A DNA stretch of 64,000 bases. It comes from a phage. The notes beneath the pieces were generated by a model that was given only the letters and a program-made list of their open reading frames with translations, was not told the origin of the DNA and made no database searches. The translations under genes were made by a program, and so were the position numbers. Shown here in pieces: positions 1 to 64,000 of the stretch; positions within the stretch are counted from its first letter, which is position 1, and the number at the start of each line of letters is the position of its first letter. The DNA is taken from sequence record PZ445134.1, one strand, 5' to 3'.

Positions 1-654
1 ATGAGTATAATCACCAACTTCTACACCACATTCGTTAGCTATATAATGAAGTAATTTTCCTTGGAGATAAAAATCCAACTGCATAACAACAGCACAGTTC
101 TGAGAACGCATATGACAGTGGGTATAAAGCTTACCATCACGAATATAATAAGTCACTGAGTCAGTACATGGATATTCAAGTGTTTCGTCTGAATCAAGCA
201 AAGCCTGATCAGAACTTTCTAGAATTTGGAACACAACTCTTCGAGAGTTAGGTTTTTCTTTAAGTTCTTTTAGAAGAGTTGGTAACTGGGCCGCAATTCG
301 TGGACCGTAGAAAGTGTTGAAGTTTGCAGGCAAAGCATCTGATTTAGGTTTAGAAATAAATTTAGCGACGTTAGGATATGCCTTAAATGCTTCTTCTGCA
401 TCAGTACCACCAGAAATCATAAATTTCCAGAAATCTTCAGCATATTCATAAGAGATGCGATTAATACGTGGGTCGGTCATTTTGAATGATGAAGGGGTAT
501 CAACAACTACTGTCATAGACCCAATTTCATTACAACGTCCAATACGAGAATCAGTAACGAATTCCGGGTTTTCTAAAATTTCACGATTGACAGCTTTAAA
601 TGCGGATTGAAAATCTGCGGCTTTAATATATTTCATTGTGTTATGTTTTCCCAT
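1..654 (-). CDS. 42: dCMP hydroxymethylase-like (thymidylate-synthase family), 3' end beyond window edge
   Basis: ATG at 654..652 with GAGGT Shine-Dalgarno 4 nt upstream; hand translation MGKHNTMKYIKAADFQ... contains TS-family motifs PNSRR and YPCTDS (catalytic Cys context); sits where gene 42 lies relative to gene 43 in T4. ORF runs off position 1. Confidence 0.6.
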   Translation of the reverse strand, partial: MGKHNTMKYIKAADFQSAFKAVNREILENPEFVTDSRIGRCNEIGSMTVVVDTPSSFKMTDPRINRISYEYAEDFWKFMISGGTDAEEAFKAYPNVAKFISKPKSDALPANFNTFYGPRIAAQLPTLLKELKEKPNSRRVVFQILESSDQALLDSDETLEYPCTDSVTYYIRDGKLYTHCHMRSQNCAVVMQLDFYLQGKLLHYIANECGVEVGDYTH

Positions 655-787
655 GTTTACCTCAATACAGTTATTATATACTCAATTCATAAAGCTTATT
701 TGAATTTCTTAGCGATGTTGATATAACGTAGAGCTTCGGCATCGATACTTCCAAGGACGCTATGAAGGAACGCGTCGACATAGTATT

Positions 788-937
788 CTAGTTGAACAGG
801 TTCTCTTTAATCACTTTAGCCGCTTTAGTTTCAAACAGGCCCATAAGGGCCTTTTTAAGAATTTGTTCGTTGTTGTTAATTTTAATAGTCAAAATCTCTT
901 CGTTAAGTTGGTGGTTAAAAGTTTTTCTAGAAATCAT
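788..937 (-). CDS. small hypothetical protein (~49 aa), coordinates approximate
   Basis: ATG overlaps stop of upstream 386-aa gene (ATGA coupling); below ORF-track size cut-off; contains GGCCC-ATAA-GGGCC hairpin internally. Confidence 0.3.
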   Translation of the reverse strand: MISRKTFNHQLNEEILTIKINNNEQILKKALMGLFETKAAKVIKENLFN

Positions 938-2094
938 TCTGGGTACCTCAAAGCGTCATCAGAGTTAGTTATATCAATAATAGATATAGAGTTTTCCGAT
1001 AACCCATTTTTAGATAACTGACGTTTATAATATCTTTCACAATATGTACACGTCGTCCCACAGATTTCATTAGCACAATCGAAATCTGGATGTTTGAACC
1101 ACCTTTTTTCTAAAAAGCCATCTAACAAAGAGGTTTCAATATTTACCGTATGTGAAAACTCAGTCTCATTTTCAAGAGTGAAAATGGTCTCTAAAGGCTT
1201 CCACAATTCCAACAAATTACCTTCAAATTTTTCAGAAGCATAAGCTTCAAGAACTTTCAAAATGTAGTCTGTGCTACCTGTACGTCCTGAAACTTTGAAT
1301 TGAGTGATACCAATATCATTATAAAGTTTCAAATCTTGAGGACGAACAAAACGAGTTCTCAACCAGTTAAATGGATCTGTATCACGAGCTTTAATACAGT
1401 GCTGCATTGGATATCCATTTAAGGATTTGGCATCATCTACTGTAACATCAGTGCTATGGAAAATATAGCAAGAGTCACGATAACTACAATGTGTTGTATA
1501 CCCTTTACCAGCATTAGAACAGAACTCATTTACAAGAACTTCAAATATTATATTGTTCTTATTACAAAACTCTGCTGCACGCTTCAGGAAAGAAACTGAA
1601 CGGTTCTTATGAATTCCACAGCAGACCTTTTTGATATTATATTGGTCATGCAAGTATTTGATTTGAGTTACAGCATCGACATGTAGAATTGTTGAAACTT
1701 CAATCTCAATGTCTTTATTGACTTCACGAACAATTTCCATAACAACAGGGTTAGCGATAGTAATACGCCAAACGCCTATTGACCAAAGATACTGAACATA
1801 ATCCTGAATAGCTTTCTTCTTCCACTCAACTAGTTCTCTTTTTGAACCAGGATTTATCGTGTTGAGTGTACAGTTAAAGCAAATACCTAATTCGTTACAA
1901 CGTTTAACGTAATCTTCTAACATCTTTTTGTCAACGTCAGGAAGCCTAAAATCAGGTCTGGCTGCTACAAAAGCCATTTCTCTTGTAGAGCCGTATACTT
2001 CGTTTATCAAGCTATTAGGATAAGTTTTATTGAGCTCTACGATTTTATCAAGAAGAGCTAAATCAAAATTCGTTCCGATTTTAAAGGTATTCAT
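934..2094 (-). CDS. Cys-rich 386-aa protein of unknown function; candidate hmC-sugar transferase or Fe-S enzyme
   Basis: ORF track; ATG at 2094; C-terminal cluster CANEICGTTCTYC (C-x4-C-x3-C-x-Y-C) plus internal Cys-rich stretch EFCSNAGKGYTTHCSYRDSC; weak resemblance to U32-family TIM-barrel proteins; last gene of the sugar cassette. Confidence 0.7.
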   Translation of the reverse strand: MNTFKIGTNFDLALLDKIVELNKTYPNSLINEVYGSTREMAFVAARPDFRLPDVDKKMLEDYVKRCNELGICFNCTLNTINPGSKRELVEWKKKAIQDYVQYLWSIGVWRITIANPVVMEIVREVNKDIEIEVSTILHVDAVTQIKYLHDQYNIKKVCCGIHKNRSVSFLKRAAEFCNKNNIIFEVLVNEFCSNAGKGYTTHCSYRDSCYIFHSTDVTVDDAKSLNGYPMQHCIKARDTDPFNWLRTRFVRPQDLKLYNDIGITQFKVSGRTGSTDYILKVLEAYASEKFEGNLLELWKPLETIFTLENETEFSHTVNIETSLLDGFLEKRWFKHPDFDCANEICGTTCTYCERYYKRQLSKNGLSENSISIIDITNSDDALRYPE

Positions 2095-2148
2095 TTTTGC
2101 ATCTCGCGTTAATTGTTGCGATGGTTTTTGCAGGTCTTACTTAAATTA

Positions 2149-2535
2149 TTATAGATTCGGTTTATATGATTTAAATGTTTCGAATTCGCCTTTATTCATA
2201 AGAGCTTTGAATTCGTCAGGACGCATAGCTTTGTCGTCGATAATCCAATCATATACTGGTTTATGTGTTAGCAAATTATGGTACTTCAATCCAATGTTTG
2301 CCAAGTTCTGAATCAGACTTGGGAGAATGTCAATTGCTATACGACCAGGACCGACTGACTTCATACCACGAGCAGTGTAAAGCGTTATGGTATGCCCTGC
2401 ATCATACAGGGCATTAATGGCAGACACCATTTCGACGTCTGGTTTGAAGTTCACGTAATCACGATTGTTATTCCACTCTGTTATACAATCATCGACATCA
2501 AAACAAAGATTAAGCATGTTTTCTACACGGTGCAT
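2149..2535 (-). CDS. HAD-superfamily phosphatase (putative sugar-phosphate phosphatase)
   Basis: HAD motif I FDVDDCIT near N-terminus, motif II TLYTAR, distal DD; start taken at ATG 2535 overlapping upstream stop (TAATG); ORF-track start 2550 is the alternative. Confidence 0.6.
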   Translation of the reverse strand: MHRVENMLNLCFDVDDCITEWNNNRDYVNFKPDVEMVSAINALYDAGHTITLYTARGMKSVGPGRIAIDILPSLIQNLANIGLKYHNLLTHKPVYDWIIDDKAMRPDEFKALMNKGEFETFKSYKPNL

Positions 2536-4220
2536 TAGATTCGTTCCCATTGATGAGTGATATCGCCACCGATTGGACGATAGGAAACACCAGTTTCTTT
2601 ATCAGTTAGTACCCATTTACCAGGATTTTTTGTAATCAGAGTAGCCGTTACAGGTTCTGCTACGTCATAACTAATAGAGCCGTCCTGAAGTACACGGCCC
2701 ATGTTACGTAATTGCTTAGTCAGAAGTTCCATACCTTTATAATATGCGGCTACCGCTTTAAGTGGATTATTCTTGAAATAACCACCTAATGCAATCCAGA
2801 TAATTGCCACTGCCAAATGATGATACTCGTTAAACGAACTCATCTTTCCATATTTGTAAACTAATGGATTGATGTTAATAGTCACATTACAAGTTGTTTC
2901 ATCAATAGTAAACTGTCCCCAGGTCGGATTAGCGTTGAATTCATCATACCCTGAAACAGCATAAAGCACTTTAGCTTCGTCATACAATTTTGGTCCGTAA
3001 ATCTTGGTTTCGCCAAAATATCCACGAGGGTCGATAAACTTGACTTCGCCGTTATCAGTAATCATAGTATTACTGAAGTTCGGGTCACCATGAATAACAG
3101 AGTACTGTCCCTGAGAACGGTTATGATAACGAATAAGGTGTTCTAAAGCTTGTTTCAACATTGGCTTCAGACGTCCGATCTTAGTGTAGTTCACATGTGT
3201 GATTTTACCAAATGAATCAATCAATGGTTGAATACTTTCACAACGATCAATAACTTTCGTATAGAATTCTTTAGTGAAATCACGACGAACAGTTTCAGGA
3301 CTTACAAAATAAGTGTCTGTGCTGAATTTCAGTGCGTCTAAAATTGCATCAACAATTTGTGGACGAGCAAGACTCGATTTGGATTTAATATATTCAAATG
3401 CCGGCTTACCTTTAATGCGTTCCATTTCAAAGTTATTTTCATTAACAGAAACTAACTGAGGAACTGAATCTGATTTCACTTTAAGATACCATGAAATCTC
3501 ATCTTTCTGAAGAGCTCGGCCCTGTTCGGTTAATGCGAATTTAGTTACAGTTTCTTCACCAATTTCAACGGCATTAAAACTACGATTAAGTTCACGAACT
3601 TCATGAGCTTTTTCAAGTTTAGGCATATCACCTAAATCAATTAGATTCATAAGCTCTGATTTATTGAATGCGCTGCCGTAAAGGAATTCTACGAAATCAC
3701 GTCCTTTGCAGTATTCATGAATTTCCTCATCAGTAGAACCCATATAGAATTCCCAGTCTTTGAACTGATAAATTCCTACAACATTACCACCTGTTGAACC
3801 TACGTTAGTGATATTTTCACCGTCGAAATTATATCGACATTCGTCGCCCTTAACATAGATTGCGTTAACATTCCAAGACCACGAACCAAAATCAGGAATA
3901 ATATCGCACCAGTTAACAATTACATTATGGCCGTCTAAATCTTTGTGTAATTTAGCAAGAGCATAAGCAGAACCGTACGCTTCATCAACTGTACGAATAG
4001 TCACATTGAACCCTTCTTGCTCACAATAAGCTCGAACAGTTTCAGCAAATTTTGAATGAACTACTACAATAATTTCATCTGCGCCAAGGTCAGAATAAAT
4101 TGTATACAAATTGCTCAGAATAGTGTCTTGTTTATAGTTAACAAGCACCTTAGGAATATGATGCGTTATTGGATACAAACGAGTTGCCAGTCCAGCACCA
4201 AGAATAACAGCTTTTTTCAT
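2535..4220 (-). CDS. bifunctional sugar-1-phosphate nucleotidyltransferase / protein-kinase-like sugar kinase
   Basis: N-terminus KAVILGAGLATRLYPIT matches RmlA/GlmU-type G-x-G-T-R-L-x-P-x-T motif; C-terminal HGDPNFSNTMI...FIDPRG matches APH/choline-kinase catalytic loop (HGDxxxxN) as in anomeric sugar kinases; ATG with GAGGA SD. Confidence 0.8.
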   Translation of the reverse strand: MKKAVILGAGLATRLYPITHHIPKVLVNYKQDTILSNLYTIYSDLGADEIIVVVHSKFAETVRAYCEQEGFNVTIRTVDEAYGSAYALAKLHKDLDGHNVIVNWCDIIPDFGSWSWNVNAIYVKGDECRYNFDGENITNVGSTGGNVVGIYQFKDWEFYMGSTDEEIHEYCKGRDFVEFLYGSAFNKSELMNLIDLGDMPKLEKAHEVRELNRSFNAVEIGEETVTKFALTEQGRALQKDEISWYLKVKSDSVPQLVSVNENNFEMERIKGKPAFEYIKSKSSLARPQIVDAILDALKFSTDTYFVSPETVRRDFTKEFYTKVIDRCESIQPLIDSFGKITHVNYTKIGRLKPMLKQALEHLIRYHNRSQGQYSVIHGDPNFSNTMITDNGEVKFIDPRGYFGETKIYGPKLYDEAKVLYAVSGYDEFNANPTWGQFTIDETTCNVTININPLVYKYGKMSSFNEYHHLAVAIIWIALGGYFKNNPLKAVAAYYKGMELLTKQLRNMGRVLQDGSISYDVAEPVTATLITKNPGKWVLTDKETGVSYRPIGGDITHQWERI

Positions 4221-4261
4221 GTTGTGGTCCTCATTGGTAAGTAGGAGTATTGTACACTATT

Positions 4262-4405
4262 CTAGTTAAAGCATTCATACTTTGCTTGTAGTCCAATCAT
4301 AATCCATCCGATTATAAGAGTCGGAATCATTACTGGAGCCGTTAAGCTCCAGTAGATAGTCATGACAAGCATCAATAGTAAAAGTCCTATTGTTATTGCT
4401 TTCAT
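4262..4405 (-). CDS. small hydrophobic membrane peptide (~47 aa), coordinates approximate
   Basis: Hand translation MKAITIGLLLLMLVMTIYWSLTAPVMIPTLIIGWIMIGLQAKYECFN; ATG overlaps stop of SIS gene (ATGA); occupies the position of imm in T4. Confidence 0.4.
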   Translation of the reverse strand: MKAITIGLLLLMLVMTIYWSLTAPVMIPTLIIGWIMIGLQAKYECFN

Positions 4406-5037
4406 TGTTCGCCTCGTAACATGGCACCTAGTGCACCGCCAGGGTGGAACTTAAGGAAGTCATTAGAGGTAAATCCACGTTCAGACGAAAGGTTGATAGC
4501 AAACGTATCGATAAGCGCTAACAACAATGTAGTGGACATAGTCGGAGCTAGAGAATTCTCATCAACCTCTACTGCGATGCCTGTACAGAACGTATAATCA
4601 AAAAGAGCTTCGTATTCTTGTGGAATGTCTGGGTTACAATGCAACAGAATCTGTTTGACGTTCGGACGAATCATTTTAAGATGCTTAGCCACGCCTATCA
4701 TTTCTTCAGTTTTACCGGAACGACTAATATGAATCAACACATCATTAGGCGCAATGAATCCTGCATCACCGTGAGAATAATGCCCAGTGTTCAAGTACAT
4801 ACTCGGGATACCGAGTGAAGCAAATGTCTCAGAAGCTTTAGTTGCAATATTAGCATTCTTACCAACACCTGTAATAATTACTCTGCTTTCATAATTACTA
4901 AGTCCCGGGCGTCGAAGAGTTTCTAGAATAGCATTATAACGAGCAGGGTTTTGACTAATTACTTTGGCCATAGCGGCCAAAGAAGAAGCTTGTTTTATGA
5001 TTGCGTCAATAGCGATAGTAATAGGAGTAGTTTTCAT
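4402..5037 (-). CDS. arabinose-5-phosphate isomerase, SIS domain only (KdsD/GutQ/KpsF family)
   Basis: VIITGVGKNANIATKASETFASLGIP and C-terminal SLAPTMSTT...FLKFHPGGALG align with my recall of E. coli KdsD SIS domain (VVVSGIGKSGHIG..., ...SHPAGALG); no CBS domains. Confidence 0.8.
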   Translation of the reverse strand: MKTTPITIAIDAIIKQASSLAAMAKVISQNPARYNAILETLRRPGLSNYESRVIITGVGKNANIATKASETFASLGIPSMYLNTGHYSHGDAGFIAPNDVLIHISRSGKTEEMIGVAKHLKMIRPNVKQILLHCNPDIPQEYEALFDYTFCTGIAVEVDENSLAPTMSTTLLLALIDTFAINLSSERGFTSNDFLKFHPGGALGAMLRGEQ

Positions 5038-5077
5038 ATTTCTCTCATTTAATTAGTTTGCCGTCCATGACATTATA

Positions 5078-7789
5078 TCAAAAATCGAACATATCGAAAA
5101 GAGATGCTTTCTTCTCGTAATCGAGTTTCGCTGCTGATGTGAATCCTTCAAGTGGTTTAATAAATGTCTTCTCAAGGAGAACAGTGTAGTCCATCCAATG
5201 AAGTACGTCGTCTTTAATTAAATCTGTGATTTCAGTACCGGAAGGCCATGCGATACATTTATCACCGAATGGGTTTCCTTCACGTAAAGGCAGAACATAT
5301 ACTTTTTCACCTTCTACAACTTGCGGTGCATCGATATTACCTTTGATAGCACGGTTATACGTCAGAATTCCACGAATATGGAATGGGCATTTGGGACCAG
5401 GGAATCCACCTACATCATATTTAGCAATGTTATTCGCAGAAGATACTGACGCGATGCTAATATAATTCAATTGACGGAATTCTTTTTCAAACTCTTTAAA
5501 ATATTCTTGTAATGATTCTTCACCTTCTTGAAGCATACGACGAATACATTCTTTAAGAGCTTTCTGTACTGCTTTAGGAGTCGAAGATTTCTGAGTCTCT
5601 AGACCCATGATTTTGAGTTTAGGCTCAGCGTAACGAGTACCTTCCATATCCCACACGTTTAATGCATAACGTTTCTTACCAGTCCAGAATCCACCAATAC
5701 CTTTAGAACCGAGTGGAGGCCCAGCGATAGCTTCTCGGTCCATGAACATTAAGTGTTGTTTATTGTTCATGTATTCACACATTTCACGGAAACCTCTATC
5801 AATAGCTGGTTCCATACGTTCACGTGCAAACTTATCTAAGAAGTCTACCCAATGGTTGGTATCACGGAATTTAGATTCACCAACCTTATCGATAATTTTA
5901 TCAGCAGATACGTAAATAGAGTCTGTATCACCATAAAGAACGAAAGCTTCACCTTCTGTGCCACAAACTTCATTCAGATATTCATTAACTTTACGTTCAA
6001 TCCACTGTAAAGCCATTTGCCCGAATGTTGTGATTGCAGTAGCATTACGCAAATCGTAATAACGGAACCAAACGTTGCCAAGTGCACCATAAAGTGAGTT
6101 GATAAGCAATTTACGGTTAATTTGGGCAGTCATACCTGCAACTTCAGTACGTTGAGCTCTAAACAACATTTCATTAAGAGATTTAGCAGACAACTTTTTA
6201 ATCTTTTCTTTAATCTCATCGCTGAAGTCGAAACGATAATCAACATCTAATGGTCCGTCAACAGAAAGATTAGGATTATGCAATGCCTCTTTAATTATTT
6301 CACCATTACGTTGAGCCGCAAGCATGTAACCTTTATGTTCTTTACGTTGATTAAAGACTTTAGTGATTTCAGTTGGAACAACACCGTCACGGTCTTTATA
6401 ATACATCATGCCGTTAGGAGAACAACTGTACACATCTGAAGGACGTTCAGCAACAGCGTTAATATAATCATGCAATGGAGCTACTTTAAACGTTCCTGCT
6501 ATTGTTTCTGGGCTAATATTCACTTGGCGAATAATACTTGGATACAGAGATGTAAGGTCGAAACTCATTACGTATTTGTATCGATTTGGAATAGGTTCCT
6601 TAACAAAAGCGCCGGGATAAGGTTGAACCGGGTGAGAACGACCTTGTGGAATCACCTTGTTCTGCTCTTTAAGGCTATTAAAAATAATAGCATCCCATGT
6701 TTTAATTGGGCTAAACACAGATTGAATCTGTATCTTAGCATAATAACCCATGTCCAAGCTCAAGTTAATGAACTGACGTTTAGCATCAATTTGCAATACA
6801 CGATACACGTCGATAATGTTATAAGAAATATATCGTTGGTGATTGCTTTCACGAAGCTTAGAAATAGGGCCGTCATATTTCAGTTTACCAACGTTCAATT
6901 CAAATTCTGAAATGTAATCCAGAGAATATGACGGTTGATTGGTAAAAGAGAATTTTTTGTAAAGGTCAATGTAATCAAGAACAGAGATACCGAACAATGT
7001 AATGATTTCACGAGAACCATACATGTTTTCGATAACTTTAACACGAGTTTTACGATGTGGTGATAAACGTTTCGCAGTAGATTCGCCAAAAATATTCTTG
7101 ATTCGGTTATACACATATGGAATATCAAATGACTCAACGTTCCATCCAGTCAAAATGACAGGAGTTTTCTGTTGCCAGAAGTTGAGATATTCCATCAACA
7201 ATTCTTTTTCGTTATCGAACGGCATATAAATGATTTTATCGATAATTTCGGATGGGACTTCATCACCGCCTTGTTCTTGAAGCTTAGCCGCAATTTCGAT
7301 AGACCATTCTTCCACATTCCCGTATGGAGAATTCAAAAGGTCAAATACGTAGAACCTGTCGTCAATTGAGTCATAATGAGTGATAGCATCAATCGGATGT
7401 TTTGCTTGTGACGGCTCAGGGAACCCGTCTGGAGATGTTACTTCGATGTCGAAGTTAGCCACACGAATTTTTGTATGGTCGTATTTGATTTCATAGTTAT
7501 AAGTGTCAGACAAATACGCCAATTTGAAATCGTCCATGCCAAGTGCTTCAAGTCCGATATCTTCCATGCGTTTAATCCATTGGGAGGCATCACGCATATT
7601 GGCGAACAACTTACGAGTACACGGCTTACCGTAGATATCGAAATATTTCGTAGCCTGACTTTCCGGACAATGAGCAAACAGTGATGGTTTATATTCTACT
7701 TCACGAGTACGTTCACGGCCGTTAGAATCGATGTAACGTTCAAAAATTGAATCACCAATCTGTTCAACCGTTAAGTAAAATTCTTTCAT
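5078..7789 (-). CDS. 43: DNA polymerase (family B), gp43
   Basis: 903 aa; MKEFYLTVEQIGDSIFERYIDSNGRERTREVEY..., exo motif FDIEV, pol motifs SLYPS, YGDTDS, KxxxNSLYG; matches my recall of RB69 gp43. Confidence 0.97.
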   Translation of the reverse strand: MKEFYLTVEQIGDSIFERYIDSNGRERTREVEYKPSLFAHCPESQATKYFDIYGKPCTRKLFANMRDASQWIKRMEDIGLEALGMDDFKLAYLSDTYNYEIKYDHTKIRVANFDIEVTSPDGFPEPSQAKHPIDAITHYDSIDDRFYVFDLLNSPYGNVEEWSIEIAAKLQEQGGDEVPSEIIDKIIYMPFDNEKELLMEYLNFWQQKTPVILTGWNVESFDIPYVYNRIKNIFGESTAKRLSPHRKTRVKVIENMYGSREIITLFGISVLDYIDLYKKFSFTNQPSYSLDYISEFELNVGKLKYDGPISKLRESNHQRYISYNIIDVYRVLQIDAKRQFINLSLDMGYYAKIQIQSVFSPIKTWDAIIFNSLKEQNKVIPQGRSHPVQPYPGAFVKEPIPNRYKYVMSFDLTSLYPSIIRQVNISPETIAGTFKVAPLHDYINAVAERPSDVYSCSPNGMMYYKDRDGVVPTEITKVFNQRKEHKGYMLAAQRNGEIIKEALHNPNLSVDGPLDVDYRFDFSDEIKEKIKKLSAKSLNEMLFRAQRTEVAGMTAQINRKLLINSLYGALGNVWFRYYDLRNATAITTFGQMALQWIERKVNEYLNEVCGTEGEAFVLYGDTDSIYVSADKIIDKVGESKFRDTNHWVDFLDKFARERMEPAIDRGFREMCEYMNNKQHLMFMDREAIAGPPLGSKGIGGFWTGKKRYALNVWDMEGTRYAEPKLKIMGLETQKSSTPKAVQKALKECIRRMLQEGEESLQEYFKEFEKEFRQLNYISIASVSSANNIAKYDVGGFPGPKCPFHIRGILTYNRAIKGNIDAPQVVEGEKVYVLPLREGNPFGDKCIAWPSGTEITDLIKDDVLHWMDYTVLLEKTFIKPLEGFTSAAKLDYEKKASLFDMFDF

Positions 7790-7848
7790 TTAATTTCCTT
7801 TAGACGAGTTATTGTCTTTTGTTTGTTGATGAACTTATTATACTCCAA

Positions 7849-7866
7849 ATGGGACCGAAGTCCCAT
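7849..7866 (-). promoter_or_regulatory. stem-loop with UUCG tetraloop in regA-43 intergenic region
   Basis: Minus-strand RNA AUGGGAC-UUCG-GUCCCAU (7-bp stem) just downstream of regA stop, ~60 nt upstream of gene 43 ATG, followed by TATAAT-like hexamer. Confidence 0.4.
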
Positions 7867-7870
7867 TGCT

Positions 7871-8239
7871 TTAATTACCAATTGTATATTTTGCTTTCAA
7901 AGTCCAGTCATCTTTCTGTTTAAAAGAGATAACACGGAAGTTATTAGTCAGGCCAAACAGATCTTCACGAGCAGAGTCTTCAATAACAATCAATCCCCAG
8001 TCTTCAAGCAACTGAGCAATCGAATCACGTCGTTGATAGTCTTCACCATCAATATCAACCTGACGTCCGTCCATACGCAGCATTTCTTTAAAGTGGACGA
8101 TGTAATATTTACCTTGCTTTTGGAGGATATGACAAGACTGGTAAAGGACTTTATCCTTGTTATTAGCGATGCCCATACGGGTCAAAGTCTCTTTGACTTT
8201 CAGAAAATCTTCAGGGTTCTTCAATTTAATTTCAATCAT
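7871..8239 (-). CDS. regA: translational repressor RegA
   Basis: MIEIKLKNPEDFLKVKETLTRMGIANNKDKVLYQSCHILQK... near-identical to my recall of T4 RegA; start at internal ATG overlapping gene 62 stop. Confidence 0.9.
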   Translation of the reverse strand: MIEIKLKNPEDFLKVKETLTRMGIANNKDKVLYQSCHILQKQGKYYIVHFKEMLRMDGRQVDIDGEDYQRRDSIAQLLEDWGLIVIEDSAREDLFGLTNNFRVISFKQKDDWTLKAKYTIGN

Positions 8240-8241
8240 TT

Positions 8242-8805
8242 TTACCATTCCAATGCTAATTTTTTAAATTGTTTTTGTTCTTTCACATTTTTTGTAACTT
8301 CTTTGAGAAACTCATCAGTGACCATGGCCTTCAGTTCTTTAAGGACTATTGGCAACTTGTTATTTTTTTCAAGGAGCCGCTTATACTCAGTAGCATCATT
8401 CATGTTGATTGTGTAATGTTTCATCAACAGTTTGATAACTAGTAACTCTGAAGTGTCTTCGACTAGTTTAGCCCATTTAGAGAATCGACGACCACGTGGA
8501 ATTGCCGCCATCATATAGTTGAAGTGCGCTTCATCACTTAATTCAGAACCGACTAAGTTCATCATGTAAACAGCTGGCATACATTCTGGGAACTGGGATA
8601 ATGAGTTCTCAACCATAAATTTTGAATAGTCGACCTGAGCAATTGACATAGATTTCTTTTCATTAATAGCATTAATGATTTTAAAGAATTCATTCTCAGG
8701 TTTTTCTTTAAACATATCAGCACATTTTTGAATCGCATCAGCGTCATTAGACTTCCATGCAATTTGGTGCTCGTTAAGCTGGACGTCATCATCGAATAAG
8801 TTCAT
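8242..8805 (-). CDS. 62: clamp loader small subunit gp62
   Basis: 187 aa, same length and position as T4 gp62 between regA and 44. Confidence 0.85.
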
Positions 8806-8806
8806 A

Positions 8807-9769
8807 TTATTTCCAAGTCAGTTCGCAGGTCAGTTGAAGAAGCATATACATAACATGTAATTCAATATTACTTGCTAATCCATGAAACTTATTGTTTTCG
8901 CCTGCAATTTCATAAAGCGAAATAATACTTTTACCAGGTGCAACTTGGTCATAACATTCTGAAACTAATTTATCGATGAACCATGAATAATCTGCGGCAT
9001 ATTTTGGAGCTAATGCACGAAGCTGTTTGATATCTTTGTTCTTCATTGCTTCGATAACATCAGAGACTGTGCCACGGTCATTAGTTACGATAGACAAAAT
9101 ACCAGCATCAAGAACACCTTTAGACGAGTACTGGTCTAATTGGCCAATTGTGCGACGAAAGTCCGGGAAGTTCTTTTTAACCAGAGCTGCAACAACTTTC
9201 ATATCAGCGATTTCGATATTTTCGTTCTTACAAATTTCAACCATACGATGAATCATTTTCTTCATCATCGATATTTTATCTTCTTCGGTTGGACGTCCGA
9301 ATTCGATAACTCGACAACGACTACGTAATGGTTCAATAATTCCATCGATGTTGTTAGCAGTAATAATAATAGAGCAGTTACTAGAGAATTCTTCCATAAA
9401 CGTACGAAGGTGACGTTGTGATTCGGCGAGGCCACTACGGTCAAATTCATCAATAACAATAACTTTCGGCTTGCCTTCCATTGAGACTGAACGAGCGAAT
9501 GCGGTTAACGGTCCCCGTACAAAATCAATCTTACAATCAGAACCGTTGACGAACATCATTTCGGCATTGATATCATTACATAATGCTTTTGCTACGGTTG
9601 TTTTACCTGTACCAGGAGAAGGAGAGTGCAAAATAATATGAGGAAGTTTTCCTTTAGATACTAAAGACTTGAATGTTTCATGGTCATACGCAGGCAGAAT
9701 ACATTCGTCAATGGAAGAAGGACGATATTTCTGTTCTAGAATGTGTTCTTTGGAATTGATAGTAATCAT
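8807..9769 (-). CDS. 44: clamp loader ATPase subunit gp44
   Basis: 320 aa; Walker [11 protein letters not shown], Walker [12 protein letters not shown] motif; T4 gp44-like. Confidence 0.95.
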
Positions 9770-9844
9770 GTAATTTTCCTCATTAACATTAAACTGGAGG
9801 ATTTCTCCTCCATAATCATATCACAATAAACGTAAAGCTTTGAC

Positions 9845-10531
9845 TTAGAAGTCGTGAGTAGAATCGGCTTCCATTGCAATAACATAACTTACTTGAGAGC
9901 TTTCAAACTTGGCTGCAACTTTATCACCAGCTCCCCACAACATTACTTTATAGTTACCCGGCTGAATTTTCATATTAGCCATATTGATTACGAAGTTAAA
10001 GTTATTAGAACCATCATAATCGGTAAGAGTCAAAGAATACTTAGGACGAGTTAGTCCGGAATCTTCAACTTTATTATAGCCATTGATAACAATTTTACCA
10101 TCTTTATTTGTAATAGCAATTGTATCAATCTGAAGACCACGTGAAACTCGAAGCAATTGTTGAAGGTCTTCAGCTTTAATTTCAGTAATCACAGAAGCCA
10201 CTGGGAATTGAATTGGCTTATTAGGAAAAACAATGGTGCTCTTGTCAGCGGCAGGCCAATAAACCGTGGAACGTGTATCTGCAATTTTAATATTGCCATC
10301 GGTGTGCATTGAAATTTCAGCATCATCAGACACTAGACTCAAAATGCTTAAGAAGCTATTCAAATCATAAAGTGCTACGTCAAAATCAATTTCATCAGAG
10401 ATATTTGCTTCCGCATAAGTGGTGCCATTAACTGCACGAGTCATAATAAATTTACCTTGACTCAGCAGAATGCCGGAGTTAATAGAGGCAAAGTTTTTCA
10501 GAATAGCGATAGTATCTTTAGTCAGTTTCAT
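9845..10531 (-). CDS. 45: sliding clamp gp45
   Basis: MKLTKDTIAILKNFASINSGILL...EADSTHDF matches T4 gp45; start at internal ATG (ORF-track start 10546 likely too long). Confidence 0.93.
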   Translation of the reverse strand: MKLTKDTIAILKNFASINSGILLSQGKFIMTRAVNGTTYAEANISDEIDFDVALYDLNSFLSILSLVSDDAEISMHTDGNIKIADTRSTVYWPAADKSTIVFPNKPIQFPVASVITEIKAEDLQQLLRVSRGLQIDTIAITNKDGKIVINGYNKVEDSGLTRPKYSLTLTDYDGSNNFNFVINMANMKIQPGNYKVMLWGAGDKVAAKFESSQVSYVIAMEADSTHDF

Positions 10532-10573
10532 TTTATTTCCTTTCAAGACAATTCAAAGTTTATAACAAATTTA

Positions 10574-10990
10574 TTATGCAGCAACCATTTGCTTTTTAAT
10601 AGCTTCAGGCAGTGATTCAATATATTCTGGAATTTTAGAAGCAACAATTTCGCCAGCTGCAATTAGTTGTTCGTCGGCATCAACACAGTAGAAATCTTCC
10701 AGACGCTCAGAACCATCTTTATCAAGAACGATTTTTCCGCCGGCTTCAATAGAATCTTTATAGTGCTTACGCATCAGATGAATCCACATATCAGATACAT
10801 CGTTATCAATAAAACCATAAATCATAAAACGAGTTTCTTGTGGCAAAGATTGGAGTTTTTTAGCACTTGCGTCATCACAATGCAGGACCCATGCTTTACG
10901 AACACGATTATGGTTATGTGGGTTAGCGTCAGTACGGATAGAAGTAACTTTCAGATCAGCAGCAGTGAAACCTTTAGCAGTAGTAAACAT
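10574..10990 (-). CDS. rpbA: RNA polymerase-binding protein RpbA-like
   Basis: 138 aa ORF at the T4 rpbA position between 45 and 46; assignment by synteny and size. Confidence 0.55.
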   Translation of the reverse strand: MFTTAKGFTAADLKVTSIRTDANPHNHNRVRKAWVLHCDDASAKKLQSLPQETRFMIYGFIDNDVSDMWIHLMRKHYKDSIEAGGKIVLDKDGSERLEDFYCVDADEQLIAAGEIVASKIPEYIESLPEAIKKQMVAA

Positions 10991-11002
10991 ATTATTTCTC
11001 TC

Positions 11003-11203
11003 TTATTCGTAGAAGTCGGTAACTGTCCATGCGGAATTGCGATTAGACATTATTTTATTATACTCATCTTTAAAAGCAGATTTGAGCATTTGTTCAGTAA
11101 CAATATGTTCTTCACCTGAAAACGTATTGGTCAAAACATATTTTTTAATTTCAGGGACAACGAGAAGATGTTGGCCAGTTGAATACTCCATGTTGTTCTC
11201 CAT
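11003..11203 (-). CDS. hypothetical protein (45.2-like)
   Basis: 66 aa ORF, synteny with T4 45.2. Confidence 0.5.
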   Translation of the reverse strand: MENNMEYSTGQHLLVVPEIKKYVLTNTFSGEEHIVTEQMLKSAFKDEYNKIMSNRNSAWTVTDFYE

Positions 11204-11245
11204 TTAATTTGATGTGGTCATTATAACCACATCGTGTTAAAGCAT

Positions 11246-12934
11246 TTATGAAACAGTCATTACCGTAAATCGTCCAACTTTGCTCATTTGAAGATGTTGT
11301 CCATACCGTTGAGGGTCATGGTCTCGATGAGAGATAATGAACACATTAGTATTTTGTAAACTTCCGAGAATGGTATCTATAGCCTTAACAGCCTCAGAAT
11401 CGACAGCACCATCAAAAACCTCATCAAGAATCAGAGTGTTGATTTTAACACCGGAGACCTTTTCAGCAATATCTCGCCATGTAAACAACAATGCGATATC
11501 GATACGTGCCTTTTCACCTTGACTAAATGAAGCATAACTAAAATCTTCACGACCACGTGATTTTATAGATTCATTGAATTCTTCGTCAATAGAAAACACG
11601 TAATCAGCTTCCATGATTTTAAGATAATGGTTAATCTGCTTATTGAACAGAGGCACATATTTTTTAATGATAGCACCTTTAATACCAGAATCTTTTAACA
11701 TATCTGTGATAATACCACGATGGTATTTTTCAAGAACGATATCTGATTTTGTTTTAACGATTTTATCAAGTTCTTTTTGAAGCAAAGCTATCTCATCGGC
11801 ATGGTCGATAAATTCTGCCGAGGCTTGTTCTATTGCAGCTTTAACTTTCTTAGCTTTATCAATAGTGGCAATCATTGCTTGTTTCTTGGTACGAATATCA
11901 GATGCAAGGTCCTGTTTAGTCTTAACATTAGCTCTATATTCGTCCACTAGGACACTCAGATTATCTCTGTGACATGTAAGTTGCTCGAATGAGTTATTAC
12001 ATTCGTGAAGCTTATCGGTAATCTTAGAGACAATAGGATCACCCTGGTGCAACTGTGATGCACAAGTAGGACACGTACCACCATCATGATACATCTTAAT
12101 AACTTTGTTATACGAGTCAATTTTAGATTTAATCAAGAATGCTTCTTGTCCTATCTTGTTAAATGCCTCAGTAGGGTCTTCATCAAGAACGATATTAAGT
12201 AGTCGCTCATTAGCTTCTTCGATTTCTGCTTTTAATGAACGAGCTTCTTTGGCTAGGTCGTCATACATATTCTGTAGACGCGCTACATTATCACCAGATA
12301 ATTTCTTTTGACGTTCGATATTCTCGTTATAAATCTTAATTTGTTGGATAACACCATCTTTCTTGGCATCGAGAACTTGTCCCTGGGAATTAAGTTCTCG
12401 AACTTGAGACTTATTGATTTTATCCATTTCAGCGAGTGTGCCGACTTCTAAAAGGTCTTCGACAAGTTTTCTGCGAGCAGGGGTGCTAAGAGCCATGAAA
12501 GGGGTATACCCTGCCGTCCCAAGCACAACGATTTGTTTAAAAGACGCGTATGACATTCCGATGCTACGTTCAAATTCTTCTTGGAAGTCACGACTGCTGG
12601 CAGATTCATCAAGACGAACACCGTCAACGGAGATTTCGAAAATATTGGGCTTTTGGCCACGTTTAATGAAGTATTTTTTATCATCGAATTCCATCCAAAG
12701 CTCAACTAAGAGCCCTTTCTTGTTCGTGCTATTAATGATTTGCCCTTTCTTAACGTCACGAAATGGTTTACCGAAAAGTCCGAAAGTAACGGCTTCTAAC
12801 ATCGTAGATTTACCACCACCATTTTTACCAGTGATTAATGTCTTTTGGACTTTATCTAATTGGATATCAATAGGATTCCCGCCTACCGACATGATGTTTT
12901 GATAACGAACACGATTTAATTTAAATGATTTCAT
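11246..12934 (-). CDS. 46: recombination endonuclease subunit gp46 (SbcC/Rad50-like ATPase)
   Basis: 562 aa; Walker A GKNGGGKST at N-terminus, coiled-coil middle, CPTC zinc hook, C-terminal Walker B LILDEVFDG. Confidence 0.92.
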   Translation of the reverse strand: MKSFKLNRVRYQNIMSVGGNPIDIQLDKVQKTLITGKNGGGKSTMLEAVTFGLFGKPFRDVKKGQIINSTNKKGLLVELWMEFDDKKYFIKRGQKPNIFEISVDGVRLDESASSRDFQEEFERSIGMSYASFKQIVVLGTAGYTPFMALSTPARRKLVEDLLEVGTLAEMDKINKSQVRELNSQGQVLDAKKDGVIQQIKIYNENIERQKKLSGDNVARLQNMYDDLAKEARSLKAEIEEANERLLNIVLDEDPTEAFNKIGQEAFLIKSKIDSYNKVIKMYHDGGTCPTCASQLHQGDPIVSKITDKLHECNNSFEQLTCHRDNLSVLVDEYRANVKTKQDLASDIRTKKQAMIATIDKAKKVKAAIEQASAEFIDHADEIALLQKELDKIVKTKSDIVLEKYHRGIITDMLKDSGIKGAIIKKYVPLFNKQINHYLKIMEADYVFSIDEEFNESIKSRGREDFSYASFSQGEKARIDIALLFTWRDIAEKVSGVKINTLILDEVFDGAVDSEAVKAIDTILGSLQNTNVFIISHRDHDPQRYGQHLQMSKVGRFTVMTVS

Positions 12935-13185
12935 ATGTATTCTCTTCGAATGAAGTCCTCTACATATTTTAACATGTCATCTCTATCAGCAAAATATTCA
13001 TCTAGTTCTGCATACATAACAACACCTGGCGCGTACTCACAGGTAACATACATTGTTCCAAAGAAACGAGGAGTTGATTCCTCGTAATTCTCAGTCCATT
13101 CAACGACGCCAATATAACCGTCACCAATACTAAATTCATGACGATGGATTTCATAATCAGTCTTCGTCATTATACGCGTCCTCAA
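12931..13185 (-). CDS. hypothetical protein (46.1-like)
   Basis: 84 aa ORF overlapping gene 46 start; synteny. Confidence 0.5.
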   Translation of the reverse strand: MRTRIMTKTDYEIHRHEFSIGDGYIGVVEWTENYEESTPRFFGTMYVTCEYAPGVVMYAELDEYFADRDDMLKYVEDFIRREYI

Positions 13186-13414
13186 TACACGCTTCAGCCA
13201 TTTTAAGAATAGAGCCAGGAGTATCGTTGTCCATTATATTAAAGCTAAATTCAACAGCCCAGTCGGTGCAGACATGAACTGCTTTAACTTCATTACCTTC
13301 AACGCGTAATGGCTCAATCCAATACTTGATAGTGTTCTCGAATCCATCATCATCTTTAACGTCCATTTCAACTTCAAGCCTGAGTCCAGCATTGTTAAAT
13401 TCATCTAAAGTCAT
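13157..13414 (-). CDS. hypothetical protein (46.2-like)
   Basis: 85 aa acidic ORF; synteny. Confidence 0.5.
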   Translation of the reverse strand: MTLDEFNNAGLRLEVEMDVKDDDGFENTIKYWIEPLRVEGNEVKAVHVCTDWAVEFSFNIMDNDTPGSILKMAEACIEDAYNDED

Positions 13415-14430
13415 TGTGTTGCCTCAATATAAAGTTCGTTGGAATATTTGACCAGCGCTTCTCTGTCTTCGTCTGAGATATCTGGAATCGCGTCAATATA
13501 TTCTTTAATGATATCTTGAAGAGATTTAATCTCGATTTCCTGGTCGTCATCAGATTCAACACTGTTATCAACTTTAGAAACCATACGAAGAGAGTGAACT
13601 ACTTTTTCAAGTTCAGATTCAAACTTAGTCAACTCTGAATCAATTTCTGATACTATAACACGTACGGCTAGATTAGTATAATCAGAATAATTGATTTTGC
13701 CTTTAAACGGATAAGTGATTCGTCGATGCCATGTTGTTTCGTTAGGAATAAATTCCATACGTTCAACATCAGTGTCAAATACCCAAAATCCGCGCGGGTC
13801 GTTCTCATCACCTGCAGTAAGGGTCCATGGTGTCCCAATATATTTGACGTTAGCAGCTTCAGAGATTGTGTGGAAGTGGCCGGACCAGACTTGTTTATAG
13901 GTCTTTAAGAAATCAGGTTCAAGCCCATGAGACTTCATTCCTTTATAGAAATAAAAACCATTCAGTTCCCAGTGCCCAACACAATACGCTGCGGAAGAAG
14001 TCTTGATGTGCTCTAAGATTTCACCTGTATTTTCTTCGCACATCCATGGAACGATATCAATCAGACATCCGTCAAAATCTACAGTAGTTGGATGCTCGTA
14101 AATAGTAAAGTTTTCAAATTGAGTTAACAATTCAGAAACAGTGTTAGGTGTTATTGTATTCTTAAACGCCATGTCATGGTTTCCTATCGTGACATGAACG
14201 TGAATGCCTGCTTTAGAAATCATATCAACGATTTCACGATTGAATTCCATTGTACGATGTGTTATTGCTTTACGGACGTCAAACCAATCACCGTACTGAA
14301 TCCAAGTTTTAATCCCATGTTTCTTAGAGTATTCAATTGCTTGACGAATACCATCACGTTGAATATCTTGAACCCATGGGTCGTCTTGTTTGACTCCGAT
14401 ATGGAAGTCGCCTAAGTGCAAAATTTTCAT
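13411..14430 (-). CDS. 47: recombination endonuclease subunit gp47 (SbcD/Mre11-like phosphoesterase)
   Basis: 339 aa; MKILHLGDFHIG, GNHD, GHWELNGF calcineurin-like motifs. Confidence 0.92.
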   Translation of the reverse strand: MKILHLGDFHIGVKQDDPWVQDIQRDGIRQAIEYSKKHGIKTWIQYGDWFDVRKAITHRTMEFNREIVDMISKAGIHVHVTIGNHDMAFKNTITPNTVSELLTQFENFTIYEHPTTVDFDGCLIDIVPWMCEENTGEILEHIKTSSAAYCVGHWELNGFYFYKGMKSHGLEPDFLKTYKQVWSGHFHTISEAANVKYIGTPWTLTAGDENDPRGFWVFDTDVERMEFIPNETTWHRRITYPFKGKINYSDYTNLAVRVIVSEIDSELTKFESELEKVVHSLRMVSKVDNSVESDDDQEIEIKSLQDIIKEYIDAIPDISDEDREALVKYSNELYIEATQ

Positions 14431-14475
14431 ATTATTTCCTCATTAGTTAATTCATTCTATCATCCGCTTATAAAG

Positions 14476-14502
14476 CAAAAAAAAGGAACTCCGAAGAGTT
14501 CC
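14476..14502 (-). terminator. rho-independent terminator (minus strand)
   Basis: GGAACUC-UUCG-GAGUUCC hairpin followed by U8 on minus strand, between a small ORF and gene 47. Confidence 0.6.
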
Positions 14503-14504
14503 TA

Positions 14505-14675
14505 TCCACATAGTACACCATACAGAGGCTCATTTGAACTTTTAAATCGAATGGGCTTGTATGTAATAGTTCCTTCGGCTTTAGCTTTATCATAAGACTC
14601 TTTAAAACGCCTCATTCTTTCTGCTTTGCCTTTACGGATTTTATCGAAATTTTCAGAGGTCAGGTCGTTCGTCAT
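14505..14675 (-). CDS. small hypothetical protein (~56 aa), coordinates approximate
   Basis: Hand translation MTNDLTSENFDKIRKGKAERMRRFKESYDKAKAEGTITYKPIRFKSSNEPLYGVLCG; basic; immediately upstream of terminator. Confidence 0.3.
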
Positions 14676-14714
14676 GCATAATCACCTCTCAGAAAATACC
14701 TAAATCGATTTCTC

Positions 14715-14936
14715 TCATCGTTTCCACCATTTCTTAACTTGAAATGAGTCAACCCACACGAGTTGTTTTGGGTCGGCCCTTATAACAGGTGGACAAATTT
14801 CTGTAATAGAACTGTCGTGATATTCCTTTTCAGAGATTTTAACACAAAGAGGACCTCCCAATTTAAGGGTGAACCCTGCGTTCAGCTTAAGACGTTTAAA
14901 CTTTGTTTGAACTAGCGCCATTAATGATGTCCTCAA
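14715..14936 (-). CDS. hypothetical protein
   Basis: 73 aa ORF from track; overlaps upstream ORF by ~40 nt so start uncertain. Confidence 0.3.
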   Translation of the reverse strand: MRTSLMALVQTKFKRLKLNAGFTLKLGGPLCVKISEKEYHDSSITEICPPVIRADPKQLVWVDSFQVKKWWKR

Positions 14937-15219
14937 TAGCCTGACGAGTAGTAACCCACTGGATTTTAATTAACTTGTCATTATATGGTTGTCGTAGAAT
15001 ATCCCGAGATTTCTTAATAGCATATTCGTAAGCTTCGAAGTTGTTTTGAATTGCTGCTTCTTGAGCATGAGCATAAAGACGGTTTAGTTCAAAACGATTC
15101 TTTTTAAGAATCTTTTCGGATTTTTTACGTGCTTCAGCTTCATTTTTCTTTTGGATTTCTTGTAGCATTTTAGCTACTGCATCTTCTGCTTCTTTATTTT
15201 CAATAATCTCGGTAGTCAT
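14896..15219 (-). CDS. hypothetical protein
   Basis: 107 aa ORF, charged/coiled; occupies T4 alpha-gt/47.1 interval. Confidence 0.5.
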   Translation of the reverse strand: MTTEIIENKEAEDAVAKMLQEIQKKNEAEARKKSEKILKKNRFELNRLYAHAQEAAIQNNFEAYEYAIKKSRDILRQPYNDKLIKIQWVTTRQAIEDIINGASSNKV

Positions 15220-15220
15220 A

Positions 15221-15436
15221 TTATCTCATTAAATTAAAATAAAAACGTCCATCCTCTTCAATACAGAACTCATACTCAACCGGAGTCCCATTTATCGAAA
15301 ATGACACGTCATGTGGGTTCAAAGGGTCGATGTCAAAATTAATTTTAAATTCACGACCCAACAGTTTTACCAAATAAGGGATTGCTTCGTCAAAAGGTTC
15401 TTCTAAGTAGTTAGAGATGTCAATTGTCATCCTCAT
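15221..15436 (-). CDS. hypothetical protein
   Basis: ORF-track 97 aa ORF trimmed to internal ATG (MRMTIDIS...) to limit overlap with gp55. Confidence 0.4.
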
Positions 15437-15977
15437 ATAAAAAATCCAAACTAGGCGAATCGCTAACAACTTCCTTCTTTTCAGCCCCAGGAGCTTTATA
15501 AGCGGATTCTTCATAATGCGTCATTTTATCGTAGATGTCTTGAATAAACGTTTCATCTACCAACGCTACCATATCATCGTCATGACTGTCGTAGACGTTA
15601 TGAACGAAGTAACTATATTTCTTTGCAACTTCCTTACGTTCTTTTTTGATACGTTGGACAAAAGCATTAAAACAAGCTCGAGTTATGTATGCATGTGGGT
15701 TATTGTACTTAGTTTCGTCGAAATTATGAAGACCCTTAATAGAGGCTTCAATCCCATCTGCAATCATCTCCTGCTTCCAAGACTGGGTATATCCTGAAAA
15801 GTTGAAACGTTTGGACAGGCCTTCGGCGATAAGCATAATTGCTAAACCGATGGTATCATTCTGACGAATAATTTTGTTTGGGTCTTTATTATTTAAGAGC
15901 TCCTTTTTCCACTCGATTATAGCGGCGAGAAGCTCTTTATTATTCACATAGTTATTTTTAGGTTTTTGTTCAGTCAT
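15420..15977 (-). CDS. 55: late-transcription sigma factor gp55
   Basis: 185 aa; [35 protein letters not shown] matches my recall of T4 gp55. Confidence 0.9.
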
Positions 15978-16132
15978 AAGTACCTCTTAGCTCAATTCAT
16001 AGGTCTATTATATCATAATATTTAGAGACCTATCTTAAAGCACGAGATACTATCAAAGATACATAACTTTCATAAAGTTGTCGACTTAAAATTCACCAAA
16101 CTTTTATTCGGTTATAGTAATTCGAGATAGTT

Positions 16133-16360
16133 TCATTCTATTTCCTTTGCTGCAAATAAGGCAGCATCCAACGAATCAAATTGGTCAACGAAATCAATAT
16201 TCAATGCATCGTCATCCGTAGCATATAACCACCATTGTTTGAATTCGTATTCTAGAATAAATCCAGGACCTTCAATCTGAGGAAGACCTAGACTATTTGT
16301 ACTAACTTCATAACCAGCTAGACGCAGGTCATTAATCAAAGTTTCTGTTAATACGTTCAT
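16133..16360 (-). CDS. hypothetical protein
   Basis: 75 aa acidic ORF. Confidence 0.45.
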   Translation of the reverse strand: MNVLTETLINDLRLAGYEVSTNSLGLPQIEGPGFILEYEFKQWWLYATDDDALNIDFVDQFDSLDAALFAAKEIE

Positions 16361-16689
16361 TTTACCGCCTTAACAATTTTCAGGTCAACGAATTTTTTCT
16401 TACGTTGATTTTTCATACGACGGATAGTCTTTTCAGAGATTTCATGTTTCTGATAAGCTTTAGATTCAACACCAAATGCAGCAACGTCAAATTCAGAAAG
16501 AATATATTGTACTAGAATTTCACGAATAGAATTACGTCCAATTTTCTGGTCGTGTTTTTGCATGATTTCATAAAGACGGAATTCCCACGCGTCAAGAACT
16601 TGAGGAGTAACAATATTGCCGGATTCAAGAAGAGCAACAACTTTATCGAAAGCGAAAGAATTAACTACGTTTTTGATTTTAGTAGACAT
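16357..16689 (-). CDS. hypothetical protein
   Basis: Start moved to MSTKIKN because ORF-track start lies inside the early promoter at 16727..16755. Confidence 0.5.
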   Translation of the reverse strand: MSTKIKNVVNSFAFDKVVALLESGNIVTPQVLDAWEFRLYEIMQKHDQKIGRNSIREILVQYILSEFDVAAFGVESKAYQKHEISEKTIRRMKNQRKKKFVDLKIVKAVK

Positions 16690-16726
16690 ATTATTTTCCT
16701 CGGTTATTTTATTATCCAATGAGAGC

Positions 16727-16755
16727 ATTATACTCTGCTCTCAAGAGTTTGTAAA
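16727..16755 (-). promoter_or_regulatory. T4-type early promoter (minus strand)
   Basis: Minus strand TTTACA-17 nt-TATAAT; near-identical copy at 48038..48066. Confidence 0.55.
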
Positions 16756-16758
16756 TCG

Positions 16759-16971
16759 TTATCCGAACTTTTTAGCGCCTTTCCAGCCTTCGTACATAAC
16801 TGCACAAGTCAGTAATACAGCGTGCTGGCATTCTTTGTATTTGTAAATCCAGAACCAGCGTAAAAAGTCTTCATCCTCAACACCGTTGAGTTTCATGTTG
16901 GCAAAGAATTCGGCACGTTCTTCACGAAGTTGCCATGACACAATATTTTCAGGATTCATTTTGTGTTCCAC
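16759..16971 (-). CDS. hypothetical protein
   Basis: 70 aa ORF. Confidence 0.4.
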   Translation of the reverse strand: MEHKMNPENIVSWQLREERAEFFANMKLNGVEDEDFLRWFWIYKYKECQHAVLLTCAVMYEGWKGAKKFG

Positions 16972-17183
16972 GCCCCGTTTTCGTCGATGAACTTAATCCA
17001 GTCATTTACAGACCATTTAGTTGTGTCACCCTTTGGATTAACATTTAAAGTATATAATCCCTGCTTAAAAAGCATTCGTTTGATATTCATAATTTCCTCA
17101 ACTGTAACGATAACATTCGTTAGCTTTACGTTTGGCTTCAGTATGAGAAGTATTATAATCATAATCTTCTTTACTGTAAACAT
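16956..17183 (-). CDS. hypothetical protein
   Basis: 75 aa ORF. Confidence 0.4.
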   Translation of the reverse strand: MFTVKKIMIIILLILKPNVKLTNVIVTVEEIMNIKRMLFKQGLYTLNVNPKGDTTKWSVNDWIKFIDENGAWNTK

Positions 17184-17391
17184 CTTTTTTCAACTTACGA
17201 ACTTCTTTGCGGAGTTGTCGATTCATTTCGTTCTTGACTTCAGAATCAACGCCTTTCATACGTTTCCATTTATCCGAGCGGAAAATGTTTTCAACCATGT
17301 CTTTGTGGCTAACACCGTCAGGAGCTTTACGTTTACCAAAATAGTCGTAATCACGAACTTTCAAATCTTTACGACGATACGTTTTACCCAT
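17098..17391 (-). CDS. hypothetical basic protein
   Basis: Start at internal MGKTYRRK; Lys/Arg-rich. Confidence 0.4.
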   Translation of the reverse strand: MGKTYRRKDLKVRDYDYFGKRKAPDGVSHKDMVENIFRSDKWKRMKGVDSEVKNEMNRQLRKEVRKLKKDVYSKEDYDYNTSHTEAKRKANECYRYS

Positions 17392-17398
17392 AAGTACC

Positions 17399-17647
17399 TC
17401 AGAGGTTGATTGATACAATGCGTTTGATAAAATTCACTTCACTTACTGAAAGGTCTTTAAGACCGATTGATTCTAAACGCTGAGTAAGCGTCAACATCGG
17501 GATATAGTCCCAATGTGTTTTAGACGTTTGATAAGTACGGACGCCATTAGCAATTTCAACGTTCAAATCAGAAATGGTAATGAATACCAGACGTTCGTTG
17601 TTTACATTAAGAGTTAGAACAACTTTCTTCGAATTCAGACTAATCAT
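17399..17647 (-). CDS. hypothetical protein
   Basis: Start at internal ATG (MISLNSKK) with GAGGAA SD and upstream GTTTACA -35. Confidence 0.4.
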   Translation of the reverse strand: MISLNSKKVVLTLNVNNERLVFITISDLNVEIANGVRTYQTSKTHWDYIPMLTLTQRLESIGLKDLSVSEVNFIKRIVSINL

Positions 17648-17813
17648 TTTGTTTTCCTCTATAGTAGATGGTTTAATCTTAACACATCTATTGAGGATGT
17701 AAACTGTTTTATGAAAATATTTTCGATTTGAGAGGGGCACAAGGAGATAGTGAAGTGAAGATTCCAATTGGATTATATTAGAAATGAGATAAAGAAGACC
17801 AGGCGGCACCTGG

Positions 17814-18137
17814 TCAATCTTCTATGATATCAGAGTCATATCCTAATGAAATCAAGGACTTTTTAAACTCTGCAATATTCTTTTGTTTCTTATCATTTAA
17901 AAATATGACAGGATAACGAATATTAAGTGAAGTGAATCCTGCACGTTTAGCAAGAGATACGATTAAAGGACGGTCATATTCAATCTTACCATTATTAGTG
18001 AGGACTTTATAAAATGTATAAGGAGCATTGAGCTCCTTTAAAAGTTTTGTAACAGTATAACATCCTGGACAACGTCCTACTTCTTCAGGGATGCCATAGA
18101 TTTCAATCTTGTTCTTTAAGTTCGAGTTTTGTTCCAC
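17814..18137 (-). CDS. nrdH: glutaredoxin-like protein (NrdH-like), start uncertain
   Basis: IEIYGIPEEVGRCPGCYTV... CxxC redoxin motif; proposed GTG start at 18137 (AAGGA SD) because ORF-track N-terminal extension overlaps the upstream gene by 160 nt. Confidence 0.45.
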   Translation of the reverse strand: MEQNSNLKNKIEIYGIPEEVGRCPGCYTVTKLLKELNAPYTFYKVLTNNGKIEYDRPLIVSLAKRAGFTSLNIRYPVIFLNDKKQKNIAEFKKSLISLGYDSDIIED

Positions 18138-18420
18138 GAGAAATAATTCCTTGGTAAGCCCAATAAGGAGGATTAACAGAATCCTCGCCAGAGTTTTCTT
18201 CAGGAAAATAAACCTGGATAACAAATCCAGATTCATCAAAGGTAAAATAAACTGTAGGTAATTCACCTAACAATTCAGCACGATTATTAATTTCTTCGAG
18301 TTCTCGTTCACATCCAGCCCAAAAACTAGGATTTAAACTACATTCGTAAAAATAATAGTCATTACCGAACATATCAAAACCATTCCAACTCTCAACCACA
18401 TACCGCTCAAAACTAATCAT
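18103..18420 (-). CDS. hypothetical protein
   Basis: 105 aa acidic ORF. Confidence 0.5.
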   Translation of the reverse strand: MISFERYVVESWNGFDMFGNDYYFYECSLNPSFWAGCERELEEINNRAELLGELPTVYFTFDESGFVIQVYFPEENSGEDSVNPPYWAYQGIISRGTKLELKEQD

Positions 18421-18422
18421 AA

Positions 18423-18662
18423 TTAAGCCTTTTTATCAAGAACAGAATTCAGTTTATTAGTAATTTTGTCCAAACGTTCATTGAATTCGCTGGAGGATAA
18501 ACCCTTTTCAGGAGAAATTAAACTAATCACGAAAAATACAACAGTAAAAGGAATAAGAAAAATAGCTCCAACTGCCATAAACAAAAAGAACGTTACAGTT
18601 GTAAGAAAATCAGCTAAACCTTTACGAAATTTATACATATTTACCCTTAATTGATTAACCAA
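18423..18662 (-). CDS. small membrane protein
   Basis: 79 aa with a hydrophobic helix. Confidence 0.45.
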   Translation of the reverse strand: MVNQLRVNMYKFRKGLADFLTTVTFFLFMAVGAIFLIPFTVVFFVISLISPEKGLSSSEFNERLDKITNKLNSVLDKKA

Positions 18663-18752
18663 ACATTGATAAACACTAAACTATATTGCGAATAAAATTC
18701 TGGACCAAAACGAAAAATCATATCATTTATAGTATCCATAGTGTAATTCAAT

Positions 18753-19223
18753 TTAATCATGTTTCCACACCCCGTCGGTATTTGTCCAAAGTCGCTGATT
18801 ATCTGATCCTCGCCACAGTTTTTTGGTCGGAAGATTTTTCTCATACTTCCCATCAATAATAACATCAACATATTTAAGCATTTCTAGTTGTTTAATATCT
18901 TCAAACTTATATCCTGTCCACAACCAAATGCTTTTATTGGGATAAAGTTTTTTTACTGTTTGAACAATGCAATGAACAACATCTTGGTTATCAGGATAGA
19001 GAGGGTCTCCTCCAGTTATAGTTAATCCTTCTATATAATCGTTATTCAAACATTCAATTAATTGTTCCAGCGTTTCACCGGTGAATGGGATACCATTTCT
19101 AGCGTTCCATGTTGATTTATTATAACACCCCTCGCATTTATGCAAACAACCTGTAACGAAAAGAACGACCCTGCAACCGGGGCCATTCACAAAATCGCAA
19201 GGATAAAATCTATCATAATTCAT
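18753..19223 (-). CDS. nrdG: anaerobic ribonucleotide reductase activating protein NrdG (radical SAM)
   Basis: 156 aa; CLHKCEGC (Cx3Cx2C) near N-terminus; start overlaps nrdD stop. Confidence 0.9.
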   Translation of the reverse strand: MNYDRFYPCDFVNGPGCRVVLFVTGCLHKCEGCYNKSTWNARNGIPFTGETLEQLIECLNNDYIEGLTITGGDPLYPDNQDVVHCIVQTVKKLYPNKSIWLWTGYKFEDIKQLEMLKYVDVIIDGKYEKNLPTKKLWRGSDNQRLWTNTDGVWKHD

Positions 19224-20518
19224 TGGTGTTTAACCCTATGCATGATTTCTTTATTTTTGCCGAGATTAAATCCGCGTTCGTTCGGATTTCCAAGATAACC
19301 GCATGTTCTTCTTATTGTGTTCATCTTTTTAGGATCAGTTTCTCCGCAAACTGAACAAACAAATCCGTTTTCAGTAGGAGTCATTTCATGAGTACTTCCA
19401 CATGTAAAACATTTATCTACTGGCATATTAACACCAAAATAATCTAAATGTTGTGCAGCATAATCCCATACAGCCTCAAGACCTTTTAGGTTATTTTTCA
19501 TATCAGGAAGTTCAACATAAGAAATGTGACCACCAGTCGCAATGAAATGATATGGCGCTTCACGAGAAATCTTTTCAAACGGAGTAATATTTTCTTCTAC
19601 TGAAACGTGGAAACTATTAGTGTACCAGCCTTTATCAGTAACATCTTTTACACTTCCATATTTTTCGGTATCAAGTTTACAGAAGCGATAGCACAGGTTT
19701 TCAGCAGGAGTAGAATACAAGCTAAAAGCAAAACCGGTTCTTTCAGTCCACTGCTTAAGACGAGCATTCATTTTAGTCAAAATTTCCTGTCCAATATCAC
19801 GTCCGACAAGAATATTCAATTCGTGAATACCAATGTATCCTAAAGACACTGAACTTCTGCCGTTTTTAAATAACTCAATTATATCATCATCAGGTTTAAG
19901 ACGAACCCCAAATGCACCTTCTTGGTAAAGAATAGGAGCAACAGTAGCTTTAACTCCTTTTAAGGAACTAATTCTACACATCAAAGCTTCAAAACACAGA
20001 TCCATTCGTTCATTAAATAGCTCAACAAATTTCTGTTCATTGAATTGTGTTCCAATATAAGAATCTAACGCAATACGAGGAAGATTCAGTGTTACAACAC
20101 CAAGATTATTACGCCCATCAAGAATTTCATTACCAGTCGAATCTTTCCATACGCTCAAAAAACTACGGCAACCCATTGGAGAAACAGGAACAGATGAACC
20201 GGTGATAGCTTTATTATTCTTAACTGAAATAATATCAGGATACATTCTTTTGCTTGCACATTCTAACGCAAGCTGCTTAATATCATAGTTCGGGTCGTCT
20301 TTATAAAGATTAACACCCTCTTCAACGAACATAACAAGTTTAGGGAAAATAGGAGTTATCCCATCGCGACCAAGACCTTTAATACGATTTTTCAGAATTG
20401 CTTTCTGAATCATTCGTTCAGTCCAGTCAGTTCCCGTGCCAAATGTAATGGTTACAAAAGGCGTTTGTCCGTTTGAACTGAAAAGTGTATTTACTTCATC
20501 ATTATATTCAGCATGAGT
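19220..20518 (-). CDS. nrdD: anaerobic ribonucleoside-triphosphate reductase NrdD, exon 2
   Basis: C-terminal glycyl-radical motif RTCGYLG and Zn-ribbon CxxC pairs; 5' boundary is the inferred 3' splice site (approximate). Confidence 0.8.
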   Translation of the reverse strand, partial: THAEYNDEVNTLFSSNGQTPFVTITFGTGTDWTERMIQKAILKNRIKGLGRDGITPIFPKLVMFVEEGVNLYKDDPNYDIKQLALECASKRMYPDIISVKNNKAITGSSVPVSPMGCRSFLSVWKDSTGNEILDGRNNLGVVTLNLPRIALDSYIGTQFNEQKFVELFNERMDLCFEALMCRISSLKGVKATVAPILYQEGAFGVRLKPDDDIIELFKNGRSSVSLGYIGIHELNILVGRDIGQEILTKMNARLKQWTERTGFAFSLYSTPAENLCYRFCKLDTEKYGSVKDVTDKGWYTNSFHVSVEENITPFEKISREAPYHFIATGGHISYVELPDMKNNLKGLEAVWDYAAQHLDYFGVNMPVDKCFTCGSTHEMTPTENGFVCSVCGETDPKKMNTIRRTCGYLGNPNERGFNLGKNKEIMHRVKHQ

Positions 20519-21539
20519 CGCAAATTCATGCCCGTTTATATGAAACAACAAAATTTGGATAGTCCATAGATATGCAACGTTCTTTTATAGTGCTAGGATG
20601 AAAATTTAGCGCTTTAGCTGCTTCTATATAAGACGTATACTTAATACCGTCAACAACCACATATTCAGGAACTTTATGAATAGTAGTCTTAATACTCAAA
20701 ACAAGAGGATGAGTTTCGACTTCACTTTCAGTGCAATTTAAATATTCCGCTGCTTTTTTAAAACTTCTAAAAGTTTTATTTTTAAGCTTTATCGATACTT
20801 GTTTTTTACTTTTTCGACTATTGATATTATTTTGCACATGTTCCTTAGATCTTCTGTTTTTAGCATAATATTCAGCCACAGAAGATTTTATATTGTTTTT
20901 ATGAGATTCGGATAACACTTTACCCTTATGAGCATCTCTTAATTTTTGAATATGTTCTTCAGTATCCGGATGCTTATAAAACTTTTTACCGCCTATGGAT
21001 TTATTTAAACATTTTTTGCTATAAAAATATTTACGTATGACCTCTTCTTCATGTTTTAATGCATCTTTATAACTATCAAATGTTTTTAAAATTATCCATT
21101 TAGTAGGTGTATCAGTTTTTAAGCGTTCATTTATATACTTAGATGACGTTGTGTAAGTTTTCCAGTTTGTGGGCTTGTTTTTAATTGTTCTAAATTTTTT
21201 ATAACCGATATAAATGTCGCCATTAGAAAACTTAACTAAGTATGTAAATGCGTCTTTATCTTTTATTTTAGTACAACGTCTTTTTATCCATTTCATTGTT
21301 TCACCTCGTATTCATAAGATAATCTTATTTATACAAGATGACTGCTGCATGTCGCCATGCAGATTAGACTATATCTTCATCTTTCGATGCCGGCCGTTTC
21401 GAATAGCATTAGCTTCTATTCTACACCGCTACATTCATCACGGTTAGTCGTTAGGCATTTAGTTCAAAAGAACATTTAGCACGGGATTGTCTACTAGAGA
21501 GGTTCCCCGTTTAGACCGGTTTTACATGAGCCTGAATTA
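20519..21539 (-). mobile_element. group I self-splicing intron (T4 sunY/nrdD-type), boundaries approximate
   Basis: Minus-strand core elements in order: P-like UAAACGGGGAACC, Q-like AAUCCCGUGC, R-like AACGACUAA, S-like AAGAUAUAGUCU, and CUGCAUG-GCGA-CAUGCAG hairpin; in-frame UAA at intron start; ORF in 3' part. Confidence 0.7.
20526..21296 (-). CDS. intron-encoded GIY-YIG homing endonuclease (I-TevII-like)
   Basis: 256 aa; N-terminal FTYLVKFSNGDIYIGYKK GIY-YIG motif; NUMOD-like repeats and basic C-terminal DNA-binding region. Confidence 0.8.
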   Translation of the reverse strand: MKWIKRRCTKIKDKDAFTYLVKFSNGDIYIGYKKFRTIKNKPTNWKTYTTSSKYINERLKTDTPTKWIILKTFDSYKDALKHEEEVIRKYFYSKKCLNKSIGGKKFYKHPDTEEHIQKLRDAHKGKVLSESHKNNIKSSVAEYYAKNRRSKEHVQNNINSRKSKKQVSIKLKNKTFRSFKKAAEYLNCTESEVETHPLVLSIKTTIHKVPEYVVVDGIKYTSYIEAAKALNFHPSTIKERCISMDYPNFVVSYKRA

Positions 21540-22082
21540 AATTAACTCATACGCCTGGAATGCATCATATACGTCTTTTTCTGTTTTAGATTGGGCATAA
21601 TTCAACGCATCAGCGATTTGCCATTTTTCTGCATCCTCAATATGTTTTGCATAGGTGCGTTTAACATAAGGAGAAAGTACTTTGTCTACATTAGCAAAAG
21701 TCGTTCCGCCGTATTGATGGGAAGCAACCTGTGCGGTAATTTGTGCCATAATTGCAGTAGCAACACCAATCGATTTAGGCGTTTCAATTTGAGCATTGCC
21801 TAATTTAAATCCATTCTCAAGCATCCCCTTTAAATCGACTAAACAGCAATTAGTAAACGGAAGAGCAGGAGAATAATCAATATCATGCATGTGAATGATT
21901 CCGCTTTCATGCGCATGCATAATAAAAGACGGGACCATATTTTTGGCAATGTGCTTAGACACAATACCAGCCATAAGGTCCCGTTGAGTTGGAAAAACAC
22001 GAGAATCTTTATTAGCATTCTCGTTCAAAAGATCTTTATTAGTTTTATGAATTAATCCTTCAATTTCTTTTTCAATTTTCAT
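21540..22082 (-). CDS. nrdD: anaerobic ribonucleoside-triphosphate reductase NrdD, exon 1
   Basis: 181 aa N-terminal segment; ORF ends at a stop inside the intron; 3' boundary is the inferred 5' splice site. Confidence 0.8.
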
Positions 22083-22552
22083 TTTAAACTCTTTCTAAGC
22101 TGCTTTTTGAATGAAGCTATTAATTGTGTTTTGGTATCAGATTCATTATATTCAAATCCTCTTTGAAGCATCTCGGCCATCATTTCCTCTTTACCTAGTC
22201 TTGAGAACTCTTTAGTTTTGTCTGGAACAAAATTAGGATGGATATTATTATCAGAATAATCTTGTTTCAAATAAGCGAGAAGAGCTTCAAGCCATTCGAG
22301 GTAGTCGACATCACGTCCTTTAAGACCGGAACGGTTGAACTTATGCTTCATTTGACCTTCTGCTGCGTTGCACAGATTACAGAGTAATCCACGAACTCTA
22401 CCGGCTTTTGGCCCGTTTAATTCATGGTCGTGGTCAAGATGGTTACCTTGAACATCAGGGTCTAATTCACGGTGGCAAATAGGACACTTACCGTTCTGTG
22501 CATCATAAAATTTTTGTTTTTCTTCTTTATATTTTGCGCCTGATAATAACAT
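22079..22552 (-). CDS. 49: endonuclease VII (Holliday junction resolvase) gp49
   Basis: 157 aa; CPICHRELD...HLDHDHE zinc/His-Cys box as I recall for T4 endo VII. Confidence 0.9.
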   Translation of the reverse strand: MLLSGAKYKEEKQKFYDAQNGKCPICHRELDPDVQGNHLDHDHELNGPKAGRVRGLLCNLCNAAEGQMKHKFNRSGLKGRDVDYLEWLEALLAYLKQDYSDNNIHPNFVPDKTKEFSRLGKEEMMAEMLQRGFEYNESDTKTQLIASFKKQLRKSLK

Positions 22553-22587
22553 GATAAACCCTTACCTTAAATAGATAAGGGTATTTA

Positions 22588-23013
22588 TTAACTTAAACGT
22601 CTTTCTAAATATTCAATGTATTCTGCGGCTGCTTGCATCAGGTTACCTTCATAGCCGTCGTTATTTTCTTGTCCAGCTAATTTAGCTAATGCATAAGAAA
22701 TTCGTTCACCTTCGAATTCACCAAGTTTACTACCTAGCACATCCGCAATATCAGCCGAATCAATTTCTTCGAGTTCATCTATTGAATGGGATTCCCAGAA
22801 GCACCAAAGAGAAGTATCACGGTCATAGATGCAAAGTTTCTCACCTGTGTTCAACATCACTTCGATAATGCCATGGCCGCCATAACCATCTTCGGTAGTA
22901 GTACCAATTACCTTGATGATTGTTCCTTTCTTTAATTCAGGAAACTTGTCTTGTAGTTCTTCATCTTCTTTAACAATCTTGAACCATTTACCGCGAGTTT
23001 CAGAAATATTCAT
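22588..23013 (-). CDS. hypothetical protein
   Basis: 141 aa acidic ORF. Confidence 0.5.
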   Translation of the reverse strand: MNISETRGKWFKIVKEDEELQDKFPELKKGTIIKVIGTTTEDGYGGHGIIEVMLNTGEKLCIYDRDTSLWCFWESHSIDELEEIDSADIADVLGSKLGEFEGERISYALAKLAGQENNDGYEGNLMQAAAEYIEYLERRLS

Positions 23014-23014
23014 A

Positions 23015-23212
23015 TCAATATCCTCTATAAAAGTTGCGATGCGTGCGTTTCGCTTTGCGAAGCTGACGTTTAGTTGGTCGAACCGTAAATGGTCGTCCGG
23101 AGAAAAAATTTGGTTCGGTTTTAATCAACACATACCAATCGTGTTCGCCACTTTTTAATAAACGGTACAATAATTTAACTTGCATAATAATCTCTTCCCA
23201 TTTCCAAATCAA
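23015..23212 (-). CDS. hypothetical basic protein
   Basis: 65 aa ORF. Confidence 0.35.
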   Translation of the reverse strand: MIWKWEEIIMQVKLLYRLLKSGEHDWYVLIKTEPNFFSGRPFTVRPTKRQLRKAKRTHRNFYRGY

Positions 23213-23313
23213 TCATATCGTTTACTGTAGGTTCATCATAACACGTTTCTTCGTCGTTGTAAACTGTTTCGACGTCTGGCTCGACAGTTTCCCATCGAGC
23301 CGAATACCATGGT

Positions 23314-23649
23314 TTAACCCCGGAGTTTATTGAGCTCTTCATAATCAATCCAGGATTCTAGCCCTGACGGCAGGTCACATTCAATGTTCCACAGAAGCTC
23401 TTCGATGGCTTGTAGGCGATTATATTCTTCAACAGTAATAGTAACCATTGTTTCAGGCTTTTTAACCATCATGTCATTCATCAGAATGTACAGGTCTTCA
23501 CAAACAGCCGGGTCGTCCCATGTCCATATTTCAGCATCTCGAACCAATGAAGTCGGAATCGAATTTAAAACTTCAAGCTTAGTAGGAGCGTCAGGGCCGA
23601 GAAGAGTTGCTACAAATTTATACGCTCTGGCGAAATCAATATCATTCAT
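23314..23649 (-). CDS. hypothetical protein
   Basis: 111 aa acidic ORF. Confidence 0.5.
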   Translation of the reverse strand: MNDIDFARAYKFVATLLGPDAPTKLEVLNSIPTSLVRDAEIWTWDDPAVCEDLYILMNDMMVKKPETMVTITVEEYNRLQAIEELLWNIECDLPSGLESWIDYEELNKLRG

Positions 23650-23909
23650 TTAAAATATTCTCGCAGTTGGTCGAATCCACCAATGTGACTTCCGTCAGGA
23701 GCAAACACTTGAGGCATAGTCAATCCGACTTGTGATTCACGTCCAAGCTTAACCAGAAGCTCAGCAATTTTCTCATCATCAAAAACACCTTTTTCTGGCA
23801 TAACATTAATGAATTCAAATGGCTGTTTCTTAACAGTCAGCAATCGTTTCGCATTATCGCAATAAATGCATTTATGAATAGTAGAGTCATACCCGTACAC
23901 TTTAAACAT
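23646..23909 (-). CDS. nrdC: thioredoxin/glutaredoxin NrdC
   Basis: MFKVYGYDSTIHKCIYCDNAKRLLTVKKQPFEFINVMPEKG... matches my recall of T4 NrdC; start at internal ATG. Confidence 0.85.
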   Translation of the reverse strand: MFKVYGYDSTIHKCIYCDNAKRLLTVKKQPFEFINVMPEKGVFDDEKIAELLVKLGRESQVGLTMPQVFAPDGSHIGGFDQLREYFK

Positions 23910-24315
23910 TATTTTTCCTTTCATCAATTAAATATGCAATGCCAAATACAATACATGTAATAAAACCTGTGATACAGATAGAAACCAACAACACTGTACC
24001 AAAGAACCAAATCAAGTTATCTTTAGTAGTTTGTTTGATATCCATCTCACGAATTTCTATAGCTATCGTATCACCTTTATTAAGAAGCGTATAAAACGAT
24101 GGTGATACATGCCTGTCAAAAACTCGACCTTGTTCATCTTTATAAACTGCAATAAATTCCAGTTTAGAATATTTTCCTGTAGATTGACCTGAAATTAATT
24201 CCACTACCTCCACAGGAATTACTTTAGTTTCCATGTAAGTATTCTGGCTGTTCCAAATGAATGGAATGATGGCAAAAACTAAAGCTGTAATAAAACAACG
24301 AAGGCTATATCTCAT
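23902..24315 (-). CDS. membrane protein
   Basis: 137 aa with N- and C-terminal hydrophobic helices. Confidence 0.5.
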   Translation of the reverse strand: MRYSLRCFITALVFAIIPFIWNSQNTYMETKVIPVEVVELISGQSTGKYSKLEFIAVYKDEQGRVFDRHVSPSFYTLLNKGDTIAIEIREMDIKQTTKDNLIWFFGTVLLVSICITGFITCIVFGIAYLIDERKNNV

Positions 24316-24620
24316 TATAATGTTCTCTCAAATTTGTGGAAGCATTTACGGCATTTCAATTTCAAGTTATCAGTGGTCCAGTTAACCAGTTGGACTTGGA
24401 TAGTTCCACATTCCGGACATGGATGTTTTGCTGCCGATTTGGCAGCATTTTCACGTCGTTCAACCATTTTCATTATTTCGTTCCATGCCGGAGGAACGAA
24501 CTCTTCTTCACCGTGGATTTTATCTCGCTGAACAAATTCAATCTTTGAACTATCGTCGATAAACTTAACCAAGCTGTGATTAGTGCTCATGTCAATATCC
24601 TCTAAAAGACGTAGTTTCAT
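24315..24620 (-). CDS. hypothetical zinc-ribbon protein
   Basis: 101 aa; CPECG...CRKC. Confidence 0.45.
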   Translation of the reverse strand: MKLRLLEDIDMSTNHSLVKFIDDSSKIEFVQRDKIHGEEEFVPPAWNEIMKMVERRENAAKSAAKHPCPECGTIQVQLVNWTTDNLKLKCRKCFHKFERTL

Positions 24621-25570
24621 TATAAAACCTCAATGGCATTTCGTAAACCATCCGCTTTCGCATTCAGAGCTTTTAACGATTTAGTTTTTTCTGCAATCTG
24701 GGCTTCGACTTCTTTCAGTCGAGATTTGAGATATTCGCGTTCTTCTCTTAAATTATCAACTTTTTCTACTTTAGGTTCTTTAATAGGCTTAGGTTTATAC
24801 GTATTAGGGTTCTTCAGTTTAATTAGAATGTGTGAACTGTACAGCATTGAACCATTATCTTCGGTTTCGTCATACATTTCCACTACGTCCATCATCTCCA
24901 CCATCGTGCAGAGTTTATAAGACAACGAACGAATAGTTTTGTTGTGCTTATTAATTTCTTTAGAGTTCATGGTGCCTAGATTACGCGAGTAGTAATAAGG
25001 AACCTGGATATCAATTGTCAATGATGCGTTACCATTACCAGTTGGTTTGAATACTGCAGTAACCCAATCTTTAACATGAACTTTATTTGTACGACCATCG
25101 CCACCTGTGAATAATTTACGAGAATGTTTAAAAAGCATATTCACTTGGTTATTGAATTCACAAGCAAATTTATCAGCAAATTTAGTTTCAGGAATGGTAG
25201 ATAACCAATCAGCCAAGTAGGTCTTTTTAACATCGTTAACAATAGTAAATTCAACCAAATCGGTTATAGATGTCGCAGTTTTAATGAAGCTCGGCTTCAT
25301 AAAGTTTTTAATGTTATCGCGAGCTATAGTAGAAGATAATAAACGAGAACGTTTGAACCATTGAAGCAGTGTCCCTAATGAATGAGAATACGCATTCTGA
25401 GTATCTTTACAGATATGATTTTCTTGGCCTGTGTATGTACCAAAATCGCGAAGAATACCGCTTACTACAACTCGGTGTGGAACATCAAATCCTAATGAAC
25501 CAGAAGCACGTTGGGCATGAACGTTAGCGATAAGACCTGCAAAATAATCAACGTAATGTGAACGTGTCAT
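24620..25570 (-). CDS. hypothetical protein with C-terminal coiled coil
   Basis: 316 aa; own early promoter at 25599..25627. Confidence 0.6.
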   Translation of the reverse strand: MTRSHYVDYFAGLIANVHAQRASGSLGFDVPHRVVVSGILRDFGTYTGQENHICKDTQNAYSHSLGTLLQWFKRSRLLSSTIARDNIKNFMKPSFIKTATSITDLVEFTIVNDVKKTYLADWLSTIPETKFADKFACEFNNQVNMLFKHSRKLFTGGDGRTNKVHVKDWVTAVFKPTGNGNASLTIDIQVPYYYSRNLGTMNSKEINKHNKTIRSLSYKLCTMVEMMDVVEMYDETEDNGSMLYSSHILIKLKNPNTYKPKPIKEPKVEKVDNLREEREYLKSRLKEVEAQIAEKTKSLKALNAKADGLRNAIEVL

Positions 25571-25598
25571 AATATTTTCCTCTCGTTAAGATAGATTC

Positions 25599-25627
25599 AT
25601 TATACTCCAACCGTCCTTGGTTGTAAA
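25599..25627 (-). promoter_or_regulatory. T4-type early promoter (minus strand)
   Basis: GTTTACA-17 nt-TATAAT on minus strand. Confidence 0.5.
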
Positions 25628-25632
25628 CTGAT

Positions 25633-26565
25633 TTATGATTTTAATGCATTCATTGCGTTAAAAAGTTTAGAGTACTGCAACTGGAGCTTGGTAACTACTT
25701 GTTGAGCATCACGAAGCTTAGCTTGTGCTTTGTCAAGTTCAACAGACAGTTGGTCCACAGTGGCTTTGATTTGATTATAATAGTAATCTTCGGCAGGAAG
25801 AAGACCGTTAGAGATTTCCAGTTTAGTCGACGGTGTGCCGTTAAACATAACAGGTTGTGCTGAAGCTGCATTAATCTTACCGATAGTCGGGGCGACAATA
25901 ATTGACGCTTCGAACGTTGCATTTTCCTTTTTAAGATTTTTATAATATTCAGAGTCTTTGTGCCACCATGGCGCAGGAACCTTTTTACCAATAGATACAC
26001 GAGCCTGGATAGCGATATGGCCCTTATTCTTGATAACGTCGATAATATTAAGCTCACGAGAATAAATTGCTTTAATCTGGTGAATATTATCACCTAACAC
26101 TTCCAACGCTTGGTGGAATACACGAGCAACGTTATCATTCTTAGGTTTATACGTAAGAGTGAACTCATTCTCACTGATAACCATGATTTCTAACTTATCG
26201 TAAGTATATTTCAAATGTTTCATGTTAATTGCTTGAGGACGAATACGAGAAGCAATGGCCATCAAATTGTTAAGGTTATTCCGGAACTGCTTAGCGAAAT
26301 ATTGTCCTTCACCGCCAATACAAAAATTACGAAGTTTCTGTTTGGCTAATAAACGGCTGAACTCACCATTTTTAATGAACTCTTTAACAGGTGTGTTAGT
26401 AACGCATTCAAATTGAGTAAACTTACGAGAAGTAATCCCATAATATGAACAGATTTCCTCAATCTCTTCAGGGGTCTTTACAGGCATACGGATAGGATTA
26501 GGTCCTGGAGTATATGCGTTCGAGGTAAATTCTTTGATAAGTTCTCTACGTGTAATAAAAGCCAT
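25633..26565 (-). CDS. hypothetical protein with C-terminal coiled coil
   Basis: 310 aa; own promoter at ~26592..26620. Confidence 0.6.
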   Translation of the reverse strand: MAFITRRELIKEFTSNAYTPGPNPIRMPVKTPEEIEEICSYYGITSRKFTQFECVTNTPVKEFIKNGEFSRLLAKQKLRNFCIGGEGQYFAKQFRNNLNNLMAIASRIRPQAINMKHLKYTYDKLEIMVISENEFTLTYKPKNDNVARVFHQALEVLGDNIHQIKAIYSRELNIIDVIKNKGHIAIQARVSIGKKVPAPWWHKDSEYYKNLKKENATFEASIIVAPTIGKINAASAQPVMFNGTPSTKLEISNGLLPAEDYYYNQIKATVDQLSVELDKAQAKLRDAQQVVTKLQLQYSKLFNAMNALKS

Positions 26566-26620
26566 TTTATATTCCTCGTGTTGAAAAATTTATTATACTC
26601 CAACCATCCTTGGTTGTACA

Positions 26621-27616
26621 TCATTCCTTAAGAAGTTTTACTACTTGAATAAGATTAGCTCGTTCTGTTTTATTTTTACCATTTAAGCCTGCTAATCGTG
26701 AGATTTCATCGTCAGTCTGTTGAATAGTTACATTAAGTTCGTTAATCAAAGCTTCAAAGTATTTGATTTGCTCAGCATGTTTTGATTCAAATTTCTGAAC
26801 CGGAATAACGTCTTGGTTCAGTTCATCAATAAGGACTTTAAGAGCATCTTCTTGGTTGATATCGTATTCAATTTCTTTTATTTCTTCAACGAGCTCGTCT
26901 TTATATCTAACGTCTTTTAGTCCTGGTGCTGGTCCTGAAATCTCTTCTTTAAGAGTGCAAACATATCCAATACGGTATCCAATGCCGTCTCGCTTGATAT
27001 CAACTTCGTCAATAAATCCACAATGTTTAAGACCAGAGCCGATTATGTCAAAATATCCTTGACGTCGTCCTTCAAACGTTACACGAACTACTAAGACAGT
27101 TTTACCACCGACCTTTTGAAGCTCACATTTATAAAAGTTTGTTGAACCTGAATAACGTGGATGAGTTTTAAAGTTCATCTGACGATCTAGGCCCATTTGT
27201 AAGCGTGCTGATACGGCCATAAAACGTGTTTGGTTCTCGTTAAGATGAGCAACAATCCATTTCAAAGGCATTTTACACTGTTCACGACCGAACAAATCAG
27301 TACGTCCTAGATTACGCAGGATGTTGTTAGAGTTAATCATCGACAGAACGTTAAGTTTATTCAGCGCGCTGAAGATTCCATCGGCCATTGATTTTCCGTA
27401 ACCTTTACACGCTTTAATAAGCGCTCGCGGTAGATTAGTATAGATTTCAGACGGCATATGAAAATCAAATTTACTAGTCAGTAATTGATGAACTTGGATA
27501 GCAATTTGCTCATAATTAAGTGCTCTGCGATCATTATGATCTTTAAACCACACTTTAATCTGTGAAGCACATAAACCGTTAATTTCATGTTTTACCGCAT
27601 CAGATGTAATGCTCAT
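26621..27616 (-). CDS. hypothetical protein with C-terminal coiled coil
   Basis: 331 aa; promoter-like TTTACC/TATAAT upstream. Confidence 0.6.
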   Translation of the reverse strand: MSITSDAVKHEINGLCASQIKVWFKDHNDRRALNYEQIAIQVHQLLTSKFDFHMPSEIYTNLPRALIKACKGYGKSMADGIFSALNKLNVLSMINSNNILRNLGRTDLFGREQCKMPLKWIVAHLNENQTRFMAVSARLQMGLDRQMNFKTHPRYSGSTNFYKCELQKVGGKTVLVVRVTFEGRRQGYFDIIGSGLKHCGFIDEVDIKRDGIGYRIGYVCTLKEEISGPAPGLKDVRYKDELVEEIKEIEYDINQEDALKVLIDELNQDVIPVQKFESKHAEQIKYFEALINELNVTIQQTDDEISRLAGLNGKNKTERANLIQVVKLLKE

Positions 27617-27678
27617 ATCTATTTCCTCAGATTGAATTGGAACTCAAAACCATTATAACCCGTCCTTGGGTAAAGCGT

Positions 27679-28206
27679 TTATGCGTGAACCGTCTTTAAA
27701 CGTTCTTCAAATTTCCGAAGAGTACTAATACGTTCTGCTTTCTGTTTTGTATAGTTTGCAATACGTTCTGAAGTGAGAGCGTATCGTTCATTTACTGTTT
27801 CTTTCATGAAGTCAGGGATTTCACGAGAAGCTTTAATTTCATCAAACTTATCGAGTACTGCCTGGTCTTCAGCGATTAAATTTTCGTACATCTCGATATC
27901 TTTCTTGATAAACTCGATATCTTCCTGGGTTACTTTGGATAAACGAGATGCTTTATCCTTTTTGTACTGCTCGTTAGTTTCACGAGACCAGAATAATGTA
28001 CGTTTTTTGTTAGTGTTTTTGTAGACTTCCACAATTCCAACTGAATCGATGATAGCAATCCAATTCCAGCGAGATTTGAAAATCTGACCTCCATCCACGG
28101 TAATCTCGTTACCATAAGCAACGTCATTAAAGAACTTGCTTTGTGCTTCAGATTTAAATTTACCGTCGTTATAATTTACCAGGTTGAAAATATCTTTAGC
28201 GTTCAT
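27679..28206 (-). CDS. hypothetical protein
   Basis: 175 aa ORF. Confidence 0.55.
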   Translation of the reverse strand: MNAKDIFNLVNYNDGKFKSEAQSKFFNDVAYGNEITVDGGQIFKSRWNWIAIIDSVGIVEVYKNTNKKRTLFWSRETNEQYKKDKASRLSKVTQEDIEFIKKDIEMYENLIAEDQAVLDKFDEIKASREIPDFMKETVNERYALTSERIANYTKQKAERISTLRKFEERLKTVHA

Positions 28207-28264
28207 GTTTTACCTCCAGTAGTTGATAGGTCTATAATAACATAACCATAGACCTTGTAAACAA

Positions 28265-28552
28265 CTAAAAGAAACTTTTTTCGGTATTTTTTCCACTGAA
28301 CCAAACCGATTTCGGAATTTTCTGTAATTTTTCAGATTTAAGTTTCTCTTCCTGTTCTTTCTTATATGCATCCTTGTCGTACTGGAACAACTCTAAGGCA
28401 TTCTTTTGTAGACGGTCTAAGGTAATTAAGGCTTTAGTTTTTCCTTTCAAGGAAGAGTCCTGGCGAACCTCCTCGCTATATTGCATCGTAGAACTAACCA
28501 TACGATGAGCATACAGTTCGACTGCGGCTTTAATTTTTTGCATAAAATCCAT
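28265..28552 (-). CDS. hypothetical protein
   Basis: 95 aa Lys/Glu-rich ORF. Confidence 0.4.
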   Translation of the reverse strand: MDFMQKIKAAVELYAHRMVSSTMQYSEEVRQDSSLKGKTKALITLDRLQKNALELFQYDKDAYKKEQEEKLKSEKLQKIPKSVWFSGKNTEKSFF

Positions 28553-28690
28553 AACATAGCCTCTTTGATTTGTACAACATTATTTTTAAATATTTCTATG
28601 CCCTCAGTAGGTTCCTGGTGTCCTTCTTTGAGGTAAGCCATATGATTATTCATCTTTATGGCTTTTGTTACCTCAGAACTTCCTATAAGC

Positions 28691-29692
28691 TTATTTCAGT
28701 AAAGTAACTTCCGAGATTTCCTCCCAACCATCTTTATCAGTTGAAATAAAATCTGCTACGTAAAGAGCCGTACGTAATGATACATTGCGAAGACGAGATA
28801 CGTTAGCCTTCATCCAGGACAATGCTTTATACGTTTCTGCATCTGTCAGACCACGTTTCTGCATCATGTCAGTAGATAATATTACATCTTCAACTCGAAC
28901 CATAATCTCTTCATTAGAGTGTACTCCAAGGTCGAGATACACTGAACGAGATACTAAAGCTTGAAGGTGCGGGGCAAGCTTCGAACCGCGTTCTAACTCT
29001 TTATCGATATCAACGTTTGTAATGAAAACGATAGTACCTTCAAACTCAAATTCTTTATCAATACCCTTATCATCGAGATAAGATGACGCAGTGCTCCAGC
29101 AAACTTTGCGTTTATCTCCGGTATCTAATGCTGCTTTAAGAAGGTTCAAGATGTCCATATCTGAGAATACGTCAACGTCGTCGATTAAGAGAACGCTGTC
29201 TGCATCACGGTTGAGCCAAAGTTGTTCGTAAAGGCCAATACCGGAGATTTTACCATTAATGCTTTTGTATTTGATGAAACCATTATCATTAGCATTATTA
29301 AGTGCTTTATCCAGAGAATACGTCTTACCAATACCAGCTGCACCTGAAATAATGAGTGAACGAATTTTGCCATCGATAATGCCATTCGTCATCATGTTCA
29401 TTACTTTAAAGCGTTTGTTGATACGAGTTTTCATATCTTCAGTGCTTTCAACAACTGAAACTGGTGACGTCTCAGCTCCTTCCATTACGATGTCTGATTT
29501 GAAGACCCATACTCCACGTTCAGAACCATCAATCATAACGAAAATTTTACCATCACCTAAGTGGGAACATTCAGGATTAAGCTTTGCCGGAAACCATGTC
29601 TTTGTGGCAACATAAGAACCAGAGATTTCGTTATTACGATAGATACCTTTTTTGATTTGAACGTTGAACATTTTATTCTCCAATTTACTCAT
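28691..29692 (-). CDS. P-loop ATPase (AAA-like)
   Basis: 333 aa; Walker A GAAGIGKT, Walker B LLIDDVD. Confidence 0.65.
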   Translation of the reverse strand: MSKLENKMFNVQIKKGIYRNNEISGSYVATKTWFPAKLNPECSHLGDGKIFVMIDGSERGVWVFKSDIVMEGAETSPVSVVESTEDMKTRINKRFKVMNMMTNGIIDGKIRSLIISGAAGIGKTYSLDKALNNANDNGFIKYKSINGKISGIGLYEQLWLNRDADSVLLIDDVDVFSDMDILNLLKAALDTGDKRKVCWSTASSYLDDKGIDKEFEFEGTIVFITNVDIDKELERGSKLAPHLQALVSRSVYLDLGVHSNEEIMVRVEDVILSTDMMQKRGLTDAETYKALSWMKANVSRLRNVSLRTALYVADFISTDKDGWEEISEVTLLK

Positions 29693-29740
29693 TTCGTTTC
29701 GATAGGTTTATAATAACATGTTTAAAGCAAAAGTAAACAA

Positions 29741-29959
29741 TTATTTGCGACGAGATTTTTTGGTAAGAGGTTGAAAGAACACTGCTTTACCTGCAGGAGT
29801 CAAAGTAACTCGTAATGCATTACCGATTCCCAAGGATGCTTTAACAAGACCTTTAGATTTCAGTTCACCGAATGCTTGACGTTGGTCTGCATCACGAGTG
29901 TTAACCATAAGACCTTTATCACCAGCTTCACGAATCATTTCTAACATTTTGGTTTTCAT
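29741..29959 (-). CDS. hypothetical protein
   Basis: Start at internal ATG (MKTKMLEM) with GAGGAG SD. Confidence 0.45.
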   Translation of the reverse strand: MKTKMLEMIREAGDKGLMVNTRDADQRQAFGELKSKGLVKASLGIGNALRVTLTPAGKAVFFQPLTKKSRRK

Positions 29960-30063
29960 TTTGTTCTCCTCTTGTTTTGATAGGTCTATAATAACATATC
30001 CTAAAAGTATGTACACTACTTTTTAAAAATATTTTGACCCCCTAAAGGGCCCTAAGGCCCTTA

Positions 30064-31053
30064 TCATTTATAGTATGAATTGTGGTTTTCTAAGTAGACT
30101 TGCTCAAGGAAGTCATCCCAGAAACTCATATCTACTTTTTGCTGCATACCATTCTTGGAAGCTTGTTCTGACGCATGTTCAACTTGGTCAACGATATCTT
30201 CTAGGAATTCTTGTACAGTTTTAAACGTATGTTTACCAAGCTTAACATCGAGAATAAATGGAGCATCCTGAAGTGGGTAAACCAGGTCGCCGGTTTTGTA
30301 AATTTCCAATAGTTGAAGTCCACCGCGACATGCATGACTCAGTGCTTTCCAGTCAATACCTTCGTTAGCTTCTGCCTTACGAGCACGTTCACCATAGTTC
30401 TCTTCCAGTTTAACCAGGATGGCATTGAACTCTTTATTGGTTAATGTGTCTTGGAATTTACGGTCCAACAGATTATAGAATGTTTGCTTACCTGTTTTCT
30501 CGTTTTCGGTTTCAACCCATGAAGCAAATTCACCTACAGGCAGAACATTCTTCATATGTGATAAACGAATTACTGCACCATTATCAAAGTATTGTCCCCA
30601 TTCATTAGAACGTTTAAGGGCTTGTCGAAGAACAGCCAGTCGAGAACCCTTGACACCATATTTAGAAGCTTGCTTACGGACATACCCTAAATAAGATTTC
30701 ATGTTAGTAGTATAGAAACGAGACCTGTTATCTTGAATATACTTCCACACGTCAGGCAAATCAGATTTAACTACTAAACTTGGTGGAGTGTGAAGCATAT
30801 CTAATGCGACAGTTTCACCATCCGCAGCTAGTTTAAAGAAATATTTGAGACTATACAACTCATGGTCCACGTCGTCTTTTGTGTTCTTAGAAGATGTGTT
30901 ATTCGTGTTCTTGCTCATATGTTCTTTAACGTTACCGGTCAAGATGTCACGAGCATGAGGGACATAAATTTCTTTAAAATCGACGTCAGATTCAGGAGTA
31001 GACGTTCCATAAAGGTGGCTACCAAAGTAGCCTTTCATAATTGTTTTCATCAT
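30064..31053 (-). CDS. nucleotidyltransferase-fold protein (Pol-beta superfamily)
   Basis: 329 aa; N-terminal GSHLYGTSTPESDVDF (GS-x9-[DE]-x-D-x-D NTase signature). Confidence 0.55.
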   Translation of the reverse strand: MMKTIMKGYFGSHLYGTSTPESDVDFKEIYVPHARDILTGNVKEHMSKNTNNTSSKNTKDDVDHELYSLKYFFKLAADGETVALDMLHTPPSLVVKSDLPDVWKYIQDNRSRFYTTNMKSYLGYVRKQASKYGVKGSRLAVLRQALKRSNEWGQYFDNGAVIRLSHMKNVLPVGEFASWVETENEKTGKQTFYNLLDRKFQDTLTNKEFNAILVKLEENYGERARKAEANEGIDWKALSHACRGGLQLLEIYKTGDLVYPLQDAPFILDVKLGKHTFKTVQEFLEDIVDQVEHASEQASKNGMQQKVDMSFWDDFLEQVYLENHNSYYK

Positions 31054-31523
31054 TTAGCCTTATATTCAAGAGTAGGACAGACTTTTTCTTTACGAGCTTT
31101 AAGGTATTCACCTATTAATGATTTCTTACGTTCAATAGGTTCAAGTCCATTTTTAATTCGTTCTTGGTTTTGTGCAATGAACTCAATTTCTTTATAATAT
31201 TTTCTGTCGTTATATTTGTCTAACAACCAAGACGGACCAATTACCAACACGGTAGCAATAAAAGCCATGACTGCTACAATTAAAATGCCTACACCAATTG
31301 AGGCTGGAACTAATGTCCATAGACTGCTAAAAACAAAGAATTTAGTTAAAATTTCCTGGCCAATGATTGTTACTGCTGCTAAAATCGCAAATCCAATAAT
31401 TGAAACAGCCAATACTGGGATTAACGTTTTCCAAAAATAAGCACACAACGTTTTCGGGCGATTCCATGTACTATTGAACGCGGCATAAATTTTAAAGTGC
31501 CAAGAGTTTTCATTGATAATCAT
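31050..31523 (-). CDS. membrane protein
   Basis: 157 aa with multiple hydrophobic helices. Confidence 0.55.
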   Translation of the reverse strand: MIINENSWHFKIYAAFNSTWNRPKTLCAYFWKTLIPVLAVSIIGFAILAAVTIIGQEILTKFFVFSSLWTLVPASIGVGILIVAVMAFIATVLVIGPSWLLDKYNDRKYYKEIEFIAQNQERIKNGLEPIERKKSLIGEYLKARKEKVCPTLEYKAK

Positions 31524-31532
31524 AATAATTCC

Positions 31533-32063
31533 TTATTTCAAAGTCGGGATAATAGAATCAAGATAAGCTTTAAGAGCAACTGCTTCATCTTTGTCTAATG
31601 TAACGATATGTTGACGAAGGTCATCAATTTGACGAATAACTACGACATCACCATCTTCATAAGAAGGATTAACGCCTAAGACCGTTGTAGAGTCAGGGTT
31701 GGCTGGATTTGTAATAAAAGCATTACGGCATTTAGCCCATTGAAGTTTGGCCTTTTTGGCTGTTTCAGATTCCACGAATTCTTTCACCTTAGTGACGAAT
31801 GTTTTCCAATTATTAATAGAAAAACATTCGTCTTCAGTTTCGATATTAACACCACTATAAAGTCCATGATAAAAACGAACTTGAAGGTCTTCGTCAATGT
31901 TAATTACAGATGCATGGCCTGGTGGATTGAGTTTCAAAATCTTGTCAAGTTCCATAGGAAGAATAGTAGCAGCATCATCTTCTTGTGTCAGAACATACAC
32001 ATAACCACGTTTTTCGATACATAAATCACCAAACAACTCGGTTGTTTCAATTACAGTTTTCAT
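31533..32063 (-). CDS. hypothetical protein
   Basis: Start at ATG 32063 (MKTVIETT); ORF-track start 32075 is TTG. Confidence 0.55.
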   Translation of the reverse strand: MKTVIETTELFGDLCIEKRGYVYVLTQEDDAATILPMELDKILKLNPPGHASVINIDEDLQVRFYHGLYSGVNIETEDECFSINNWKTFVTKVKEFVESETAKKAKLQWAKCRNAFITNPANPDSTTVLGVNPSYEDGDVVVIRQIDDLRQHIVTLDKDEAVALKAYLDSIIPTLK

Positions 32064-32064
32064 A

Positions 32065-32244
32065 TTATTCACCAATTAAAGTTTCAACAAAATTCACCAA
32101 AGCATTCTGACAAGCATCAACCTGATTTTCATAAAAGTCTACATTATCATTTACCGCATGATAAGCTACATCATTCAAATCTGAATCAGCTTCGCGCAAG
32201 TCACGAATAAGGTCCATCAATTTATTAGCTTGTTCACGGGTCAT
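32065..32244 (-). CDS. small hypothetical protein (~59 aa), coordinates approximate
   Basis: Hand translation MTREQANKLMDLIRDLREADSDLNDVAYHAVNDNVDFYENQ...; stop abuts downstream start (TAATATG). Confidence 0.3.
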   Translation of the reverse strand: MTREQANKLMDLIRDLREADSDLNDVAYHAVNDNVDFYENQVDACQNALVNFVETLIGE

Positions 32245-32408
32245 TTTACCATACTCGTTTCAATAAGATTCACTATGCCGTTTACCATGTTATAAGTAAA
32301 CATCGGATAATTATATTGTACTACAACATAAGCGATAAGCAAAAGTTTCATTTTGTTCTCCATTTGTTTTGGTAGGACTATGTTATAGTAGTCCTACCAA
32401 GACGTAAA

Positions 32409-32666
32409 CTACCGATTATGTTTTAAATGTTGATAAAGTTCTTCAACTTGTTTAGGGTCCAAAACAATTAAGTCATTTTCTTGGCGAAGGTAAATCCATC
32501 CCTTATCCCCAGGACCATTTTTACAAAACATCACCACCGTATCATCATCTTCAGCGCTTTCAGGTAAAAGTTCAAGTACACCGTCTTCAGATTTTCCAGT
32601 ATAATCGTAAAGCATAATGTCCTCACATAATCTCGTTAACATACATTTGCAATTCGGTGTGGGCAT
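32409..32666 (-). CDS. hypothetical protein
   Basis: 85 aa ORF. Confidence 0.45.
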   Translation of the reverse strand: MPTPNCKCMLTRLCEDIMLYDYTGKSEDGVLELLPESAEDDDTVVMFCKNGPGDKGWIYLRQENDLIVLDPKQVEELYQHLKHNR

Positions 32667-32841
32667 CTGCCATCTTTTTCATAGCTCTGTTAATGTCGAT
32701 GTCTCCATCTTCGCAACCATGAGCATTTTCCCAATCGGATACAGCGTTAGCGTACTCTTCAATCAAAAACATTAACTTAGAAATTTTTTCTTTACGTGAC
32801 ATAACGTTCTCCTCTAGTAAGTAAGGTCTACTATAACACAA
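32623..32841 (-). CDS. hypothetical protein
   Basis: 72 aa ORF. Confidence 0.4.
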   Translation of the reverse strand: MCYSRPYLLEENVMSRKEKISKLMFLIEEYANAVSDWENAHGCEDGDIDINRAMKKMADAHTELQMYVNEIM

Positions 32842-32868
32842 CCTGAGGAGAAGTAAACTGCTAAATGC

Positions 32869-32896
32869 AAAAAAGCCCCAACCTTTCGGAAGGGGC
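32869..32896 (-). terminator. rho-independent terminator, copy 1 of 3
   Basis: Minus strand GCCCCUUCC-GAAA-GGUUGGGGC hairpin followed by U5-6. Confidence 0.6.
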
Positions 32897-32901
32897 TTTG
32901 A

Positions 32902-33459
32902 TTAGTTTTTGTAATATCGTAAAGGGTTGATATGGAATGAAAGCATTGCGCGTGGAATAGGACGACTCAAAAGACTCTTAAGTTTCCAACCACAGTAAAC
33001 ACGCAGATAAAATGTAATACCACCAACCTTAAGATAAGGTATAGCAGCGAATAATCCCCATGCCGACTCGTTCCAAACTAAAAGATATCCATGATGTGCC
33101 GGATCAGGAGATCCAGATTTAGTTTCGGCGTTGCCTTTATAGTGCCATTCTGATGAAGCTTCGCGACCTAAAACATGATACGAAAAATTATATGCTTTGT
33201 TGCGCCATAGCCAAGCTACGCGTTGAGCATATTTACCTATAACAGGAATTTTACGTATTTTAGACCAACGTTCAACATGGCCGCGGTCACCATCGATAGG
33301 ATTATCGTAAGTCATCATCCAGTCAAAGCCATAAGGTAGTTTACCGGTTTTTTCACTATGGAATGGAACTACAAATGGTGCTAGAATAATTGCTAAAATC
33401 GCTGCGATCCAATCTATAGGAACAAGAACAACCCAACTTATGTATTTTAAAAATTTCAT
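32902..33459 (-). CDS. membrane protein
   Basis: 185 aa; N-terminal TM segments. Confidence 0.5.
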   Translation of the reverse strand: MKFLKYISWVVLVPIDWIAAILAIILAPFVVPFHSEKTGKLPYGFDWMMTYDNPIDGDRGHVERWSKIRKIPVIGKYAQRVAWLWRNKAYNFSYHVLGREASSEWHYKGNAETKSGSPDPAHHGYLLVWNESAWGLFAAIPYLKVGGITFYLRVYCGWKLKSLLSRPIPRAMLSFHINPLRYYKN

Positions 33460-33492
33460 ATATCCTCTCTTAGTTTACAAGGATATTTATAC

Positions 33493-33519
33493 AAAAAGCC
33501 CCAACCTTTCGGAAGGGGC
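33493..33519 (-). terminator. rho-independent terminator, copy 2 of 3
   Basis: Same 22-nt hairpin as 32875..32896 followed by U-run. Confidence 0.6.
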
Positions 33520-33526
33520 AGGTAAA

Positions 33527-33829
33527 TTAGATAGATTTAGGCTCTAATTTTATTTTCATGAACTCTGCAAATTGTCTGGCAGTTTTTATGCCTTGTTCAT
33601 GACATTCAAATGCATCATCACAGGGGCTATTTTTGTAATGCTTTGCCATATACTTATAAAATTTTTCAGAATTCTCAACATTTTGAATTTCGAACAAAGT
33701 ATATACGTTTTTAATCCCTGATTCCATAAAGTTGTCAAAGTACGGGTCGACATATGCAGTGCCAACTATAGGAGTTGTTGCTGCAAAAAACCCCAGCATC
33801 GCCACGATGGCTATCGCTCTTAAGGCCAT
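33527..33829 (-). CDS. secreted/periplasmic protein
   Basis: 100 aa; signal-peptide-like N-terminus MALRAIAIVAMLGFFAATTPIVGTA. Confidence 0.5.
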   Translation of the reverse strand: MALRAIAIVAMLGFFAATTPIVGTAYVDPYFDNFMESGIKNVYTLFEIQNVENSEKFYKYMAKHYKNSPCDDAFECHEQGIKTARQFAEFMKIKLEPKSI

Positions 33830-33841
33830 ATAGGCCTCCTG

Positions 33842-34054
33842 TTAATTTTGGCCAGTATTTATTTTTCGCCTTTGGACGGCCTTAACATCTGCGAGGTATT
33901 TTTCCAGCTTGCGCTTGCGTGTATAATCTGCTTTAGAACCAGTTTGACGGATATCCTCGTTTAAATGAGAAATAGAATGTCCTAATTCTCTTCGGATTTC
34001 ATCCAATTGGGTTACAGTAAGATTACGAAGTTGTCTTTCGTTTAATTGCTGCAT
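33842..34054 (-). CDS. hypothetical protein
   Basis: 70 aa basic ORF. Confidence 0.4.
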
Positions 34055-34081
34055 ATATACCTCTTGGTTAGATATTAGTAT

Positions 34082-34663
34082 TTATAACAACCCTGTCAAA
34101 TCATTCCAATGCTTCCGGCATAATGACACATATCTATCAGTATCACCAATTTCAATTTGACTGCCATCTGTAATTGGAAGTCCGTCTTCCGTGACTCTAG
34201 CTACCATTGTGGCCTTTTTACCACAATGACAGACACCTTTAAGTTCAACAAGCTTATCGGCAATAGCCATTAATGCTTGAGAACCTTCAAATAGATTACC
34301 TTTAAAATCTGTTCGTAGTCCATATGCCATTACCGGCACATTGTATACGTCAACAATACGACTAAGTTGATACACCTTTTCAGTAGTTAAGAACTGAGCT
34401 TCGTCAACAAATACACAATGAATATCCTTTTGTGCTGCGGCCCATTTATAGAATTCAAAGATATCCATGTCTTTTGTAATTATATTGGCGTCCTGACGAA
34501 TACCAATGCGAGAAACGACTTCACAGACAGAATCGCGAGTATCAATAGCAGGCTTAAGAACTAATACACCCATTCCGCGTTCTTTATAATTATGCGCAGC
34601 AGTCAAAAGAGAAGCAGATTTTCCAGCATTCATTGCTGCATAAGTAAAAATTAAACTCGCCAT
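34082..34663 (-). CDS. tk: thymidine kinase
   Basis: 193 aa; P-loop MNAGKSASLL, VDEAQF, zinc ligands CHCG...C; same length as T4 Tk. Confidence 0.9.
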   Translation of the reverse strand: MASLIFTYAAMNAGKSASLLTAAHNYKERGMGVLVLKPAIDTRDSVCEVVSRIGIRQDANIITKDMDIFEFYKWAAAQKDIHCVFVDEAQFLTTEKVYQLSRIVDVYNVPVMAYGLRTDFKGNLFEGSQALMAIADKLVELKGVCHCGKKATMVARVTEDGLPITDGSQIEIGDTDRYVSLCRKHWNDLTGLL

Positions 34664-34672
34664 ATCACCTTC

Positions 34673-34858
34673 TTAAAGCGTATTCACATAAGCTATTAAT
34701 TCGTTTTCTTTCTTATCAAACCGGTCAGCAAATTCTTCTTGTTGTTCGGGAGATAGCGGGCCGTATTCATCATAAAAGGTGTTTGCTTCTGCATGCTCAT
34801 CTAGAAGTTCATGGATAAGCTCAAACAATTTATCTTTTTGTTCTTTACTCAGACTCAT
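34673..34858 (-). CDS. hypothetical protein
   Basis: 61 aa acidic ORF. Confidence 0.4.
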   Translation of the reverse strand: MSLSKEQKDKLFELIHELLDEHAEANTFYDEYGPLSPEQQEEFADRFDKKENELIAYVNTL

Positions 34859-35024
34859 ATATTAATTTCCAGGAGTTTTAAAATAATTCGCTTTTGCTTA
34901 AATATTTCCGTAGTTAAATGGTCAGTATCTTTTTGACCGATTCCAATGGCAAAACCTTTATTAACAGCGAGTTCAATTAAATTATCAAGCTCACGTAACA
35001 CTTCATATTGTAACTCAAAACTAT

Positions 35025-35252
35025 TCATTTTGGTTTACCTTCTTTAACGAAATCGGGATAAGGATAAAATCCTGAATAAAATCCTTCACCTTTATGATTG
35101 ATGCATCCTTTATTAGAACAATAGCACCAATAGTCGAAATCACAAGCCATTTCATCATTACATAAAGCAAAAACTACAGGCCATTCGCATTTTTCGCATT
35201 TAGCACCTGTAAGAATTTTTGTTTGACTCATAGCCATGTCACCTTTAAGCAA
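35025..35252 (-). CDS. hypothetical Cys-rich protein
   Basis: 75 aa; CEKCEW...CNDEMAC...CYC. Confidence 0.4.
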   Translation of the reverse strand: MLKGDMAMSQTKILTGAKCEKCEWPVVFALCNDEMACDFDYWCYCSNKGCINHKGEGFYSGFYPYPDFVKEGKPK

Positions 35253-35455
35253 TATTCTTCTACATGTTGTTTACGGCCTTTCTTATCAATAAAGGTATAT
35301 TCAACGAATGTTCCGATGTAGTCTTTATCTACATCATGTGGACTATTAATTGGACATTTGGTACGACAAATGCGTTCCCATTGACGAATAATTACTGCCT
35401 TATTCTTTGGGTCATATGGATGTGGATAATGTATATTCATAATAATGGTTCCCAA
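35228..35455 (-). CDS. hypothetical protein
   Basis: 75 aa ORF. Confidence 0.4.
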   Translation of the reverse strand: MGTIIMNIHYPHPYDPKNKAVIIRQWERICRTKCPINSPHDVDKDYIGTFVEYTFIDKKGRKQHVEEYCLKVTWL

Positions 35456-35934
35456 TCAACAATCACAATTTCTAGTTTAGTGGAATATGTATCTAAAATC
35501 TCTTCGATTATATCCCAGTTTCCACCACCAATACCTGCACCAATTCTTGGCATATAAATTACAGGCTTTGTTATCTTATTCTTTCCGAATTCATTTAATT
35601 CTATTATACAATTCATTAAAGCAGAGTACTCAAAATTAGGTCCCGGCTCAAACTGTGTATAAAGATTAAAGCAATAAGCTTTATGGGTCTTAAAATATTT
35701 TTCATAAACCGAATAAGTCCCGAGTTTAGACTCGTCTCCGAATTCGGTTTGAAGTTTATCGGCTTCTAAAATTTTTGGATAAGCCTTTGCTAATTGTCCT
35801 GCCACACCGGCGCCCATTGTATGAAAACAATTACACCCATGAGCGATATTATTACCTTTAGAAAACAGGGCGACGATATCGCCCTTGATATAGTTTTTAA
35901 TCACTTGCTGCAAGTCCTCTAGTATAAGAGTCAA
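35437..35934 (-). CDS. macro-domain protein (ADP-ribose binding/hydrolase-like)
   Basis: 165 aa; GDIVALFSKGNNIAHGCNCFHTMGAGVAGQLAKAYP aligns with macro motif (N-x-A-N...G-G-G-V-x-G-A-I); distal PRIGAGIGGG. Confidence 0.65.
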   Translation of the reverse strand: MTLILEDLQQVIKNYIKGDIVALFSKGNNIAHGCNCFHTMGAGVAGQLAKAYPKILEADKLQTEFGDESKLGTYSVYEKYFKTHKAYCFNLYTQFEPGPNFEYSALMNCIIELNEFGKNKITKPVIYMPRIGAGIGGGNWDIIEEILDTYSTKLEIVIVDWEPLL

Positions 35935-36244
35935 CTAGGCGGTCTACCATAGAATTGCATGCTGCCTTATCTTTAGGTTCCGCCACCGAGCATTCTAATA
36001 TTTGCCATTTTTTATGATATCGTTTAATTAAGGTAGACGCCTTGAACCTACTAGACGCCCCATCTTTTTCTCCGTCTTTATACGCATATAACAATTTTTG
36101 TGAAAAATCTACTTTACACTCTTGACTTTTACCGCAATAATCAGACGCTGTTCTGTTTGTATACTCCGTTACATCAGTATATGTAGTATTAGCAAGAGCG
36201 TTAAATGAAACCAAGCCAACTATTAAAGCCAACATTTTGGTCAT
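35897..36244 (-). CDS. secreted protein
   Basis: 115 aa; signal peptide MTKMLALIVGLVSFNALA; ATGA coupling with upstream gene. Confidence 0.5.
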   Translation of the reverse strand: MTKMLALIVGLVSFNALANTTYTDVTEYTNRTASDYCGKSQECKVDFSQKLLYAYKDGEKDGASSRFKASTLIKRYHKKWQILECSVAEPKDKAACNSMVDRLVDSYTRGLAASD

Positions 36245-36783
36245 TCTTTTATTTCCAGTAGTTTATTTGATTTAAGGTAATTAGCCTTTTCTAGGACTTC
36301 AGAAGCATATTTACTTCCAGCACTTGTCTTCCATCCCGCATTATATGAGGATATAGCCTTTCTTATATCCCCATTATGTATATTTAACCAATAAGAAAAT
36401 TCGATATAAGCCCATCTGGCTGAATTAGACCGCTTAGATAGCATTTTCTTAATTTGGGCATCAGTCATATTATAACCAAGCTGGTTAATTCTTGCCCTCA
36501 TTGTTGGTAGATAATTTTGGAACATTCCATACGCATGGTGACCTTTCTTATCTTTAAGATTAATACCGGCAGATGATTCCTGCCATAGTATTGCGGCCAT
36601 TATGTATCCAAGTCCTTTCTTATGCATATTTTCATGCGTTTTAAATTTTCCATCCTTAGAAAACTGTTCCCCAAACTGATAAGCATAATTCAAGTTATCG
36701 AGTTGGACATTACTAAAAGTATGCTCGGAGCTATGTGCTGATAATGAAAGAGCAAATAGACCAGCGAGTAGTGCTTTTCTCAT
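36241..36783 (-). CDS. periplasmic lytic transglycosylase-like (SLT-domain) protein
   Basis: 180 aa; signal peptide; AILWQESSAG...GHHAYGMFQ...YNAGW resembles SLT catalytic Glu-Ser and YNxG motifs. Confidence 0.55.
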   Translation of the reverse strand: MRKALLAGLFALSLSAHSSEHTFSNVQLDNLNYAYQFGEQFSKDGKFKTHENMHKKGLGYIMAAILWQESSAGINLKDKKGHHAYGMFQNYLPTMRARINQLGYNMTDAQIKKMLSKRSNSARWAYIEFSYWLNIHNGDIRKAISSYNAGWKTSAGSKYASEVLEKANYLKSNKLLEIKE

Positions 36784-36791
36784 GTTTACCT

Positions 36792-37250
36792 CTAGATTTT
36801 AATCACTGCTTTAGAAGCTTTTCCTGGTAGTCGTTTACTGTTAATAATAGCCATTCTGCATTGAAGAGTCTTCATTTTGAACGCTGGATTTTCGCGACAA
36901 ACTGTAAGTCCTAACCAAAGATTTCCATCAGTTATTTCTAAACGGCCTGGGCGATATTCAACACCTTCGACAAAATCTTCATCAACATCTGGACGTGCCG
37001 GCATTGATAAAAATTCTGCAACTTCTTTAACATGATTTTTTACTTTACGAAATAATTCAAAAACGTAGTTCTCATCTATTTCTCTCTGGATGGCACGATC
37101 TAAGAGATGTTGAGAATACTTGATATGAAAGCCTGGTAGTCCAAGAGACTTTGCAGCATCTTTTATACCGGCATTTATTTTGCGGAACTCCGTTTCAAAG
37201 ATTCGACGGAGTTTATTACGGCGGATAAAAACGTCAGAATTGATAGTCAT
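36792..37250 (-). CDS. regB: endoribonuclease RegB
   Basis: 152 aa; MTINSDVFIRRNKLRR...LQCRMAIINSKRLPGKASKAVIK near-identical to my recall of T4 RegB. Confidence 0.9.
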   Translation of the reverse strand: MTINSDVFIRRNKLRRIFETEFRKINAGIKDAAKSLGLPGFHIKYSQHLLDRAIQREIDENYVFELFRKVKNHVKEVAEFLSMPARPDVDEDFVEGVEYRPGRLEITDGNLWLGLTVCRENPAFKMKTLQCRMAIINSKRLPGKASKAVIKI

Positions 37251-37278
37251 TTTGATTTCTCCTCTAGTTGACAGGTCT

Positions 37279-37307
37279 ATAGTAACACAACTAGAGGAGA
37301 AGTAAAC
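37279..37307 (-). promoter_or_regulatory. T4-type early promoter inside a 13-bp inverted repeat whose 3' arm contains the regB SD
   Basis: Minus strand GTTTAC-17 nt-TACTAT; flanked by UCUCCUCUAGUUG/CAACUAGAGGAGA inverted repeat. Confidence 0.5.
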
Positions 37308-37311
37308 TACT

Positions 37312-37527
37312 TTATTGATAAAATGGAGTTAAAGCCCAAGATTCTTTAGATACCATATCGGCGAAATGCCTCATCTCTTCGATTTGGCGACGACGCTGGT
37401 CAGCGTAGTCTTCTTCGCCTTCTTCCTTACAATCTTCAAGGTCTTCTTCAAGATACTTTAAGTATTCACTACAAATTTTGTTGACCTTTTCTTGAAAGTC
37501 TAATAACCCTGTAATAGTAGAAGCCAT
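37312..37527 (-). CDS. hypothetical protein
   Basis: 71 aa acidic ORF. Confidence 0.45.
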   Translation of the reverse strand: MASTITGLLDFQEKVNKICSEYLKYLEEDLEDCKEEGEEDYADQRRRQIEEMRHFADMVSKESWALTPFYQ

Positions 37528-37793
37528 TAGTATTTTTCCTCAGGTCGAAATACTGCACGACACGCCCACATGCTGGCTTCTTTTAGATGTTGCTTAGCAT
37601 ACTTAAGAGCCTGCACTGCATCCATATCTTCTTTGGTTTGTTGCTCTGATTCATTTTCTTTCAAGATATATGCTTCTTCAATCAGAGCATCAAACATCAA
37701 TCCAAGACGGACTTCTGCATCTTTAATAGCGTTCACTTTACTGATTTTATCGTCGGTATGCGGCTTGTAGCCTTTGATGTCTTCAATCGGCAT
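37527..37793 (-). CDS. hypothetical protein
   Basis: ORF-track 144 aa ORF trimmed to internal ATG to avoid 179-nt overlap with the next ORF. Confidence 0.4.
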   Translation of the reverse strand: MPIEDIKGYKPHTDDKISKVNAIKDAEVRLGLMFDALIEEAYILKENESEQQTKEDMDAVQALKYAKQHLKEASMWACRAVFRPEEKY

Positions 37794-38007
37794 AAGGAAT
37801 TTCCTCATCGGTGGCAAGGTCATATTCGACCAATTGGATAGGCTCATTAATACCATATCCGCGTACAGTGATATCGGTTGACGGATATTTTCCAGTAATA
37901 TCACCCGTTCTAAAGGCTTCAATGAATGATTGCTCGCCTGAGCAACTAAACCAGGCGGCAAAACATTTTAAAACATCTTCAGACCCTTCTATAATCAATT
38001 TAGCCAT
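37783..38007 (-). CDS. hypothetical protein
   Basis: 74 aa ORF; start adjacent to grcA stop. Confidence 0.4.
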   Translation of the reverse strand: MAKLIIEGSEDVLKCFAAWFSCSGEQSFIEAFRTGDITGKYPSTDITVRGYGINEPIQLVEYDLATDEEIPYAD

Positions 38008-38369
38008 TATAGACTCTCAGTAAAGGTACGAGCGATAACGTCGCTCTGTTGTTCTGGAGTCAGAGAGTTAAAGCGAACTGCATAACCGGATACACGAATG
38101 GTCAGCTGAGGATATTTTTCCGGATGCTTAACTGCATCTTCCAGAGTTTCACGACGCAGAACGTTAACGTTCAGGTGTTGACCACCTTCAATTTTAACTT
38201 TAGGTTGATGTTCAATTTCAATTTCACGGGCATTCAAACCGTAGAAAATTTCCGGGTCTACAATAGCGTCTTCTTTAAAAGTCTTAGAGACAATAATCCG
38301 GGCCTGGGTACCGTCTTCAAAATAAATAGTGCCTTTATGCGCACCTTCAAGAATTTGATATGCTTTCAT
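38007..38369 (-). CDS. grcA: autonomous glycyl radical cofactor GrcA/YfiD homolog
   Basis: 120 aa; C-terminal ...[48 protein letters not shown]...ARTFTESL matches my recall of E. coli GrcA glycyl-radical domain (RVSGYAV). Confidence 0.85.
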
Positions 38370-38375
38370 ATAACC

Positions 38376-38684
38376 TCAATTAGAAAATAAATTTATCCAA
38401 GTTTTTTCTTTAATCAAAAATGGGTCGGAATTAAACGCCATTAAACTTTGAGTGATTAATCCTTTAAATGACCCATCAATAAATTCCATTTTGAAATGCG
38501 GAATACTAGTCATCAACCGTGCATTAGGAGCAGTACAAAGAACCTGCCGACCTGCGAATGGACCTTTAGTCAAACGATATCGTTTAGGTTTAAAATGGTA
38601 GATCTCGTAATTTTCTACAAGAGCCCTTTTATTGCATACTGGGCTGTTATAACAATACTCAAAAACTTCAATAGTGGTCATCAT
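38376..38684 (-). CDS. hypothetical protein
   Basis: Start at ATGATGA overlap with upstream stop. Confidence 0.45.
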   Translation of the reverse strand: MMTTIEVFEYCYNSPVCNKRALVENYEIYHFKPKRYRLTKGPFAGRQVLCTAPNARLMTSIPHFKMEFIDGSFKGLITQSLMAFNSDPFLIKEKTWINLFSN

Positions 38685-39220
38685 TGCATTCCAATCACAA
38701 AAAATTGAGGACGAGCAATACCGCCGATGCAATATTTGCTTTTGCAACAGTGTTGGACTGTTTTAATATGTATGTTGTAAATCTTATCCATATCAGGAGC
38801 TTTAATAGGCTCGTCAATTATATACAGAATACGAGAAAGCGTTAATCCACGGAATTTAGAACCTTCATTGCCAATAAAACTACGGACAGAATCAGTAAAT
38901 AAACGGAATCGAATATCGTCGCTAGAATAACGAGAAAATTCTTTTTTAATGTTGCCAACAGAAATTTTAGCATAGGCTGAAGTATTAGAAAGAACAATAA
39001 CTGTTCCACCGTCATACAGCCAATTAACAGCAAAATTAGTTACTGCAGTCGATTTACCCGATTGTCTGCCGCCGTCTAAACGAAGTGTACAGTACTGCTT
39101 GAGTACGTCTTCAAATGGTGGGGCATAACCGTTCTTACAAATTTCTTCTACTCTAGCATCAGAATGGTGTGTAAAAGCATTCATCAGGGATAGATAAGGT
39201 CCAGTTAAAAATGTTCTCAT
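38681..39220 (-). CDS. P-loop NTPase-like hypothetical protein
   Basis: Start at ATG 39220 (MRTFLTGPYL) with SD; GGRQSGKST Walker-A-like; ORF-track start 39337 runs through the upstream promoter. Confidence 0.5.
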   Translation of the reverse strand: MRTFLTGPYLSLMNAFTHHSDARVEEICKNGYAPPFEDVLKQYCTLRLDGGRQSGKSTAVTNFAVNWLYDGGTVIVLSNTSAYAKISVGNIKKEFSRYSSDDIRFRLFTDSVRSFIGNEGSKFRGLTLSRILYIIDEPIKAPDMDKIYNIHIKTVQHCCKSKYCIGGIARPQFFVIGMQ

Positions 39221-39392
39221 TTTATTCTCTCTAGGTTTGGGCCGTTCCGTGGCACATGTTAGGTCCTTCGCCTCGCTATGTAAACCCATTACCGCACTTG
39301 GGCTCGACCTTATTACAGGTTGGAAAAGGTACATCACTCAGAGGACTCGACGTTCGTAAGGAGAGGTTGCGTTTCCCTTTATTAGGCAAGAA

Positions 39393-39722
39393 TTATACTC
39401 TAGGCTTTTGAGCTTGTTTGGTATTGGATTCCCATGCGGCTTTGGTAATTTTGTTAGCGGCATAACCAAAGGCACTAGATAGAACACCTTTAGAGTTGAA
39501 TACATCCAATCCAATAAGTACGCCGGCTGTGCTAAATTTAGGAGCAAAGTACGCATTAGTTTTAGAAAGAGCTTTTTTCAATTCAGGGTCTTGAACCAAG
39601 CCATCAAAAACGCCTTTACTATTTACTTTATATGTTACTTTGGGATTTTTAGCTTCTTCGATAGCAGCTTTCTGTTCTGCAGATAATGTAACTTCAGTGA
39701 TAAACTCTTGATATGTTTTCAT
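39393..39722 (-). CDS. internal-protein-like protein with capsid-targeting sequence
   Basis: Starts MKTYQEFITE (T4 IP N-terminal targeting/cleavage signal); ORF-track N-terminal extension discarded. Confidence 0.65.
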   Translation of the reverse strand: MKTYQEFITEVTLSAEQKAAIEEAKNPKVTYKVNSKGVFDGLVQDPELKKALSKTNAYFAPKFSTAGVLIGLDVFNSKGVLSSAFGYAANKITKAAWESNTKQAQKPRV

Positions 39723-39834
39723 TTTGTTCTCTCTAAATTTGGGCCATGGAATGGCCCATGAATTGTCCATTTCTGTATTTACCACTCCAAGTAATTATGA
39801 ATATACTATCACAATTTTAGGAGAAAGTAAACTG

Positions 39835-40137
39835 TTATTTACCTTTAATTACTTTAGCTGCTTCGATAGCCGCTTGCTGAAGGTCATCCATAGACATACC
39901 GAATTTAGAAGCAAAGTTATCAATTTTCTTTTCGACAGCATTCAAAGGCTTGGCCTGTTTACCTTCATTAGCGCCAGGAAGAGCGAGAATACGCTCTTTG
40001 TCAATATAAAGGCTTACAAGTTTCTTACGGTCTTTATCGGACAAATCATGAAATGAATGGGCCTTTTTATTTATAGCGGATTCTAATTTACCTGCACTCA
40101 CTCGCGCTTCTGCAATAAATTCTTTATACGTTTTCAT
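39835..40137 (-). CDS. internal-protein-like protein with capsid-targeting sequence
   Basis: Starts MKTYKEFIAEA; 100 aa. Confidence 0.65.
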   Translation of the reverse strand: MKTYKEFIAEARVSAGKLESAINKKAHSFHDLSDKDRKKLVSLYIDKERILALPGANEGKQAKPLNAVEKKIDNFASKFGMSMDDLQQAAIEAAKVIKGK

Positions 40138-40200
40138 TTTTGTTTCCTTGTTTGTTTTGATAGAGTAATTATACCATATTAATACTTAAGCGTAAACTGT

Positions 40201-40461
40201 TTAAGCTTTACCGCCAGAAATAATTCCGAAGTTGTTAAAATCGTATCCAATATCGTCAACATCTACTTTAGGGCTTGCTACAACATAAGCAATTTCACTA
40301 CGTTTTGCATAGGTGTTGATTTCTTTACCATCGCCACCTAAGAAAGAATACCCATTACGTTTTAATGAGCCAAAGTCTTCCGCATCACCAATGAAAGCTT
40401 TAACTTTAAATTTATGACCTTTGGCATCTGCTTCAGCGATAAATTCTTGATACATTTTCAT
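40201..40461 (-). CDS. internal-protein-like protein with capsid-targeting sequence
   Basis: Starts MKMYQEFIAEA; 86 aa. Confidence 0.65.
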   Translation of the reverse strand: MKMYQEFIAEADAKGHKFKVKAFIGDAEDFGSLKRNGYSFLGGDGKEINTYAKRSEIAYVVASPKVDVDDIGYDFNNFGIISGGKA

Positions 40462-40467
40462 TTTTCC

Positions 40468-40881
40468 TTAGTAAATTGATTTACCATAGTATTTGTACCA
40501 AGTAGGACGTTGGGCAATTTTTTCGTCTAAGCGTGCTTGACTTATCGCAATGGACGCTTCGGACGGGACATAATTATTACGAAATTCGGCAGGGATGTCG
40601 GAAATATCCTGGACAGTCGTGTCCTTGATTTTGAAACCACGTTTCAAGCATTCAGCGATTAGCTCGATTTGTCGTAAACGTAAAAATTCGAGTTTGTCGT
40701 AAAAGAATGTTACGTGACCTGTGCCTAAGATAAATGTTGGAGAGATTTTAAAATCCTTTACACGTTTACCGTTTTGAACATGTTTACGGACTGCACCAAA
40801 TACGCGTGGTAATTCACGATACTCAGCCATAAGATGTTGGTCGGTCAGTTCAGAAACAAGTGTTAAATTGATACGAGTCAT
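40468..40881 (-). CDS. denV: endonuclease V (pyrimidine-dimer DNA glycosylase) DenV
   Basis: [34 protein letters not shown]... near-identical to my recall of T4 DenV; start at internal ATG. Confidence 0.9.
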
Positions 40882-40908
40882 AATTTCCTCCAAGTAGTTG
40901 ATGAATGT

Positions 40909-40938
40909 ATAGTATCAAAGTCCTTGGAGGAAGTAAAC
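40909..40938 (-). promoter_or_regulatory. T4-type early promoter inside inverted repeat (denV)
   Basis: Minus strand GTTTAC-18 nt-TACTAT flanked by UUCCUCCAAG/CUUGGAGGAA inverted repeat; 3' arm is the SD. Confidence 0.5.
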
Positions 40939-40939
40939 A

Positions 40940-41221
40940 CTATTTTTCTGAAGCGCCTGAAATATATTTTTCAAGACGTTGTTTCATTAGCGAGCCGTTC
41001 TTAGCGATTTCTTCCGGTTTATCGCACATACGCAACAAGGCTTCAAGCTTAACGATATCACTGGTGCGCTCAAATTTGCGAGTATCTATCTTACTAGCAA
41101 GTTCAGAAATACGTGCTAATAGACTTTCGGCTTCAACCAAAGCTGCACCTAGCTTAGTTGCAAATGTGTCAGTAGCTTCGTTAAGAATAGATTCTGATAA
41201 AAATTCACTATATGTTTTCAT
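40940..41221 (-). CDS. internal-protein-like protein with capsid-targeting sequence
   Basis: Starts [10 protein letters not shown]; start overlaps lysozyme stop (ATGA). Confidence 0.6.
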
Positions 41222-41706
41222 ATATACGCTTTCCAAGTTCCTGTTTTAAATGTTGAGATTACGCGTTTCGCGCGATTAGGTGTCTGACGATACCATTTAG
41301 ACTTGGCTAGATTTACTGCCGCTTCATCCCAACGTTTCTGTTGAAGCATACGAAGAGAATTAGTAAAACCAGCAACGCCTGCTACACCCATTTGGAAGAC
41401 CATATTGACCAATGCACATCGACGAACTGCATCTAAAGAATCATATACCGGTTTAAGTTTAGCATTACCCAAGATTCCGCGAACGGCTTTATCAACGTCT
41501 TCATTAAATAGCTTTTCAGCCTCATCAAGGGTAATTGTACCGTTGCATTTACGTCCGATCATTCTGTCAAGTTCAGCTTTAGCTACGGCTAAAGACGGGT
41601 TCTTTGTTACTAAATGACCTATGCCAATAGTCCAAAAGCCTTCAGTGTCTTTGTATAAAGCCAGTCTAAGACCTTCGTCATTACGAAGCATTTCAAATAT
41701 ATTCAT
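41218..41706 (-). CDS. e: lysozyme (endolysin) e
   Basis: [32 protein letters not shown]... matches T4 lysozyme; start at internal ATG of track ORF. Confidence 0.95.
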
Positions 41707-41740
41707 AATACCTCCCACGTTTATAGGAGGTATTTATTAC

Positions 41741-42199
41741 TTATAGGATGGTAGTGAGCACCTTATATAATGATTTGCCCATTACGTATTCCCATTGAGA
41801 AGGTTTAATTAAAGCGAATGCATCAAATTCAGGAATCTGTCGTCCGTCTGGGAATGTATGATAGGAATTACAAACACTGTTTCTGAATTGCTCGTGCTCT
41901 ACAGGGATGGTATATAGGAACAGATGAATATTCTTATTGTCTGAGTAACGATGTTCACCTAGGTCTTTCAGGAAGGCAGGGTCATATTGTGTAAACCCAG
42001 TTTCTTCTTCGCATTCACGAATAGCGGCTTTGATAGGAGATTCACCGGGCTCGACACGACCTTTAGGAATATCCCACCGATGAGCTAAAGAACCTTTAGG
42101 ACGAGAACCAGTTACACGCCCCATGAATAATTCTTTATCTTCGGTAAGGAAAATAATACCGGCTGATAGTTCTTTCACTTTATTTTTCTTACTCATCAT
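41741..42199 (-). CDS. nudE: Nudix hydrolase NudE
   Basis: Nudix box GRVEPGESPIKAAIRECEEETG; start at MMSKKNK. Confidence 0.8.
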   Translation of the reverse strand: MMSKKNKVKELSAGIIFLTEDKELFMGRVTGSRPKGSLAHRWDIPKGRVEPGESPIKAAIRECEEETGFTQYDPAFLKDLGEHRYSDNKNIHLFLYTIPVEHEQFRNSVCNSYHTFPDGRQIPEFDAFALIKPSQWEYVMGKSLYKVLTTIL

Positions 42200-42440
42200 C
42201 TCGGTCCCATGATTGTTTAAAGATATCTCGTATAATAATTTCAACACATGTTTCTGTTGACGGACTTTCACTATCAGATATTTGGACCATATAATCAGAA
42301 ATAGGTCGGAACATATCCAAGTCGCTTTCTAAATCTTCTTTGATTTTCTCTTCTGACGTTCCGGTATCATAGGAATACAGATAAGAATCACATGATTCTG
42401 ATTTAATGTAAATTGCTATACTCATCTCAAATTCCTGCAT
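42189..42440 (-). CDS. hypothetical acidic protein
   Basis: 83 aa ORF. Confidence 0.45.
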   Translation of the reverse strand: MQEFEMSIAIYIKSESCDSYLYSYDTGTSEEKIKEDLESDLDMFRPISDYMVQISDSESPSTETCVEIIIRDIFKQSWDRDDE

Positions 42441-42913
42441 TCGGTAATAAAACGTTCAACTTCATTATTCTTGGCTTTTATCTTGTCTTTATGTTCTTGT
42501 AAACTACTTTTAATAAGATTAATAATGATGGCGGCGGTACCGCCGCCAATGATGCCACCAACAACACTTATGATACTAGATGCTAATAAGATAGCAATAA
42601 TATCAACAAAACCAAAAGAACTCACCTTAGTACTGAAAAACCATATAGACGGTACAAATATAATCCATCCTGTTATCCATTGGCACTTATTGAAAAACTT
42701 TTCAAGCTCAGCTTGAGTTGTTCGTATTACTTCATCGATAGGTTGATATCCATTAATGTATCTGTTCACGATAATACCTGCTGGCTGGTCGATTTTAAAT
42801 TCTTGACAAATATGTTTCACTAAGTAGGATGGACATCCTGTCCAATCTACTGAATAGTATGAAATACCTTCATTGCCATCGACTATATTAGACCAATATG
42901 TTTTGTTAATCAT
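42422..42913 (-). CDS. membrane protein
   Basis: 163 aa; two hydrophobic helices, Gly-rich segment. Confidence 0.5.
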   Translation of the reverse strand: MINKTYWSNIVDGNEGISYYSVDWTGCPSYLVKHICQEFKIDQPAGIIVNRYINGYQPIDEVIRTTQAELEKFFNKCQWITGWIIFVPSIWFFSTKVSSFGFVDIIAILLASSIISVVGGIIGGGTAAIIINLIKSSLQEHKDKIKAKNNEVERFITECRNLR

Positions 42914-43599
42914 TACCAGCCTTCCATAGGGAATTCCAGATAAACTTGAGCATTGACACGAATTTCATTGGTAATCTTTTTAACTCGGTCTGTATTACGA
43001 GATACACGTCCGAACCAACGCCATCCATTACTAATTGCACGAGAACCAGTGTGCCATGTTTGCCAATCAAACTGAAGAAGAGTACGATCTGGAGCTTCCC
43101 ATTTCTCTAGTTCACCTTTTTCGATTTTTTCGAGGACTTCTTTGTGCCACTGGCGATAGATAAGTTCGCCATCAGGAATCTGACTGAACTCTGCAGTTCC
43201 TGTTGCAAAATGAGTAGGACACACATCAGCGTTAACAAGACCAAGAATATGTTCAGAATGGTAACGAGGGTTGTCATAATCAGGTTGTCCTGCAGTAATA
43301 AAGTGTTGACCGGCCGGAATATCAGGGCGTGGAACATCATCATGGTGATACCCAGGAATAGCAGGATACCAACCGGGCATCAGCATGTGAACTCGTGAAT
43401 CAAATACTACATCCGAGTCTTTCCAATCGTCAGGAAGATTTTGGATAAAGCTACGAGTAATTGGGCCACCATTATCAAAAGCAAAATTCAAATCGCAGTT
43501 AAAGAACATAGGCTCGTTTTTAATCTGGTCATTTTTAATCGCATGAGCAAAACCACCTACTGCACGAGCTTGACTATTAAACACTTTAGAACTATTCAT
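42913..43599 (-). CDS. hypothetical protein
   Basis: 228 aa; His/Trp-rich. Confidence 0.55.
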   Translation of the reverse strand: MNSSKVFNSQARAVGGFAHAIKNDQIKNEPMFFNCDLNFAFDNGGPITRSFIQNLPDDWKDSDVVFDSRVHMLMPGWYPAIPGYHHDDVPRPDIPAGQHFITAGQPDYDNPRYHSEHILGLVNADVCPTHFATGTAEFSQIPDGELIYRQWHKEVLEKIEKGELEKWEAPDRTLLQFDWQTWHTGSRAISNGWRWFGRVSRNTDRVKKITNEIRVNAQVYLEFPMEGW

Positions 43600-43600
43600 A

Positions 43601-43906
43601 TTATTTTCCTCGACATTCTTTAATGAAATTTTCTAGATTGGTAGATTCAATAGCTTTTTTACGAGCTTCTGCGTGTTCTTCTTCAGACAATTTACGTTTA
43701 TAATTGACCCAGACATTATGGTCGAAACTAGTCGTGGCATATAATAACAATGCTCCGACGAATAATAAAAACGGTGATAAGAATACAAAACCAGGAACAC
43801 CATCCATATCGTAAGCCTTTTGTAATACTGCAACAGAAAGGGCTGCGTAAAAAAGCGATGCAAATATTGTTAAAAGACCAATTCGGTTGGTTTCGCCTAA
43901 TTTCAT
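43601..43906 (-). CDS. membrane protein
   Basis: 101 aa; two TM helices. Confidence 0.5.
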   Translation of the reverse strand: MKLGETNRIGLLTIFASLFYAALSVAVLQKAYDMDGVPGFVFLSPFLLFVGALLLYATTSFDHNVWVNYKRKLSEEEHAEARKKAIESTNLENFIKECRGK

Positions 43907-43934
43907 AATATTCTCCTCATGTTTTAATAGGACT

Positions 43935-43964
43935 ACTATAACATAGTCCTATCATGTTGTAAAC
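43935..43964 (-). promoter_or_regulatory. T4-type early promoter inside inverted repeat
   Basis: Minus strand GTTTACA-18 nt-TATAGT; -10 sits in hairpin AUAGGACUA...UAGUCCUAU. Confidence 0.45.
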
Positions 43965-43976
43965 AGTTTTGTGAAG

Positions 43977-44933
43977 TTATTTGAAAGGTTTTACCATATG
44001 GAAATTTTGTTTGAAACGTTTGACGTAATCATCATGTCCTAAGCTTTGGTACATACTTACTACTTTGCTGTAGTTTTCCCAGGCATACTCACGGAACCAA
44101 CCAGAAGTGATGCTTGTGCAGACTTTTTCTAATGCCATCATGAAACTGGCTTCAGGGTTAATTTTAAAGTCATTAGGAATCTGAGAACGTTCTAATGCTA
44201 GTACACATGATTCTTCATATACACCGGCCAATTTGACCATTTCTGGTAATGATTCGAACTTCTCACGTGAGGTCATGACTTCAGAACCGTCTTTCATATA
44301 AAATGTATACGCTGGACGGTCTGTTAGTGCAATGGCTTCATGAATAGTATCATGGTCATACGTATAGATGTCATCTTTAAAGAACGCACTTTTAGAAGTG
44401 TCAAGAACTGGGTGAGCATAGTTCAAGGTTTCTTTCTGGCGTTTCAGCATAATTTCAGTAAGTTCATCGTTCAGTGTAACACCTTTACCACGAAGATACT
44501 GAATATGGTTCATAGTCTTTAAAAAGAATGGATTATTTTTCTTGAAACGATGAGACATCTTAATTGCAAGACATATCTCAGGAGTTGCCCAGTAAAACCC
44601 GTTCAAACGGTCTTTAGACAAATTTTTCTTGGCGTATTTTAAAAGGTCATAAGAAGACGTGAAATCTTCAGGAGTGAGTTCACCGACTAATTCACGGACA
44701 TTAGTGATTGCCGGAACAATATATGCTTCAAAATGAGTTTCGCGTCCATTATGGAAGCATTTGAAAACTTGGACACCAGGGTTATCTTGATGAACATATA
44801 CGCCCATCATTTGATTTTTGAATGTATTCCAAGAACCTTGGTCTGCAATAAAGTCCCAGTCACTATTTTTGATAGCGTTAGAATCAATAAGACCATGATA
44901 GTGAAGTGCACGAGAACCAATAACTAACATCAT
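43977..44933 (-). CDS. hypothetical protein, possible nucleotidyltransferase fold
   Basis: 318 aa; N-terminal VIGSRALHYHGLIDSNAIKNSDWDF resembles GS-x9-14-D-x-D NTase signature. Confidence 0.45.
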   Translation of the reverse strand: MMLVIGSRALHYHGLIDSNAIKNSDWDFIADQGSWNTFKNQMMGVYVHQDNPGVQVFKCFHNGRETHFEAYIVPAITNVRELVGELTPEDFTSSYDLLKYAKKNLSKDRLNGFYWATPEICLAIKMSHRFKKNNPFFLKTMNHIQYLRGKGVTLNDELTEIMLKRQKETLNYAHPVLDTSKSAFFKDDIYTYDHDTIHEAIALTDRPAYTFYMKDGSEVMTSREKFESLPEMVKLAGVYEESCVLALERSQIPNDFKINPEASFMMALEKVCTSITSGWFREYAWENYSKVVSMYQSLGHDDYVKRFKQNFHMVKPFK

Positions 44934-44961
44934 AATATTTTCCTCGGATTAATTCATTAAC

Positions 44962-45213
44962 TTAAATTTCACGACATGCGATATCATATTCATCCCAGAG
45001 GTCATCGTGTGAAGCCTCTACCAATGGAACGATTGTACCATTTATGTCTTCATTATAAGGGCAAATTGTACAGTGTGCATCTTCGAATCGAATGCCTTTA
45101 TGTTCAGATTTTTTATAACGCATATCGAATATCTTTGCAAACTTTTCACGAGTAATGGTTTTAGCAACCACTTCGGTTCCAATACTTTCGTAATAAATCA
45201 TTGTGGGCTCCAT
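44962..45213 (-). CDS. hypothetical protein
   Basis: 83 aa ORF. Confidence 0.45.
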   Translation of the reverse strand: MEPTMIYYESIGTEVVAKTITREKFAKIFDMRYKKSEHKGIRFEDAHCTICPYNEDINGTIVPLVEASHDDLWDEYDIACREI

Positions 45214-45263
45214 TTAATTTGATAGGACTACTATAACATAGCCCTATCTTGTTGTAAACTGTT

Positions 45264-45461
45264 TTAGCAAGAATAACTAGATGATACCCAGCCTTGAACA
45301 GTAATACTATTATTTGATACCGAGATTGCATTCTGGAGATTCAGACCTGCGTTATCTTCAATCCATAATGTAACTTCTTCGCGTTCTTCTGTTGCAATTT
45401 GGAACAGGTTTTCTAGGGCAGCTACTGCCGTACGTACAGCACAATCTAATTCACGAGACAT
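45264..45461 (-). CDS. hypothetical protein
   Basis: 65 aa ORF. Confidence 0.4.
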   Translation of the reverse strand: MSRELDCAVRTAVAALENLFQIATEEREEVTLWIEDNAGLNLQNAISVSNNSITVQGWVSSSYSC

Positions 45462-45470
45462 ATGATTTCC

Positions 45471-45743
45471 TTAGCAAGTGTGAGAAGATGCAATCCAACC
45501 ACCGGTTTCGAGGCTCAGGTTGTAGTCGTATTGGTAAACGTCAGCCCATTCAGCATAGCCGTTTTTTGTACAACGTTCAAGATCGGCTTTAAGCTGTCCT
45601 GGTGAATGATAAGTTCCACCCATACCATAAGCTGGATACAAGTCGAATGATGTGTTTTGTTTATCAGCAATTTCTTTGGCAGCCTCAATAGCTGCATAGA
45701 TTTTTGCTACGGCTTCAGCCAGTTCGGTTTGTTCTTTAGACAT
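45471..45743 (-). CDS. hypothetical protein (tandem paralog A)
   Basis: 90 aa; shares MSK start, AEW...GGWIASSHTC-type C-terminus with neighbour. Confidence 0.5.
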   Translation of the reverse strand: MSKEQTELAEAVAKIYAAIEAAKEIADKQNTSFDLYPAYGMGGTYHSPGQLKADLERCTKNGYAEWADVYQYDYNLSLETGGWIASSHTC

Positions 45744-45752
45744 AATGATTCC

Positions 45753-46058
45753 TTAGCACAACGCAGAAGACGAAACCCAAGCACCTTCAGTAATAACGTA
45801 ACCATTACCTTCACGCTTAACATCGCCACCATTATTTTCAATTTCATCTTTCATCCACTGGGATACGATTTCACCCTTAGGATAATAAGTACGACCGCTA
45901 CCATAATCACCTACAGAAAATGATACGGCGTATTGGTCTGCGATCTTTGTTGCTTCTTCTTCGATACGTTCAGCTTGATTCAGAAGTTTATAAATTGCAT
46001 CTGAAGCGGATTTGGCATCATTAAACTCTGGTACTTTAATTTCAATAATCTTACTCAT
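45753..46058 (-). CDS. hypothetical protein (tandem paralog B)
   Basis: 101 aa; C-terminus EGAWVSSSALC parallels neighbour. Confidence 0.5.
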   Translation of the reverse strand: MSKIIEIKVPEFNDAKSASDAIYKLLNQAERIEEEATKIADQYAVSFSVGDYGSGRTYYPKGEIVSQWMKDEIENNGGDVKREGNGYVITEGAWVSSSALC

Positions 46059-46414
46059 TTTCTACATTCCTTAATAAAGTTTTCTATTGTTTCATTTTCA
46101 CGTCTAGCTAGGAGTTCATTATAACTAATCATTTGAGAAGCGTAAACCTTTTTATTTTTCTTGTTATGGCTTATAAAATCGTAGTAAAAATAGACTACAG
46201 TACAAAATGACGCGATGGATGCAAAGGCTTGGGTATACCGTAAGTCCTGCCATTGGTCTGTGAATCCACCAGTGTTCCCTATAAATCCTAATACAACGCC
46301 GTCAATAAGAAATCCAACTAATCCAAAGGCAAATCCCATGCTAATACTCATAATAAAAATTAGAATGTTCTCGCCAAGAGAAGGCCATACGGTTAAGAGT
46401 TGAGGCTTTTGCAT
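46055..46414 (-). CDS. membrane protein
   Basis: 119 aa hydrophobic. Confidence 0.45.
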   Translation of the reverse strand: MQKPQLLTVWPSLGENILIFIMSISMGFAFGLVGFLIDGVVLGFIGNTGGFTDQWQDLRYTQAFASIASFCTVVYFYYDFISHNKKNKKVYASQMISYNELLARRENETIENFIKECRK

Positions 46415-46788
46415 CTTATTTCCTTAACGAATTCCATAGCTTCTTCATATTCATACTTTTTAACAGCTTCATCATACTGAGCTTGGGCTTTTGCGCACTG
46501 ATCTTTCCATTCTCTTAATCGGGCTCTGTGATGACGGCCTTGGTACCAATATCCTACCCAATTAATAGGCATTAATAAAAACGGTACAATAAGTGGTGCG
46601 ACGAACATTAATGAAAATGCTGCATCAGACGATATAACTTCACTAGAATCTAAAACAGCTCCTATAATCATAAAGATTAAAAATGCTAAAGCTAAAATAG
46701 GGCCAAATAGTACTTCATTTGGGATTAATTTACGCTTGTATTCATACGCCCAGGGCTTAATTGGCATGTATAGGGTTGGCTTTGACAT
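46393..46788 (-). CDS. membrane protein
   Basis: Start trimmed to internal ATG; TM helices. Confidence 0.45.
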   Translation of the reverse strand: MSKPTLYMPIKPWAYEYKRKLIPNEVLFGPILALAFLIFMIIGAVLDSSEVISSDAAFSLMFVAPLIVPFLLMPINWVGYWYQGRHHRARLREWKDQCAKAQAQYDEAVKKYEYEEAMEFVKEIRCKSLNS

Positions 46789-47374
46789 ATTCTCTACATT
46801 CCATAATAAATTGCTCAAGGATTAAATTGTTAGTGAAATTAGGACTAACAACCATGGTTTCATAAAGCGCATCAATAGCACTTAAAGCATCAACTCTTTT
46901 AAGCAAAGGCTTACCTTCATACATAGTTTCAGAATCGACGATTAACGTAAAGTAATATTTTTTATTATTGACCAGAACTTCTGTATCAATATAAAACATG
47001 TTAGATCTTAAAAGCTTGTCTCTAAAACCATAATAATCTTCAGAGCGTTCGCTGATATATTCCCATTCAGTGTTTAAACAACAAACAGACCATGTAGGAG
47101 CAACGAAATCAGTGAATCTAATATCATGGTCTGCAACTAGTTTAGCAATAGCTCCGATATCATGAATCATAATACCTGGGGCCAATAAAGATTTTCGGTT
47201 ATTTGCATATTCAGTTGTCTCATAAGAAGACGACCAGTACCATTTACGTCCAGTTGCAACATATCGTAATGAATCAACTAAAGACGTAGGTGGATTTACC
47301 TTATTTCGGAACTCTTCGAACATTGAGTCAATATCATTATTTTGGTTTCGCATGTTAACTCCTTTATTATCCAA
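46757..47374 (-). CDS. hypothetical protein
   Basis: 205 aa ORF. Confidence 0.5.
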   Translation of the reverse strand: MDNKGVNMRNQNNDIDSMFEEFRNKVNPPTSLVDSLRYVATGRKWYWSSSYETTEYANNRKSLLAPGIMIHDIGAIAKLVADHDIRFTDFVAPTWSVCCLNTEWEYISERSEDYYGFRDKLLRSNMFYIDTEVLVNNKKYYFTLIVDSETMYEGKPLLKRVDALSAIDALYETMVVSPNFTNNLILEQFIMECREYVKANPIHAN

Positions 47375-47402
47375 AAGGAGGACCGGAGTCCTCCGTATTA
47401 TT

Positions 47403-47996
47403 TTATTTCAAAGAGTTAATATATTCTTGTACATCAGCAGAAGTGGTTTCGACACCAGCTGGAGTGCCATTGAACGTTTCAACACGAGTCAGAGTGTCTT
47501 CGATATCAACCTTAGTCAGTGCAGCGATTTCAATTACATCATCAGCCGTAGAGATACCAAGGGCATTGGCTGCTCGAGTTTCACGAATGTATTCGAGTTT
47601 GATTGCCAGATTCTGACGAGCATCGTCAAGTTCAACCACCTTACGAGCAATTTCAATTCGCATAGCGGCATACCCGTCGGCTTTTGTATTAAGTTGTTCG
47701 GCAGTTCGACGATACAGAAGACCAAGCTTAGCATGCATGGTAACATCTTGTCCTTCAGCCAGGAGCTTACGAATTTCACGTTCCTTAGAAGCGGCTTGCT
47801 TGTTCTTTTCATTAACAAGTTCGCGAATACGTTTTTCTTCATTAATAGATTTAACCGAAGCCGTTTTTAGTTCTTTGATTTGGGTAATCAACTTATCTGC
47901 AGCTGCGTTATACTGTTCTTCGACAGTCAGATTTTTAGCCATAGCAGTACCCAGTTTAGTGCGGATGAATTCAACAAGTTTCTTCAGTGTGTTCAT
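47403..47996 (-). CDS. coiled-coil protein
   Basis: Start at ATG 47996 (MNTLKKLV) with AAAGG SD; ORF-track start is TTG; long heptad-like helical sequence. Confidence 0.55.
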
Positions 47997-48037
47997 ATTA
48001 TTACCTTTCAATTGGTGGTTTATTATCCAACGAGAGC

Positions 48038-48066
48038 ATTATACTCTGCTCTCAAGAGTTTGTAAA
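48038..48066 (-). promoter_or_regulatory. T4-type early promoter
   Basis: Near-identical to 16727..16755 (TTTACA-17-TATAAT on minus strand). Confidence 0.55.
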
Positions 48067-48294
48067 TTATTTTTTAATCAAATTGACATAAAACTCGGCA
48101 TCTTCCGGGTGCATGCCTTCACAGTATTCTTCAACCATGAACTTCTTAACGGCTTCATAAGGACCACTCAGATTAAGCTCAGTTGTCCAGAACTTGGAAT
48201 CTTGGACTGAATCGATACGAACTTCAGGGTGACGGTTGCGAATAACTTCTTCGGTGTATTCATAATCAACGACATCAATACTAACTGTAGCCAT
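48067..48294 (-). CDS. hypothetical protein
   Basis: 75 aa acidic ORF. Confidence 0.45.
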   Translation of the reverse strand: MATVSIDVVDYEYTEEVIRNRHPEVRIDSVQDSKFWTTELNLSGPYEAVKKFMVEEYCEGMHPEDAEFYVNLIKK

Positions 48295-48340
48295 TTTGTT
48301 TTCCTCTTGATTTGATGTGATTACTATAACATAAACTTAC

Positions 48341-48505
48341 TTAGATGTAAATTATTTCAACGTCACCTTTAGCTGCTTTATAACCTTCAGCCCAAGATAC
48401 AACAGAGTTTTTATCTGAGGATTCAAATTCAGGCATTGGACTTTCACCAATATTCACACAGTATGTTTCTTCATTTTCATCGAACCAAATAATTAAAGTA
48501 GTCAT
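48341..48505 (-). CDS. small hypothetical protein (~54 aa), coordinates approximate
   Basis: Hand translation MTTLIIWFDENEETYCVNIGESPMPEFESSDKNSVVSWAEGYKAAKGDVEIIYI; promoter-like element upstream. Confidence 0.35.
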   Translation of the reverse strand: MTTLIIWFDENEETYCVNIGESPMPEFESSDKNSVVSWAEGYKAAKGDVEIIYI

Positions 48506-48574
48506 TTTGTTTACTCCTCTGTAGTTGATAAGTCTATAGTATCACCGTCCTTGGTGCTTGTACATCATTATTTT

Positions 48575-48907
48575 TTAATTTTTCCAACTTAACAACTTGT
48601 AGTGTCCTTCATTAATACGTGGTTTATCCCAAGAAATACTAATATATGATTCACTGTCAATAGAAGTCGCCGGGTTTTTCTCTACCGTAAGACCTTCACT
48701 TTCCAGCCATTCAATAGTATTTGCGCATAAATCAGAAGAACACCTCATCGGAAACCGGCAAGATTTTTCACCTTTAGCTGCAGTGTTATACATCTTTTCT
48801 AAAATACGCTTTTGCACGTTTTTAAAAATAGTTTCAGCAGATTCTTCAGATTTTTTATTCAGTTCAGTATAAAGACTCATAACATTCTTCTCATTAATAG
48901 GGCTCAT
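48575..48907 (-). CDS. hypothetical protein
   Basis: 110 aa ORF. Confidence 0.45.
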   Translation of the reverse strand: MSPINEKNVMSLYTELNKKSEESAETIFKNVQKRILEKMYNTAAKGEKSCRFPMRCSSDLCANTIEWLESEGLTVEKNPATSIDSESYISISWDKPRINEGHYKLLSWKN

Positions 48908-48937
48908 AATATCTCAATCATAAGCACATGTAAACAA

Positions 48938-49213
48938 TTATTTCATATTATTGAAATAATCTTCAGCGATTTCGTCATTATCATGGTAAACTTTGGTAGA
49001 CGATTTGGCGTAACCTTCAGCTGAGAACATATTAATCACAACCTTTATAGTATACCACTGTCCGTCTTCGTTACCCATTACTGCGTAAGTTTCAAACATC
49101 GGATGGTCAGGTCCAATAACTTTAATATCATTCACCGTACGTCCGAAATCTTCTGGAACGCATTTCATAAAGAAGTTGAACATTTCGCCGTAATTATCCA
49201 TTTCATTCTCCAA
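48938..49213 (-). CDS. hypothetical protein
   Basis: 91 aa acidic ORF. Confidence 0.45.
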   Translation of the reverse strand: MENEMDNYGEMFNFFMKCVPEDFGRTVNDIKVIGPDHPMFETYAVMGNEDGQWYTIKVVINMFSAEGYAKSSTKVYHDNDEIAEDYFNNMK

Positions 49214-49407
49214 GTTTTTTCTGTATCGGTAGTTGATAGTTGTATAGTACCACGGAAGAACAGGGATGTAAACAGTTTTGTGAAAAAATTTTTAAAAGTT
49301 TTTTTGGGAATTCTAGGGCAAGGAGAGGCAATTAAAGGATAGGATATTGTATTATAAAGGGAAGAAACTAAATGATGCCTAGAGAGGTCCAGAAAGGCCT
49401 AGATACT

Positions 49408-49434
49408 AAAAAGCCCCAACCTTTCGGAAGGGGC
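49408..49434 (-). terminator. rho-independent terminator, copy 3 of 3
   Basis: Same GCCCCUUCC-GAAA-GGUUGGGGC hairpin plus U-run, downstream of tRNA/small-RNA region. Confidence 0.6.
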
Positions 49435-49440
49435 TAAGCC

Positions 49441-49810
49441 TTGCGGCAACCTTGTCGGGGTTCCACCTACTAGGTAAGTGTTTGTACGAAACGCCGGGAT
49501 TCGAACCCGGTTATTAAGCAGTTGACGCTACTCAATATTTTTAAAAGGCCGTATCTCGGCCATATCCGAACGTTCCGTCAAAAACGCTACTCGGCTTACG
49601 GCAAAGATATTTCCTCGAATCGATAATTCTGTGCGCCGTTTCTGCTGTGATGTAAGGGGATATTAACAAATCGTAAAGATTTATTAAGACCAGTCCTTAC
49701 GCAGGGAACATCAGTCCGACGACTTACCGGTAGCGACCCGGTTTCTTGTTTGGTGCGCCGGTGAATGCTGGTAATCAGTCTTCATACGACGGCTTGACTA
49801 TATAATAGTC
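49441..49810 (-). ncRNA. tRNA-like / small stable RNA region (possible T4 rnaC/rnaD analogue)
   Basis: No ORF; contains perfect T-arm-like CCGGGUUCGAAUCCCGG and an 8-bp acceptor-like pairing ~90 nt apart but no canonical cloverleaf; also a GGCGCACCA 3'-end-like motif. Confidence 0.3.
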
Positions 49811-49816
49811 TTCATT

Positions 49817-49891
49817 TGGTATCCCGCCCTGGGATCGAACCAGGACCGCAAACTTAGAAGGATCGTATGCTATCCATTACACCAGCGGGAT
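49817..49891 (-). tRNA. tRNA-Arg (anticodon UCU)
   Basis: Hand-folded: acceptor AUCCCGC/GCGGGAU, T-arm CCUGG-UUCGAUC-CCAGG, anticodon loop CUUCUAA, D-loop with GG, encoded CCA. Confidence 0.75.
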
Positions 49892-49896
49892 GTAGT

Positions 49897-49973
49897 TGGT
49901 GACCCCGACCAGATTTGAACTGGTAACCTTTCCCTTATGAGGGGACTGCTGCTAACCATTGAGCTACAGGGCC
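49897..49973 (-). tRNA. tRNA with CAU anticodon (Met or Ile2)
   Basis: Hand-folded: acceptor GGCCCUG/CGGGGUC (two G-U), T-arm ACCAG-UUCAAAU-CUGGU, anticodon loop CUCAUAA, encoded CCA. Confidence 0.65.
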
Positions 49974-50069
49974 TAAATAACTTTCTATTATGAAAGGCAC
50001 TTTAGAGCACCTTTGGTAATAGAGGGTATGAATTAATAATAACACATAATTCTTAAAGCAAATTACGTT

Positions 50070-50360
50070 TTACCGTACCATATTAATGTAATTATATTCA
50101 ATGCAACGTAATTTCAAAGGATTCTTGAAAATATCATATTCAAGAGGGCCTTTTTCTGTTTCAATAAAGAAATCAAAGTTAACTGTGTTAAATTTATCAT
50201 CTTCATAGAGTAATTTAACCTGTGAAGACGAACGGTCGATGTAAACCTTTTCAACTTCAAAATTAGTCAAAATACCATAGTCATCGACTAGTGCTTTAGC
50301 TGCACGTTGATCACTTTCGTATCCATTCTCGACAGATTTTACTTTAGCATAAAGAATCAT
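50070..50360 (-). CDS. hypothetical protein
   Basis: 96 aa ORF. Confidence 0.45.
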   Translation of the reverse strand: MILYAKVKSVENGYESDQRAAKALVDDYGILTNFEVEKVYIDRSSSQVKLLYEDDKFNTVNFDFFIETEKGPLEYDIFKNPLKLRCIEYNYINMVR

Positions 50361-50716
50361 GAGTGTTCCACCACTTCAAAAGTATGTGCACTGACAATCT
50401 GGTACCAGTCAAAATTTTCTTCAGCATTTTTGTAGATTTCACGAAGAGCTTCAACAGTTTTTCCTGTAGCAACAAGATCGTCAATACCGCCAAGAGGATA
50501 ACAGTCACCAGCAAACAGAAGGAAATTAATAGTTTCTGTAGGTTCTGGATGCAGAACACCGTTATCGTCTACCACTTCAAAGAAAGTGTAAGAAGGAGTA
50601 CAAGTTTTAATCCAAGCCCACGCTTGAGCCGCTGAATCAAATGGTCTGCGTATCAAACGACAATCAGGGTCTTTAGAAGGATTTGCTTCAAAATCCGCAT
50701 ATACATGATATTTCAT
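50357..50716 (-). CDS. hypothetical protein
   Basis: 119 aa ORF. Confidence 0.5.
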   Translation of the reverse strand: MKYHVYADFEANPSKDPDCRLIRRPFDSAAQAWAWIKTCTPSYTFFEVVDDNGVLHPEPTETINFLLFAGDCYPLGGIDDLVATGKTVEALREIYKNAEENFDWYQIVSAHTFEVVEHS

Positions 50717-50902
50717 TTACTCACCTTTTGCAATTTTATCCATAACGATAGCGATTAAGCCTATTAGAAATGCTACTACCAACGAGATAGAATTTTCTGT
50801 TGTTGTCAGTAGTCCACAAATGAATCCTACAAACATCGAAAAACTAAAAGCCATTGAAGCAATTACTACAGCAACATTACGAATCAGTTCAGCGCGTTTC
50901 AT
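50717..50902 (-). CDS. small membrane protein
   Basis: 61 aa, two hydrophobic helices. Confidence 0.4.
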   Translation of the reverse strand: MKRAELIRNVAVVIASMAFSFSMFVGFICGLLTTTENSISLVVAFLIGLIAIVMDKIAKGE

Positions 50903-50971
50903 TTTATTCTCCTCAGTAGTTGATAGGGTAATAGTATCACTACCCTATATAAAAGTAAACGGTTTTATAAA

Positions 50972-51280
50972 CTATTTTATTCCGCGTGATGCAATCGTAT
51001 TCTGCCGTTTAACGCCAGTTTGTTTAAAGTTATGATTGTCGAGTTGATCGGTGCGAGCAACTCCGAATGATGATTTAATCTTAGCTTTAGATCCTTTAGT
51101 TATAGAAATAAACATCTCGGGAGCCCCTTTCTTAAAGTCCGAAGCAATTACTTCAACACCGTTCTTAGCAAGTGACTTCATAATTGCTTCCGCATACTCA
51201 TCATCAAGACCCGCTTGAGTATGAATAACGAATGTCTTTGGTGCAGCCGCTTCATTGATAAATTCTTTAAATGTTTTCAT
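50972..51280 (-). CDS. internal-protein-like protein with capsid-targeting sequence
   Basis: Starts MKTFKEFINEA; 102 aa. Confidence 0.6.
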   Translation of the reverse strand: MKTFKEFINEAAAPKTFVIHTQAGLDDEYAEAIMKSLAKNGVEVIASDFKKGAPEMFISITKGSKAKIKSSFGVARTDQLDNHNFKQTGVKRQNTIASRGIK

Positions 51281-51340
51281 TTTATTTTCCTAATTAATTT
51301 TGATGAGATAATAGTACCACTACCCTATCTAAAAGTAAAC

Positions 51341-51613
51341 TCATTTTAAATAAATTGCGTATTTTTTATAGCCACCAGGCTCGTGTCGAAGACCCCTATC
51401 ATTAGCAAAACGCTCAATGTTGTTAATTTGATTCTGGTCAAGTTCAGAGATGTCAAACACGAAATAGTTACGTTTGTTACCAACTGTTACATAGTCAGTT
51501 AAATCAATACCATATAGGTAATTGATGTCAGCAATCATAGTCTTGACAGCTTTGCTAATTTTTACTTTTTCGTTAAAAGTAGCTTCATTGATAAATTCTT
51601 TAAATGTTTTCAT
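51341..51613 (-). CDS. internal-protein-like protein with capsid-targeting sequence
   Basis: Starts MKTFKEFINEA; 90 aa. Confidence 0.6.
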   Translation of the reverse strand: MKTFKEFINEATFNEKVKISKAVKTMIADINYLYGIDLTDYVTVGNKRNYFVFDISELDQNQINNIERFANDRGLRHEPGGYKKYAIYLK

Positions 51614-51644
51614 TTTATTTTCTTAATTAATTTTGATAGGACCT

Positions 51645-51674
51645 ACTATAACATAGTCCTATCAACATGTAAAC
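51645..51674 (-). promoter_or_regulatory. T4-type early promoter inside inverted repeat
   Basis: Minus strand GTTTAC-18 nt-TATAGT; flanking inverted repeat AUAGGAC/GUCCUAU. Confidence 0.45.
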
Positions 51675-51676
51675 TA

Positions 51677-51940
51677 TTAAATACCTGCTTCGCGCTTAAC
51701 ATAAGCAACATAAGCTTCGATAGCTTTCTTGCTGGTAATTTTTACCTGACCGCGTCCGTTGCCTTCTTTAGAGTTTTTCTTAACAACTACATTACCATCT
51801 TTAACACCCCATACATGGACATAAGTACCGATGTTTCGGTCGTAGAACATTGCATGGTCGTTGTTGTAAGAGAATGATTCGTAGTTCTCTGTCAGAGTAG
51901 AAGATTGAGATTCAGCGATAAATTCTTTATACGTTTTCAT
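51677..51940 (-). CDS. internal-protein-like protein with capsid-targeting sequence
   Basis: Starts MKTYKEFIAES; 87 aa. Confidence 0.6.
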   Translation of the reverse strand: MKTYKEFIAESQSSTLTENYESFSYNNDHAMFYDRNIGTYVHVWGVKDGNVVVKKNSKEGNGRGQVKITSKKAIEAYVAYVKREAGI

Positions 51941-52017
51941 TTTATTTCCTTGAGGTCGTTTATTTGATAGGATGATAGTAACACACCATCATCCTTATGT
52001 AAACTGTTTTGTGAAAA

Positions 52018-52703
<686 letters not shown>

Positions 52704-52707
52704 TTTA

Positions 52708-53442
52708 TTACCTTAAGATTTTTTCAATTTTAGAATAAAGCTCTTCTAAAGAGCCGTCGTTTGTAATAACTAAGTCGCCTTCTTCAATAGGCAACCCAGC
52801 TTCTGTAATATGTTTATCAGTGGATTCCGTACCAGAGCGAACCACATGAATAACTGTAGCACCCATCGCTCTAGCGGTTTCCATTTCATGGACTTGACGT
52901 GTATCGGTCACAACGTAGTAATCGAAATCACTTCCAATATAATCCATATAGTTTAATGCAAAAAGCTTAACCCAATACATACGGTCAAATAAATTAACGA
53001 CAACATCCGTACCGAGGGCTTGCATAAGACGGCGGATCGACCACGTGTCGTTGATATTATTTATAGCTTCACGCAGGGCTTCATACGGTTTAATATCTAG
53101 ATATGAGTATCCACCTTCTAGTGATGATAATACGTTAACACCATTAATTGGCAGGTATTGTCGTTGTAAATAAATTAGCGTTTCTTCCATTAATTCAATA
53201 ACATCCAACTTATTGATATTTAATGGTGTTTCACGGTCGTATCCAATGCCTTCAAAGTATTCATATTTCAACTCAGTGAATACATCTGGGTTTTCGGCGT
53301 GTTTACGCTCCCAAGCTATTGCTAGAGCGTCTTTAATTGGATATGCTAATTGATATTTTACGGATTTAAAGTTTGAATTGATGTAATCAGCAGTAGTGTC
53401 TTTACCACTACGTTTGATGCCGCTTAAAAAGATTAGCTCCAT
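52708..53442 (-). CDS. 1: deoxynucleoside monophosphate kinase gp1
   Basis: 244 aa; MELIFLSGIKRSGKDTTADY... P-loop; matches my recall of T4 gp1. Confidence 0.9.
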   Translation of the reverse strand: MELIFLSGIKRSGKDTTADYINSNFKSVKYQLAYPIKDALAIAWERKHAENPDVFTELKYEYFEGIGYDRETPLNINKLDVIELMEETLIYLQRQYLPINGVNVLSSLEGGYSYLDIKPYEALREAINNINDTWSIRRLMQALGTDVVVNLFDRMYWVKLFALNYMDYIGSDFDYYVVTDTRQVHEMETARAMGATVIHVVRSGTESTDKHITEAGLPIEEGDLVITNDGSLEELYSKIEKILR

Positions 53443-53496
53443 AGGTTTTTCCTCATATAATTTATGAACGATTATAACATATGGAGCTAGAAGCGA

Positions 53497-54081
53497 TTAG
53501 CGCAAGGAAGGGTGTCTAGAAATGGATTTAGATTCAGCAGCCTGACGTGGTTGTTGAGATACAATGACTTCACCGTCTTTTTCTATCGTCATATACGCGT
53601 AATGAATAGTTGCTACGCAAGTAACGGCAGGGTCAGAGTCTTCAGTGTAACTAAATTCAATTTCGCTCAAATCGGAAATCCATGGTTTATAGAAATTTGC
53701 CGTCAAAACTACTTCGGTCTTATTGTTGTTTAAAATGTGCAAAGTAACAAACTCAGGACCATCGGTATGGGCTGTATTATGACCAGTTATATAGTTATTA
53801 GTGCTGAGCATCCATTTATACATGTTCATCCAGGACGTCATGTCTTCATCAACTATAAATCGTACAACAAAAGGGTCATATTCAAATGTGGTGCCTGCAC
53901 GCATTGCACGTCCTAACCCCATTGTGCCTGTCACAGTTTCAACAACAGGAATTCTCACACCTGGTAATGGAGCCGTTTGGGCATTGAGCACAAAACCTGA
54001 AGTTCGTGTACTATCTGGGATATCCACAACAAAGTTTGTTATATTTGTTTGGTTAAAAATCTGTCTCGCTGGACGAGTCAT
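53497..54081 (-). CDS. 3: tail completion/sheath stabiliser gp3
   Basis: Synteny and size; start taken at ATG 54081 (ORF-track start 54087 is GTG). Confidence 0.75.
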   Translation of the reverse strand: MTRPARQIFNQTNITNFVVDIPDSTRTSGFVLNAQTAPLPGVRIPVVETVTGTMGLGRAMRAGTTFEYDPFVVRFIVDEDMTSWMNMYKWMLSTNNYITGHNTAHTDGPEFVTLHILNNNKTEVVLTANFYKPWISDLSEIEFSYTEDSDPAVTCVATIHYAYMTIEKDGEVIVSQQPRQAAESKSISRHPSLR

Positions 54082-54183
54082 AAGCACCTCAAAAACGCTT
54101 TAATAAAAATGCAGTATAATGGTTTTAGGTCTCTTCCATTAATCCGGTTCAACAGAATATCAGAAGAACGGAAGAGAATAGAA

Positions 54184-55005
54184 TTAAGATTTCCAAACAG
54201 TATTCGCAGAGAAACGTTTTCCTTTTGACATAAACTGCTGAGTAGGTAACATGATTATGTTAGCCCAGTCTTTAGGAGCGATTTCTGTTATTGTTCCTCT
54301 AATGTGGCCTGGCAGGTATGCTTTAACCATTTTGTCAGCACCTTGAAATCCTTTCACCTTGCTCCAGTCTATCTTCAACTTTGTGTTATTAGTAATAGTA
54401 GTTGTGCTAGCATATTGCTTCAGCAATTCTTCAAGAAACTGTTGACGTGCTTTAGGCGGGATATAGTGCAAGTTTAGCCCATACATCAAATTATGTTTAC
54501 CTAATCCTAAATAAATAATCAAAGGATATCGGTCCCAATATGGCAGAGTATCTTTATGTTTAGCATCATACACGTAAGTATAAATTTTGCCTGGCGTAGG
54601 CTTGACTACTTTATGACCTTTTACACTTTTCTTAATTGTTTCAACGAACCACTTGGATGATTTGTTGTTTACTGCTGCACCTTCATTTCTAATCTTTTCT
54701 CGTATTGAACTGCGAAACGAGTTTATCATCAGAAGTTGACGTTCTTGCTTATTGAGTTTATTTTTAGGTTTAGATTCAAGCGTTTCAATTTTCTGTGCAG
54801 TCTTAATAGATGATGCGTATCTAGACATTGCAGATGTAAACGACGAGTATTTTATTCCTTTTGATTCTGCAAATGCTTTTGCAGTGATTCCTTTCTCTTT
54901 AGCTTTCTTGTATTCTAATCCTATCTCAATCCATTTTCTTTCATTTATAGACTGAGCAATCTTAGGGGCTTGTACGCCTTCAGATATAATTTGGAATATG
55001 CTCAT
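54184..55005 (-). CDS. 2: DNA end protector gp2
   Basis: 273 aa basic protein; synteny between 3 and 4. Confidence 0.8.
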
Positions 55006-55007
55006 AA

Positions 55008-55457
55008 TTACCCCTTGTATCCGAGTTTTCTAAGACCGTCTTCGGTTAGAACTCGAAATTTTATATTTCTCTTTTCTGCGACAGCAGAAGCAGCTTTCCA
55101 TTTGTCACAGTTCACAGACCAGGTATATATTTCATTCATATAACGTTTCTTTGCTGCAGTCGTAAGATTTACAGGCTTAATAGGTGGTTGAGTTTCTTTC
55201 TTTGGTTTTATTTCTACAAAGAACTCTTGACCTGATGCATCTTTCATCCATATGTCCATATAGTATCGACGTTTCTTACCTTCGGCATTACAAAAATATG
55301 GAATTACTGCTGTTTCACTACCCCATGCAATAATTTCTGGATTTTTATCCAACCATTCGAAAAAGAATTTTTCCCAGTTTGAACGATACGTTATTTTGGT
55401 ATGGTCTCCACGGTATTTTTTTAAATTTTTCGGGACCCATTTACCAGAGTAGGCCAT
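55008..55457 (-). CDS. 4: head completion protein gp4
   Basis: Start at internal ATG (MAYSGKW...) with AGGAGG SD, giving 150 aa; ORF-track extension runs through the late promoter. Confidence 0.8.
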
Positions 55458-55468
55458 GTTGTCCTCCT

Positions 55469-55476
55469 TATAAATA
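55469..55476 (+). promoter_or_regulatory. late promoter (TATAAATA) for gene 53
   Basis: Exact TATAAATA on plus strand ~43 nt upstream of gene 53 start. Confidence 0.6.
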
Positions 55477-55483
55477 GTATTAT

Positions 55484-55491
55484 TATTTATA
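55484..55491 (-). promoter_or_regulatory. late promoter (TATAAATA) for gene 4
   Basis: Plus-strand TATTTATA = minus-strand TATAAATA ~27 nt upstream of gene 4 ATG. Confidence 0.6.
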
Positions 55492-55518
55492 CCAATTTCA
55501 TATTGGAAGGAGACTATC

Positions 55519-56094
55519 TTGTTATTTACATTCTTCGACCCAATAGGATATAGTGCTAAAACAGTTAATAAGAACGCACCTACTATTCCTATGACAGACA
55601 TATTTCGTAACTATAAAGAGTACTTTAAGCGTGTTGCTGCCAATTATAGATTACGTTCTTATTATATTAAAGGCTCTCCACGTCCTGAAGAACTAGCAAA
55701 CATAATTTATGGCAACCCTCAATTATACTGGGTCCTTTTGATGTGTAATGATAACTATGATCCGTATTATGGTTGGATTACATCTCAGGAAGCAGCGTAT
55801 CAAGCTTCTATTCAGAAATATGCTAATGCTGGCGGCGACCAAGTTCTTTATCATATTAATGAAAATCGTGAGAAATTTTACAATTTGGTTTCATATCCGG
55901 ATGAGCCTTTAGTGTGGTATGATAAAGGCGATAAAGCTCGTAAGTATCCACAATATAAAGGACCTTTAGCTGCAGTAGATACTTATGAAGCGGCTGTACT
56001 AGATAACGAAAAACTTCGTAAAATAAAAATTGTTGCAAAAGAAGATATAAACTCGTTTATCACAGATTTGATTCGTGAGATGGAGATTGCATAA
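55519..56094 (+). CDS. 53: baseplate wedge protein gp53
   Basis: MLFTFFDPIGYSAKTVNKNAP... matches my recall of T4 gp53; apparent TTG start 6 nt after AGGAG. Confidence 0.85.
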   Translation: MLFTFFDPIGYSAKTVNKNAPTIPMTDIFRNYKEYFKRVAANYRLRSYYIKGSPRPEELANIIYGNPQLYWVLLMCNDNYDPYYGWITSQEAAYQASIQKYANAGGDQVLYHINENREKFYNLVSYPDEPLVWYDKGDKARKYPQYKGPLAAVDTYEAAVLDNEKLRKIKIVAKEDINSFITDLIREMEIA

Positions 56095-57827
56095 TGGAAA
56101 TGATTAGCAGTAGCCTTAATTGGTTCGTGGGTGTTGTCGAGGACAGAATGGACCCATTAAAACAAGGGCGAGTTCGAGTTCGAGTCGTTGGTCTTCATCC
56201 GGCGCAGAGAACACAAGGTGATGTACAAGGTATTCCTACAGAAAAACTTCCATGGATGACTGTTATTCAACCTATTACGTCTGCATCAATGTCAGGTATT
56301 GGTGGTTCTGTTACAGGTCCTGTTGAAGGAACTCGAGTATATGGTCATTTCTTAGACAAATGGAAAACAAACGGTATTGTACTCGGTACGTATGGCGGAA
56401 TTGTACGTGAAAAGCCTAATAGACTTGAAGGTTTTTCAGACCCGACAGGCCAGTATCCGCGACGTTTAGGTAATGATACGAACGTATTAAACCAGGGTGG
56501 TGAAGCTGGTTATTATTCGAACTCTAACGTAATTCAAGATAACAACTTAGATTATGGTATAAACCCAGACGATACAGATTTAGCAAATATTCCAGAAGAT
56601 GATGACCCTAATTTTACAATAACAGAAATGTTACGTCGTGATGAAGGTCTTCGTGATAAAGTGTATTGGGACCATCTAGGGTATCCTACAGTAGGTATTG
56701 GACACCTTATCGTAATGGAAAAGACCCGAGACATGACTCGAATTAATAAATTGTTATCTGATCAAGTAGGGCGTGAAGTAACAGGAAATCCCGGGACTAT
56801 TACATTAGAAGAAGCAACAGCTCTATTTGAGAAGGACCTTGCTAAGATGCAGAAAGACATTCGTTCTAATTCTAAAGTAGGTCCTGTTTATGCTAAAATG
56901 AACAGATCTCGCCAAATGGCATTAGAAAACATGTGCTTCCAGATGGGCGTTGGTGGTGTAGCAAAATTCAATACTATGCTTAAAGCAATGGCCGCAGGTG
57001 ATTGGAAAACCGCATACAAATCTGGACGCGATTCGTTATGGTTCCAACAGACTAAAGGGCGTGCTTCACGTGTAACAACAATTATTTTAACTGGTAACAT
57101 GGAATCATATGGCGTTCCTGTTAAAACACCACCTTCACCAGGAGTTGGTGCTGATTTAGTTACTAGAAATACCGATCCAGAAGACCCGGCTGGTCCTCCT
57201 GTTCCGTTAGATTCACGTATCCTTTTTAAAGAACCAGAATCAAGTTATCGTGGTGAGTATCCATACGTTCATGCTATGGAAACAGAAAGCGGTCATATCC
57301 AAGAATTTGATGATACTCCAGGTAACGAACGTTATCGCTTAGTTCATCCAACAGGGTCATATGAGGAAGTTTCTCCGTCTGGTCGTCGCACTCGTAAAAC
57401 TGTAGAAGACCTTTTTGACATCACTAATGGCGATGGGAACTTCTTGATTTCCGGTGATAAACTTGTTAACGTTGGTGCTAACGAAATATATTATAACATG
57501 GCAGACCGCCTCCATCAAATAGACGGCAATGACACAATCTTTATTCGTGGTAACCAATCTAAAACTGTTGAAGGCGATGGAACTCTTTACGTTAAGGGTA
57601 ATATCAAAATAGTTGTTGACGGAAATGCAGATATTCTTGTTAAAGGCGATGCTAAAACTCAAGTTGAAGGGAATCATGATTACACCGTCAACGGAAACGT
57701 TAAATGGACTGTTAATGGTAATGTTGATATGACTGTTGCCGGGGATTGGACAGAGACAATGTCTACAATGAGCTCAATAGCTTCAGGACAATATACTGTT
57801 GACGGATCTCGTATTGATATTGGGTAA
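56094..57827 (+). CDS. 5: baseplate hub / tail lysozyme gp5
   Basis: 577 aa; central lysozyme domain (EGLRDKVYWDHLGYPTVGIGHL) and C-terminal beta-helix repeats. Confidence 0.95.
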   Translation: MEMISSSLNWFVGVVEDRMDPLKQGRVRVRVVGLHPAQRTQGDVQGIPTEKLPWMTVIQPITSASMSGIGGSVTGPVEGTRVYGHFLDKWKTNGIVLGTYGGIVREKPNRLEGFSDPTGQYPRRLGNDTNVLNQGGEAGYYSNSNVIQDNNLDYGINPDDTDLANIPEDDDPNFTITEMLRRDEGLRDKVYWDHLGYPTVGIGHLIVMEKTRDMTRINKLLSDQVGREVTGNPGTITLEEATALFEKDLAKMQKDIRSNSKVGPVYAKMNRSRQMALENMCFQMGVGGVAKFNTMLKAMAAGDWKTAYKSGRDSLWFQQTKGRASRVTTIILTGNMESYGVPVKTPPSPGVGADLVTRNTDPEDPAGPPVPLDSRILFKEPESSYRGEYPYVHAMETESGHIQEFDDTPGNERYRLVHPTGSYEEVSPSGRRTRKTVEDLFDITNGDGNFLISGDKLVNVGANEIYYNMADRLHQIDGNDTIFIRGNQSKTVEGDGTLYVKGNIKIVVDGNADILVKGDAKTQVEGNHDYTVNGNVKWTVNGNVDMTVAGDWTETMSTMSSIASGQYTVDGSRIDIG

Positions 57828-57830
57828 CAT

Positions 57831-58346
57831 ATGGCACAAATACTTCCTTTAAATACCGACTTAGGAGAAGACATGGAAGGGGCGTCTATTGACGTCCTTT
57901 TTACTCCACAGTTAGAAACAACCGAAACTTTAGTGTCAATAAATATAACAGATTATGAACCGACACAAGGCATTACGGTAGATGGTAATCGTTTATACGG
58001 AACATATGAAAGTGTGTTTAGCTTTTCTTCGGATGCATTGAAATACCGATTAAATGACGATTTTGAAACCGCATCTTCATGGGACGATTTACCAAAAGAT
58101 GAATCCACACAGTTATATTTGTGGAGAGCTCCTCAGAATCTTCGTAAAGTGTTTAGTTATACGGTTGAAATGATTTATAACCACCAAGAAGAAAGTTCAT
58201 CAGGCGGCTCAAGAAGTGACTCTAGTACAGAACCTCCGCCAGCTCCAGTACAAAAAACTCTTACTAAGGTTTATACAAAAACTATAGTAGGAAATTGGAG
58301 CAAATGGGCTCAACAATTACGAAACTATGTTTATGCGAGGCCATAA
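57831..58346 (+). CDS. 5.1: gp5.1-like protein
   Basis: 171 aa; synteny after gene 5. Confidence 0.6.
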
Positions 58347-58348
58347 AA

Positions 58349-58642
58349 ATGTCTGGATTAAGTTACGACCAGTGCGTTACAACAGGTCATGAAGCATGGC
58401 CTCCTACAGTAATTAATGCTTCTCAATCTAAAGTATTCACCGGCGGTATTCCTGTTCTTGTAGCAGGAGACCAAATAACACCTCATACAGAAATTAAAAA
58501 ACCGTACGAGACTCATGGTGGTGTTACTGAACCTCGTACATCTAAAGTATATGTCACCGGTAAAAAGGCCGTTCAAATGGCTGACCCAATTTCATGCGGG
58601 GATACTGTTTCTCAGGCCTCGTCAAAAGTCTTTATAAAATAG
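58349..58642 (+). CDS. 5.4: PAAR-repeat spike tip protein gp5.4
   Basis: [46 protein letters not shown]... matches my recall of T4 gp5.4; start at internal ATG. Confidence 0.85.
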
Positions 58643-58650
58643 GAATTAAA

Positions 58651-60621
58651 ATGGCAAACACTCCTGTAAATTATCAGTTAGTCAGAACGGCGAATGCTAT
58701 TCCCGAAATTTTTATCGGGGGCACATTTGCCGAAATCAAACAGAACATTATCGAATGGCTCAATGGGCAGAATGAATTTCTTGATTATGATTTTGAAGGT
58801 TCGCGTTTAAACGTATTGTGTGACCTTTTAGCATATAACACTCTTTACATCCAACAGTTCAGTAATAGTGCAGTGTATGAAAGTTTTATGCGTACTGCAA
58901 ACTTGCGTAGTTCTGTTGTACAAGCGGCTCAGGATAATGGATATTTGCCTGCATCTAAATCAGCAGCACAAACAGAAATTATGCTTACATGTACGGATGC
59001 ATTAAATAGAAACTATATCACTATTCCACGTGGCACTCGTTTCCTGGCGTATGCTAAAGGTACTTCTGTAAATCCATATAACTTTGTCTCTACCGAAGAC
59101 GTCATTGTAGTTAAAGATAAAAATAATCAATATTTCCCACGTCTTCGATTAGCTCAAGGACGTATTGTTCGCACTGAATTAACATTTGATAAATTAAAAC
59201 CTATCATTATTCGCGATAAGAACATCGATCGTAATTTGGTTAAATTGTATGTTGACGGAGCAGAATGGATTAACTGGACTCGCAAATCGATGGTTCATGC
59301 TGGTTCTACTTCAACCATTTATTATATGAGAGAAACTGTTGACGGGAACACTGAATTTTATTTTGGTGAAGGTGAAATCTCTATTAACACATCAGAAGGT
59401 GCTTTAACATCCAACTACATTGGTGGCCTTAAACCTGTCCAGGGTTCTAAAATCGTAATTGAATATATTTCTACTAATGGTGCTGAAGCAAATGGTGCAG
59501 TAGGATTCTCTTATGCTGATACATTAGCTAATATCACAGTTATTGGAATTAATGAAAACCCAAGTAATAACCCTGACTTCGTTGGTGCGGATGGCGGTGG
59601 CGACCCTGAAGATATTGAACGTATCCGTGAATTAGGTACAATTAAACGCGAAACTCAACAACGATGTGTGACTGCGACTGATTACGACACATTCGTCTCT
59701 GAACGATTTGGTTCTATTATTCAAGCGGTTCAGACATTTACGGATTCATCTAAGCCTGGGTACGCATTTATTGCTGCTAAACCTAAGTCTGGGTTATATT
59801 TGACTTCAGTCCAACGAGACGATATTAAAAATTATCTTAATGAGTATAACTTAGGGACGATAACTCCTGTTGTTATTTCTCCTGATTATTTGTTTATTAA
59901 AATGAATATTCGCGTTACGTATGCATTGAACAAATTACAGGAATCTGAACAATGGTTAGAAGGCCAAATTATTAATAAAATCGACCGTTATTATATTGAA
60001 GACGTGGAAATTTTTAACTCGTCATTCGCAAAATCTAAAATGTTAACGTATGTCGATGACGCAGATATTTCTATCATTGGTTCGTCTGCGACTATTCAAA
60101 TGGTTCGCGAGGTACAGAACTTCTACAAAACACCTGAAACAGGTATTAAATACAATAATCAGATTAAAGATAGAACATTAGAATCTAACGTGTTTTCATT
60201 TGATAGTTTACGCGTTGACCCTGAAACGGAAGCTACTATTAAATATGACGTTCGCATTGTAGGTTCAGATAGAAATGACCGTGGCATTGGACAAGTTATT
60301 ATTGGCCCGTTTGCAGATGGCGACGTTATAGAAAATGCTTATATTCAACCATATACTGGTGACGATTTTAATAAACTTCATGTTACGGACGGAAGAAACA
60401 AATATTACTCTATAGGTGAAGTAAATTATCCGGCTGATTCAATTTATTGGAATATAGCTAAAATTGATTTAACTTCTGATAGGTTTGAAGTTCAAACTAT
60501 TGAACTCTATTCAGACCCAGCCGATGATGTTATCTTTACTAAAGACGGGTCATTAATTGTATTTGAAAATGACTTACGTCCACAATATTTAACCATAGAT
60601 TTGGAGCCTATTTCACAATGA
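58651..60621 (+). CDS. 6: baseplate wedge protein gp6
   Basis: Start at MANTPVNYQLVRTANAIPEIF... (ATG 58651 with AGGAA SD); ORF-track start is upstream non-ATG. Confidence 0.9.
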   Translation: MANTPVNYQLVRTANAIPEIFIGGTFAEIKQNIIEWLNGQNEFLDYDFEGSRLNVLCDLLAYNTLYIQQFSNSAVYESFMRTANLRSSVVQAAQDNGYLPASKSAAQTEIMLTCTDALNRNYITIPRGTRFLAYAKGTSVNPYNFVSTEDVIVVKDKNNQYFPRLRLAQGRIVRTELTFDKLKPIIIRDKNIDRNLVKLYVDGAEWINWTRKSMVHAGSTSTIYYMRETVDGNTEFYFGEGEISINTSEGALTSNYIGGLKPVQGSKIVIEYISTNGAEANGAVGFSYADTLANITVIGINENPSNNPDFVGADGGGDPEDIERIRELGTIKRETQQRCVTATDYDTFVSERFGSIIQAVQTFTDSSKPGYAFIAAKPKSGLYLTSVQRDDIKNYLNEYNLGTITPVVISPDYLFIKMNIRVTYALNKLQESEQWLEGQIINKIDRYYIEDVEIFNSSFAKSKMLTYVDDADISIIGSSATIQMVREVQNFYKTPETGIKYNNQIKDRTLESNVFSFDSLRVDPETEATIKYDVRIVGSDRNDRGIGQVIIGPFADGDVIENAYIQPYTGDDFNKLHVTDGRNKYYSIGEVNYPADSIYWNIAKIDLTSDRFEVQTIELYSDPADDVIFTKDGSLIVFENDLRPQYLTIDLEPISQ

Positions 60622-63600
60622 CAGTAAAAGCGCCAGCAGTCACGAGTCTCAGATTATCTAAATTGTCCGCAAACCAAGTTCAAATTCGCTGGGATGAGGT
60701 TGGCGCTAATTTCTACTATTTTGTGGAAATAGCTGAGACCAAAACAGCTAACGGGGAAGCAATTCCCCGTAATAGTTATAGATGGACTAATTTAGGATAT
60801 ACCGCTGATAACAATTTCTTTGAGTCTGGTTTAAATTCATTGACAACATATATGATGCGTGTGGCTACAGCAGCGGAGGGATTTGAGCAGTCTGATTGGA
60901 GATACACCGAAGAGTTTGAAACATTTGAAATAAACGCTTATACATTCCAACATATGATTGAAATGCAATTAGCTAACGAGTTTATTTCTGAAAAATTTAC
61001 AAAAAATAATACCAACTACGTTGATTTTAATAATGACACGATCATGGCAGCACTGATGAGCGAGTCGTTCCAATTTAGTCCTGCATACACCGATGTGTCA
61101 TCGATTAGAAATTTTATAATTGGCGAAAATCAGTATCATGAAATCCAGGGGCATATCCAAGATGTATGTAAAGATATAAATCGAGTATATCTAATGGAAT
61201 CTGAAGGAATTCTTTACCTTTTTGAAAGATTCCAACCTATTGTAAAAGTGTCTAATGATAAAGGCCAAACATGGAAAGCGGTTAAATTGCTTAATGACCG
61301 TGTAGGATATCCACTTTCACGAACCGTATATTACCAATCAGAATATACGACGTATTTGCTCGGCTATGATAAGATTTTTTACGGGCGTAAATCATCCGAT
61401 ATTCGTTGGTCTGCTGATGATGTTCGTTTCAGTTCACAAGATGTAACATTTGCTAAAATAGGGGACCGATTAAATTTAGGTTTTGATGTAGAGATTTTCG
61501 GTACATACGCGTCATTACCAGGAAACGTATCACGTATTGCAGAAGCTATTACTTGTAATGATGACTATGTTTATATTGCGGCCAGAGATAAAGTTCGCTT
61601 CGTTAAAACCAGTAACGCTCCTATTGATTCAGATCCATTATCTCCGACCTATTCCGAACGATTGTTTGAACCTGAGACGTTTACAATAACAGGCAACCCT
61701 AAAGCAGTTTGTTATAAAATGGATTCTGTTGGTGGAAGAATATTCGCTCTTATTATTGGTGAAGTCGAAAACGTTAATGATGACCCAAGAACAAAGCCTA
61801 TTTTGGATTCCGTTGATAAAGGTGTATACGTTTTAGACCATGACGCTGGAACATTTAAAAGGATATTTGGTAATACCGAAGAAGAACGCCGTCGTATAGA
61901 ACCGGCTTTCACCAATATGTCTACTGATGGTGTTGAGCTTTATATCTCTTCTAGTAATTTTAAATTTTTAGAATCTGATATTGTTGACGACCCAGAAACG
62001 CAATCTAAGTATGGACTTTTAGGAGCAGTTAAGTACGAATATCCTAGAGAATGGCTCGCAGATAAACATTACCATATGATGATTTTCGCATCAAACGAAG
62101 AAAGTAATTGGGAAACTTTTTCACCAACTCCTATGCAGTATTATGCAGAACCTTTCTTTAGTTATTCTAGAAAATCAGGCACACGTTCTTGGATTAATAA
62201 CTCTGATAGAGCGGTAGTGATTTATTCTGATTTGCTTTACACAAAGGTAGTGGAAAGCCACCCCAGCACTTCACCTGATCGTAAAGTTCATGAATACTGG
62301 AATGATGGTGATTGTAAGATTGTTATGCCGAATATAGAATTCACTGGATTTAAAAAATACGCATCTGGTATGTTGTTTTATAAATCATCAGGTGAAATAA
62401 TTTCATATTACGATTTTAGTTATCGTGTTAGAGATAATGTTTCTATAATTTGGAAGCCCACTAACGTATTTTTGACCTCCTCATTACAAAACCAAGAAAA
62501 AGAAACTTCTTGGGTTCCTGTTGAAGAGACAGGTCTAGCTGACCCGGATTTACGCCCATTACTCACTACAATGATGCCAGAGTCTTATCTGTTGGATAAT
62601 ACAAACTTTGAAGCATTTTGTGAAGCGTATATTCAATATCTTTCTGATGGATACGGGACTCATTATAATAACTTATTGAATTTGATTAAAAATAAATACC
62701 CACGAGAAGAACACGCATGGGAATATCTTTGGTCTGAAATTTATAAACGGAACATTTATTTGAATGCTGAGAAACGTGATTTAGTTTCTAGGTTCTTTGA
62801 GTCCAGAAGTTACGATTTTTATTCTACTAAAGGAACTGAAGCGTCGTATAAGTTTTTGTTTAAAGTTCTTTATAACGAAGACGTTGAAGTGGAAATTGAG
62901 TCATCTGCTGGAACAGAGTACGATATCATAATTCAATCTGATTCTATAAGTGAAGATTTGGTTGGACAAACTATATACACCGCTACAGGTAGATGTAATG
63001 TTACATATTTAGAAAGAAGCTATTCTAAAGGTAAATTACAATGGACTGTGACTATTCATAACCTTTTAGGTAGGCTTTTAGTCGGTCAAGAAGTAAAAGC
63101 CGAAAGACTAGCAGATTTTGAAGGTGAAATAGTTCGCGGTATTAAAGGTAAAGAACTTGCCCAAAACACTATTGATTATTTTAATCGTGGTAGAGCTTAT
63201 TACGTCATGAAAATAAAGTCAAATCTTCCATCCTCTCGTTGGAAATCTGACGTACTACGTTTTGTACATCCGGTAGGATTTGGATTTATTGCAATAACCT
63301 TATTAACAATGTTTATTAATACAGGATTAACGCTTAAACATGTTGAAACTATTATTAATAAATATAAAAATTATAAGTGGGATTCCGGACTGCCTACGGA
63401 ATATGCAGACCGCGTCGCTCGTTTAGACCCTCAAGGTAATGTAGAATTCAATCCTGTTACAGGTGAAGTAATTTATGATGCCGGTCCTTATGCCGGTATC
63501 GAATACCCTTTACCTGCAAATTATAACGAAGAAAATGATAACTCTATTTTCCAAGGACAATTACCGTCCGAACGACGCAAGCCAATGAGCCCATTATTTG

Positions 63601-63716
63601 ATGCATCAGGTACAACGTTCTCTAGATTTAGAGAGCTTGTTAATGAAAGATTGTTAGATAACGTGGGAAATCCTAGAGACCCGATTAATCCACCACAGGT
63701 TAAATTAGATGAATGA
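60618..63716 (+). CDS. 7: baseplate wedge initiator gp7
   Basis: 1032 aa; MTVKAPAVTSLRLSKLSANQVQIRWDEVGANFYYFVEIAET matches my recall of T4 gp7. Confidence 0.9.
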   Translation: MTVKAPAVTSLRLSKLSANQVQIRWDEVGANFYYFVEIAETKTANGEAIPRNSYRWTNLGYTADNNFFESGLNSLTTYMMRVATAAEGFEQSDWRYTEEFETFEINAYTFQHMIEMQLANEFISEKFTKNNTNYVDFNNDTIMAALMSESFQFSPAYTDVSSIRNFIIGENQYHEIQGHIQDVCKDINRVYLMESEGILYLFERFQPIVKVSNDKGQTWKAVKLLNDRVGYPLSRTVYYQSEYTTYLLGYDKIFYGRKSSDIRWSADDVRFSSQDVTFAKIGDRLNLGFDVEIFGTYASLPGNVSRIAEAITCNDDYVYIAARDKVRFVKTSNAPIDSDPLSPTYSERLFEPETFTITGNPKAVCYKMDSVGGRIFALIIGEVENVNDDPRTKPILDSVDKGVYVLDHDAGTFKRIFGNTEEERRRIEPAFTNMSTDGVELYISSSNFKFLESDIVDDPETQSKYGLLGAVKYEYPREWLADKHYHMMIFASNEESNWETFSPTPMQYYAEPFFSYSRKSGTRSWINNSDRAVVIYSDLLYTKVVESHPSTSPDRKVHEYWNDGDCKIVMPNIEFTGFKKYASGMLFYKSSGEIISYYDFSYRVRDNVSIIWKPTNVFLTSSLQNQEKETSWVPVEETGLADPDLRPLLTTMMPESYLLDNTNFEAFCEAYIQYLSDGYGTHYNNLLNLIKNKYPREEHAWEYLWSEIYKRNIYLNAEKRDLVSRFFESRSYDFYSTKGTEASYKFLFKVLYNEDVEVEIESSAGTEYDIIIQSDSISEDLVGQTIYTATGRCNVTYLERSYSKGKLQWTVTIHNLLGRLLVGQEVKAERLADFEGEIVRGIKGKELAQNTIDYFNRGRAYYVMKIKSNLPSSRWKSDVLRFVHPVGFGFIAITLLTMFINTGLTLKHVETIINKYKNYKWDSGLPTEYADRVARLDPQGNVEFNPVTGEVIYDAGPYAGIEYPLPANYNEENDNSIFQGQLPSERRKPMSPLFDASGTTFSRFRELVNERLLDNVGNPRDPINPPQVKLDE

Positions 63717-64000
63717 TTCAAGTGTTGTCTATCGTGCGATAGTTACTTCAAAATTTAGAACTGAAAAAATGTTGAATTTCTACAATTCAATAGGTGATGG
63801 TGATAATAAAAACACCATCTTTATAACGTTTGGTCGGTCTGAACCATGGGCTGCTAATGAAAATGAGGTGGGCTTCGCCCCACCGTATCCAACAGACTCG
63901 GTTTTAGGTGTAACAGATATGTGGACTAACATGATGGGTTTAGTTAAAGTTATCCCATCTATGTTAGACTCGGTTATTCCTAGACGTGACTGGGGAGATA
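63709..64000 (+). CDS. 8: baseplate wedge protein gp8, 3' end beyond window edge
   Basis: MNDSSVVYRAIVTSKFRTEKMLNFYNSIGDGDNKNTIFITFGRSEPW... matches T4 gp8 N-terminus; ATG overlaps gp7 stop. Confidence 0.85.
   Translation, partial: MNDSSVVYRAIVTSKFRTEKMLNFYNSIGDGDNKNTIFITFGRSEPWAANENEVGFAPPYPTDSVLGVTDMWTNMMGLVKVIPSMLDSVIPRRDWGD

Follow-up and report, generated by a model that had tools for sequence, protein, structure and literature searches.

The nrdD gene of the phage sequence PZ445134.1 is found on the minus strand of the 64,000-nt window analysed here (22082..19220) as two open reading frames with a homing endonuclease gene between them. Such a locus raises the question of whether the two fragments are translated apart or represent the exons of a single gene restored at the RNA level. 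Our data argue for the second answer: nrdD is interrupted by a 1045-nt insert, which is very probably a phage-type mobile group I intron with the extra P7.1 and P7.2 elements, occupying the same nrdD site as the T4 sunY intron. This is a well-understood kind of element, not a new one, and it does not overturn the current understanding of such introns.

The nrdD exons and their predicted junction

A preliminary description of this locus presented NrdD as two ORFs of 181 and about 433 aa separated by about 1 kb. The gap and the 181-aa frame were both recovered on the minus strand, while the second length was approximate: this ORF has 443 aa if counted from the first TTG, and the real exon 2 encodes 425 aa plus a split Tyr codon. 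Exon 1 matches the Pfam NRDD profile at positions 1-141 (4e-40), and exon 2 matches the same profile at positions 145-562 (5e-123) together with Gly_radical. Nucleotide identity to the T4 exons is 93.5% for exon 1 and 94.6% (gap-free) for exon 2, and the splice position is the same as in T4. Joining of the exons results exactly in an in-frame 605-aa NrdD, identical to the T4 protein in 599 of 605 residues. Comparison of this product with an intact NrdD, which the preliminary description had suggested, gave one unbroken alignment with the solved T4 structure (PDB 1h78_A) over residues 1-605. In five intronless phages the nrdD gene is 1818 nt long in each case, and the protein across the junction is identical. 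The position shared with T4, the exact in-frame join and the 1818-nt length of the intronless genes fix the splice sites, and the predicted spliced junction would read UAUGAGU-AUGAAGUA, that is, GCGUAUGAGU joined to AUGAAGUAAAUA. The coordinates of all features are given in Table 1.

The reading frame at the exon 1/intron boundary is GAG U|UA AUU UAA. The UAA previously considered as the first intron triplet is present (21544..21542) but out of frame, and the ORF of exon 1 is closed by the stop at intron nucleotides 6-8 (21539..21537). An intein was rejected for this locus, as an in-frame stop occurs two codons into the insert and the endonuclease ORF starts on its own.

Table 1. Coordinates of the exons, intron elements and endonuclease gene in the window
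Feature	Position	Strand	Remarks
nrdD exon 1	21545..22082	-	538 nt = 179 codons + base 1 of Tyr180
181-aa ORF, NrdD N-terminus	21537..22082	-	Pfam NRDD
Group I intron (predicted)	20500..21544	-	1045 nt (T4: 1033 nt); starts UAAUUUAAUUC, ends AUAUAAUG; terminal G at 20500
Ribozyme core	21345..21544	-	intron nt 1-200; RF00028, MFE fold, covariation
P1 5' strand UAUGAGU	21551..21545	-	last 7 nt of exon 1; predicted 5' splice site after U21545
Guide GCUCAUG	21531..21525	-	
P3	21519..21514 / 21395..21390	-	
P4	21510..21505 / 21486..21481	-	
P6a	21473..21470 / 21465..21462	-	
P7	21449..21445 / 21371..21367	-	
P7.1	21444..21440 / 21429..21425	-	ACCGU/GCGGU
P7.2	21421..21416 / 21406..21401	-	GAAUAG/CUAUUC
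P8	21389..21378	-	GAAA loop 21385..21382
J7/9 AU	21364..21363	-	P9.0 5' side
P9	21362..21345	-	GCGA loop
Spacer from P9 to ORF	21297..21344	-	putative regulatory; read from sequence + MFE fold
T4 late-promoter consensus TATAAATA	21333..21326	-	
Shine-Dalgarno GAGGUGA	21307..21301	-	
Homing endonuclease gene	20526..21296	-	256 aa, I-TevII family; GIY-YIG N-terminal domain, NUMOD1-type DNA-binding modules towards C-terminus
3'-terminal intron domain	20500..20531	-	P9.2, CUGAAUAUA, P9.0 3' strand, terminal G
P9.2 hairpin GCAUGA-AUUUGCGAC-UCAUGC	20531..20511	-	ORF stop codon inside 5' strand
AU, P9.0 3' strand	20502..20501	-	
P10 (possible pairing)	20498..20495 / 21536..21533	-	UGAA in initial AUGAA of exon 2 / intron UUCA
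nrdD exon 2	19220..20499	-	1280 nt incl. stop codon
ORF with exon 2	19220..20551	-	443 aa from first TTG; real exon 2 = 425 aa + split Tyr codon

GenBank records list the locus as two separate nrdD CDS and a homing endonuclease, which would fit a gene in pieces: under this model nrdD was broken up by a free-standing endonuclease gene, and its fragments are translated apart and assemble without RNA splicing, as for NrdA and mobE of Aeromonas phage Aeh1. A split ribonucleotide reductase does have precedent (Friedrich et al. 2007, cited in PMC3653736). We give this explanation hardly any credence, since a complete covarying group I core is located exactly between the nrdD fragments, the split point falls within a codon, and exon 2 lacks an in-frame ATG near the junction. 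The sole in-frame start, a TTG, is found 17 codons upstream within the endonuclease ORF and has no purine-rich ribosome-binding site. Moreover, exon position -2 co-varies with the presence of the intron, as P1 pairing demands: it is G in all seven intron-bearing alleles (four lineages) and A in all five intronless ones, G being required here for a Watson-Crick pair in P1.

The ribozyme core and its covariation

The group I core directly following exon 1, as first proposed from the sequence, is confirmed by a targeted 1.3-kb scan with the Rfam model RF00028 (Intron_gpI), which matched 21576..21345 (-) with 71.8 bits (E 6e-18) over 253/253 model positions. This covariance-model search, set beforehand as a check, thereby gave a match above the Rfam gathering score of 50 bits; the T4 nrdD intron, used as a positive control with the same model, scored 105 bits. 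The whole-window Rfam scans (a gathering-score run and an E-value run) reported two tRNAs only, because their speed filters missed the intron, and the apparent absence of the intron from them was rejected given the targeted score. Since the lack of a covariance-model hit had been named as evidence against the intron, reliance on whole-window scans only would lead to a false refutation, and whole-genome Rfam scans can overlook introns of this type.

In intron coordinates, the core extends through nt 200, followed by the ORF at nt 249-1019 and the 3' splice site at nt 1045, so that every core element is 5' of the ORF and about 800 nt separate the core from the 3' splice site. The MFE fold contains P3, P4, P6a, P7.1, P7.2, P8 and P9. 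A GNRA-capped hairpin, noted previously, is represented by both P8 (GAAA loop) and P9 (GCGA loop). The suggested similarity to the compact-core-then-ORF layout of T4 sunY/I-TevII is also borne out by the same insertion site, a core placed in the first 200 nt and a full-length I-TevII homologue. We assume the subgroup to be IA2, in line with the label “group 1A intron” given to the T4 counterpart.

Compensatory changes support P1, P3, P4, P7, P7.1, P7.2, P9, P9.0 and P9.2. Among seven related phage introns, 93% of the pair positions are paired vs 37-42% in shifted controls, and 28 of 58 pairs are altered on both sides. For the four same-site lineages the values are 96.9% vs 32-39%, with 16 of 48 pairs altered on both sides; P6a and P8 do not enter this count, nor does P9.2 for A2, as the MAFFT alignment was out of register there. 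None of 500 shuffles reached the observed pairing values. P1 is 100% paired in the four lineages and includes one compensatory exon/guide change (A-U to U-A), its splice-site U.G pair being invariant. P7.1 and P7.2 are 90-97% paired, with both-side changes at 3/5 and 4-5/6 pairs, respectively. The P9.2 hairpin is kept among the seven phage introns by compensatory changes, five of its six pairs being altered on both sides, and P9.0 co-varies from AA:UU in T4 to AU:AU in the intron studied here. P10 is 81% paired across the four lineages and shows no covariation, since the exon is invariant.

Two further long-range pairings were considered. A counterpart of the T4 ORF-flanking pairing CUGUUUAU/AUAAACGG (-7.1 kcal/mol) was not found in our intron, and part of the 3' docking may therefore differ between the two. 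The best partner in the window intron is a 20-bp helix that joins the region of the endonuclease start to the 3' end of the ORF (-20.5 kcal/mol, z -5.1), and the same holds for T4 (-16.3 kcal/mol, z -3.5). This helix was rejected as a conserved structure because it is absent from both metagenomic lineages described below and both of its strands are coding.

We suppose that in the primary transcript the exon 1 end UAUGAGU would pair with the guide GCUCAUG to form P1 with the U.G pair at the splice site, and that the P3-P9 core (first 200 nt) would bind guanosine and cut after U21545. The far 3' end would be docked by the P9.2 hairpin together with P9.0 (AU of J7/9 with the AU preceding the terminal G) and by P10, and exon ligation would restore QAYE-Y-EVNTLF and the 605-aa NrdD. 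The definition of P9.0 from the sunY intron is credited to Michel et al. 1990.

The endonuclease gene and the spread of the intron

The 256-aa GIY-YIG ORF of the preliminary description is present, although its stop codon ends 26 nt short of exon 2 and not “a few nt” before it. The protein is similar to I-TevII over its full length (144/257 residues identical, 56%; E 2e-101; 2 gaps), and both match PHROG 314. Its GIY-YIG catalytic domain is supported by the sequence profile and the predicted fold, and in an 8-sequence family alignment the four mapped motif residues Y19, Y29, G31 and E83 are invariant.

In the spacer upstream of the ORF, the hairpin UCAUCUUGUAU/AUACGAGGUGA, read from the sequence and the MFE fold, sequesters the Shine-Dalgarno motif. 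A promoter-in-hairpin layout of the same kind is known for T4 I-TevII (PMC2988022). The spacer promoter and hairpin may be functional in the window intron: expression of the endonuclease would probably be late and driven by its own TATAAATA promoter, as the ribosome-binding site would be buried in the hairpin in longer transcripts. We also compared the pre-ORF region with the homing site, which match at 17 of 22 positions (7 of 200 shuffles being as good) and in T4 at 15 of 22 (159 of 200); an “operator” likeness of this kind is too weak and was rejected.

The 256-aa ORF is expected to yield a GIY-YIG homing endonuclease of the I-TevII family, which may cut intronless nrdD of co-infecting phages at the candidate target CCAAGCTTATGAAT|ATGAAGTAAATACTCTCTTTAG; repair off the intron-bearing copy would then pass on the intron and, with it, a short flanking exon tract. 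The distribution of this intron type (further, W-type) bears the trace of such a process. It is 99.6-100% identical in HY03 and JK45 (Tequatrovirus) and SQ17 (Mosigvirus), the window intron being 100% identical to that of HY03, while the exons of these phages are 92-98% identical to the window exons. The exon markers -11G, -8G, -2G, +14A, +17T and +20C occur in all four W-type alleles and are absent from the five intronless alleles. A near-identical intron found across two genera with divergent exons and a common flanking tract indicates recent active spread. About 62 GenBank records carry the W-type intron and about 24 the T4-type, the latter being a rough count of records that cover at least 80% of the query (I-TevII 3' half plus 465 nt of exon 2).

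One could suggest that the intron splices but its endonuclease and homing are defunct, which would leave it stranded as a passenger, in the manner of the T4 nrdB intron and its truncated I-TevIII. The activity of the W-type enzyme is a prediction, and T4 has known defunct intron endonucleases (PMC2790892, PMC1865063). We consider this variant very unlikely, since the ORF is of full length (256 aa; T4: 258 aa) and free of frameshifts and stops, the catalytic-motif residues are kept, the fold is confidently predicted, and the near-identity of the intron in two genera with divergent exons and a common flanking tract points to recent active spread.

In addition to the T4-type and W-type introns, two metagenomic lineages occupy the same Tyr180 site in the same phase, with endonucleases 38% identical. 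A tentative suggestion, which we consider rather doubtful, is that the Tyr180 site hosts an old and diversified intron/endonuclease family of at least four lineages (T4-type, W-type and the two metagenomic ones) competing for one target, with cores being natural mosaics of phage-intron segments and the lineage-specific synonymous changes at +14, +17 and +20 reflecting diverged cleavage preference or immunity. The mosaic reading is based on nt 30-71, identical to the td intron, and on nt 85-124, identical to an intron at the second nrdD site; the three exon positions lie around the I-TevII cleavage position. If this reading were true, one lineage could displace another.

A description of the diverged W-type lineage was not found in the literature searched, and an earlier one may exist. 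In about 60 deposited phage genomes the annotation divides the locus into two nrdD genes and a further gene called “hypothetical protein” or “homing endonuclease”, and no intron or joined CDS is among the annotated features returned for these approximately 60 W-type genomes; the exact splice coordinates make a correct annotation possible. P9.0 and the selection of a remote 3' splice site were elucidated with the T4 nrdD intron, and a natural sister lineage about 65% identical, together with two more distant ones, offers ready covariation for long-range contacts. A second enzyme of the I-TevII family with the same predicted 54-bp conserved target is useful for studying the evolution of endonuclease specificity and intron competition.

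Comparison with T4 and other known systems

The gene, the site and the layout are all the same as in T4 and NrdD is 99% identical, so the window could be taken for T4 or a trivial variant with the canonical sunY intron and I-TevII. Comparison with the T4 reference (NC_000866 nrdD/I-TevII, annotated “group 1A intron”, GIY-YIG) refutes this identity outright. Identity is 71% for the intron core, 63% for the ORF and 56% for the endonuclease at the amino acid level, in contrast to approximately 94% for the exons; the intron is 12 nt longer (1045 vs 1033 nt); and the best 24-kb genome match of the window is a Mosigvirus. P8 has a stem of 4 bp and a GAAA loop, the T4 stem being 6 bp long, and the sequences of P8, P6a, P7.1, P7.2 and P9.2 are all unlike. 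The W-type intron also has its own synonymous flanking exon markers and lacks the T4 ORF-flanking pairing. Judged by these identities, core and ORF having diverged much further than the exons, the W-type intron is a sister lineage with about 65% identity to that of T4, and not a T4 allele.

The features shared with the T4 nrdD intron are nevertheless numerous: an identical insertion site and codon phase (after base 1 of Tyr in QAYE|YEVNTL), the guide GCUCAUG, the missing P2, a core finished before the ORF, an ORF located between P9 and P9.2 of the 3' domain, the TATAAATA promoter and the Shine-Dalgarno-sequestering hairpin before it, the tail CUGAA...G, and an endonuclease colinear over its full length.

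The T-even td intron with I-TevI belongs, like the W-type, to the phage group I class that has P7.1/P7.2 and also encodes a GIY-YIG endonuclease. In RB9, T6 and TuIa it has an exact 42-nt match to W-type nt 30-71 (P3 3' end, P4-P5 and P6 start), whereas the remaining core segments are 41-76% identical, the lowest value being where td is misaligned. It differs in the host gene, in the location of the ORF in the P6 loop and in the presence of P2, and sequence similarity between I-TevI and the 256-aa endonuclease is not detectable.

A related ribozyme core is present in nrdD introns at the SMG|CRSF site (PD114 Justusliebigvirus, VB-EcoM-WM and Vibrio phage F96). That of VB-EcoM-WM shares a 40-nt exact run with W-type nt 85-124, and the P9.2 loop motif and tail are as in the W-type. 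These introns occupy another nrdD site, beside the active-site Cys, and unlike the W-type they either have no ORF or encode an HNH endonuclease within the P6 loop.

Finally, nrdA of Aeh1, split by mobE, resembles our locus in that the annotation shows a ribonucleotide reductase gene as two ORFs flanking an endonuclease gene. The W-type endonuclease gene differs in being located inside a complete intron of the self-splicing type, and the second nrdD piece is without a start of its own.

The interrupted nrdD gene

The preliminary description regarded this locus as an nrdD gene split by a sunY-type group I intron with a GIY-YIG homing endonuclease, and this identification is correct: the element is a T4-type nrdD group I intron encoding an endonuclease of the I-TevII family. 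Alignment with NC_000866, whose annotation gives T4 nrdD as a join of two pieces enclosing I-TevII, places the interruption on the identical nucleotide in both genes. Exons 1 and 2 comprise 538 and 1280 nt in both phages, while the intron has 1045 nt in the window and 1033 nt in T4.

Joined, the two exons encode a 605-aa protein with the junction QAYE-Y-EVNTLF. Comparison with intact NrdD proteins, previously proposed as a check, bears out this joining, since 599/605 residues are identical to T4 NrdD and the alignment with the crystal-structure sequence 1h78_A runs as a single stretch (1-605). In five intronless phages (RB33, slur02, RB69, 310Ecol104PP, and ATK47), nrdD is uninterrupted (1818 nt), and their residues across the junction are those of the joined window protein. 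The suggestion that exon 1 runs straight into a UAA forming the first intron triplet holds in part: the intron does begin with UAA, but out of frame, and the exon-1 ORF is closed by a stop at intron nt 6-8.

The gene order 49-nrdD-nrdG is shared with T4. The gene mobC, which adjoins nrdD in T4, and the homing endonuclease gene segH, which separates nrdD from nrdG in HY03, are absent from the window; the nrdD stop overlaps the nrdG start (19220..19223), and therefore nothing is inserted between these genes.

Coordinates of the nrdD locus, other window features, and related introns
Feature	Coordinates	Strand	Remarks
nrdD exon 1	22082..21545	-	
Intron	21544..20500	-	
nrdD exon 2	20499..19220	-	
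ORF, 181 aa	21537..22082	-	ORF listing; Pfam NRDD profile positions 1-141
ORF, 256 aa (endonuclease)	20526..21296	-	ORF listing
Long ORF	end 19220; Pfam match from 20497	-	NRDD positions 145-562 and glycyl-radical domain
NrdG	18753..19223		adjoins nrdD; Pfam
Endonuclease VII	22079..22552		adjoins nrdD; Pfam
Intron_gpI match	21576..21345		
td-like segment	21474..21515		intron nt 30-71
VB-EcoM-WM-like segment	21421..21460		intron nt 85-124
Start-region helix	21284..21304 with 20540..20561		
TATCTTATGAATACGAGGTGAA	21300..21321		
tRNA-Arg(TCT) and tRNA-Met(CAT)	49817..49973	-	adjacent genes
Metagenomic same-site intron	L015:445-1522		1078 nt
Metagenomic same-site intron	L018:888-1982		1095 nt
Second-site nrdD intron (VB-EcoM-WM, PD114, and Vibrio phage F96 set)	L004:599-1351		
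Second-site nrdD intron (same set)	L006 (about 1375-2187)		
Second-site nrdD intron (same set)	L007:1499-1768		

Ribozyme core and covariation

The covariance-model scan proposed earlier supports the group I assignment: over 20400..21700, Rfam Intron_gpI gave 71.8 bits (E 6e-18), above its gathering score of 50, and the T4 nrdD intron scores 105 bits. Two cmscan runs over the entire 64-kb window, with gathering and E-value thresholds, did not report the intron, which is a filter effect and not an absence of the intron. Since the 1.3-kb scan detects what the 64-kb scans miss, whole-genome Rfam scans can overlook phage introns of this kind. The two tRNA genes are the sole other RNA-family matches in the window.

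Thermodynamic folding of the first 270 nt recovered P3, P4, P6a, P7.1, P7.2, P8 (GAAA loop), and P9 (GCGA loop), together with a hairpin covering the ribosome-binding site of the endonuclease (z = -3.35). The hand-drawn structure was tested on an alignment of seven introns, comprising the window intron without its ORF, T4 nrdD, RB9 td, the nrdD introns of PD114, VB-EcoM-WM, and Vibrio F96, and the Aeromonas 2L372X terminase intron, with partners shifted by 1-3 columns as controls. Pairing reached 93% against 37-42% in the controls, with changes on both sides in 28/58 pairs. For the four lineages sharing the insertion site (T4-type, W-type, as we call the lineage of the window intron, and two metagenomic types), the values were 96.9% and 32-39%. 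In these four, P1 is paired throughout, and exon and guide show one compensatory change (AUGAGU/GCUCAU versus UUGAGU/GCUCAA). The two-base contact P9.0, for which the sunY intron reportedly provided the original definition (Michel et al. 1990), co-varies, being AA:UU in T4 and AU:AU in the other three lineages. P10 (intron UUCA with exon UGAA) is possible but invariant.

The endonuclease and its upstream region

Over its whole length, the 256-aa product shares 56% identity with I-TevII. It passes the Pfam SegE_GIY-YIG cutoff, possesses a NUMOD1 module, and belongs to the PHROG that also contains I-TevII; its residues Y19, Y29, G31, and E83 do not vary across the family alignment. Upstream of its ORF are TATAAATA, the T4 late-promoter consensus, and a hairpin burying GAGGUGA. 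The same promoter and ribosome-site hairpin arrangement has been reviewed for T4 intron endonucleases (PMC2988022).

The region of the ribosome-binding site and start codon may form a helix of ~20 bp with the final 22 coding nt of the ORF (-20.5 kcal/mol), by far its best partner within the intron. The T4 intron forms the same helix, whereas the two metagenomic lineages do not. This predicted helix might serve to loop the ORF out and hide its start codon; alternatively, it might merely reflect the coding sequence that the two introns share. Immediately before the endonuclease start lies TATCTTATGAATACGAGGTGAA, which agrees with the intronless nrdD target in 17/22 positions (15/22 in T4, in the same register). 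This likeness recalls the proposed I-TevII operator but exceeds that of shuffled sequence only marginally.

Related introns and the spread of the W-type

A word-indexed protein search with the window endonuclease found only two 90% clusters, its own (64 members) and T4 I-TevII. At E<=1e-30, exhaustive HMMER searching added just P0003 and P0004, two relatives of full length with 38% identity each, for which no closer match was found among cultured phages. Each of their genes lies on a short metagenomic contig (<2.2 kb), immediately downstream of a group I core (scoring 65.9 and 81.5 bits) that itself follows nrdD exon 1. The insertion falls at the same nrdD codon position as in the window; the host nrdD is far more divergent than T-even nrdD. 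Related group I introns were also observed at a second nrdD site, between SMG and CRSF beside the active-site cysteine, in the unrelated myoviruses VB-EcoM-WM, PD114 (Justusliebigvirus), and Vibrio phage F96. These introns either lack an ORF or encode an HNH endonuclease within the P6 loop, and both nrdD halves of PD114 are annotated as hypothetical proteins.

The td-like segment of the window intron matches the RB9/T6/TuIa td intron exactly over 42 nt, compared with 32/42 for the T4 nrdD intron, and a further 40 nt match exactly the VB-EcoM-WM intron, sited elsewhere in nrdD. This mosaic-looking core suggests segment exchange between phage introns, although core conservation could contribute.

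Identity to T4 is 93.5% and 94.6% for the exons, and 71% (core), 54% (spacer), 63% (ORF), and 62% (3' tail) for the intron. The introns of HY03, JK45 (both Tequatrovirus), and SQ17 (Mosigvirus) are 100%, 99.8%, and 99.6% identical to that of the window, although their exons are just 92-98% identical. The best long (24-kb) match of window 8000..32000 is SQ17 (96.7%), though the intron is identical to that of HY03. Over this stretch SQ17 is ~1.3 kb longer, and its annotation includes a MobE-like gene between the two endonuclease-subunit genes.

The W-type occurs in about 62 phage records and the T4-type in approximately 24, while most of ~1000 related genomes are intronless. The synonymous exon markers -11G, -8G, -2G, +14A, +17T, and +20C (minus, exon 1 side; plus, exon 2 side) are common to 4/4 W-type alleles examined, and the 54-bp target is identical in 5/5 intronless alleles. 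At -2, 7/7 intron-bearing alleles from the four lineages have G, the pairing partner of the guide C, while all intronless alleles have A. Intron near-identity despite exon divergence, together with these markers and -2G, is what would be expected of homing with co-conversion. I-TevII reportedly cuts 13-15 nt into exon 2, so that +14 and +17 would sit at or near the cleavage site. We infer splicing and cleavage from homology, covariation, and the population pattern.

W-type loci are mostly entered in databases as a split gene. The W-type is a diverged, widely distributed sister lineage and not the T4 allele.

What the first reader, a model, noticed from the sequence alone, without database searches (positions are those of the whole stretch)
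30064..31053. Nucleotidyltransferase-fold protein of unknown role
The N-terminal GSHLYGTSTPESDVDF matches the minimal Pol-beta-type NTase signature. Proteins of this fold in phages include cyclic-nucleotide synthase mimics, toxin-antitoxin antitoxins and nucleic-acid end modifiers. It has its own early promoter and is not a T4 core gene that I recognise.
Basis: inference. Interest (0 to 1): 0.5.

Follow-up and report, generated by a model that had tools for sequence, protein, structure and literature searches.

The report
Phage T4 NrdC.11-type RNA-repair nucleotidyltransferase

Summary
The ORF is real: window 30064..31053 on the minus strand, 329 aa. The quoted motif sits at residues 11-26.

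- **Identity.** The window is an RB69-like Mosigvirus. The protein is 78% identical to T4 NrdC.11 and 100% identical to database entries.
- **Published function.** A December 2025 preprint shows that Pseudomonas RlaP enzymes add 1-2 NMPs to RNA 3'-OH ends, and it names T4 NrdC.11 as a family member.
- **New context evidence.** Of 80 cellular loci encoding NrdC.11-like proteins, 20 carry RtcB, RtcA, Pnkp, Hen1, Ro60 or T4-type Pnkp/Rnl1 within 6 kb. In 21 of the 70 loci with enough downstream sequence, a canonical RlaP gene follows directly.
- **Phage context.** RB69 encodes Pnkp, Rnl1 and Rnl2, but 55-82 kb away.
- **Promoter claim.** The "own early promoter" is not supported, because the upstream ORF overlaps the start codon. 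The T4 transcript is nevertheless classed as early.

Verdict: a known family member, with an untested but directly testable counter-defence role.

The parts
30064..31053 (-). nrdC.11 ortholog CDS, 329 aa plus stop; RlaP-family (PF10127) Pol-beta-type nucleotidyltransferase
   Evidence: ORF list and translation. 78% identical over the full length to T4 NrdC.11. Corresponds to RB69 AAP76005.1. Pfam and PHROG hits.
30976..31023 (-). Residues 11-26, GSHLYGTSTPESDVDF: the hG[GS] loop (G11, S12) and the first two metal-binding carboxylates (D23, D25)
   Evidence: G11 is invariant and S12, D23, D25 are at least 90% conserved in 141 diverse homologs. In the profile-profile comparison they align with SGS...DYDV of canonical RlaP.
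30865..30873 (-). Residues 61-63, D-V-D, on predicted strand 62-68; D63 is the likely third catalytic carboxylate
   Evidence: D61 and D63 are at least 90% conserved. The strand assignment comes from the AF2 model. The hhalign alignment places this segment opposite the conserved '..D..' strand segment of canonical RlaP. Assigning the third carboxylate is inference.
30799..30801 (-). D85 in the GETVALDMLH motif, a conserved acidic residue that lines up with the conserved 'EW' glutamate of canonical RlaP
   Evidence: Conservation in A1; alignment to A3.
30640..30684 (-). Residues 124-138, YVRKQASKYGVKGSR: a conserved basic/aromatic helix at the start of the helical domain, a candidate NTP or RNA contact
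   Evidence: Y124, Q128, K131, Y132 (invariant), G136 and R138 are conserved. Helix 119-132 in the model. The functional role is inferred.
30439..30576 (-). Residues ~160-205: a three-stranded beta subdomain not covered by any match to canonical RlaP, whose members are shorter (about 255-277 aa)
   Evidence: Strands 177-184, 188-195 and 198-201 in the AF2 model. The Pfam and hhalign matches stop near residues 161 and 131 respectively. Canonical neighbours are 252-277 aa.
30325..30354 (-). Residues 234-243, DWKALSHACR: the signature motif of the NrdC.11-type clade in the C-terminal helical domain
   Evidence: D234, W235, K236, A237, H240, A241 are conserved and R243 is invariant. The locus-finding tool chose this motif as its search pattern.
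30036..30062 (-). GC-rich stem-loop directly after the stop codon, a likely transcript end or stabiliser, followed by a promoter-like site for the next gene (30015..29988)
   Evidence: Terminator-like hits. MFE -13.6 kcal/mol but z-score only -1.16. T4 has a stronger 8-bp hairpin plus T-run at the equivalent position after nrdC.11.
31050..31523 (-). Context: upstream 157-aa membrane-protein ORF (RB69ORF104c type) whose TGA overlaps the nrdC.11 ATG, which suggests co-transcription and coupled translation
31194..31222 (-). Only promoter-like site near the gene (TAGACA-17-TATTAT, 10/12), inside the upstream ORF about 140 nt before the ATG; its significance is not established
   Evidence: the number of sites in the region does not exceed that in shuffled sequence.

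Best explanation
The gene encodes the Mosigvirus ortholog of T4 NrdC.11, a two-domain Pol-beta-superfamily nucleotidyltransferase of the RlaP family (PF10127).

Proposed mechanism. The carboxylates D23, D25 and D63 (with D85 nearby) would hold two divalent metal ions, probably Mn2+. The enzyme would transfer an NMP from an NTP, without a template, onto the 3'-OH of a broken RNA, adding one or two nucleotides.

Proposed role in the infected cell. This would restore nucleotides that host anticodon nucleases of the RloC type excise from tRNA anticodon loops. The phage's own Pnkp (PseT) and 5'-phosphate RNA ligases (Rnl1/Rnl2) could then reseal a full-length, partly functional tRNA. The enzyme would thus be a third, optional arm of the T4-type tRNA repair counter-defence.

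Shown here: the ORF, orthology to T4 NrdC.11, family membership, conserved catalytic residues, the NTase fold, the RNA-repair gene neighbourhoods of cellular relatives, and the presence of the ligase and kinase genes in the RB69 genome.

Taken from the literature: RNA 3'-end addition by distant family members, and early expression and dispensability of the gene in T4.

Inferred: that this clade has the same chemistry, and that tRNA damaged by nucleotide-excising nucleases is the in vivo substrate.
For: Orthology: 78% identity over the full length to T4 NrdC.11, with conserved synteny (nrdC.10 downstream, mobD.1 upstream).

Family: PF10127 E=6.3e-13, above the curated cutoff. hhalign of the 141-sequence clade profile against canonical RlaP gives probability 94%, E=1.3e-7, over residues 2-131. 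When the whole window was searched with the clade profile, the canonical RlaP profile and RNA-repair seed proteins, this ORF was the only RlaP-type match.

Catalytic residues are conserved.

Biochemistry of the family: Pseudomonas RlaP adds 1-2 NMPs to RNA 3'-OH, not to DNA or protein. It prefers Mn2+ and rescues aminoacylation of a tRNA lacking one anticodon-loop nucleotide. The same preprint names T4 NrdC.11 as an RlaP member, in sequence-similarity cluster 5 (PMC12776372).

Context, tested here: of 80 cellular loci encoding NrdC.11-like proteins, 20 have RNA-repair genes within 6 kb: RtcB 9, Hen1 8, Pnkp 8, Ro60 4, T4-type Pnkp 3, RtcA 2, Rnl1 1 (verified by Pfam).
- L029: Ro60 - RtcB - RtcA - NrdC.11-like - RlaP - Hen1.
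- L008: NrdC.11-like - NT5C - T4-type Pnkp - Rnl1-type ligase.
- Two viral contigs have Rnl1- or Rnl2-type ligases 2-6 kb away.

RB69 encodes rnlB, pseT and rnlA. These are 5'-phosphate ligases, which can accept the 3'-OH product.

RloC's wobble-nucleotide excision is described as a lesion expected to defeat plain phage tRNA repair (PMC3458546).

In T4 the gene's RNA and protein are both assigned temporal classes, early and middle. Its deletion is tolerated in the laboratory, as expected for a counter-defence gene.
Against: - No enzymatic or genetic data exist for NrdC.11 or any member of its clade. The characterised enzymes belong to a different cluster, and detectable similarity covers only the N-terminal ~130 residues.
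- In this phage group the gene is not next to any RNA ligase or kinase. None lies in the 64-kb window, and in RB69 they are 55-82 kb away.
- In bacteria the NrdC.11-type gene often accompanies a canonical RlaP rather than replacing it. This suggests the two are not functionally identical.
- The biochemical source is a non-peer-reviewed preprint. Its authors state that the in vivo role is unproven.
- The PfRlaP crystal structure was not found in the PDB copy, so the two-domain architectures could not be superposed.
Confidence: 0.6

Rival explanations
1. It is an RNA 3'-end nucleotidyltransferase with a purpose other than anticodon-loop repair. Examples: repairing or completing tRNA 3' ends, or tailing host or phage transcripts to change their stability.
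For: Canonical RlaP labelled rRNA-sized, tRNA-sized and fragment-sized E. coli RNAs with all four NTPs, so substrate choice is loose. The gene is unlinked to ligase genes in T4-like phages. It lies in an early region that also holds the mRNA endonuclease gene regB.
Against: Cellular relatives sit specifically beside end-healing and sealing enzymes (RtcB, Pnkp/Hen1, T4-type Pnkp plus Rnl1), which points to break repair rather than tailing. Characterised RlaP stops after 1-2 nucleotides and prefers the broken-loop 3' end over the acceptor 3' end.
Confidence: 0.15
2. It is a HalB-like, template-independent (possibly protein-primed) oligonucleotide synthase. Its product would interfere with host nucleotide- or oligonucleotide-gated immunity, for example by replenishing an inhibitory signal such as the Hailong oligodeoxyadenylate.
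Against: The similarity is confined to the NTase core, at 16% identity. No sequence-level match to HalB appears even with the clade profile. No PADLOC defence model matches. The gene neighbourhoods of relatives are RNA-repair operons; no membrane-effector family stood out among the neighbours scanned. HalB is 217 aa and has no counterpart of this protein's additional C-terminal regions.
Confidence: 0.07
3. It is a minimal-NTase-type antitoxin, a protein NMP-transferase, or a small-molecule (aminoglycoside-type) nucleotidyltransferase.
For: Foldseek lists kanamycin NTase/ANT(4'), LinB and an MNT antitoxin among the weak hits.
Against: Those hits have E around 1e-3 to 1e-1 and TM-scores of at most 0.3-0.4, reflecting the shared core plus a helical domain. 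No HEPN or other toxin gene is adjacent. Canonical RlaP did not label proteins. A drug-resistance enzyme has no obvious use in a lytic phage.
Confidence: 0.05

Closest known systems
Phage T4 NrdC.11 (UniProt P39242; NP_049709.1, RefSeq 'nucleotidyltransferase')
   Same: 78% identical over the full length, with the same neighbours (nrdC.10 downstream, mobD.1 upstream) and a stem-loop after the stop codon. The two genes are orthologs.
   Different: The T4 protein is 336 aa, with small indels in the 150-170 region. T4 has the homing endonuclease gene mobD directly upstream, where this phage has a 157-aa membrane-protein ORF. This phage also has an extra 72-aa ORF between nrdC.11 and nrdC.10.
Canonical RlaP (PF10127), e.g. 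Pseudomonas fluorescens / P. aeruginosa RlaP characterised in PMC12776372
   Same: Same Pfam family. The hG[GS], DxD, third Asp and a further acidic residue are conserved, and the architecture is an NTase domain plus a helical domain. Relatives are embedded in RtcB/RtcA and Pnkp/Hen1 operons.
   Different: Detectable similarity covers only the first ~130 residues. The NrdC.11 clade is about 60-75 aa longer, with a loop carrying conserved N57, a beta subdomain at ~160-205 and its own C-terminal motif DWKAxSHAxR. In 21 of 70 cellular loci it sits beside a canonical RlaP rather than replacing it. Its activity is untested.
Hailong HalB (PDB 9dbh), an oligodeoxyadenylate-synthesising NTase
   Different: Only 16% identity and no sequence-level relationship. 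HalB is 217 aa, is described as a homotetramer and works with the HalA channel. In the window the NTase's immediate neighbours gave no Pfam match to a HalA-type effector, and the neighbourhoods of relatives are RNA repair operons.
T4 tRNA repair pathway (Pnkp/PseT plus Rnl1, countering PrrC)
   Same: It is the proposed functional partner system. RB69 carries pseT, rnlA and rnlB. In locus L008 an NrdC.11-like gene lies in one cluster with T4-type Pnkp and Rnl1.
   Different: The classical pathway heals and seals a simple nick. NrdC.11 would add back excised nucleotides, a step never demonstrated for any phage.

Membership tests
Pol-beta superfamily nucleotidyltransferase fold | hG[GS] motif followed by [DE]h[DE]h on the next strand | tested here: met
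   F10-G11-S12 and D23-V-D25-F. G11 is invariant and S12, D23, D25 are at least 90% conserved in 141 homologs.
Pol-beta superfamily nucleotidyltransferase fold | Third conserved carboxylate on a neighbouring beta strand | tested here: met
   D61 and D63 are at least 90% conserved on predicted strand 62-68 and align with the corresponding conserved Asp-containing segment of canonical RlaP. Which residue binds the metal is inferred, because model coordinates could not be inspected.
Pol-beta superfamily nucleotidyltransferase fold | Three-dimensional alpha/beta NTase core | tested here: met
RlaP family (Pfam PF10127) | Sequence score above the curated family threshold | tested here: met
   49.4 bits against a cutoff of 23, E=6.3e-13. 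The precomputed Pfam label of all close homologs is PF10127. Profile-profile comparison with canonical RlaP gives probability 94%.
RlaP family (Pfam PF10127) | Gene neighbourhood with RNA ligases and RNA-repair genes (the origin of the family's name) | tested here: inconclusive
   Met for cellular relatives of this clade: 20 of 80 loci have RtcB, RtcA, Pnkp, Hen1, Ro60 or Rnl1 within 6 kb. Met for two viral contigs. Not met locally in this phage: no ligase or kinase in the 64-kb window, and in RB69 these genes are 55-82 kb away.
RlaP family (Pfam PF10127) | N-terminal NTase domain plus C-terminal helical domain forming an RNA/NTP cleft (PfRlaP crystal structure) | tested here: inconclusive
   The model has an NTase domain followed by long helices, in line with the description. 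The PfRlaP structure was not found in the PDB copy and afdb50 was unavailable, so no superposition was possible. The extra beta subdomain is a difference.
RlaP family (Pfam PF10127) | Adds 1-2 NMPs to RNA 3'-OH, Mn2+-preferring, not active on DNA or protein | not testable with these tools
   Known only for Pseudomonas enzymes.
T4 NrdC.11 orthologous group | Full-length high identity and conserved position in the nrdC-tk early region | tested here: met
   78% identity, 329 against 336 aa. Position confirmed by the RB69 and T4 annotations. 1539 phage records hold a homolog, almost all of them T4-like phages.
CD-NTase / cGAS-like cyclic-nucleotide synthases or their mimics | Match to CD-NTase/SMODS models or structures | tested here: not met
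MNT-HEPN type toxin-antitoxin antitoxin | Small (~100-150 aa) NTase encoded next to a HEPN toxin | tested here: not met
   The protein is 329 aa with two domains. The neighbours have no HEPN domain. The MNT structure is only a weak hit (E=0.13).
Hailong HalB | Sequence relationship to HalB and a partner HalA channel gene | tested here: not met

The most novel reading that the evidence does not exclude
NrdC.11-type enzymes are a distinct second RlaP subfamily with chemistry or specificity that differs from canonical RlaP.

Evidence that they are distinct: in cellular RNA-repair operons they are encoded directly upstream of a canonical RlaP (21 of 70 loci). They carry an extra beta subdomain and a private C-terminal motif.

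Possible meaning: the two could act as a pair, or in sequence. For example, one could restore a defined nucleotide, or create an end compatible with RtcB, which is the open problem raised by the RlaP preprint.

T4-like phages would then have kept only the NrdC.11-type half, as the missing third component that lets Pnkp plus Rnl1/Rnl2 defeat nucleotide-excising anticodon nucleases such as RloC.
Probability: 0.25. Interest if true: 0.55.

Novelty: already known. Interest (0 to 1): 0.3.

Why it matters
T4's Pnkp/Rnl1 tRNA repair pathway is the textbook phage counter-defence against anticodon nucleases. RloC-type nucleases, which also excise the wobble nucleotide, have been described as a lesion expected to impede that repair.

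If NrdC.11 fills in the missing nucleotide, the arms race gains one more documented step. A gene found in about 1500 sequenced T4-like phages would then have a function. The experiment is simple: plate an nrdC.11 deletion mutant on RloC-expressing hosts, and run a labelled-NTP assay on gapped tRNA.

As a scan result, however, this is a re-discovery. The protein is identical to database entries. RefSeq already calls it a nucleotidyltransferase, and a 2025 preprint already assigns T4 NrdC.11 to the RlaP family.

Tried and rejected
- Sequence searches of the PDB with the protein and with the 141-sequence profile gave only chance-level hits. The PfRlaP structure could therefore not be used.
- The afdb50 fold library was unavailable.
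- NCBIfam gave no hits for the gene or four of its neighbours. PADLOC gave none for the gene.
- The first homolog search returned only near-identical phage proteins. Diversity came from the representative-cluster search instead.
- The sigma-70-type promoter scan was not above the shuffled background in either the window or T4, so no promoter is claimed.
- The stem-loop after the stop codon folds at -13.6 kcal/mol but with a z-score of only -1.16. I keep it as a positional feature only because T4 has a stronger hairpin at the same place.
- I tested whether the phage neighbours (NrdC.8, NrdC.9, NrdC.10, the 72-aa ORF, the membrane ORF, MobD.1, Tk.1) travel with NrdC.11-like genes in cellular genomes. 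None does, so no multi-gene phage 'system' is proposed.
- Burroughs & Aravind 2016 (which named RlaP) and the Miller 2003 T4 genome review are not held in the library. I could not check whether the NrdC.11-like/RlaP gene pair or a mapped T4 promoter has already been described.
- Rejected readings: CD-NTase mimic, MNT antitoxin and aminoglycoside NTase (see the membership tests).

Full report
**1. The observation**

Window 30064..31053 holds one uninterrupted ORF on the minus strand. It encodes 329 aa beginning MMKTIMKGYFGSHLYGTSTPESDVDF.

The match to nucleotidyltransferases is not a chance short-motif match:
- Pfam PF10127 (RlaP, "RNA repair pathway DNA polymerase beta family") scores 49.4 bits against a curated cutoff of 23, E=6.3e-13.
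- PHROG 388 "nucleotidyltransferase" matches end to end at E=1.9e-126.
- A HMMER scan of 1.84 billion cluster representatives finds 3219 relatives at E<=1e-3 and 743 at E<=1e-30.

**2. What the sequence is**

The surrounding 3.5 kb is 96-97% identical to RB69-group (Mosigvirus) phages. In RB69 the same gene is annotated nrdC.11 (AAP76005.1). It lies between RB69ORF104c/mobD.1 upstream and RB69ORF102c/nrdC.10 downstream.

The protein is 78% identical over its full length to T4 NrdC.11. RefSeq now labels that T4 protein (NP_049709.1) "nucleotidyltransferase". A 100% identical protein is already in public databases (P0001).

tblastn finds a homolog in 1539 of 50,697 phage records, almost all of them T4-like phages of enterobacteria, Aeromonas, Acinetobacter and Vibrio. 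It is an accessory one:
- A T4 deletion spanning nrdC.11-mobD.3 is viable (PMC9825161).
- A 159,752-bp record labelled phage T4 (OL964745), about 9 kb shorter than the reference, matches only the last 39 codons (H55).

**3. Fold and active site**

An alignment with 140 diverse relatives (33-52% identity) gave these conserved positions:
- Invariant: G11, Y132, R243.
- At least 90% conserved: S12, D23, D25, N57, D61, D63, D85, Y124, Q128, K131, R138, D234, W235, K236, H240 and others.

AlphaFold2 run on this alignment gave mean pLDDT 94.9 and pTM 0.87. The model has four parts:
- an N-terminal alpha/beta domain carrying G11-S12, D23/D25 (strand 24-31) and D61/D63 (strand 62-68);
- helices 119-155;
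- a small three-stranded sheet at 177-201;
- long C-terminal helices 206-328.

Structure comparisons agree with an NTase fold:
- Foldseek's top PDB hits are kanamycin nucleotidyltransferase/ANT(4'), 3c18 and HalB, followed by Tam41, LinB and an MNT antitoxin.
- 37 predicted viral structures match at E<=1e-3, many of them named nucleotidyltransferase.

**4. Which nucleotidyltransferase**

A profile-profile comparison of the NrdC.11-type clade with ten canonical RlaP proteins gives probability 94%, E=1.3e-7, over residues 2-131. It lines up GS with SGS, D23/D25 with DYD, and the D63 strand segment and D85 with the corresponding conserved Asp and Glu segments of canonical RlaP.

The literature names the family:
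- Iyer et al. 2021 state that RlaP NTases are predicted to restore nucleotides lost from RNA ends before ligation, and that their distribution in jumbo phages mirrors that of RNA ligases (PMC7824862).
- A December 2025 preprint (Carruthers, Fatma and Huang, PMC12776372) characterises two Pseudomonas RlaP enzymes. They add one or two NMPs (or dNMPs) to RNA 3'-OH ends, but not to DNA or protein. They prefer Mn2+ and favour the broken anticodon-loop end. They partly rescue aminoacylation of a tRNA lacking one loop nucleotide.
- The same preprint places "T4NrdC.11" in cluster 5 of the PF10127 similarity network, labelled as of unknown function.

**5. Independent test of the RNA-repair link for this clade**

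I fetched 80 bacterial and archaeal loci encoding NrdC.11-like proteins (33-52% identity). I searched their flanks with seed proteins whose identities I confirmed by Pfam.

Twenty loci carry RNA-repair genes within 6 kb:

| Gene | Loci |
|---|---|
| RtcB | 9 |
| Hen1 | 8 |
| bacterial Pnkp (kinase-phosphatase-ligase) | 8 |
| Ro60/TROVE | 4 |
| T4-type Pnkp | 3 |
| RtcA | 2 |
| Rnl1-type ligase | 1 |

Examples:
- L029 (Nitrosospira): Ro60 - RtcB - RtcA - NrdC.11-like - canonical RlaP - Hen1 - MoxR AAA - DUF2201, with a Pnkp-like ORF at the locus edge.
- L055: Hen1 - Pnkp - NrdC.11-like - RlaP.
- L008: NrdC.11-like - NT5C-like - T4-type Pnkp - Rnl1-type ligase.
- Two viral contigs (L159, L149) have Rnl1- or Rnl2-type ligases 2-6 kb from the gene.

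No formal background control was run. In my judgement, a single-copy gene such as rtcB would rarely fall within 12 kb of an arbitrary gene, so these counts look like a real association.

A second pattern emerged. In 21 of the 70 loci with at least 800 nt downstream, a canonical ~255-277 aa RlaP gene follows immediately on the same strand, often overlapping. The papers I could read do not mention this pairing.

**6. Context in the phage**

- The 64-kb window contains no RNA ligase, Pnkp or second RlaP.
- RB69 does encode rnlB (110,950-111,948), pseT (135,229-136,128) and rnlA (138,082-139,206), which lie 55-82 kb from nrdC.11.
- These are 5'-phosphate ligases. The preprint notes that such ligases are chemically compatible with the 3'-OH product of RlaP.
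- None of the phage neighbours of nrdC.11 co-occurs with NrdC.11-like genes in cellular loci, so no local multi-gene system is proposed.

**7. Expression signals**

- The upstream 157-aa membrane ORF (31050..31523) ends in a TGA that overlaps the ATG. In T4, mobD overlaps the start by 17 nt.
- The best promoter-like site (TAGACA-17-TATTAT, 31222..31194) lies inside that upstream ORF. The scan total does not exceed shuffled sequence (15 found, 16.0 expected). T4 has no similarly placed site. "Its own early promoter" is therefore unsupported.
- Early expression itself fits T4 omics data: RNA class early, protein class middle (PMC9697503 supplement).
- A GC-rich stem-loop follows the stop codon (30036..30062; -13.6 kcal/mol, z-score -1.16). 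T4 has a stronger hairpin with a T-run at the same place, followed by a promoter-like site for nrdC.10. This suggests nrdC.11 ends a transcription unit.

**8. Mechanism proposed**

- Shown here: the ORF, orthology to T4 NrdC.11, PF10127 membership, conserved catalytic residues, the NTase fold, the RNA-repair neighbourhoods of cellular relatives, and the presence of the partner genes in the RB69 genome.
- From the literature: RNA 3'-end addition by distant family members. [quoted passage not shown] Rnl1 or Rnl2 can then seal a full-length anticodon loop, and a fraction of the products would be functional.

Confidence is about 0.95 for "RlaP-family NTase" and about 0.6 for this mechanism and role.

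**9. Rivals**

- RNA 3'-end addition for another purpose, such as acceptor-end repair or transcript tailing (0.15).
- A HalB-like oligonucleotide synthase interfering with host signalling (0.07). HalB is the best structural hit, but there is no sequence link, no HalA-type partner was identified, and the relatives' neighbourhoods are RNA repair.
- An antitoxin, protein NMP-transferase or small-molecule NTase (0.05). There is no HEPN partner, the structural hits are weak, and canonical RlaP does not label protein.

**10. Novelty and score**

The protein, its fold and its family assignment are already public, so this is a re-discovery. What remains open is the in vivo role of NrdC.11. That question is directly testable and would interest people working on phage-host RNA conflicts, though the answer would not surprise them.

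The gene pairing with canonical RlaP, and the clade-specific beta subdomain and DWKAxSHAxR motif, hint that this subfamily is not merely a redundant RlaP. That is the most novel reading the evidence leaves open (probability about 0.25).

Overall interest: 0.3.

Noticed in passing
GenBank records hit (e.g. Escherichia phages AV112, PHB12, FL18; Shigella phage ESh27): Orthologs of this nucleotidyltransferase are annotated 'thioredoxin' (one 'glutaredoxin') in many phage records. The name has apparently spread from the locus label nrdC.11. The protein has no thioredoxin domain.
   Followed up: partly
Loci L009, L012, L017, L026, L027, L029, L030, L034, L037, L039, L048, L049, L050, L055, L058, L063, L068, L073, L076, L079, L081: In bacterial genomes the NrdC.11-like gene is followed directly, on the same strand and often overlapping, by a canonical ~255-277 aa RlaP (PF10127) gene. 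This holds in 21 of the 70 loci with enough downstream sequence. The conserved paralog pair is not mentioned in the papers I could read.
   Followed up: partly
L029:1558-12057 (Nitrosospira sp. contig CAADGK010000054.1): An unusually complete RNA-repair operon: Ro60/TROVE - RtcB - RtcA - NrdC.11-like NTase - RlaP - Hen1 - MoxR-type AAA - DUF2201 (VWA/metallopeptidase), with a Pnkp-like ORF beginning at the locus edge.
   Followed up: partly
window 28691..29692 (-): NrdC.10 ortholog (333 aa). It has weak P-loop hits (AAA_22, AAA_16, nSTAND3) and a weak C-terminal HTH_37 hit, all below Pfam thresholds. Function is unknown. It does not co-occur with NrdC.11-like genes outside phages.
   Followed up: partly
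window 29741..29959 (-): A 72-aa basic ORF (RB69ORF102c type) lies between nrdC.11 and nrdC.10. It is absent from T4 and found in only 5 of 79 related viral loci. A stem-loop and a promoter-like site (TGTACA-16-TATTAT, 30015..29988) precede it.
   Followed up: no
window 31050..31523 (-), compared with T4 NC_000866 56429..57208: T4 has the HNH homing endonuclease gene mobD directly upstream of nrdC.11. This phage has a 157-aa predicted membrane protein there instead (present in 43 of 79 related viral loci). In both phages the upstream gene overlaps the nrdC.11 start codon.
   Followed up: partly
window 31533..32075 (-): The MobD.1 ortholog matches Pfam PF24449/PF24448 ('y05I-like putative transcription factor', N- and C-terminal domains) at E=7e-40 and 2.5e-18.
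   Followed up: no
window 49817..49891 (-) and 49897..49973 (-): Two phage tRNA genes, tRNA-Arg(TCT) and tRNA-Met(CAT). They may matter for the same host-phage conflict over tRNA integrity, but they were not examined.
   Followed up: no
Phage records PP400778.1 (FL15) and PP418985.1 (UPWr_E1), hits H51 and H52: In these T4-like phages the homolog matches in two pieces covering only 67% of the protein, at ~47% identity. The gene may be split, interrupted or decayed there.
   Followed up: no
BFVD hits (ranks 37, 39, 47): Baculovirus HE65 proteins and several giant-virus 'nucleotidyltransferase' models appear among the weaker structural matches to the model (E from about 1e-3 to 8e-2). This hints that the fold is spread across very different virus groups.
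   Followed up: no

Follow-up and report, generated by a model that had tools for sequence, protein, structure and literature searches.

Analysing a 64,000-nucleotide stretch of phage DNA (PZ445134.1; hereafter the window), we found a minus-strand gene at 35437..35904 that, judged by alignment and gene order, is the syntenic ortholog of T4 tk.4, now adfM (anti-DarT factor, macrodomain), and we consider it probable that its product is a macrodomain hydrolysing the thymidine-linked ADP-ribose made by DarT2. The identity of this gene and its counter-defence reading are already known from the literature, and what we add beyond the AdfM papers cited here is a detail of the predicted active site: as aligned, the catalytic lysine is replaced by a glutamine (Gln84), such that the T4-type protein has neither the Lys84/Asp125 pair of TARG1 nor the Lys80 of DarG. 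What remains of interest is how a putative DNA ADP-ribosylglycohydrolase without the lysine would work, and that phage AdfM proteins appear to have two origins.

Gene call, orthology and genome setting

The initial annotation had placed a macro-domain protein at 35437-35934, in the early region, and of these coordinates the open reading frame held while the start did not. The mechanical ORF list gives a minus-strand frame from stop to stop at 35437..35934 (165 aa when read from TTG), but we dropped the TTG at 35934 in favour of a GTG at 35904..35902, with which the ATG of T4 Tk.4 aligns. A Shine-Dalgarno-like GAGGA sits 10 nt 5' of this GTG (35915..35919, minus strand) and recurs in T4 with the same spacing; every close homolog is 155 aa long with the N-terminus MI(K/V)(N/K)YIKGD, and the homologs as a whole, all 150-159 aa and starting MI.., include none with the 10 extra residues. 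Given the T4 alignment, the shared GAGGA and the homolog starts and lengths, we therefore call the gene as 35437..35904 (-), a 155-aa single-domain macrodomain protein with a GTG start and a TGA stop. The upstream part of the mechanical frame (35905..35934, minus strand) lies inside the 3' end of vs, and its 10 codons from TTG probably do not contribute to the translated protein. We also observed that in the JN02 record (MT782071.1, QNI20610.1; L001 2914..3294) the gene is annotated from an internal ATG as 126 aa, so that strand beta1 is lost together with the H-G-C-N-C motif and its N25; as JN02 also has the GTG start with GAGGA, this looks like a truncated annotation.

The protein matches T4 Tk.4 (NP_049723) along its whole length (131/155 identical, 85%, no gaps, E 2e-104), and none of the 23 substitutions falls in a family-invariant column. 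Gene order and strand are likewise those of T4 across the minus-strand block tk-...-tk.3-tk.4-vs-vs.1-regB, with neighbours at 83% (tk), 100% (tk.3), 67% (vs), 83% (vs.1) and 77% (regB) identity to T4; it is on this collinearity of the tk-vs-regB block that the location in the early region stands. Directly upstream is vs (valyl-tRNA synthetase modifier, 35897..36244, minus strand), whose TAA stop lies 8 nt inside tk.4 (GTGATTAA), and directly downstream is tk.3 (DUF7202, 70 aa, 35228..35440, minus strand), whose ATG overlaps the tk.4 TGA stop (ATGA), an arrangement that suggests translational coupling from tk.4 to tk.3. These overlapping junctions are tight and typical of T4 early-gene clusters. 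The dN/dS against T4 tk.4 is 0.064, with synonymous sites near saturation, and we therefore regard tk.4 as a selected coding gene. The window as a whole is a T4-like genome whose best DNA matches (97%) include Mosigvirus JN02, and the phage belongs to a genus-level lineage other than that of T4.

We evaluated expression signals around the gene as well. Scanning 33800..38200 gave 12 promoter-like sites against 14.7 +/- 3.3 in shuffles, and no dedicated promoter was assigned within that interval; tk.4 appears to be co-transcribed with vs and regB. Within the gene, TGCTTTAATGAATTGTATAATAGAAT at 35598..35623 (-), about codons 94-103, looks like a middle promoter of T4, with the MotA box TGCTTTA, 13 nt and then TAGAAT, and is a candidate for driving tk.3 and tk. 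Shuffled sequence gives 19.1 +/- 4.4 matches to TGCTT-N13-17-TANNNT and the window 36, most of them minus-strand and 5' of genes. Codons 7-13 of tk.4 (35867..35885, minus strand) contain a terminator-like 8-bp GC-rich hairpin (AGGGCGAUAUCGUCGCCCU) followed by GUUUUCU, and T4 has the same stem (AGGGCGATATTGTCGCCCT). We did not take this hairpin as functional; it folds no better than shuffles (z -1.4), and it may thus just mirror the conserved KGDIVAL coding.

Several neighbouring loci showed features of their own. The product of tk.3 is identical to T4 Tk.3 at 70/70 aa, and the 270 nt at 35226..35495, comprising tk.3 and the last ~55 nt of tk.4, show ~97% DNA identity to T4, whereas the flanks are either ~78% identical (tk.4, vs) or non-homologous (35025..35225). 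At 95% identity or more this 270-nt piece is found in 325 phage records against 143 for the surrounding 1.4 kb, and phages whose Tk.4 is only 59% identical still reach ~91% in it, which points to an unusually constrained gene or a recurrent gene-conversion patch. The data do not support tk.3 as an obligatory partner of the macrodomain: 838 phage records have it, against 2,799 with the macrodomain family, and it was not hit in the T4 screen described below. Between tk and tk.3 (34673..35237, minus strand) lie three small ORFs in a layout unlike that of T4, encoding a tk.2/tk.1-like DUF7438 protein (54% to Tk.2), a 57-aa PHROG 3452 protein unmatched in the tk region of T4, and a cysteine-rich 70-aa protein with the 'Phage zinc binding domain' (PF23895) that this T4 region also lacks; this interval is a mosaic hot spot beside a conserved counter-defence gene. 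Farther along, a NUDIX hydrolase gene (Pfam E 1.2e-15) at 41741..42271 (-) adjoins the lysozyme gene, where T4 has nudE/e.1. The substrates of T4 NudE include ADP-ribose, which the predicted macrodomain hydrolysis would release. The window carries only two tRNA genes, tRNA-Arg(TCT) and tRNA-Met(CAT), adjacent at 49817..49973 (-); the T4 tRNA cluster has eight.

Macro fold and predicted active site

That the protein is a macrodomain, as first annotated, was confirmed by matches well beyond chance. It scores 28.4 bits against Pfam PF01661 (curated gathering cut-off 22; E 1.7e-6; model positions 2-117 of 118) and matches PHROG 335 at E 7e-67, and a profile of 56 homologs finds PDB macrodomains at E 5e-17. 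Structure prediction had been put forward as a check, with a fold other than macro counting against the assignment, and an AlphaFold2 model built on the homolog alignment (pLDDT 95.6, pTM 0.91) gave the three-layer alpha/beta/alpha macro fold of PF01661.

Aligning the family, we found the predicted ADP-ribose-binding site to be intact, with its glycine-rich loops (MGAGVA, PRIGAGIGGGNW) and N25 conserved. The motif H22-G23-C24-N25-C26 (35827..35841, minus strand) closes strand beta2. In the MAFFT alignment N25 stands in the column of DarG N22 and PhiKZ AdfM N23, and H22 aligns with Poa1p H23; among 121 homologs, N25 is kept in 119 and H22 in 118. In PhiKZ AdfM, the N23A substitution lowers DNA de-ADP-ribosylation activity (PMC13309987). 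Loop 1, M30-G-A-G-V-A35 (35800..35817, minus strand), is a predicted glycine-rich ADP-ribose-binding loop, matched in the alignment by MGAG/MGKG in TARG1, DarG and PhiKZ AdfM, and its G33 and A35 are invariant (121/121). Loop 2, P119-R-I-G-A-G-I-G-G-G-N-W130 (35515..35550, minus strand), is predicted from alignments and conservation to bind the diphosphate. Invariant as well are N80, Y82 and Q84 (121/121), together with G62, G122 and G124, in a family whose relatives reach down to ~40% identity. Two further positions, D49 (35758..35760, minus strand) and Lys/Arg60, are each kept in 121/121 of the Tk.4 family, and the aligned sequences of TARG1, DarG and PhiKZ AdfM lack equivalents.

Our detail on the active site concerns the point where the strand of residues 75-84 ends: N80-L-Y-T-Q84 (35653..35667, minus strand) aligns, both by profile and by MAFFT with TARG1, two DarG and PhiKZ AdfM, to Y-L-I-T-K84 of TARG1, N-F-P-T-K80 of DarG and M-F-P-T-K77 of PhiKZ. 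The equivalence of Q84 comes from sequence alignments, of which we relied on the profile alignment and MAFFT for the NLYTQ register, as single-sequence phmmer (BT1257) and hhalign (PhiKZ AdfM) shift it by at least one residue. By profile alignment, G126 stands opposite the catalytic D125 of TARG1, and Q84 aligns with the NMIGQ of BT1257. The stretch that follows, FEPGPNFEY, lies in a segment that aligns unreliably and has no lysine; in SCO6735 an extended mobile loop carries the DNA-contacting Lys89 and Lys94. We thus found the combination of a glutamine at the lysine position with an AGG-type loop 2, as in SCO6735 and BT1257, in a protein whose closest structural class is the TARG1-type ALC1-like macrodomain but which lacks the Lys84/Asp125 dyad of that class.

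Proposed removal of DarT2 marks and competing readings

DarT2 marks thymidines in single-stranded DNA with ADP-ribose, so that replication is blocked. In a T4 transposon library on DarTG2-expressing E. coli, tk.4 was the single significant hit, and a clean tk.4 knockout sensitised T4 to DarTG2, the gene being renamed adfM (bioRxiv 10.1101/2025.11.20.689424, a preprint of November 2025). This result fills the gap left by the observation that T4 lacking adfA and adfN is still resistant to DarTG2 (PMC11825919). It is through this ortholog, 85% identical, hit in the screen and needed against DarTG2, that the initial suggestion of a reversal of defensive ADP-ribosylation gains its support, although the idea is not new. 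As to mechanism, the preprint states that enzymatic removal by T4 AdfM 'seems likely' (bioRxiv 10.1101/2025.11.20.689424), and PhiKZ gp104, also called AdfM, strips DarT2 marks from DNA in vitro (PMC13309987).

We propose that adfM would be expressed within the pre-replicative tk-vs-regB gene block, that a host DarTG2 toxin-antitoxin defence would set DarT2 free, and that the resulting ADP-ribosylated thymidines in single-stranded phage DNA would block replication. The two glycine-rich loops of the phage protein would then hold the ADP-ribose, and hydrolysis of the thymidine-ribose bond, the enzymatic step that we infer, would release ADP-ribose and restore replicable DNA. Because position 84 is an invariant glutamine, the route would probably be lysine-independent, unlike that of DarG and TARG1, and could follow the proposal for SCO6735, in which a glutamine positions the ribose and a backbone-held water acts (PMC9411070). 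In SCO6735 this residue is Gln85, the equivalent of TARG1 K84 and DarG K80; its Q85A and Q85E variants are inactive, and with the intact enzyme the ADP-ribose that DarT attaches to thymidine is efficiently removed and cells are rescued from DarT (PMC9411070). Our link between Q84 and SCO6735 Gln85 runs through TARG1, with the direct SCO6735 alignment covering loop 2 only.

Hydrolysis need not be the sole mode of action, because SCO6735, DarG and TARG1 keep inhibiting DarT by binding even when catalytically dead. Protection could, on such grounds, be mainly non-catalytic, with DarT2 bound and blocked or ADP-ribosylated DNA shielded, in the manner of AdfA and AdfB, which are small inhibitors from phages, and of the 'interaction-inhibition' known from macrodomains. 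The inactive SCO6735 Q85A, DarG K80A and TARG1 K84A proteins all inhibit DarT in vitro, SCO6735 most strongly (PMC9411070), the canonical catalytic lysine and aspartate are missing from the window protein, and no catalytic mutants of T4 AdfM are reported (bioRxiv 10.1101/2025.11.20.689424). We nevertheless consider this reading unlikely, as the site residues N25, G33, A35, N80, Y82, Q84, G122 and G124 are conserved down to ~40% identity, as one would expect of an enzyme, the C-terminal DarT-binding domain of DarG is absent from the window protein, and the bacterial relatives of the family occur without a nearby DarT (see below).

A metabolic role was also weighed against hydrolysis of DNA marks. 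RefSeq describes T4 tk.4 as 'phosphatase; A1pp motif', the A1pp/macro annotation of the gene dates from 2003-2006, and an A1pp match of tk.4 orthologs was reported in 2006 (PMC1524935). Together with an H-x-C-N-C motif that may be shared with Poa1p of yeast, this old 'phosphatase' annotation would fit a protein acting mainly on small molecules, as a Poa1p-like ADP-ribose-1''-phosphate phosphatase or in O-acetyl-ADP-ribose deacetylation, with DarTG2 protection being secondary, and in our Poa1p alignment H22 is opposite H23 and T29 opposite S30. Phosphatase names, however, come from domain matches rather than assays (PMC1524935), while in Poa1p the residue opposite Q84 is serine and loop 2 is different (PQINSGIAGVPW), and DarTG2 sensitivity is the sole known phenotype of the ortholog. 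These phages are not known to have a tRNA-splicing 2'-phosphotransferase pathway, which would make ADP-ribose-1''-phosphate. We hold such a main role to be very unlikely.

Equally slight is the probability that the protein removes ADP-ribose from proteins or RNA rather than from DNA, be it the Alt/ModA/ModB marks or those of other host toxins. T4-like phages do encode ADP-ribosyltransferases, and ADP-ribose linked to proteins is also among the substrates of TARG1 and SCO6735, both of them structurally close (PMC9411070). Against this, the DarTG2 genetic screen found tk.4 only. The marks of Alt, ModA and ModB are on arginine, and macrodomains are not known to cleave this linkage, so that reversal of these marks is unlikely, and we also count against the reading that T-even phages stay sensitive to the mRNA-ADP-ribosylating CmdTAC. 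Most improbable of all, in our view, is that the protein binds or degrades ADP-ribose-derived immune signals (Thoeris gcADPR, His-ADPR), whether as a sponge or as a signal-destroying enzyme.

Origin, distribution and comparison with known systems

We evaluated whether the protein is a captured antitoxin, and rejected this. Against the NCBIfam DarG model NF048014 it reaches 30.8 bits where the cut-off is 250, and only model positions 4-146 of 338 were matched; with the PADLOC DarG model it scores 32.6 bits versus 132.9 for PhiKZ AdfM, and its E value against DarG in the PDB is ~1e-3 versus 9e-25 for PhiKZ AdfM. The FPTK catalytic lysine (T. aquaticus K80) is absent, with Q84 in 121/121 family members; no C-terminal DarT-binding domain is present in the 155 aa, the flanking genes are tk.3 and vs with no linked darT, and a tblastn search of the window with a DarT2 query returned no match. 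Beyond phages, scanning 185,579 species genomes recovered 381 bacterial loci with relatives at 35-45% identity in many phyla, and among 142 flanking genes of the best 80 of these 381 loci housekeeping families prevail, with class I tRNA synthetases, PLP enzymes, semialdehyde dehydrogenases and RNA polymerase as the commonest. No DarT family was among the 25 commonest Pfam families of these 142 genes, and tblastn with P. aeruginosa DarT2 within +/-4 kb of the bacterial relatives gave noise only, in a neighbourhood test that consists of one DarT2 query and a top-25 summary and that rare or divergent cases can escape. With DarG scores far below threshold and no DarT found near free-standing bacterial relatives, the evidence favours a recruited cellular macrodomain over a captured antitoxin.

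The same 142 flanking genes include four that encode NADAR-domain proteins (best E 5e-53), seven Exo_endo_phos nucleases and five AbiEii-like AAA_21 ATPases. NADAR is the second known fold of DNA ADP-ribose erasers, and neighbourhoods of this kind may be small ADP-ribose-repair or conflict modules.

Among phages, tblastn found relatives in 2,799 of 50,697 records (~5%), including T4-like phages of many hosts, rV5-like and Felix O1-like phages, Ackermannviridae and Pakpunavirus, so that the counter-defence would be widespread. Recognition of the gene as adfM predicts phage resistance to DarTG2 hosts, which would be useful for choosing therapeutic phages. DarTG systems halt phages through ADP-ribosylation of their DNA, and T-even phages carry layered counters to them: AdfA, then AdfN, which is directed against DarT1, and AdfM, directed against DarT2. 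We tentatively suggest, at somewhat less than even confidence, that T4-type AdfM is a second, independent solution to DarT2, namely a free-standing lysine-less macrodomain of the SCO6735/BT1257 kind working by glutamine plus water, and not a captured DarG. If true, T4-type AdfM might have broader substrates, covering thymidine ADP-ribose on DNA and Asp/Glu ADP-ribose on proteins, and could counter more than one ADP-ribosylating defence.

Compared with T4 Tk.4 itself, the window protein has the same tk.3 downstream and vs upstream, the same overlapping junctions and all family-invariant residues; it differs in starting with GTG where T4 has ATG, and in having at loop 2 position 127 the family-consensus G where T4 has K. 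T4 AdfN (gp30.3) follows the same strategy in the same phage group, being an eraser of DarT-made ADP-ribose on DNA, but has a NADAR fold, acts on guanosine (DarT1), sits at another locus outside the window and gives no DarTG2 protection (PMC11825919).

With PhiKZ gp104 the kinship, to judge from an hhalign identity of 19%, is at the level of the shared fold only. The DarG macrodomains (T. aquaticus 5M31/5M3E, M. tuberculosis 5M3I) and PhiKZ gp104 have FPTK with its lysine, whereas the window protein has NLYTQ, and we therefore read the name AdfM, which two groups chose independently, as covering two lineages that by their alignments are not close relatives, the PhiKZ protein being the true lysine-type DarG relative. 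Human TARG1/OARD1 (PDB 4J5S) is 23-24% identical to the window protein, with Lys84/Asp125 of TARG1 corresponding to Gln84/Gly126. SCO6735 (PDB 5E3B) and BT1257 (PDB 2AFC/2FG1), lysine-less ALC1-like macrodomains, are 22-30% identical and have in common with the window protein the loop 2 pattern PRIGxGxxGGxW (PRIGCGLAGGTW in SCO6735, to be set beside the loop 2 given above), in contrast to PPLGxGNGGLxW of DarG and PRIGCGLDRLQW of TARG1. Only the phage/Tk.4 family has the H-G-C-N-C motif and the invariant D49 and K60, and SCO6735 (Streptomyces coelicolor) is a cellular, DNA-damage-regulated protein, whereas the phage protein would serve counter-defence.

Follow-up and report, generated by a model that had tools for sequence, protein, structure and literature searches.

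Early promoters and hairpins at regB and elsewhere in the window

We analysed a stretch of 64,000 nucleotides of phage DNA (PZ445134.1, hereafter the window), which belongs to an RB69-like (Mosigvirus) T-even phage and is 97.5% identical to RB69-group phages. The regB gene on its minus strand is preceded by an early promoter, with the TAA of the upstream gene ending 4 nt 5' of the -35 hexamer, and the promoter is embedded in an inverted repeat that reaches into the Shine-Dalgarno sequence (SD) of regB. Related arrangements precede denV and further early genes (Table 1; promoters are named by their upstream coordinate).

Table 1. Coordinates of promoters, hairpin arms and the regB gene in the window
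Feature	Position	Strand	Details
regB CDS	36792..37250	-	endoribonuclease, 152 aa
regB early promoter, -35 hexamer	37302..37307	-	GTTTAC
regB hairpin, 5' arm	37288..37301	-	UUCUCCUCUAGUUG; anti-SD plus extension, directly after -35; in read-through RNA only
regB -10 hexamer	37279..37284	-	TACTAT, preceded by TGT; in hairpin loop
regB transcription start (inferred)	37272	-	7th nt past -10, 2 nt before 3' arm
regB hairpin, 3' arm	37257..37270	-	CAACUAGAGGAGAA; includes SD GGAG (37259-37262), also a RegB cleavage motif
denV early promoter and SD-sequestering hairpin	40879..40938	-	-35 40933-40938; -10 40909-40914; AUG 40879-40881
denV hairpin, 5' arm	40923-40932	-	UUCCUCCAAG
denV hairpin, 3' arm	40885-40894	-	CUUGGAGGAA
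Promoter of mobD.2a-like gene (59 aa)	32800..32858	-	arm UUCUCCUC (32845-32852) pairs with SD GAGGAGAA (32807-32814)
Promoter of 82-aa ORF	17645..17704	-	imperfect hairpin of AUCCUCAAUAGAUG (17685-17698) with CAUCUACUAUAGAGGA (17655-17670) over SD
Class A	32369..32409	-	UUGGUAGGACUA (32389-32400) and UAGUCCUACCAA (32369-32380) around -10; SD outside
Class A	43925..43964	-	UGAUAGGACUAU / GUAGUCCUAUUA, 12 bp, G·U pairs counted
Class A, 5' of internal-protein gene	51969..52004	-	AGGAUGAUGGUG / UACUAUCAUCCU
Class A	51633..51674	-	UUGAUAGGACU / GGUCCUAUCAA
Class A	50923..50960	-	AUAGGGUAGUG / UAUUACCCUAU
Class A	45221..45259	-	GAUAGGGCUAU / GUAGUCCUAUC; one sense-strand G·U pair
Class A, 5' of nrdC.8 orthologue	28228..28262	-	AGGUCUAUGGU / AUUAUAGACCU
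Class A cassette	16708..16756	-	UGAGAGCA / UGCUCUCA
Second copy of the 16708..16756 promoter and stem-loop cassette	48019..48067	-	98% identity

The motif GTTTAC-N17/18-TAYWRT has 18 exact matches in the window, 18/18 of them on the minus strand, against a shuffle expectation of 0.26 and a shuffle maximum of 2, and the sequence-only reading was thus right to place GTTTAC-17/18 nt-TA(C/T)(A/T)(A/G)T before minus-strand genes. All exact matches share the strand that encodes the genes of the early region and lie 5' of orthologues of T4 early genes. A relaxed scan returned 31 minus-strand sites, 28 of which make up the promoter set analysed here. Their consensus, aaAA..gTTTAC...tgTGtTAt.ATa..cCtAtcaa, includes an extended -10 (TG at -15/-14 in 19 of the 28) and an A-rich UP-like tract (aaAA) that adjoins the -35 on its upstream side (A fraction 0.41 versus a strand average of 0.33). 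The GTTTAC / TGn / -10 elements and the C-rich stretch from -3 to -1 are those of the T4 and RB69 early promoters compiled by Nolan et al. (2006), who predicted 57 promoters of this consensus in RB69; their paper says nothing of inverted repeats, hairpins or stem-loops (PMC1524935). The T4 regB promoter has been described as a typical early promoter (PMC3014915); the T4 GenBank record (AF158101.6) annotates no promoter or stem-loop features in the corresponding region. Judged by this match and by the T4 early-gene orthologues downstream, the sites are T4-type early promoters (sigma-70 with UP, -35, TGn and -10), as the earlier reading had proposed.

Complementarity of the repeat arms

At about 14 of the 28 promoters an inverted repeat (helix of at least 6 bp) joins the spacer to the sequence past the -10; the claim that the -10 region lies inside a complementary repeat therefore holds for about half of the promoters and fails for the rest. 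When downstream halves were swapped among the 28 promoters, the longest Watson-Crick helix averaged 6.14 with a promoter's own half and 4.75 with non-cognate halves, the observed value being reached in 0/20000 permutations, and duplex energy was -11.1 kcal/mol for cognate versus -7.3 kcal/mol for non-cognate pairs. Folding z-scores are -4.9 at regB, -5.2 at denV, -4.4 at 32409 and -3.3 to -3.5 at several others; they are weak at 50960 and 28262 (-1.5 to -1.9) and at 32858 (only -0.85). Stems are AU-rich and span 8-15 bp, and those of regB, denV, 52004, 16756 and several promoters in other phages are unrelated in sequence.

The repeats cited as examples in the sequence-only reading are all present, although some of its coordinate ranges were a few bases off (32385..32415 misses the 3' arm at 32369-32380). 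They comprise TTCTCCTCTAGTTG / CAACTAGAGGAGAA at regB (37307, 14 bp), TTCCTCCAAG / CTTGGAGGAA at denV (40938, 10 bp), TTGGTAGGACTA / TAGTCCTACCAA at 32409 (12 bp), AGGATGAT / ATCATCCT at 52004 (12 bp once G·U pairs are counted) and the ATAGGAC / GTCCTAT family at 43964 and 51674 (11-12 bp).

Two classes of hairpin can be distinguished. Class A, to which most cases belong, has one arm on either side of the -10 and stops at about +1 to +3, leaving the SD outside the stem. In class B (n=4), the arm that immediately follows the -35 is an anti-SD tract complementary to the SD, so that the SD forms the 3' arm at 4 of the 28 promoters (37307, 40938, 32858 and 17704), where at least two such cases had been claimed. 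The genes concerned are regB, denV, the mobD.2a-like gene and an 82-aa ORF of unknown function. Every class B 3' arm includes GGAG or GAGG; the -10 occupies a loop of 17-28 nt, and the inferred start, placed at the 7th nt after the -10 in accordance with the T4/RB69 numbering of PMC1524935, falls 2-8 nt 5' of the 3' arm. CTCC and CCTC are 6-8x enriched in the promoter spacers and always stand 3-5 nt past the -35. The weak class B case is 32858, which has the low z-score and an intrinsic terminator just upstream (32868-32898).

We set aside a reading of the cassette hairpins as intrinsic terminators, whose marks they lack: none is followed by a U-run, the sequence that follows being AUCAAAA, and no terminator-like site in a scan of the window coincides with any of them. 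Real terminators do lie just 5' of promoters 30016 and 32858, separate from the cassette hairpins. Translational coupling through ribosomes that terminate at the upstream stop was likewise set aside; with 12-16 nt between this stop and the 5' arm, they would reach at most the outermost 1-2 bp.

Predicted accessibility of the SD

With the inferred start between the two arms, the 5' arm is present in read-through RNA alone, and no other transcript can fold the hairpin. The predicted probability that the SD is unpaired falls from the gene's own transcript to the read-through transcript from 0.39 to 0.00 at regB, 0.44 to 0.00 at denV, 0.50 to 0.00 at 32858 and 0.40 to 0.00 at 17704. The predicted hairpin energies of regB (-20.7 kcal/mol) and denV (-16.9 kcal/mol) are at least as favourable as the -16.0 kcal/mol of the window's gene e hairpin, whose T4 counterpart cuts lysozyme synthesis about 100-fold (PMC3014915). 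The terminator scan found no terminator-like site between the upstream promoters at 40197, 39832 and 39285 and regB, and read-through into regB is therefore expected.

Across the window, SD sequestration is predicted for 7 of 21 promoter-preceded genes and 13 of 87 others (15%; Fisher p=0.056), a weak enrichment in the folding model, and the majority of GGAG-type SDs are not sequestered. The probability of SD-to-upstream pairing does not discriminate between cognate (mean 0.44) and swapped upstream halves (0.48), since a CUCC tract from any promoter can pair with GGAG; the specificity of pairing rests on the stem extensions, as seen in helix length, energy and covariation. The proposal that read-through transcripts occlude the ribosome site thus agrees with the geometry and the predicted accessibility at four genes, and is not supported as a general rule. 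Since most hairpins make no contact with the SD, occlusion is not the general reason for the repeats, and the heading of the earlier reading, which tied the repeats to SD pairing, overgeneralised from what is a minority of cases.

Conservation and covariation in other phages

The complementarity extends beyond this phage. Of 10 other T4-like loci put through the swap test, 8 gave p<0.05 for helix length and 9 for duplex energy. In T4 itself, the stems at regB, denV and nrdC.8 pair with the SD, whereas those at mobD.2 and ipII are of class A; nrdC.8 therefore carries a class B stem in T4 and a class A stem here. The regB hairpin is kept in five lineages (Mosigvirus, Tequatrovirus, Salmonella STML-198, Citrobacter CF1 and Klebsiella KPV15), and Aeromonas phage 44RR2.8t regB has no comparable hairpin. 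When the regB cassettes were aligned with MAFFT, RNAalifold predicted no pairs, because the stems shift register between lineages, and our covariation table was instead anchored on GGAG. In this table 7-8 positions directly 5' of GGAG are paired via 2-4 pair types, for example C-G, G-C and U-A at -2 and U-A, A-U and G-C at -6; some variants (L027, L028) have mismatches. For denV, four distinct SD-sequestering stems occur across three phage lineages. At both genes the register of SD pairing is constant in 3-5 lineages while the remaining stem changes with compensation.

These data support selection on the arms to stay complementary, among the copies in the window, as the sequence-only reading had argued from covariation, and also among orthologues in other phages. 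Part of the orthologue covariation may stem from replacement of whole cassettes by recombination, as opposed to stepwise compensation. Homology breakpoints lie near cassettes in 9 of 22 cases versus T4 (p=5e-4) and 6 of 20 versus RB69 (p=0.014), the T4 alignment stopping exactly at the regB -35, although the intergenic position of the cassettes may explain part of this enrichment. One cassette type is found 5' of different genes and one cassette (D10) is duplicated in the window, indirect signs that cassettes may recombine with one another (mini-circles). Internal mismatches are G·T in 12 cases and A·C in 2 under strand-neutral scoring (p=0.0065), and of 51 strong cases, 34 fold better as the sense than as the antisense strand (p=0.012). 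Taken as sequence signatures, these biases favour structure in the sense-strand RNA over structure in the DNA.

Discussion

Altogether, we lean towards a model in which about half of the early promoters sit in hairpin-forming repeats, the hairpin works as RNA on read-through transcripts initiated upstream, and class B hairpins close the SD. The sigma-70-type promoter (UP element, GTTTAC, TGn and -10) would fire about 7 nt past the -10, downstream of the 5' arm, so that a gene's own transcript would lack the hairpin and every read-through transcript could fold it. In class B, an anti-SD tract (CUCC or CCUC) 3-5 nt past the -35 would pair with the SD in the 3' arm, closing the ribosome-binding site and shielding GGAG from RegB on read-through RNA and leaving the short promoter-initiated RNA open. 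Translation would then be confined to the 2-3 min window in which the early promoter fires, and on the folding predictions the four class B genes probably depend solely on RNA from their own early promoter for translation. The regB early promoter is shut off after 2-3 min, regB is said to need tight control, and RegB cleavage is blocked by RNA structure (PMC3014915). In vivo, S1, co-transcriptional loading of ribosomes or action of RegB on nascent RNA, which has been suggested (PMC1702504), could blunt a stem of 10-15 bp, and at 32858 the terminator directly upstream should already limit read-through. As a more tentative generalisation, T-even phages might possess an "immediate-early only" translational gate, in which an anti-SD tract at a fixed position closes both the SD and the RegB target on transcripts from other promoters.

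Class A hairpins end at the predicted transcription start, with the SD outside them. They most likely act as an intercistronic structure on read-through RNA, whether by attenuating transcription, by blocking 3' exonucleases or by serving as insulators. The sequence that they share may also aid shuffling of cassettes by recombination.

The proposed arrangement resembles that of the T4 genes with a promoter inside a hairpin, namely e, soc, 49, I-TevI/II/III and segB, together with Aeh1 mobE. As in that set, the SD lies in the helix, the 5' strand lies upstream of the embedded promoter's start, and long transcripts are closed and promoter-proximal ones open, which here is predicted (PMC3014915, PMC2988022). 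The known cases are all late genes (PMC2988022). In contrast to their gp55 late promoters (TATAAATA), the embedded promoters described here are sigma-70 early promoters, and regB and denV are early genes, so that the predicted effect is "immediate-early only" where that of the T4 set is "late only". With early promoters and early genes, class B is a variant of the T4 promoter-in-hairpin design that lies outside the described set.

The cassettes also resemble the PeSLs (promoter-early stem-loops; Arbiol et al. 2010; Comeau et al. 2014), composite intergenic units in which an upstream stop codon and an A/T-rich tract precede an early promoter whose stem-loop lies within or overlaps it, with SD and ATG following. 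The window cassettes have this layout, with promoter and overlapping stem-loop between the upstream stop and the SD/ATG, and they share with PeSLs stems that differ between copies and a clustering in plastic early regions at rearrangement breakpoints. PeSL stems, however, were taken to terminate or attenuate transcription and to serve as substrates for recombination, in contrast to the SD pairing considered here, and the RB49 stems are G/C tracts whereas those in the window are AU-rich. The word "translation" occurs in neither of the two papers, nor does RB69, and we found no discussion of stem-to-SD pairing in their accessible passages. Class B combines these known elements with the known T4 design of a promoter inside an SD hairpin.

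This likeness raises the possibility that the cassettes are pure PeSL elements, whose stems attenuate or terminate upstream transcription and supply homology for shuffling, with SD pairing incidental. Stems lie between or overlap the -35 and -10 in RB49/phi1, PST/T4 and nt-1/KVP40, and one RB49 stem lowered downstream lacZ as much as a strong terminator did (PMC2839356, PMC4122927). The breakpoints enriched at cassettes, the reuse of one cassette before different genes, the duplication within the window and the switch of cassette type at nrdC.8 all agree with such elements. The short, AU-rich stems, which lack a U-run and match no site in the terminator scan, do not; the breakpoint enrichment may reflect intergenic location alone, and neither the constant SD register of regB and denV nor the enrichment of anti-SD tracts at a fixed spacer position would be needed for termination or recombination. 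We consider this explanation unlikely. We give somewhat less credence to the idea that class B stems serve chiefly to hide intercistronic GGAG motifs on long polycistronic RNA, whereby the downstream vs.1, vs and tk cistrons would stay intact and short promoter-proximal RNAs would still be cut, an idea that is compatible with the read-through model. RegB cleaves early mRNAs at GGAG motifs within their SDs, secondary structure inhibits it, and 16 T4 RNAs with GGAG in stable structures resist it (PMC3014915, PMC1702504); in RB69 and other T4-related phages it also cuts the SD of its own mRNA (PMC3014915), and the motif GGAG or GAGG is present in each class B 3' arm. However, most GGAG-type SDs in the window are exposed, the resistance of T4 denV RNA has been attributed to a missing A-rich 3' element, and a structured mutant site was still cut in vivo, less efficiently and possibly on nascent RNA (PMC1702504).

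The repeats could also act on the DNA, extruding as cruciforms or hairpins when the DNA is supercoiled, or binding a dimeric protein, and so modulating promoter activity or early-promoter shut-off. Hairpin promoters exist in phage N4, and the -10 here lies in the loop of the repeat. How T4 early promoters are shut off is not known (PMC3014915, PMC2988021). Against action on the DNA, the excess of G·T over A·C mismatches fits RNA and not a two-strand DNA structure, the arms vary between copies in a way not expected of a common protein site, and class B loops of their size make poor cruciforms; we regard this explanation as highly improbable. Least probable of all, and disfavoured, is that the hairpins are a by-product of the consensus or of chance with no function of their own, the spacer TAGG being complementary to CCTA at -3 to +1. 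The spacer part of the consensus indeed reads ta.g and the part around +1 cCtAtc, and this core is common to many class A stems (families D1 and D7), but spacers prefer their own downstream half over halves of the same family (0/20000 permutations), many stem sequences are unrelated to one another, as at regB, denV, 52004, 16756 and in other phages, and z-scores reach down to -5.

At regB, the read-through model would add to a known control. The regB SD is a GGAG that RegB cuts in T4-related phages, including RB69, and that structure protects (PMC3014915). This autoregulation acts by cleavage of an open site, whereas the hairpin would add a layer set by the origin of the transcript, which the accessible reviews do not mention for regB. 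We found no description of an early-promoter form of SD-hairpin control, although the regB and denV hairpins may already have been described in the older T4 literature.

The advance would be incremental, since each component has been described before and the effect itself is a prediction. If the model is correct, output of RegB, DenV and some other proteins would track the 2-3 min burst of each gene's own promoter and not the longer-lived read-through RNA, which would explain how toxic RegB and other immediate-early products are limited to the first minutes despite long read-through and middle transcripts. regB would gain a third, conserved layer of control that decides which copies of GGAG RegB sees, tying the choice of RegB targets to transcript origin. 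Together with the late-promoter hairpins, a genome-wide rule would emerge in which the start of a transcript decides its translation, with class A stems as insulators, and the widespread PeSLs would acquire a post-transcriptional role beyond termination and recombination. Such a rule bears on omics data from T4, in which transcript and protein timing are often discordant (PMC9697503). The cassette might also serve as a portable part of about 60 nt that, on the folding predictions, would make translation dependent on which promoter fired.

An ORF at 20526-21296, considered as a candidate for gene 49, is instead a GIY-YIG-like ORF inserted in nrdD. Classical examples of a promoter inside an SD-sequestering hairpin are found in the same window at gene e, an rI-like gene and a homing-endonuclease ORF.

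Early promoters embedded in stem-loops

The 4 kb around 37258-37307 share 97.5% identity with Shigella phage phi25-307 and Escherichia phage RB69, and the early minus-strand region extends from nrdH through genes 1, 3 and 2 (per the RB69 annotation) in a window of ~37% G+C throughout. Motif counts, the repeats themselves and a swap test all confirm the observation of promoter-embedded inverted repeats made in the sequence-only reading. The motif GTTTAC-N17/18-TAYWRT has 18 matches, 18/18 on the minus strand, against a mean of 0.26 and a maximum of 2 in dinucleotide shuffles; a relaxed scan returned 31 minus-strand sites, 28 of which were analysed. Their consensus (aaAA..gTTTAC...tgTGtTAt.ATa..cCtAtcaa), with an A-rich upstream tract and TG at -15/-14 in 19/28, has the UP/-35/TGn/-10 layout of T4 early promoters (PMC2988021), which supports their identity as early promoters; the 57 early promoters predicted in RB69 have the same architecture (PMC1524935). 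In T4/RB69 numbering (PMC1524935) the -10 hexamer spans -12 to -7, hence +1 is the 7th nucleotide past the hexamer. From this inferred +1 to AUG, about half of the promoters scored span 21-22 nt, and the leader AUCAA(A/C)... is conserved, implying that early genes in the window have a standardised, very short 5' UTR.

All six inverted repeats cited previously are present, a few bases at most from where they had been placed. Folding z-scores reach -4.9 at regB, -5.2 at denV and -4.4 at 32409 (promoters are named by window position), range from -3.3 to -3.5 at 43964, 52004, 17704 and 16756, and are weak at 32858 (-0.85) and at 50960 and 28262 (-1.5 to -1.9). The swap test paired each spacer with the stretch from -10 to ~+24 and compared cognate with all non-cognate pairings: the longest Watson-Crick helix averaged 6.14 versus 4.75 (0/20000 permutations reached the observed value) and duplex energy -11.1 versus -7.3 kcal/mol, and 14/28 promoters had helices of 6 bp or more. 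Among ten twenty-kb loci of other T4-like phages, taken around regB and including T4-type genomes, the test gave p<0.05 in 8/10 for helix length and 9/10 for duplex energy. T4 itself (AF158101, 52-72 kb) has stems pairing the Shine-Dalgarno sequence (SD) at the regB, denV and nrdC.8 promoters and 14-15 bp stems around -10 at those of mobD.2 and ipII. Promoter stem-loops are thus not window-specific but general among enterobacterial T-even phages.

Two classes of hairpin

The hairpins differ in where their arms lie. In class A the 5' arm sits within the spacer; the 3' arm begins where the -10 ends and reaches about +1 to +3, leaving the SD, 10-14 nt beyond, outside the stem. In class B a 5' arm with CUCC or CCUC lies directly past the -35, the SD itself forms the 3' arm, and a 17-28 nt loop holds the -10 and start site; CTCC and CCTC are 6-8x enriched in spacers (p=0.002-0.005), always 3-5 nt past the -35. 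The earlier claim that the repeats pair the SD, with at least two cases in which the 3' arm is the SD, holds for four class B promoters but is not supported as a general rule, most hairpins being class A. Two copies of a 49-nt cassette, 98% identical, lie 31 kb from each other, which suggests a recent duplication or transfer.

Coordinates of promoters, hairpins and genes in the window
Feature	Position	Strand	Remarks
regB ORF	36792-37250	minus	GGAG-specific endoribonuclease; directly downstream of the repeat at 37258-37307
Class A promoters (examples)	52004, 51674, 50960, 45259, 43964, 32409, 28262, 48067, 16756	minus	
Class B promoters	37307 (regB), 40938 (denV), 32858 (mobD.2a-like), 17704 (82-aa ORF)	minus	
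49-nt cassette	16708-16756, 48019-48067		ATTTAC...TGAGAGCA..TATAAT..TGCTCTCA
Intrinsic-terminator hairpin, three copies	32861-32897, 33484-33520, 49399-49435		GCCCCTTCCGAAAGGTTGGGGC, then T-run; first copy directly upstream of early promoter 32858
Gene e (lysozyme) region with classical SD-sequestering hairpin	41695-41790	minus	AUACCUCCUAUA....GUGGGAGGUAU; AUG ~41706
GIY-YIG-like ORF with its SD hairpin	20526-21380	minus	256 aa, motif DIYIGY; inside nrdD
rI-like gene, start 33459	33448-33540	minus	Terminator hairpin, then TATAAATA, then AUCCUU
ipII-like ORF	39835-40137		93% identity to T4 DNA
MKTYKEFI / MKTFKEFI leaders	39693-39722, 40108-40137, 40432-40461, 41192-41221, 51251-51280, 51584-51613, 51911-51940		

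Evidence for selection on structure

Cassettes of regB were taken from 16 viral contigs, with T4-type, Salmonella phage STML-198, Citrobacter phage CF1, Klebsiella phage KPV15 and Aeromonas phage 44RR2.8t lineages. The 5' and 3' arms are UUCUCCUCUAGUUG and CAACUAGAGGAGAA in this window, UUUUCCUCUUGACUG and CAGUUAAGAGGAGAA in T4 (two G·U pairs), UUUCUCCUCUUUAUG and CAUAAAGAGGAGAAA in STML-198, UCUCCUGUAAGU and ACUUACAGGAGA in CF1, and UUUCCUU..GGGCCAU and AUGGCCC..AAGGAGA in the two-part stem of KPV15; regB of 44RR2.8t has no such stem. With pairs anchored on GGAG, the SD core is invariant and hence uninformative for covariation. Immediately 5' of this core, 7-8 positions pair in 6-8 sequences via 2-4 pair types, with two-sided changes such as those at -2 (C-G / G-C / U-A), -6 (U-A / A-U / G-C) and -4 (A-U / U-A), and denV has four distinct SD-sequestering stems (T4, a second T4-type genome, this window and an STML-198-like phage). 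Together with the swap test, this orthologue covariation makes a strong case for the selection on structure previously proposed. One cassette can stand upstream of differing genes and orthologous genes can have differing cassette types, so part of the covariation may be replacement of whole cassettes. Sequence-based alignment with RNAalifold detected no structure in the cassettes, because the stems change register from lineage to lineage.

When helices were scored strand-blind, internal mismatches in 39 helices comprised 12 G·T versus 2 A·C (binomial p=0.0065), and the sense strand folded better than the antisense in 34/51 strongly folding cassettes (p=0.012), both p-values being optimistic because some helices are related by descent. 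These data favour a structure formed by sense-strand RNA, namely by read-through transcripts begun at upstream promoters.

Predicted SD occlusion on read-through RNA

We lean slightly towards a model in which these are cassettes of the promoter-early stem-loop (PeSL) type whose stem would act on read-through RNA and, in a conserved minority clearest at regB and denV, would close the ribosome-binding site there, so that translation would depend on transcripts started from the gene's own early promoter. The inferred regB +1 (37272) lies 2 nt ahead of the 3' arm, and the transcript from it has a 22-nt leader without the 5' arm. Between promoter-initiated RNA and RNA extended 120 nt upstream, the computed probability that the SD is unpaired falls to 0.00 from 0.39 at regB, 0.44 at denV, 0.50 at 32858 and 0.40 at 17704; shifts at the remaining promoters are mixed. 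By predicted energy the regB (-20.7 kcal/mol) and denV (-16.9) hairpins are at least as stable as that of gene e in the window (-16.0), and the T4 e hairpin cuts lysozyme synthesis ~100-fold (PMC3014915). A scan found no terminator-like site between upstream promoters 39285, 39832 and 40197 and regB, so read-through RNA is expected.

Several results weaken the SD-occlusion reading. Among 108 heuristically called genes, SD sequestration (unpaired probability <0.05) is predicted for 7/21 with an early promoter versus 13/87 without (Fisher p=0.056), the latter including classical late-promoter cases. Swapping upstream halves did not reduce SD pairing probability, as anti-SD tracts are generic. 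The predominance of class A also counts against SD occlusion, as does the 32858 cassette, which is weak and directly behind an intrinsic terminator.

The window cassettes match the description of PeSLs in Arbiol et al. 2010 (PMC2839356) and Comeau et al., where stems lie mostly between -35 and -10 or overlap -10 and are read as attenuators and recombination substrates; neither the word 'translation' nor RB69 occurs in these two papers. Homology breakpoints are enriched at cassettes (9/22 versus T4, p=5e-4; 6/20 versus RB69, p=0.014), and alignment to T4 stops exactly at the regB -35.

Relation to known systems

In T4 e, soc, 49 and I-TevI the SD is sequestered on long transcripts and freed when a promoter inside the hairpin fires, and I-TevII/III, segB and Aeh1 mobE are arranged alike (PMC3014915, PMC2988022). 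The known cases are all late genes (PMC2988022), whereas the embedded promoter here is early, so that the window cassettes lack one defining feature of that set. The early promoter inside this known late-gene design is apparently what is new, although the hairpins described here may have been mentioned before. The regB early promoter is shut off after 2-3 min and RegB cuts regB's own SD in T4-related phages, RB69 included (PMC3014915); RNA structure shields GGAG from RegB cleavage (PMC1702504). The regB hairpin would hide the regB GGAG on polycistronic RNA, adding a layer dependent on transcript origin to this autoregulation.

Late-type hairpins are also present in the window. That of gene e, whose 5' arm is overlapped by late-promoter-like TAATAAATA, gives the window a built-in positive control for promoters placed in hairpins. 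The GIY-YIG-like ORF, in a ~1 kb nrdD insertion absent from RB69, has its SD within a stable hairpin carrying TATAAATA, as do T4 homing endonuclease genes, both intron-borne and free-standing. At the rI-like gene, AUCCUU pairs with the SD GAGGAU in a late-type SD-sequestering layout.

Between 39700 and 41250 denV lies upstream of the ipII-like ORF, while in T4 ipII precedes denV; promoter cassettes edge these blocks, an arrangement that would be consistent with modular shuffling. Seven genes share the 5' coding leader MKTYKEFI / MKTFKEFI, of internal-protein N-terminus type, several with near-identical promoter cassettes upstream.
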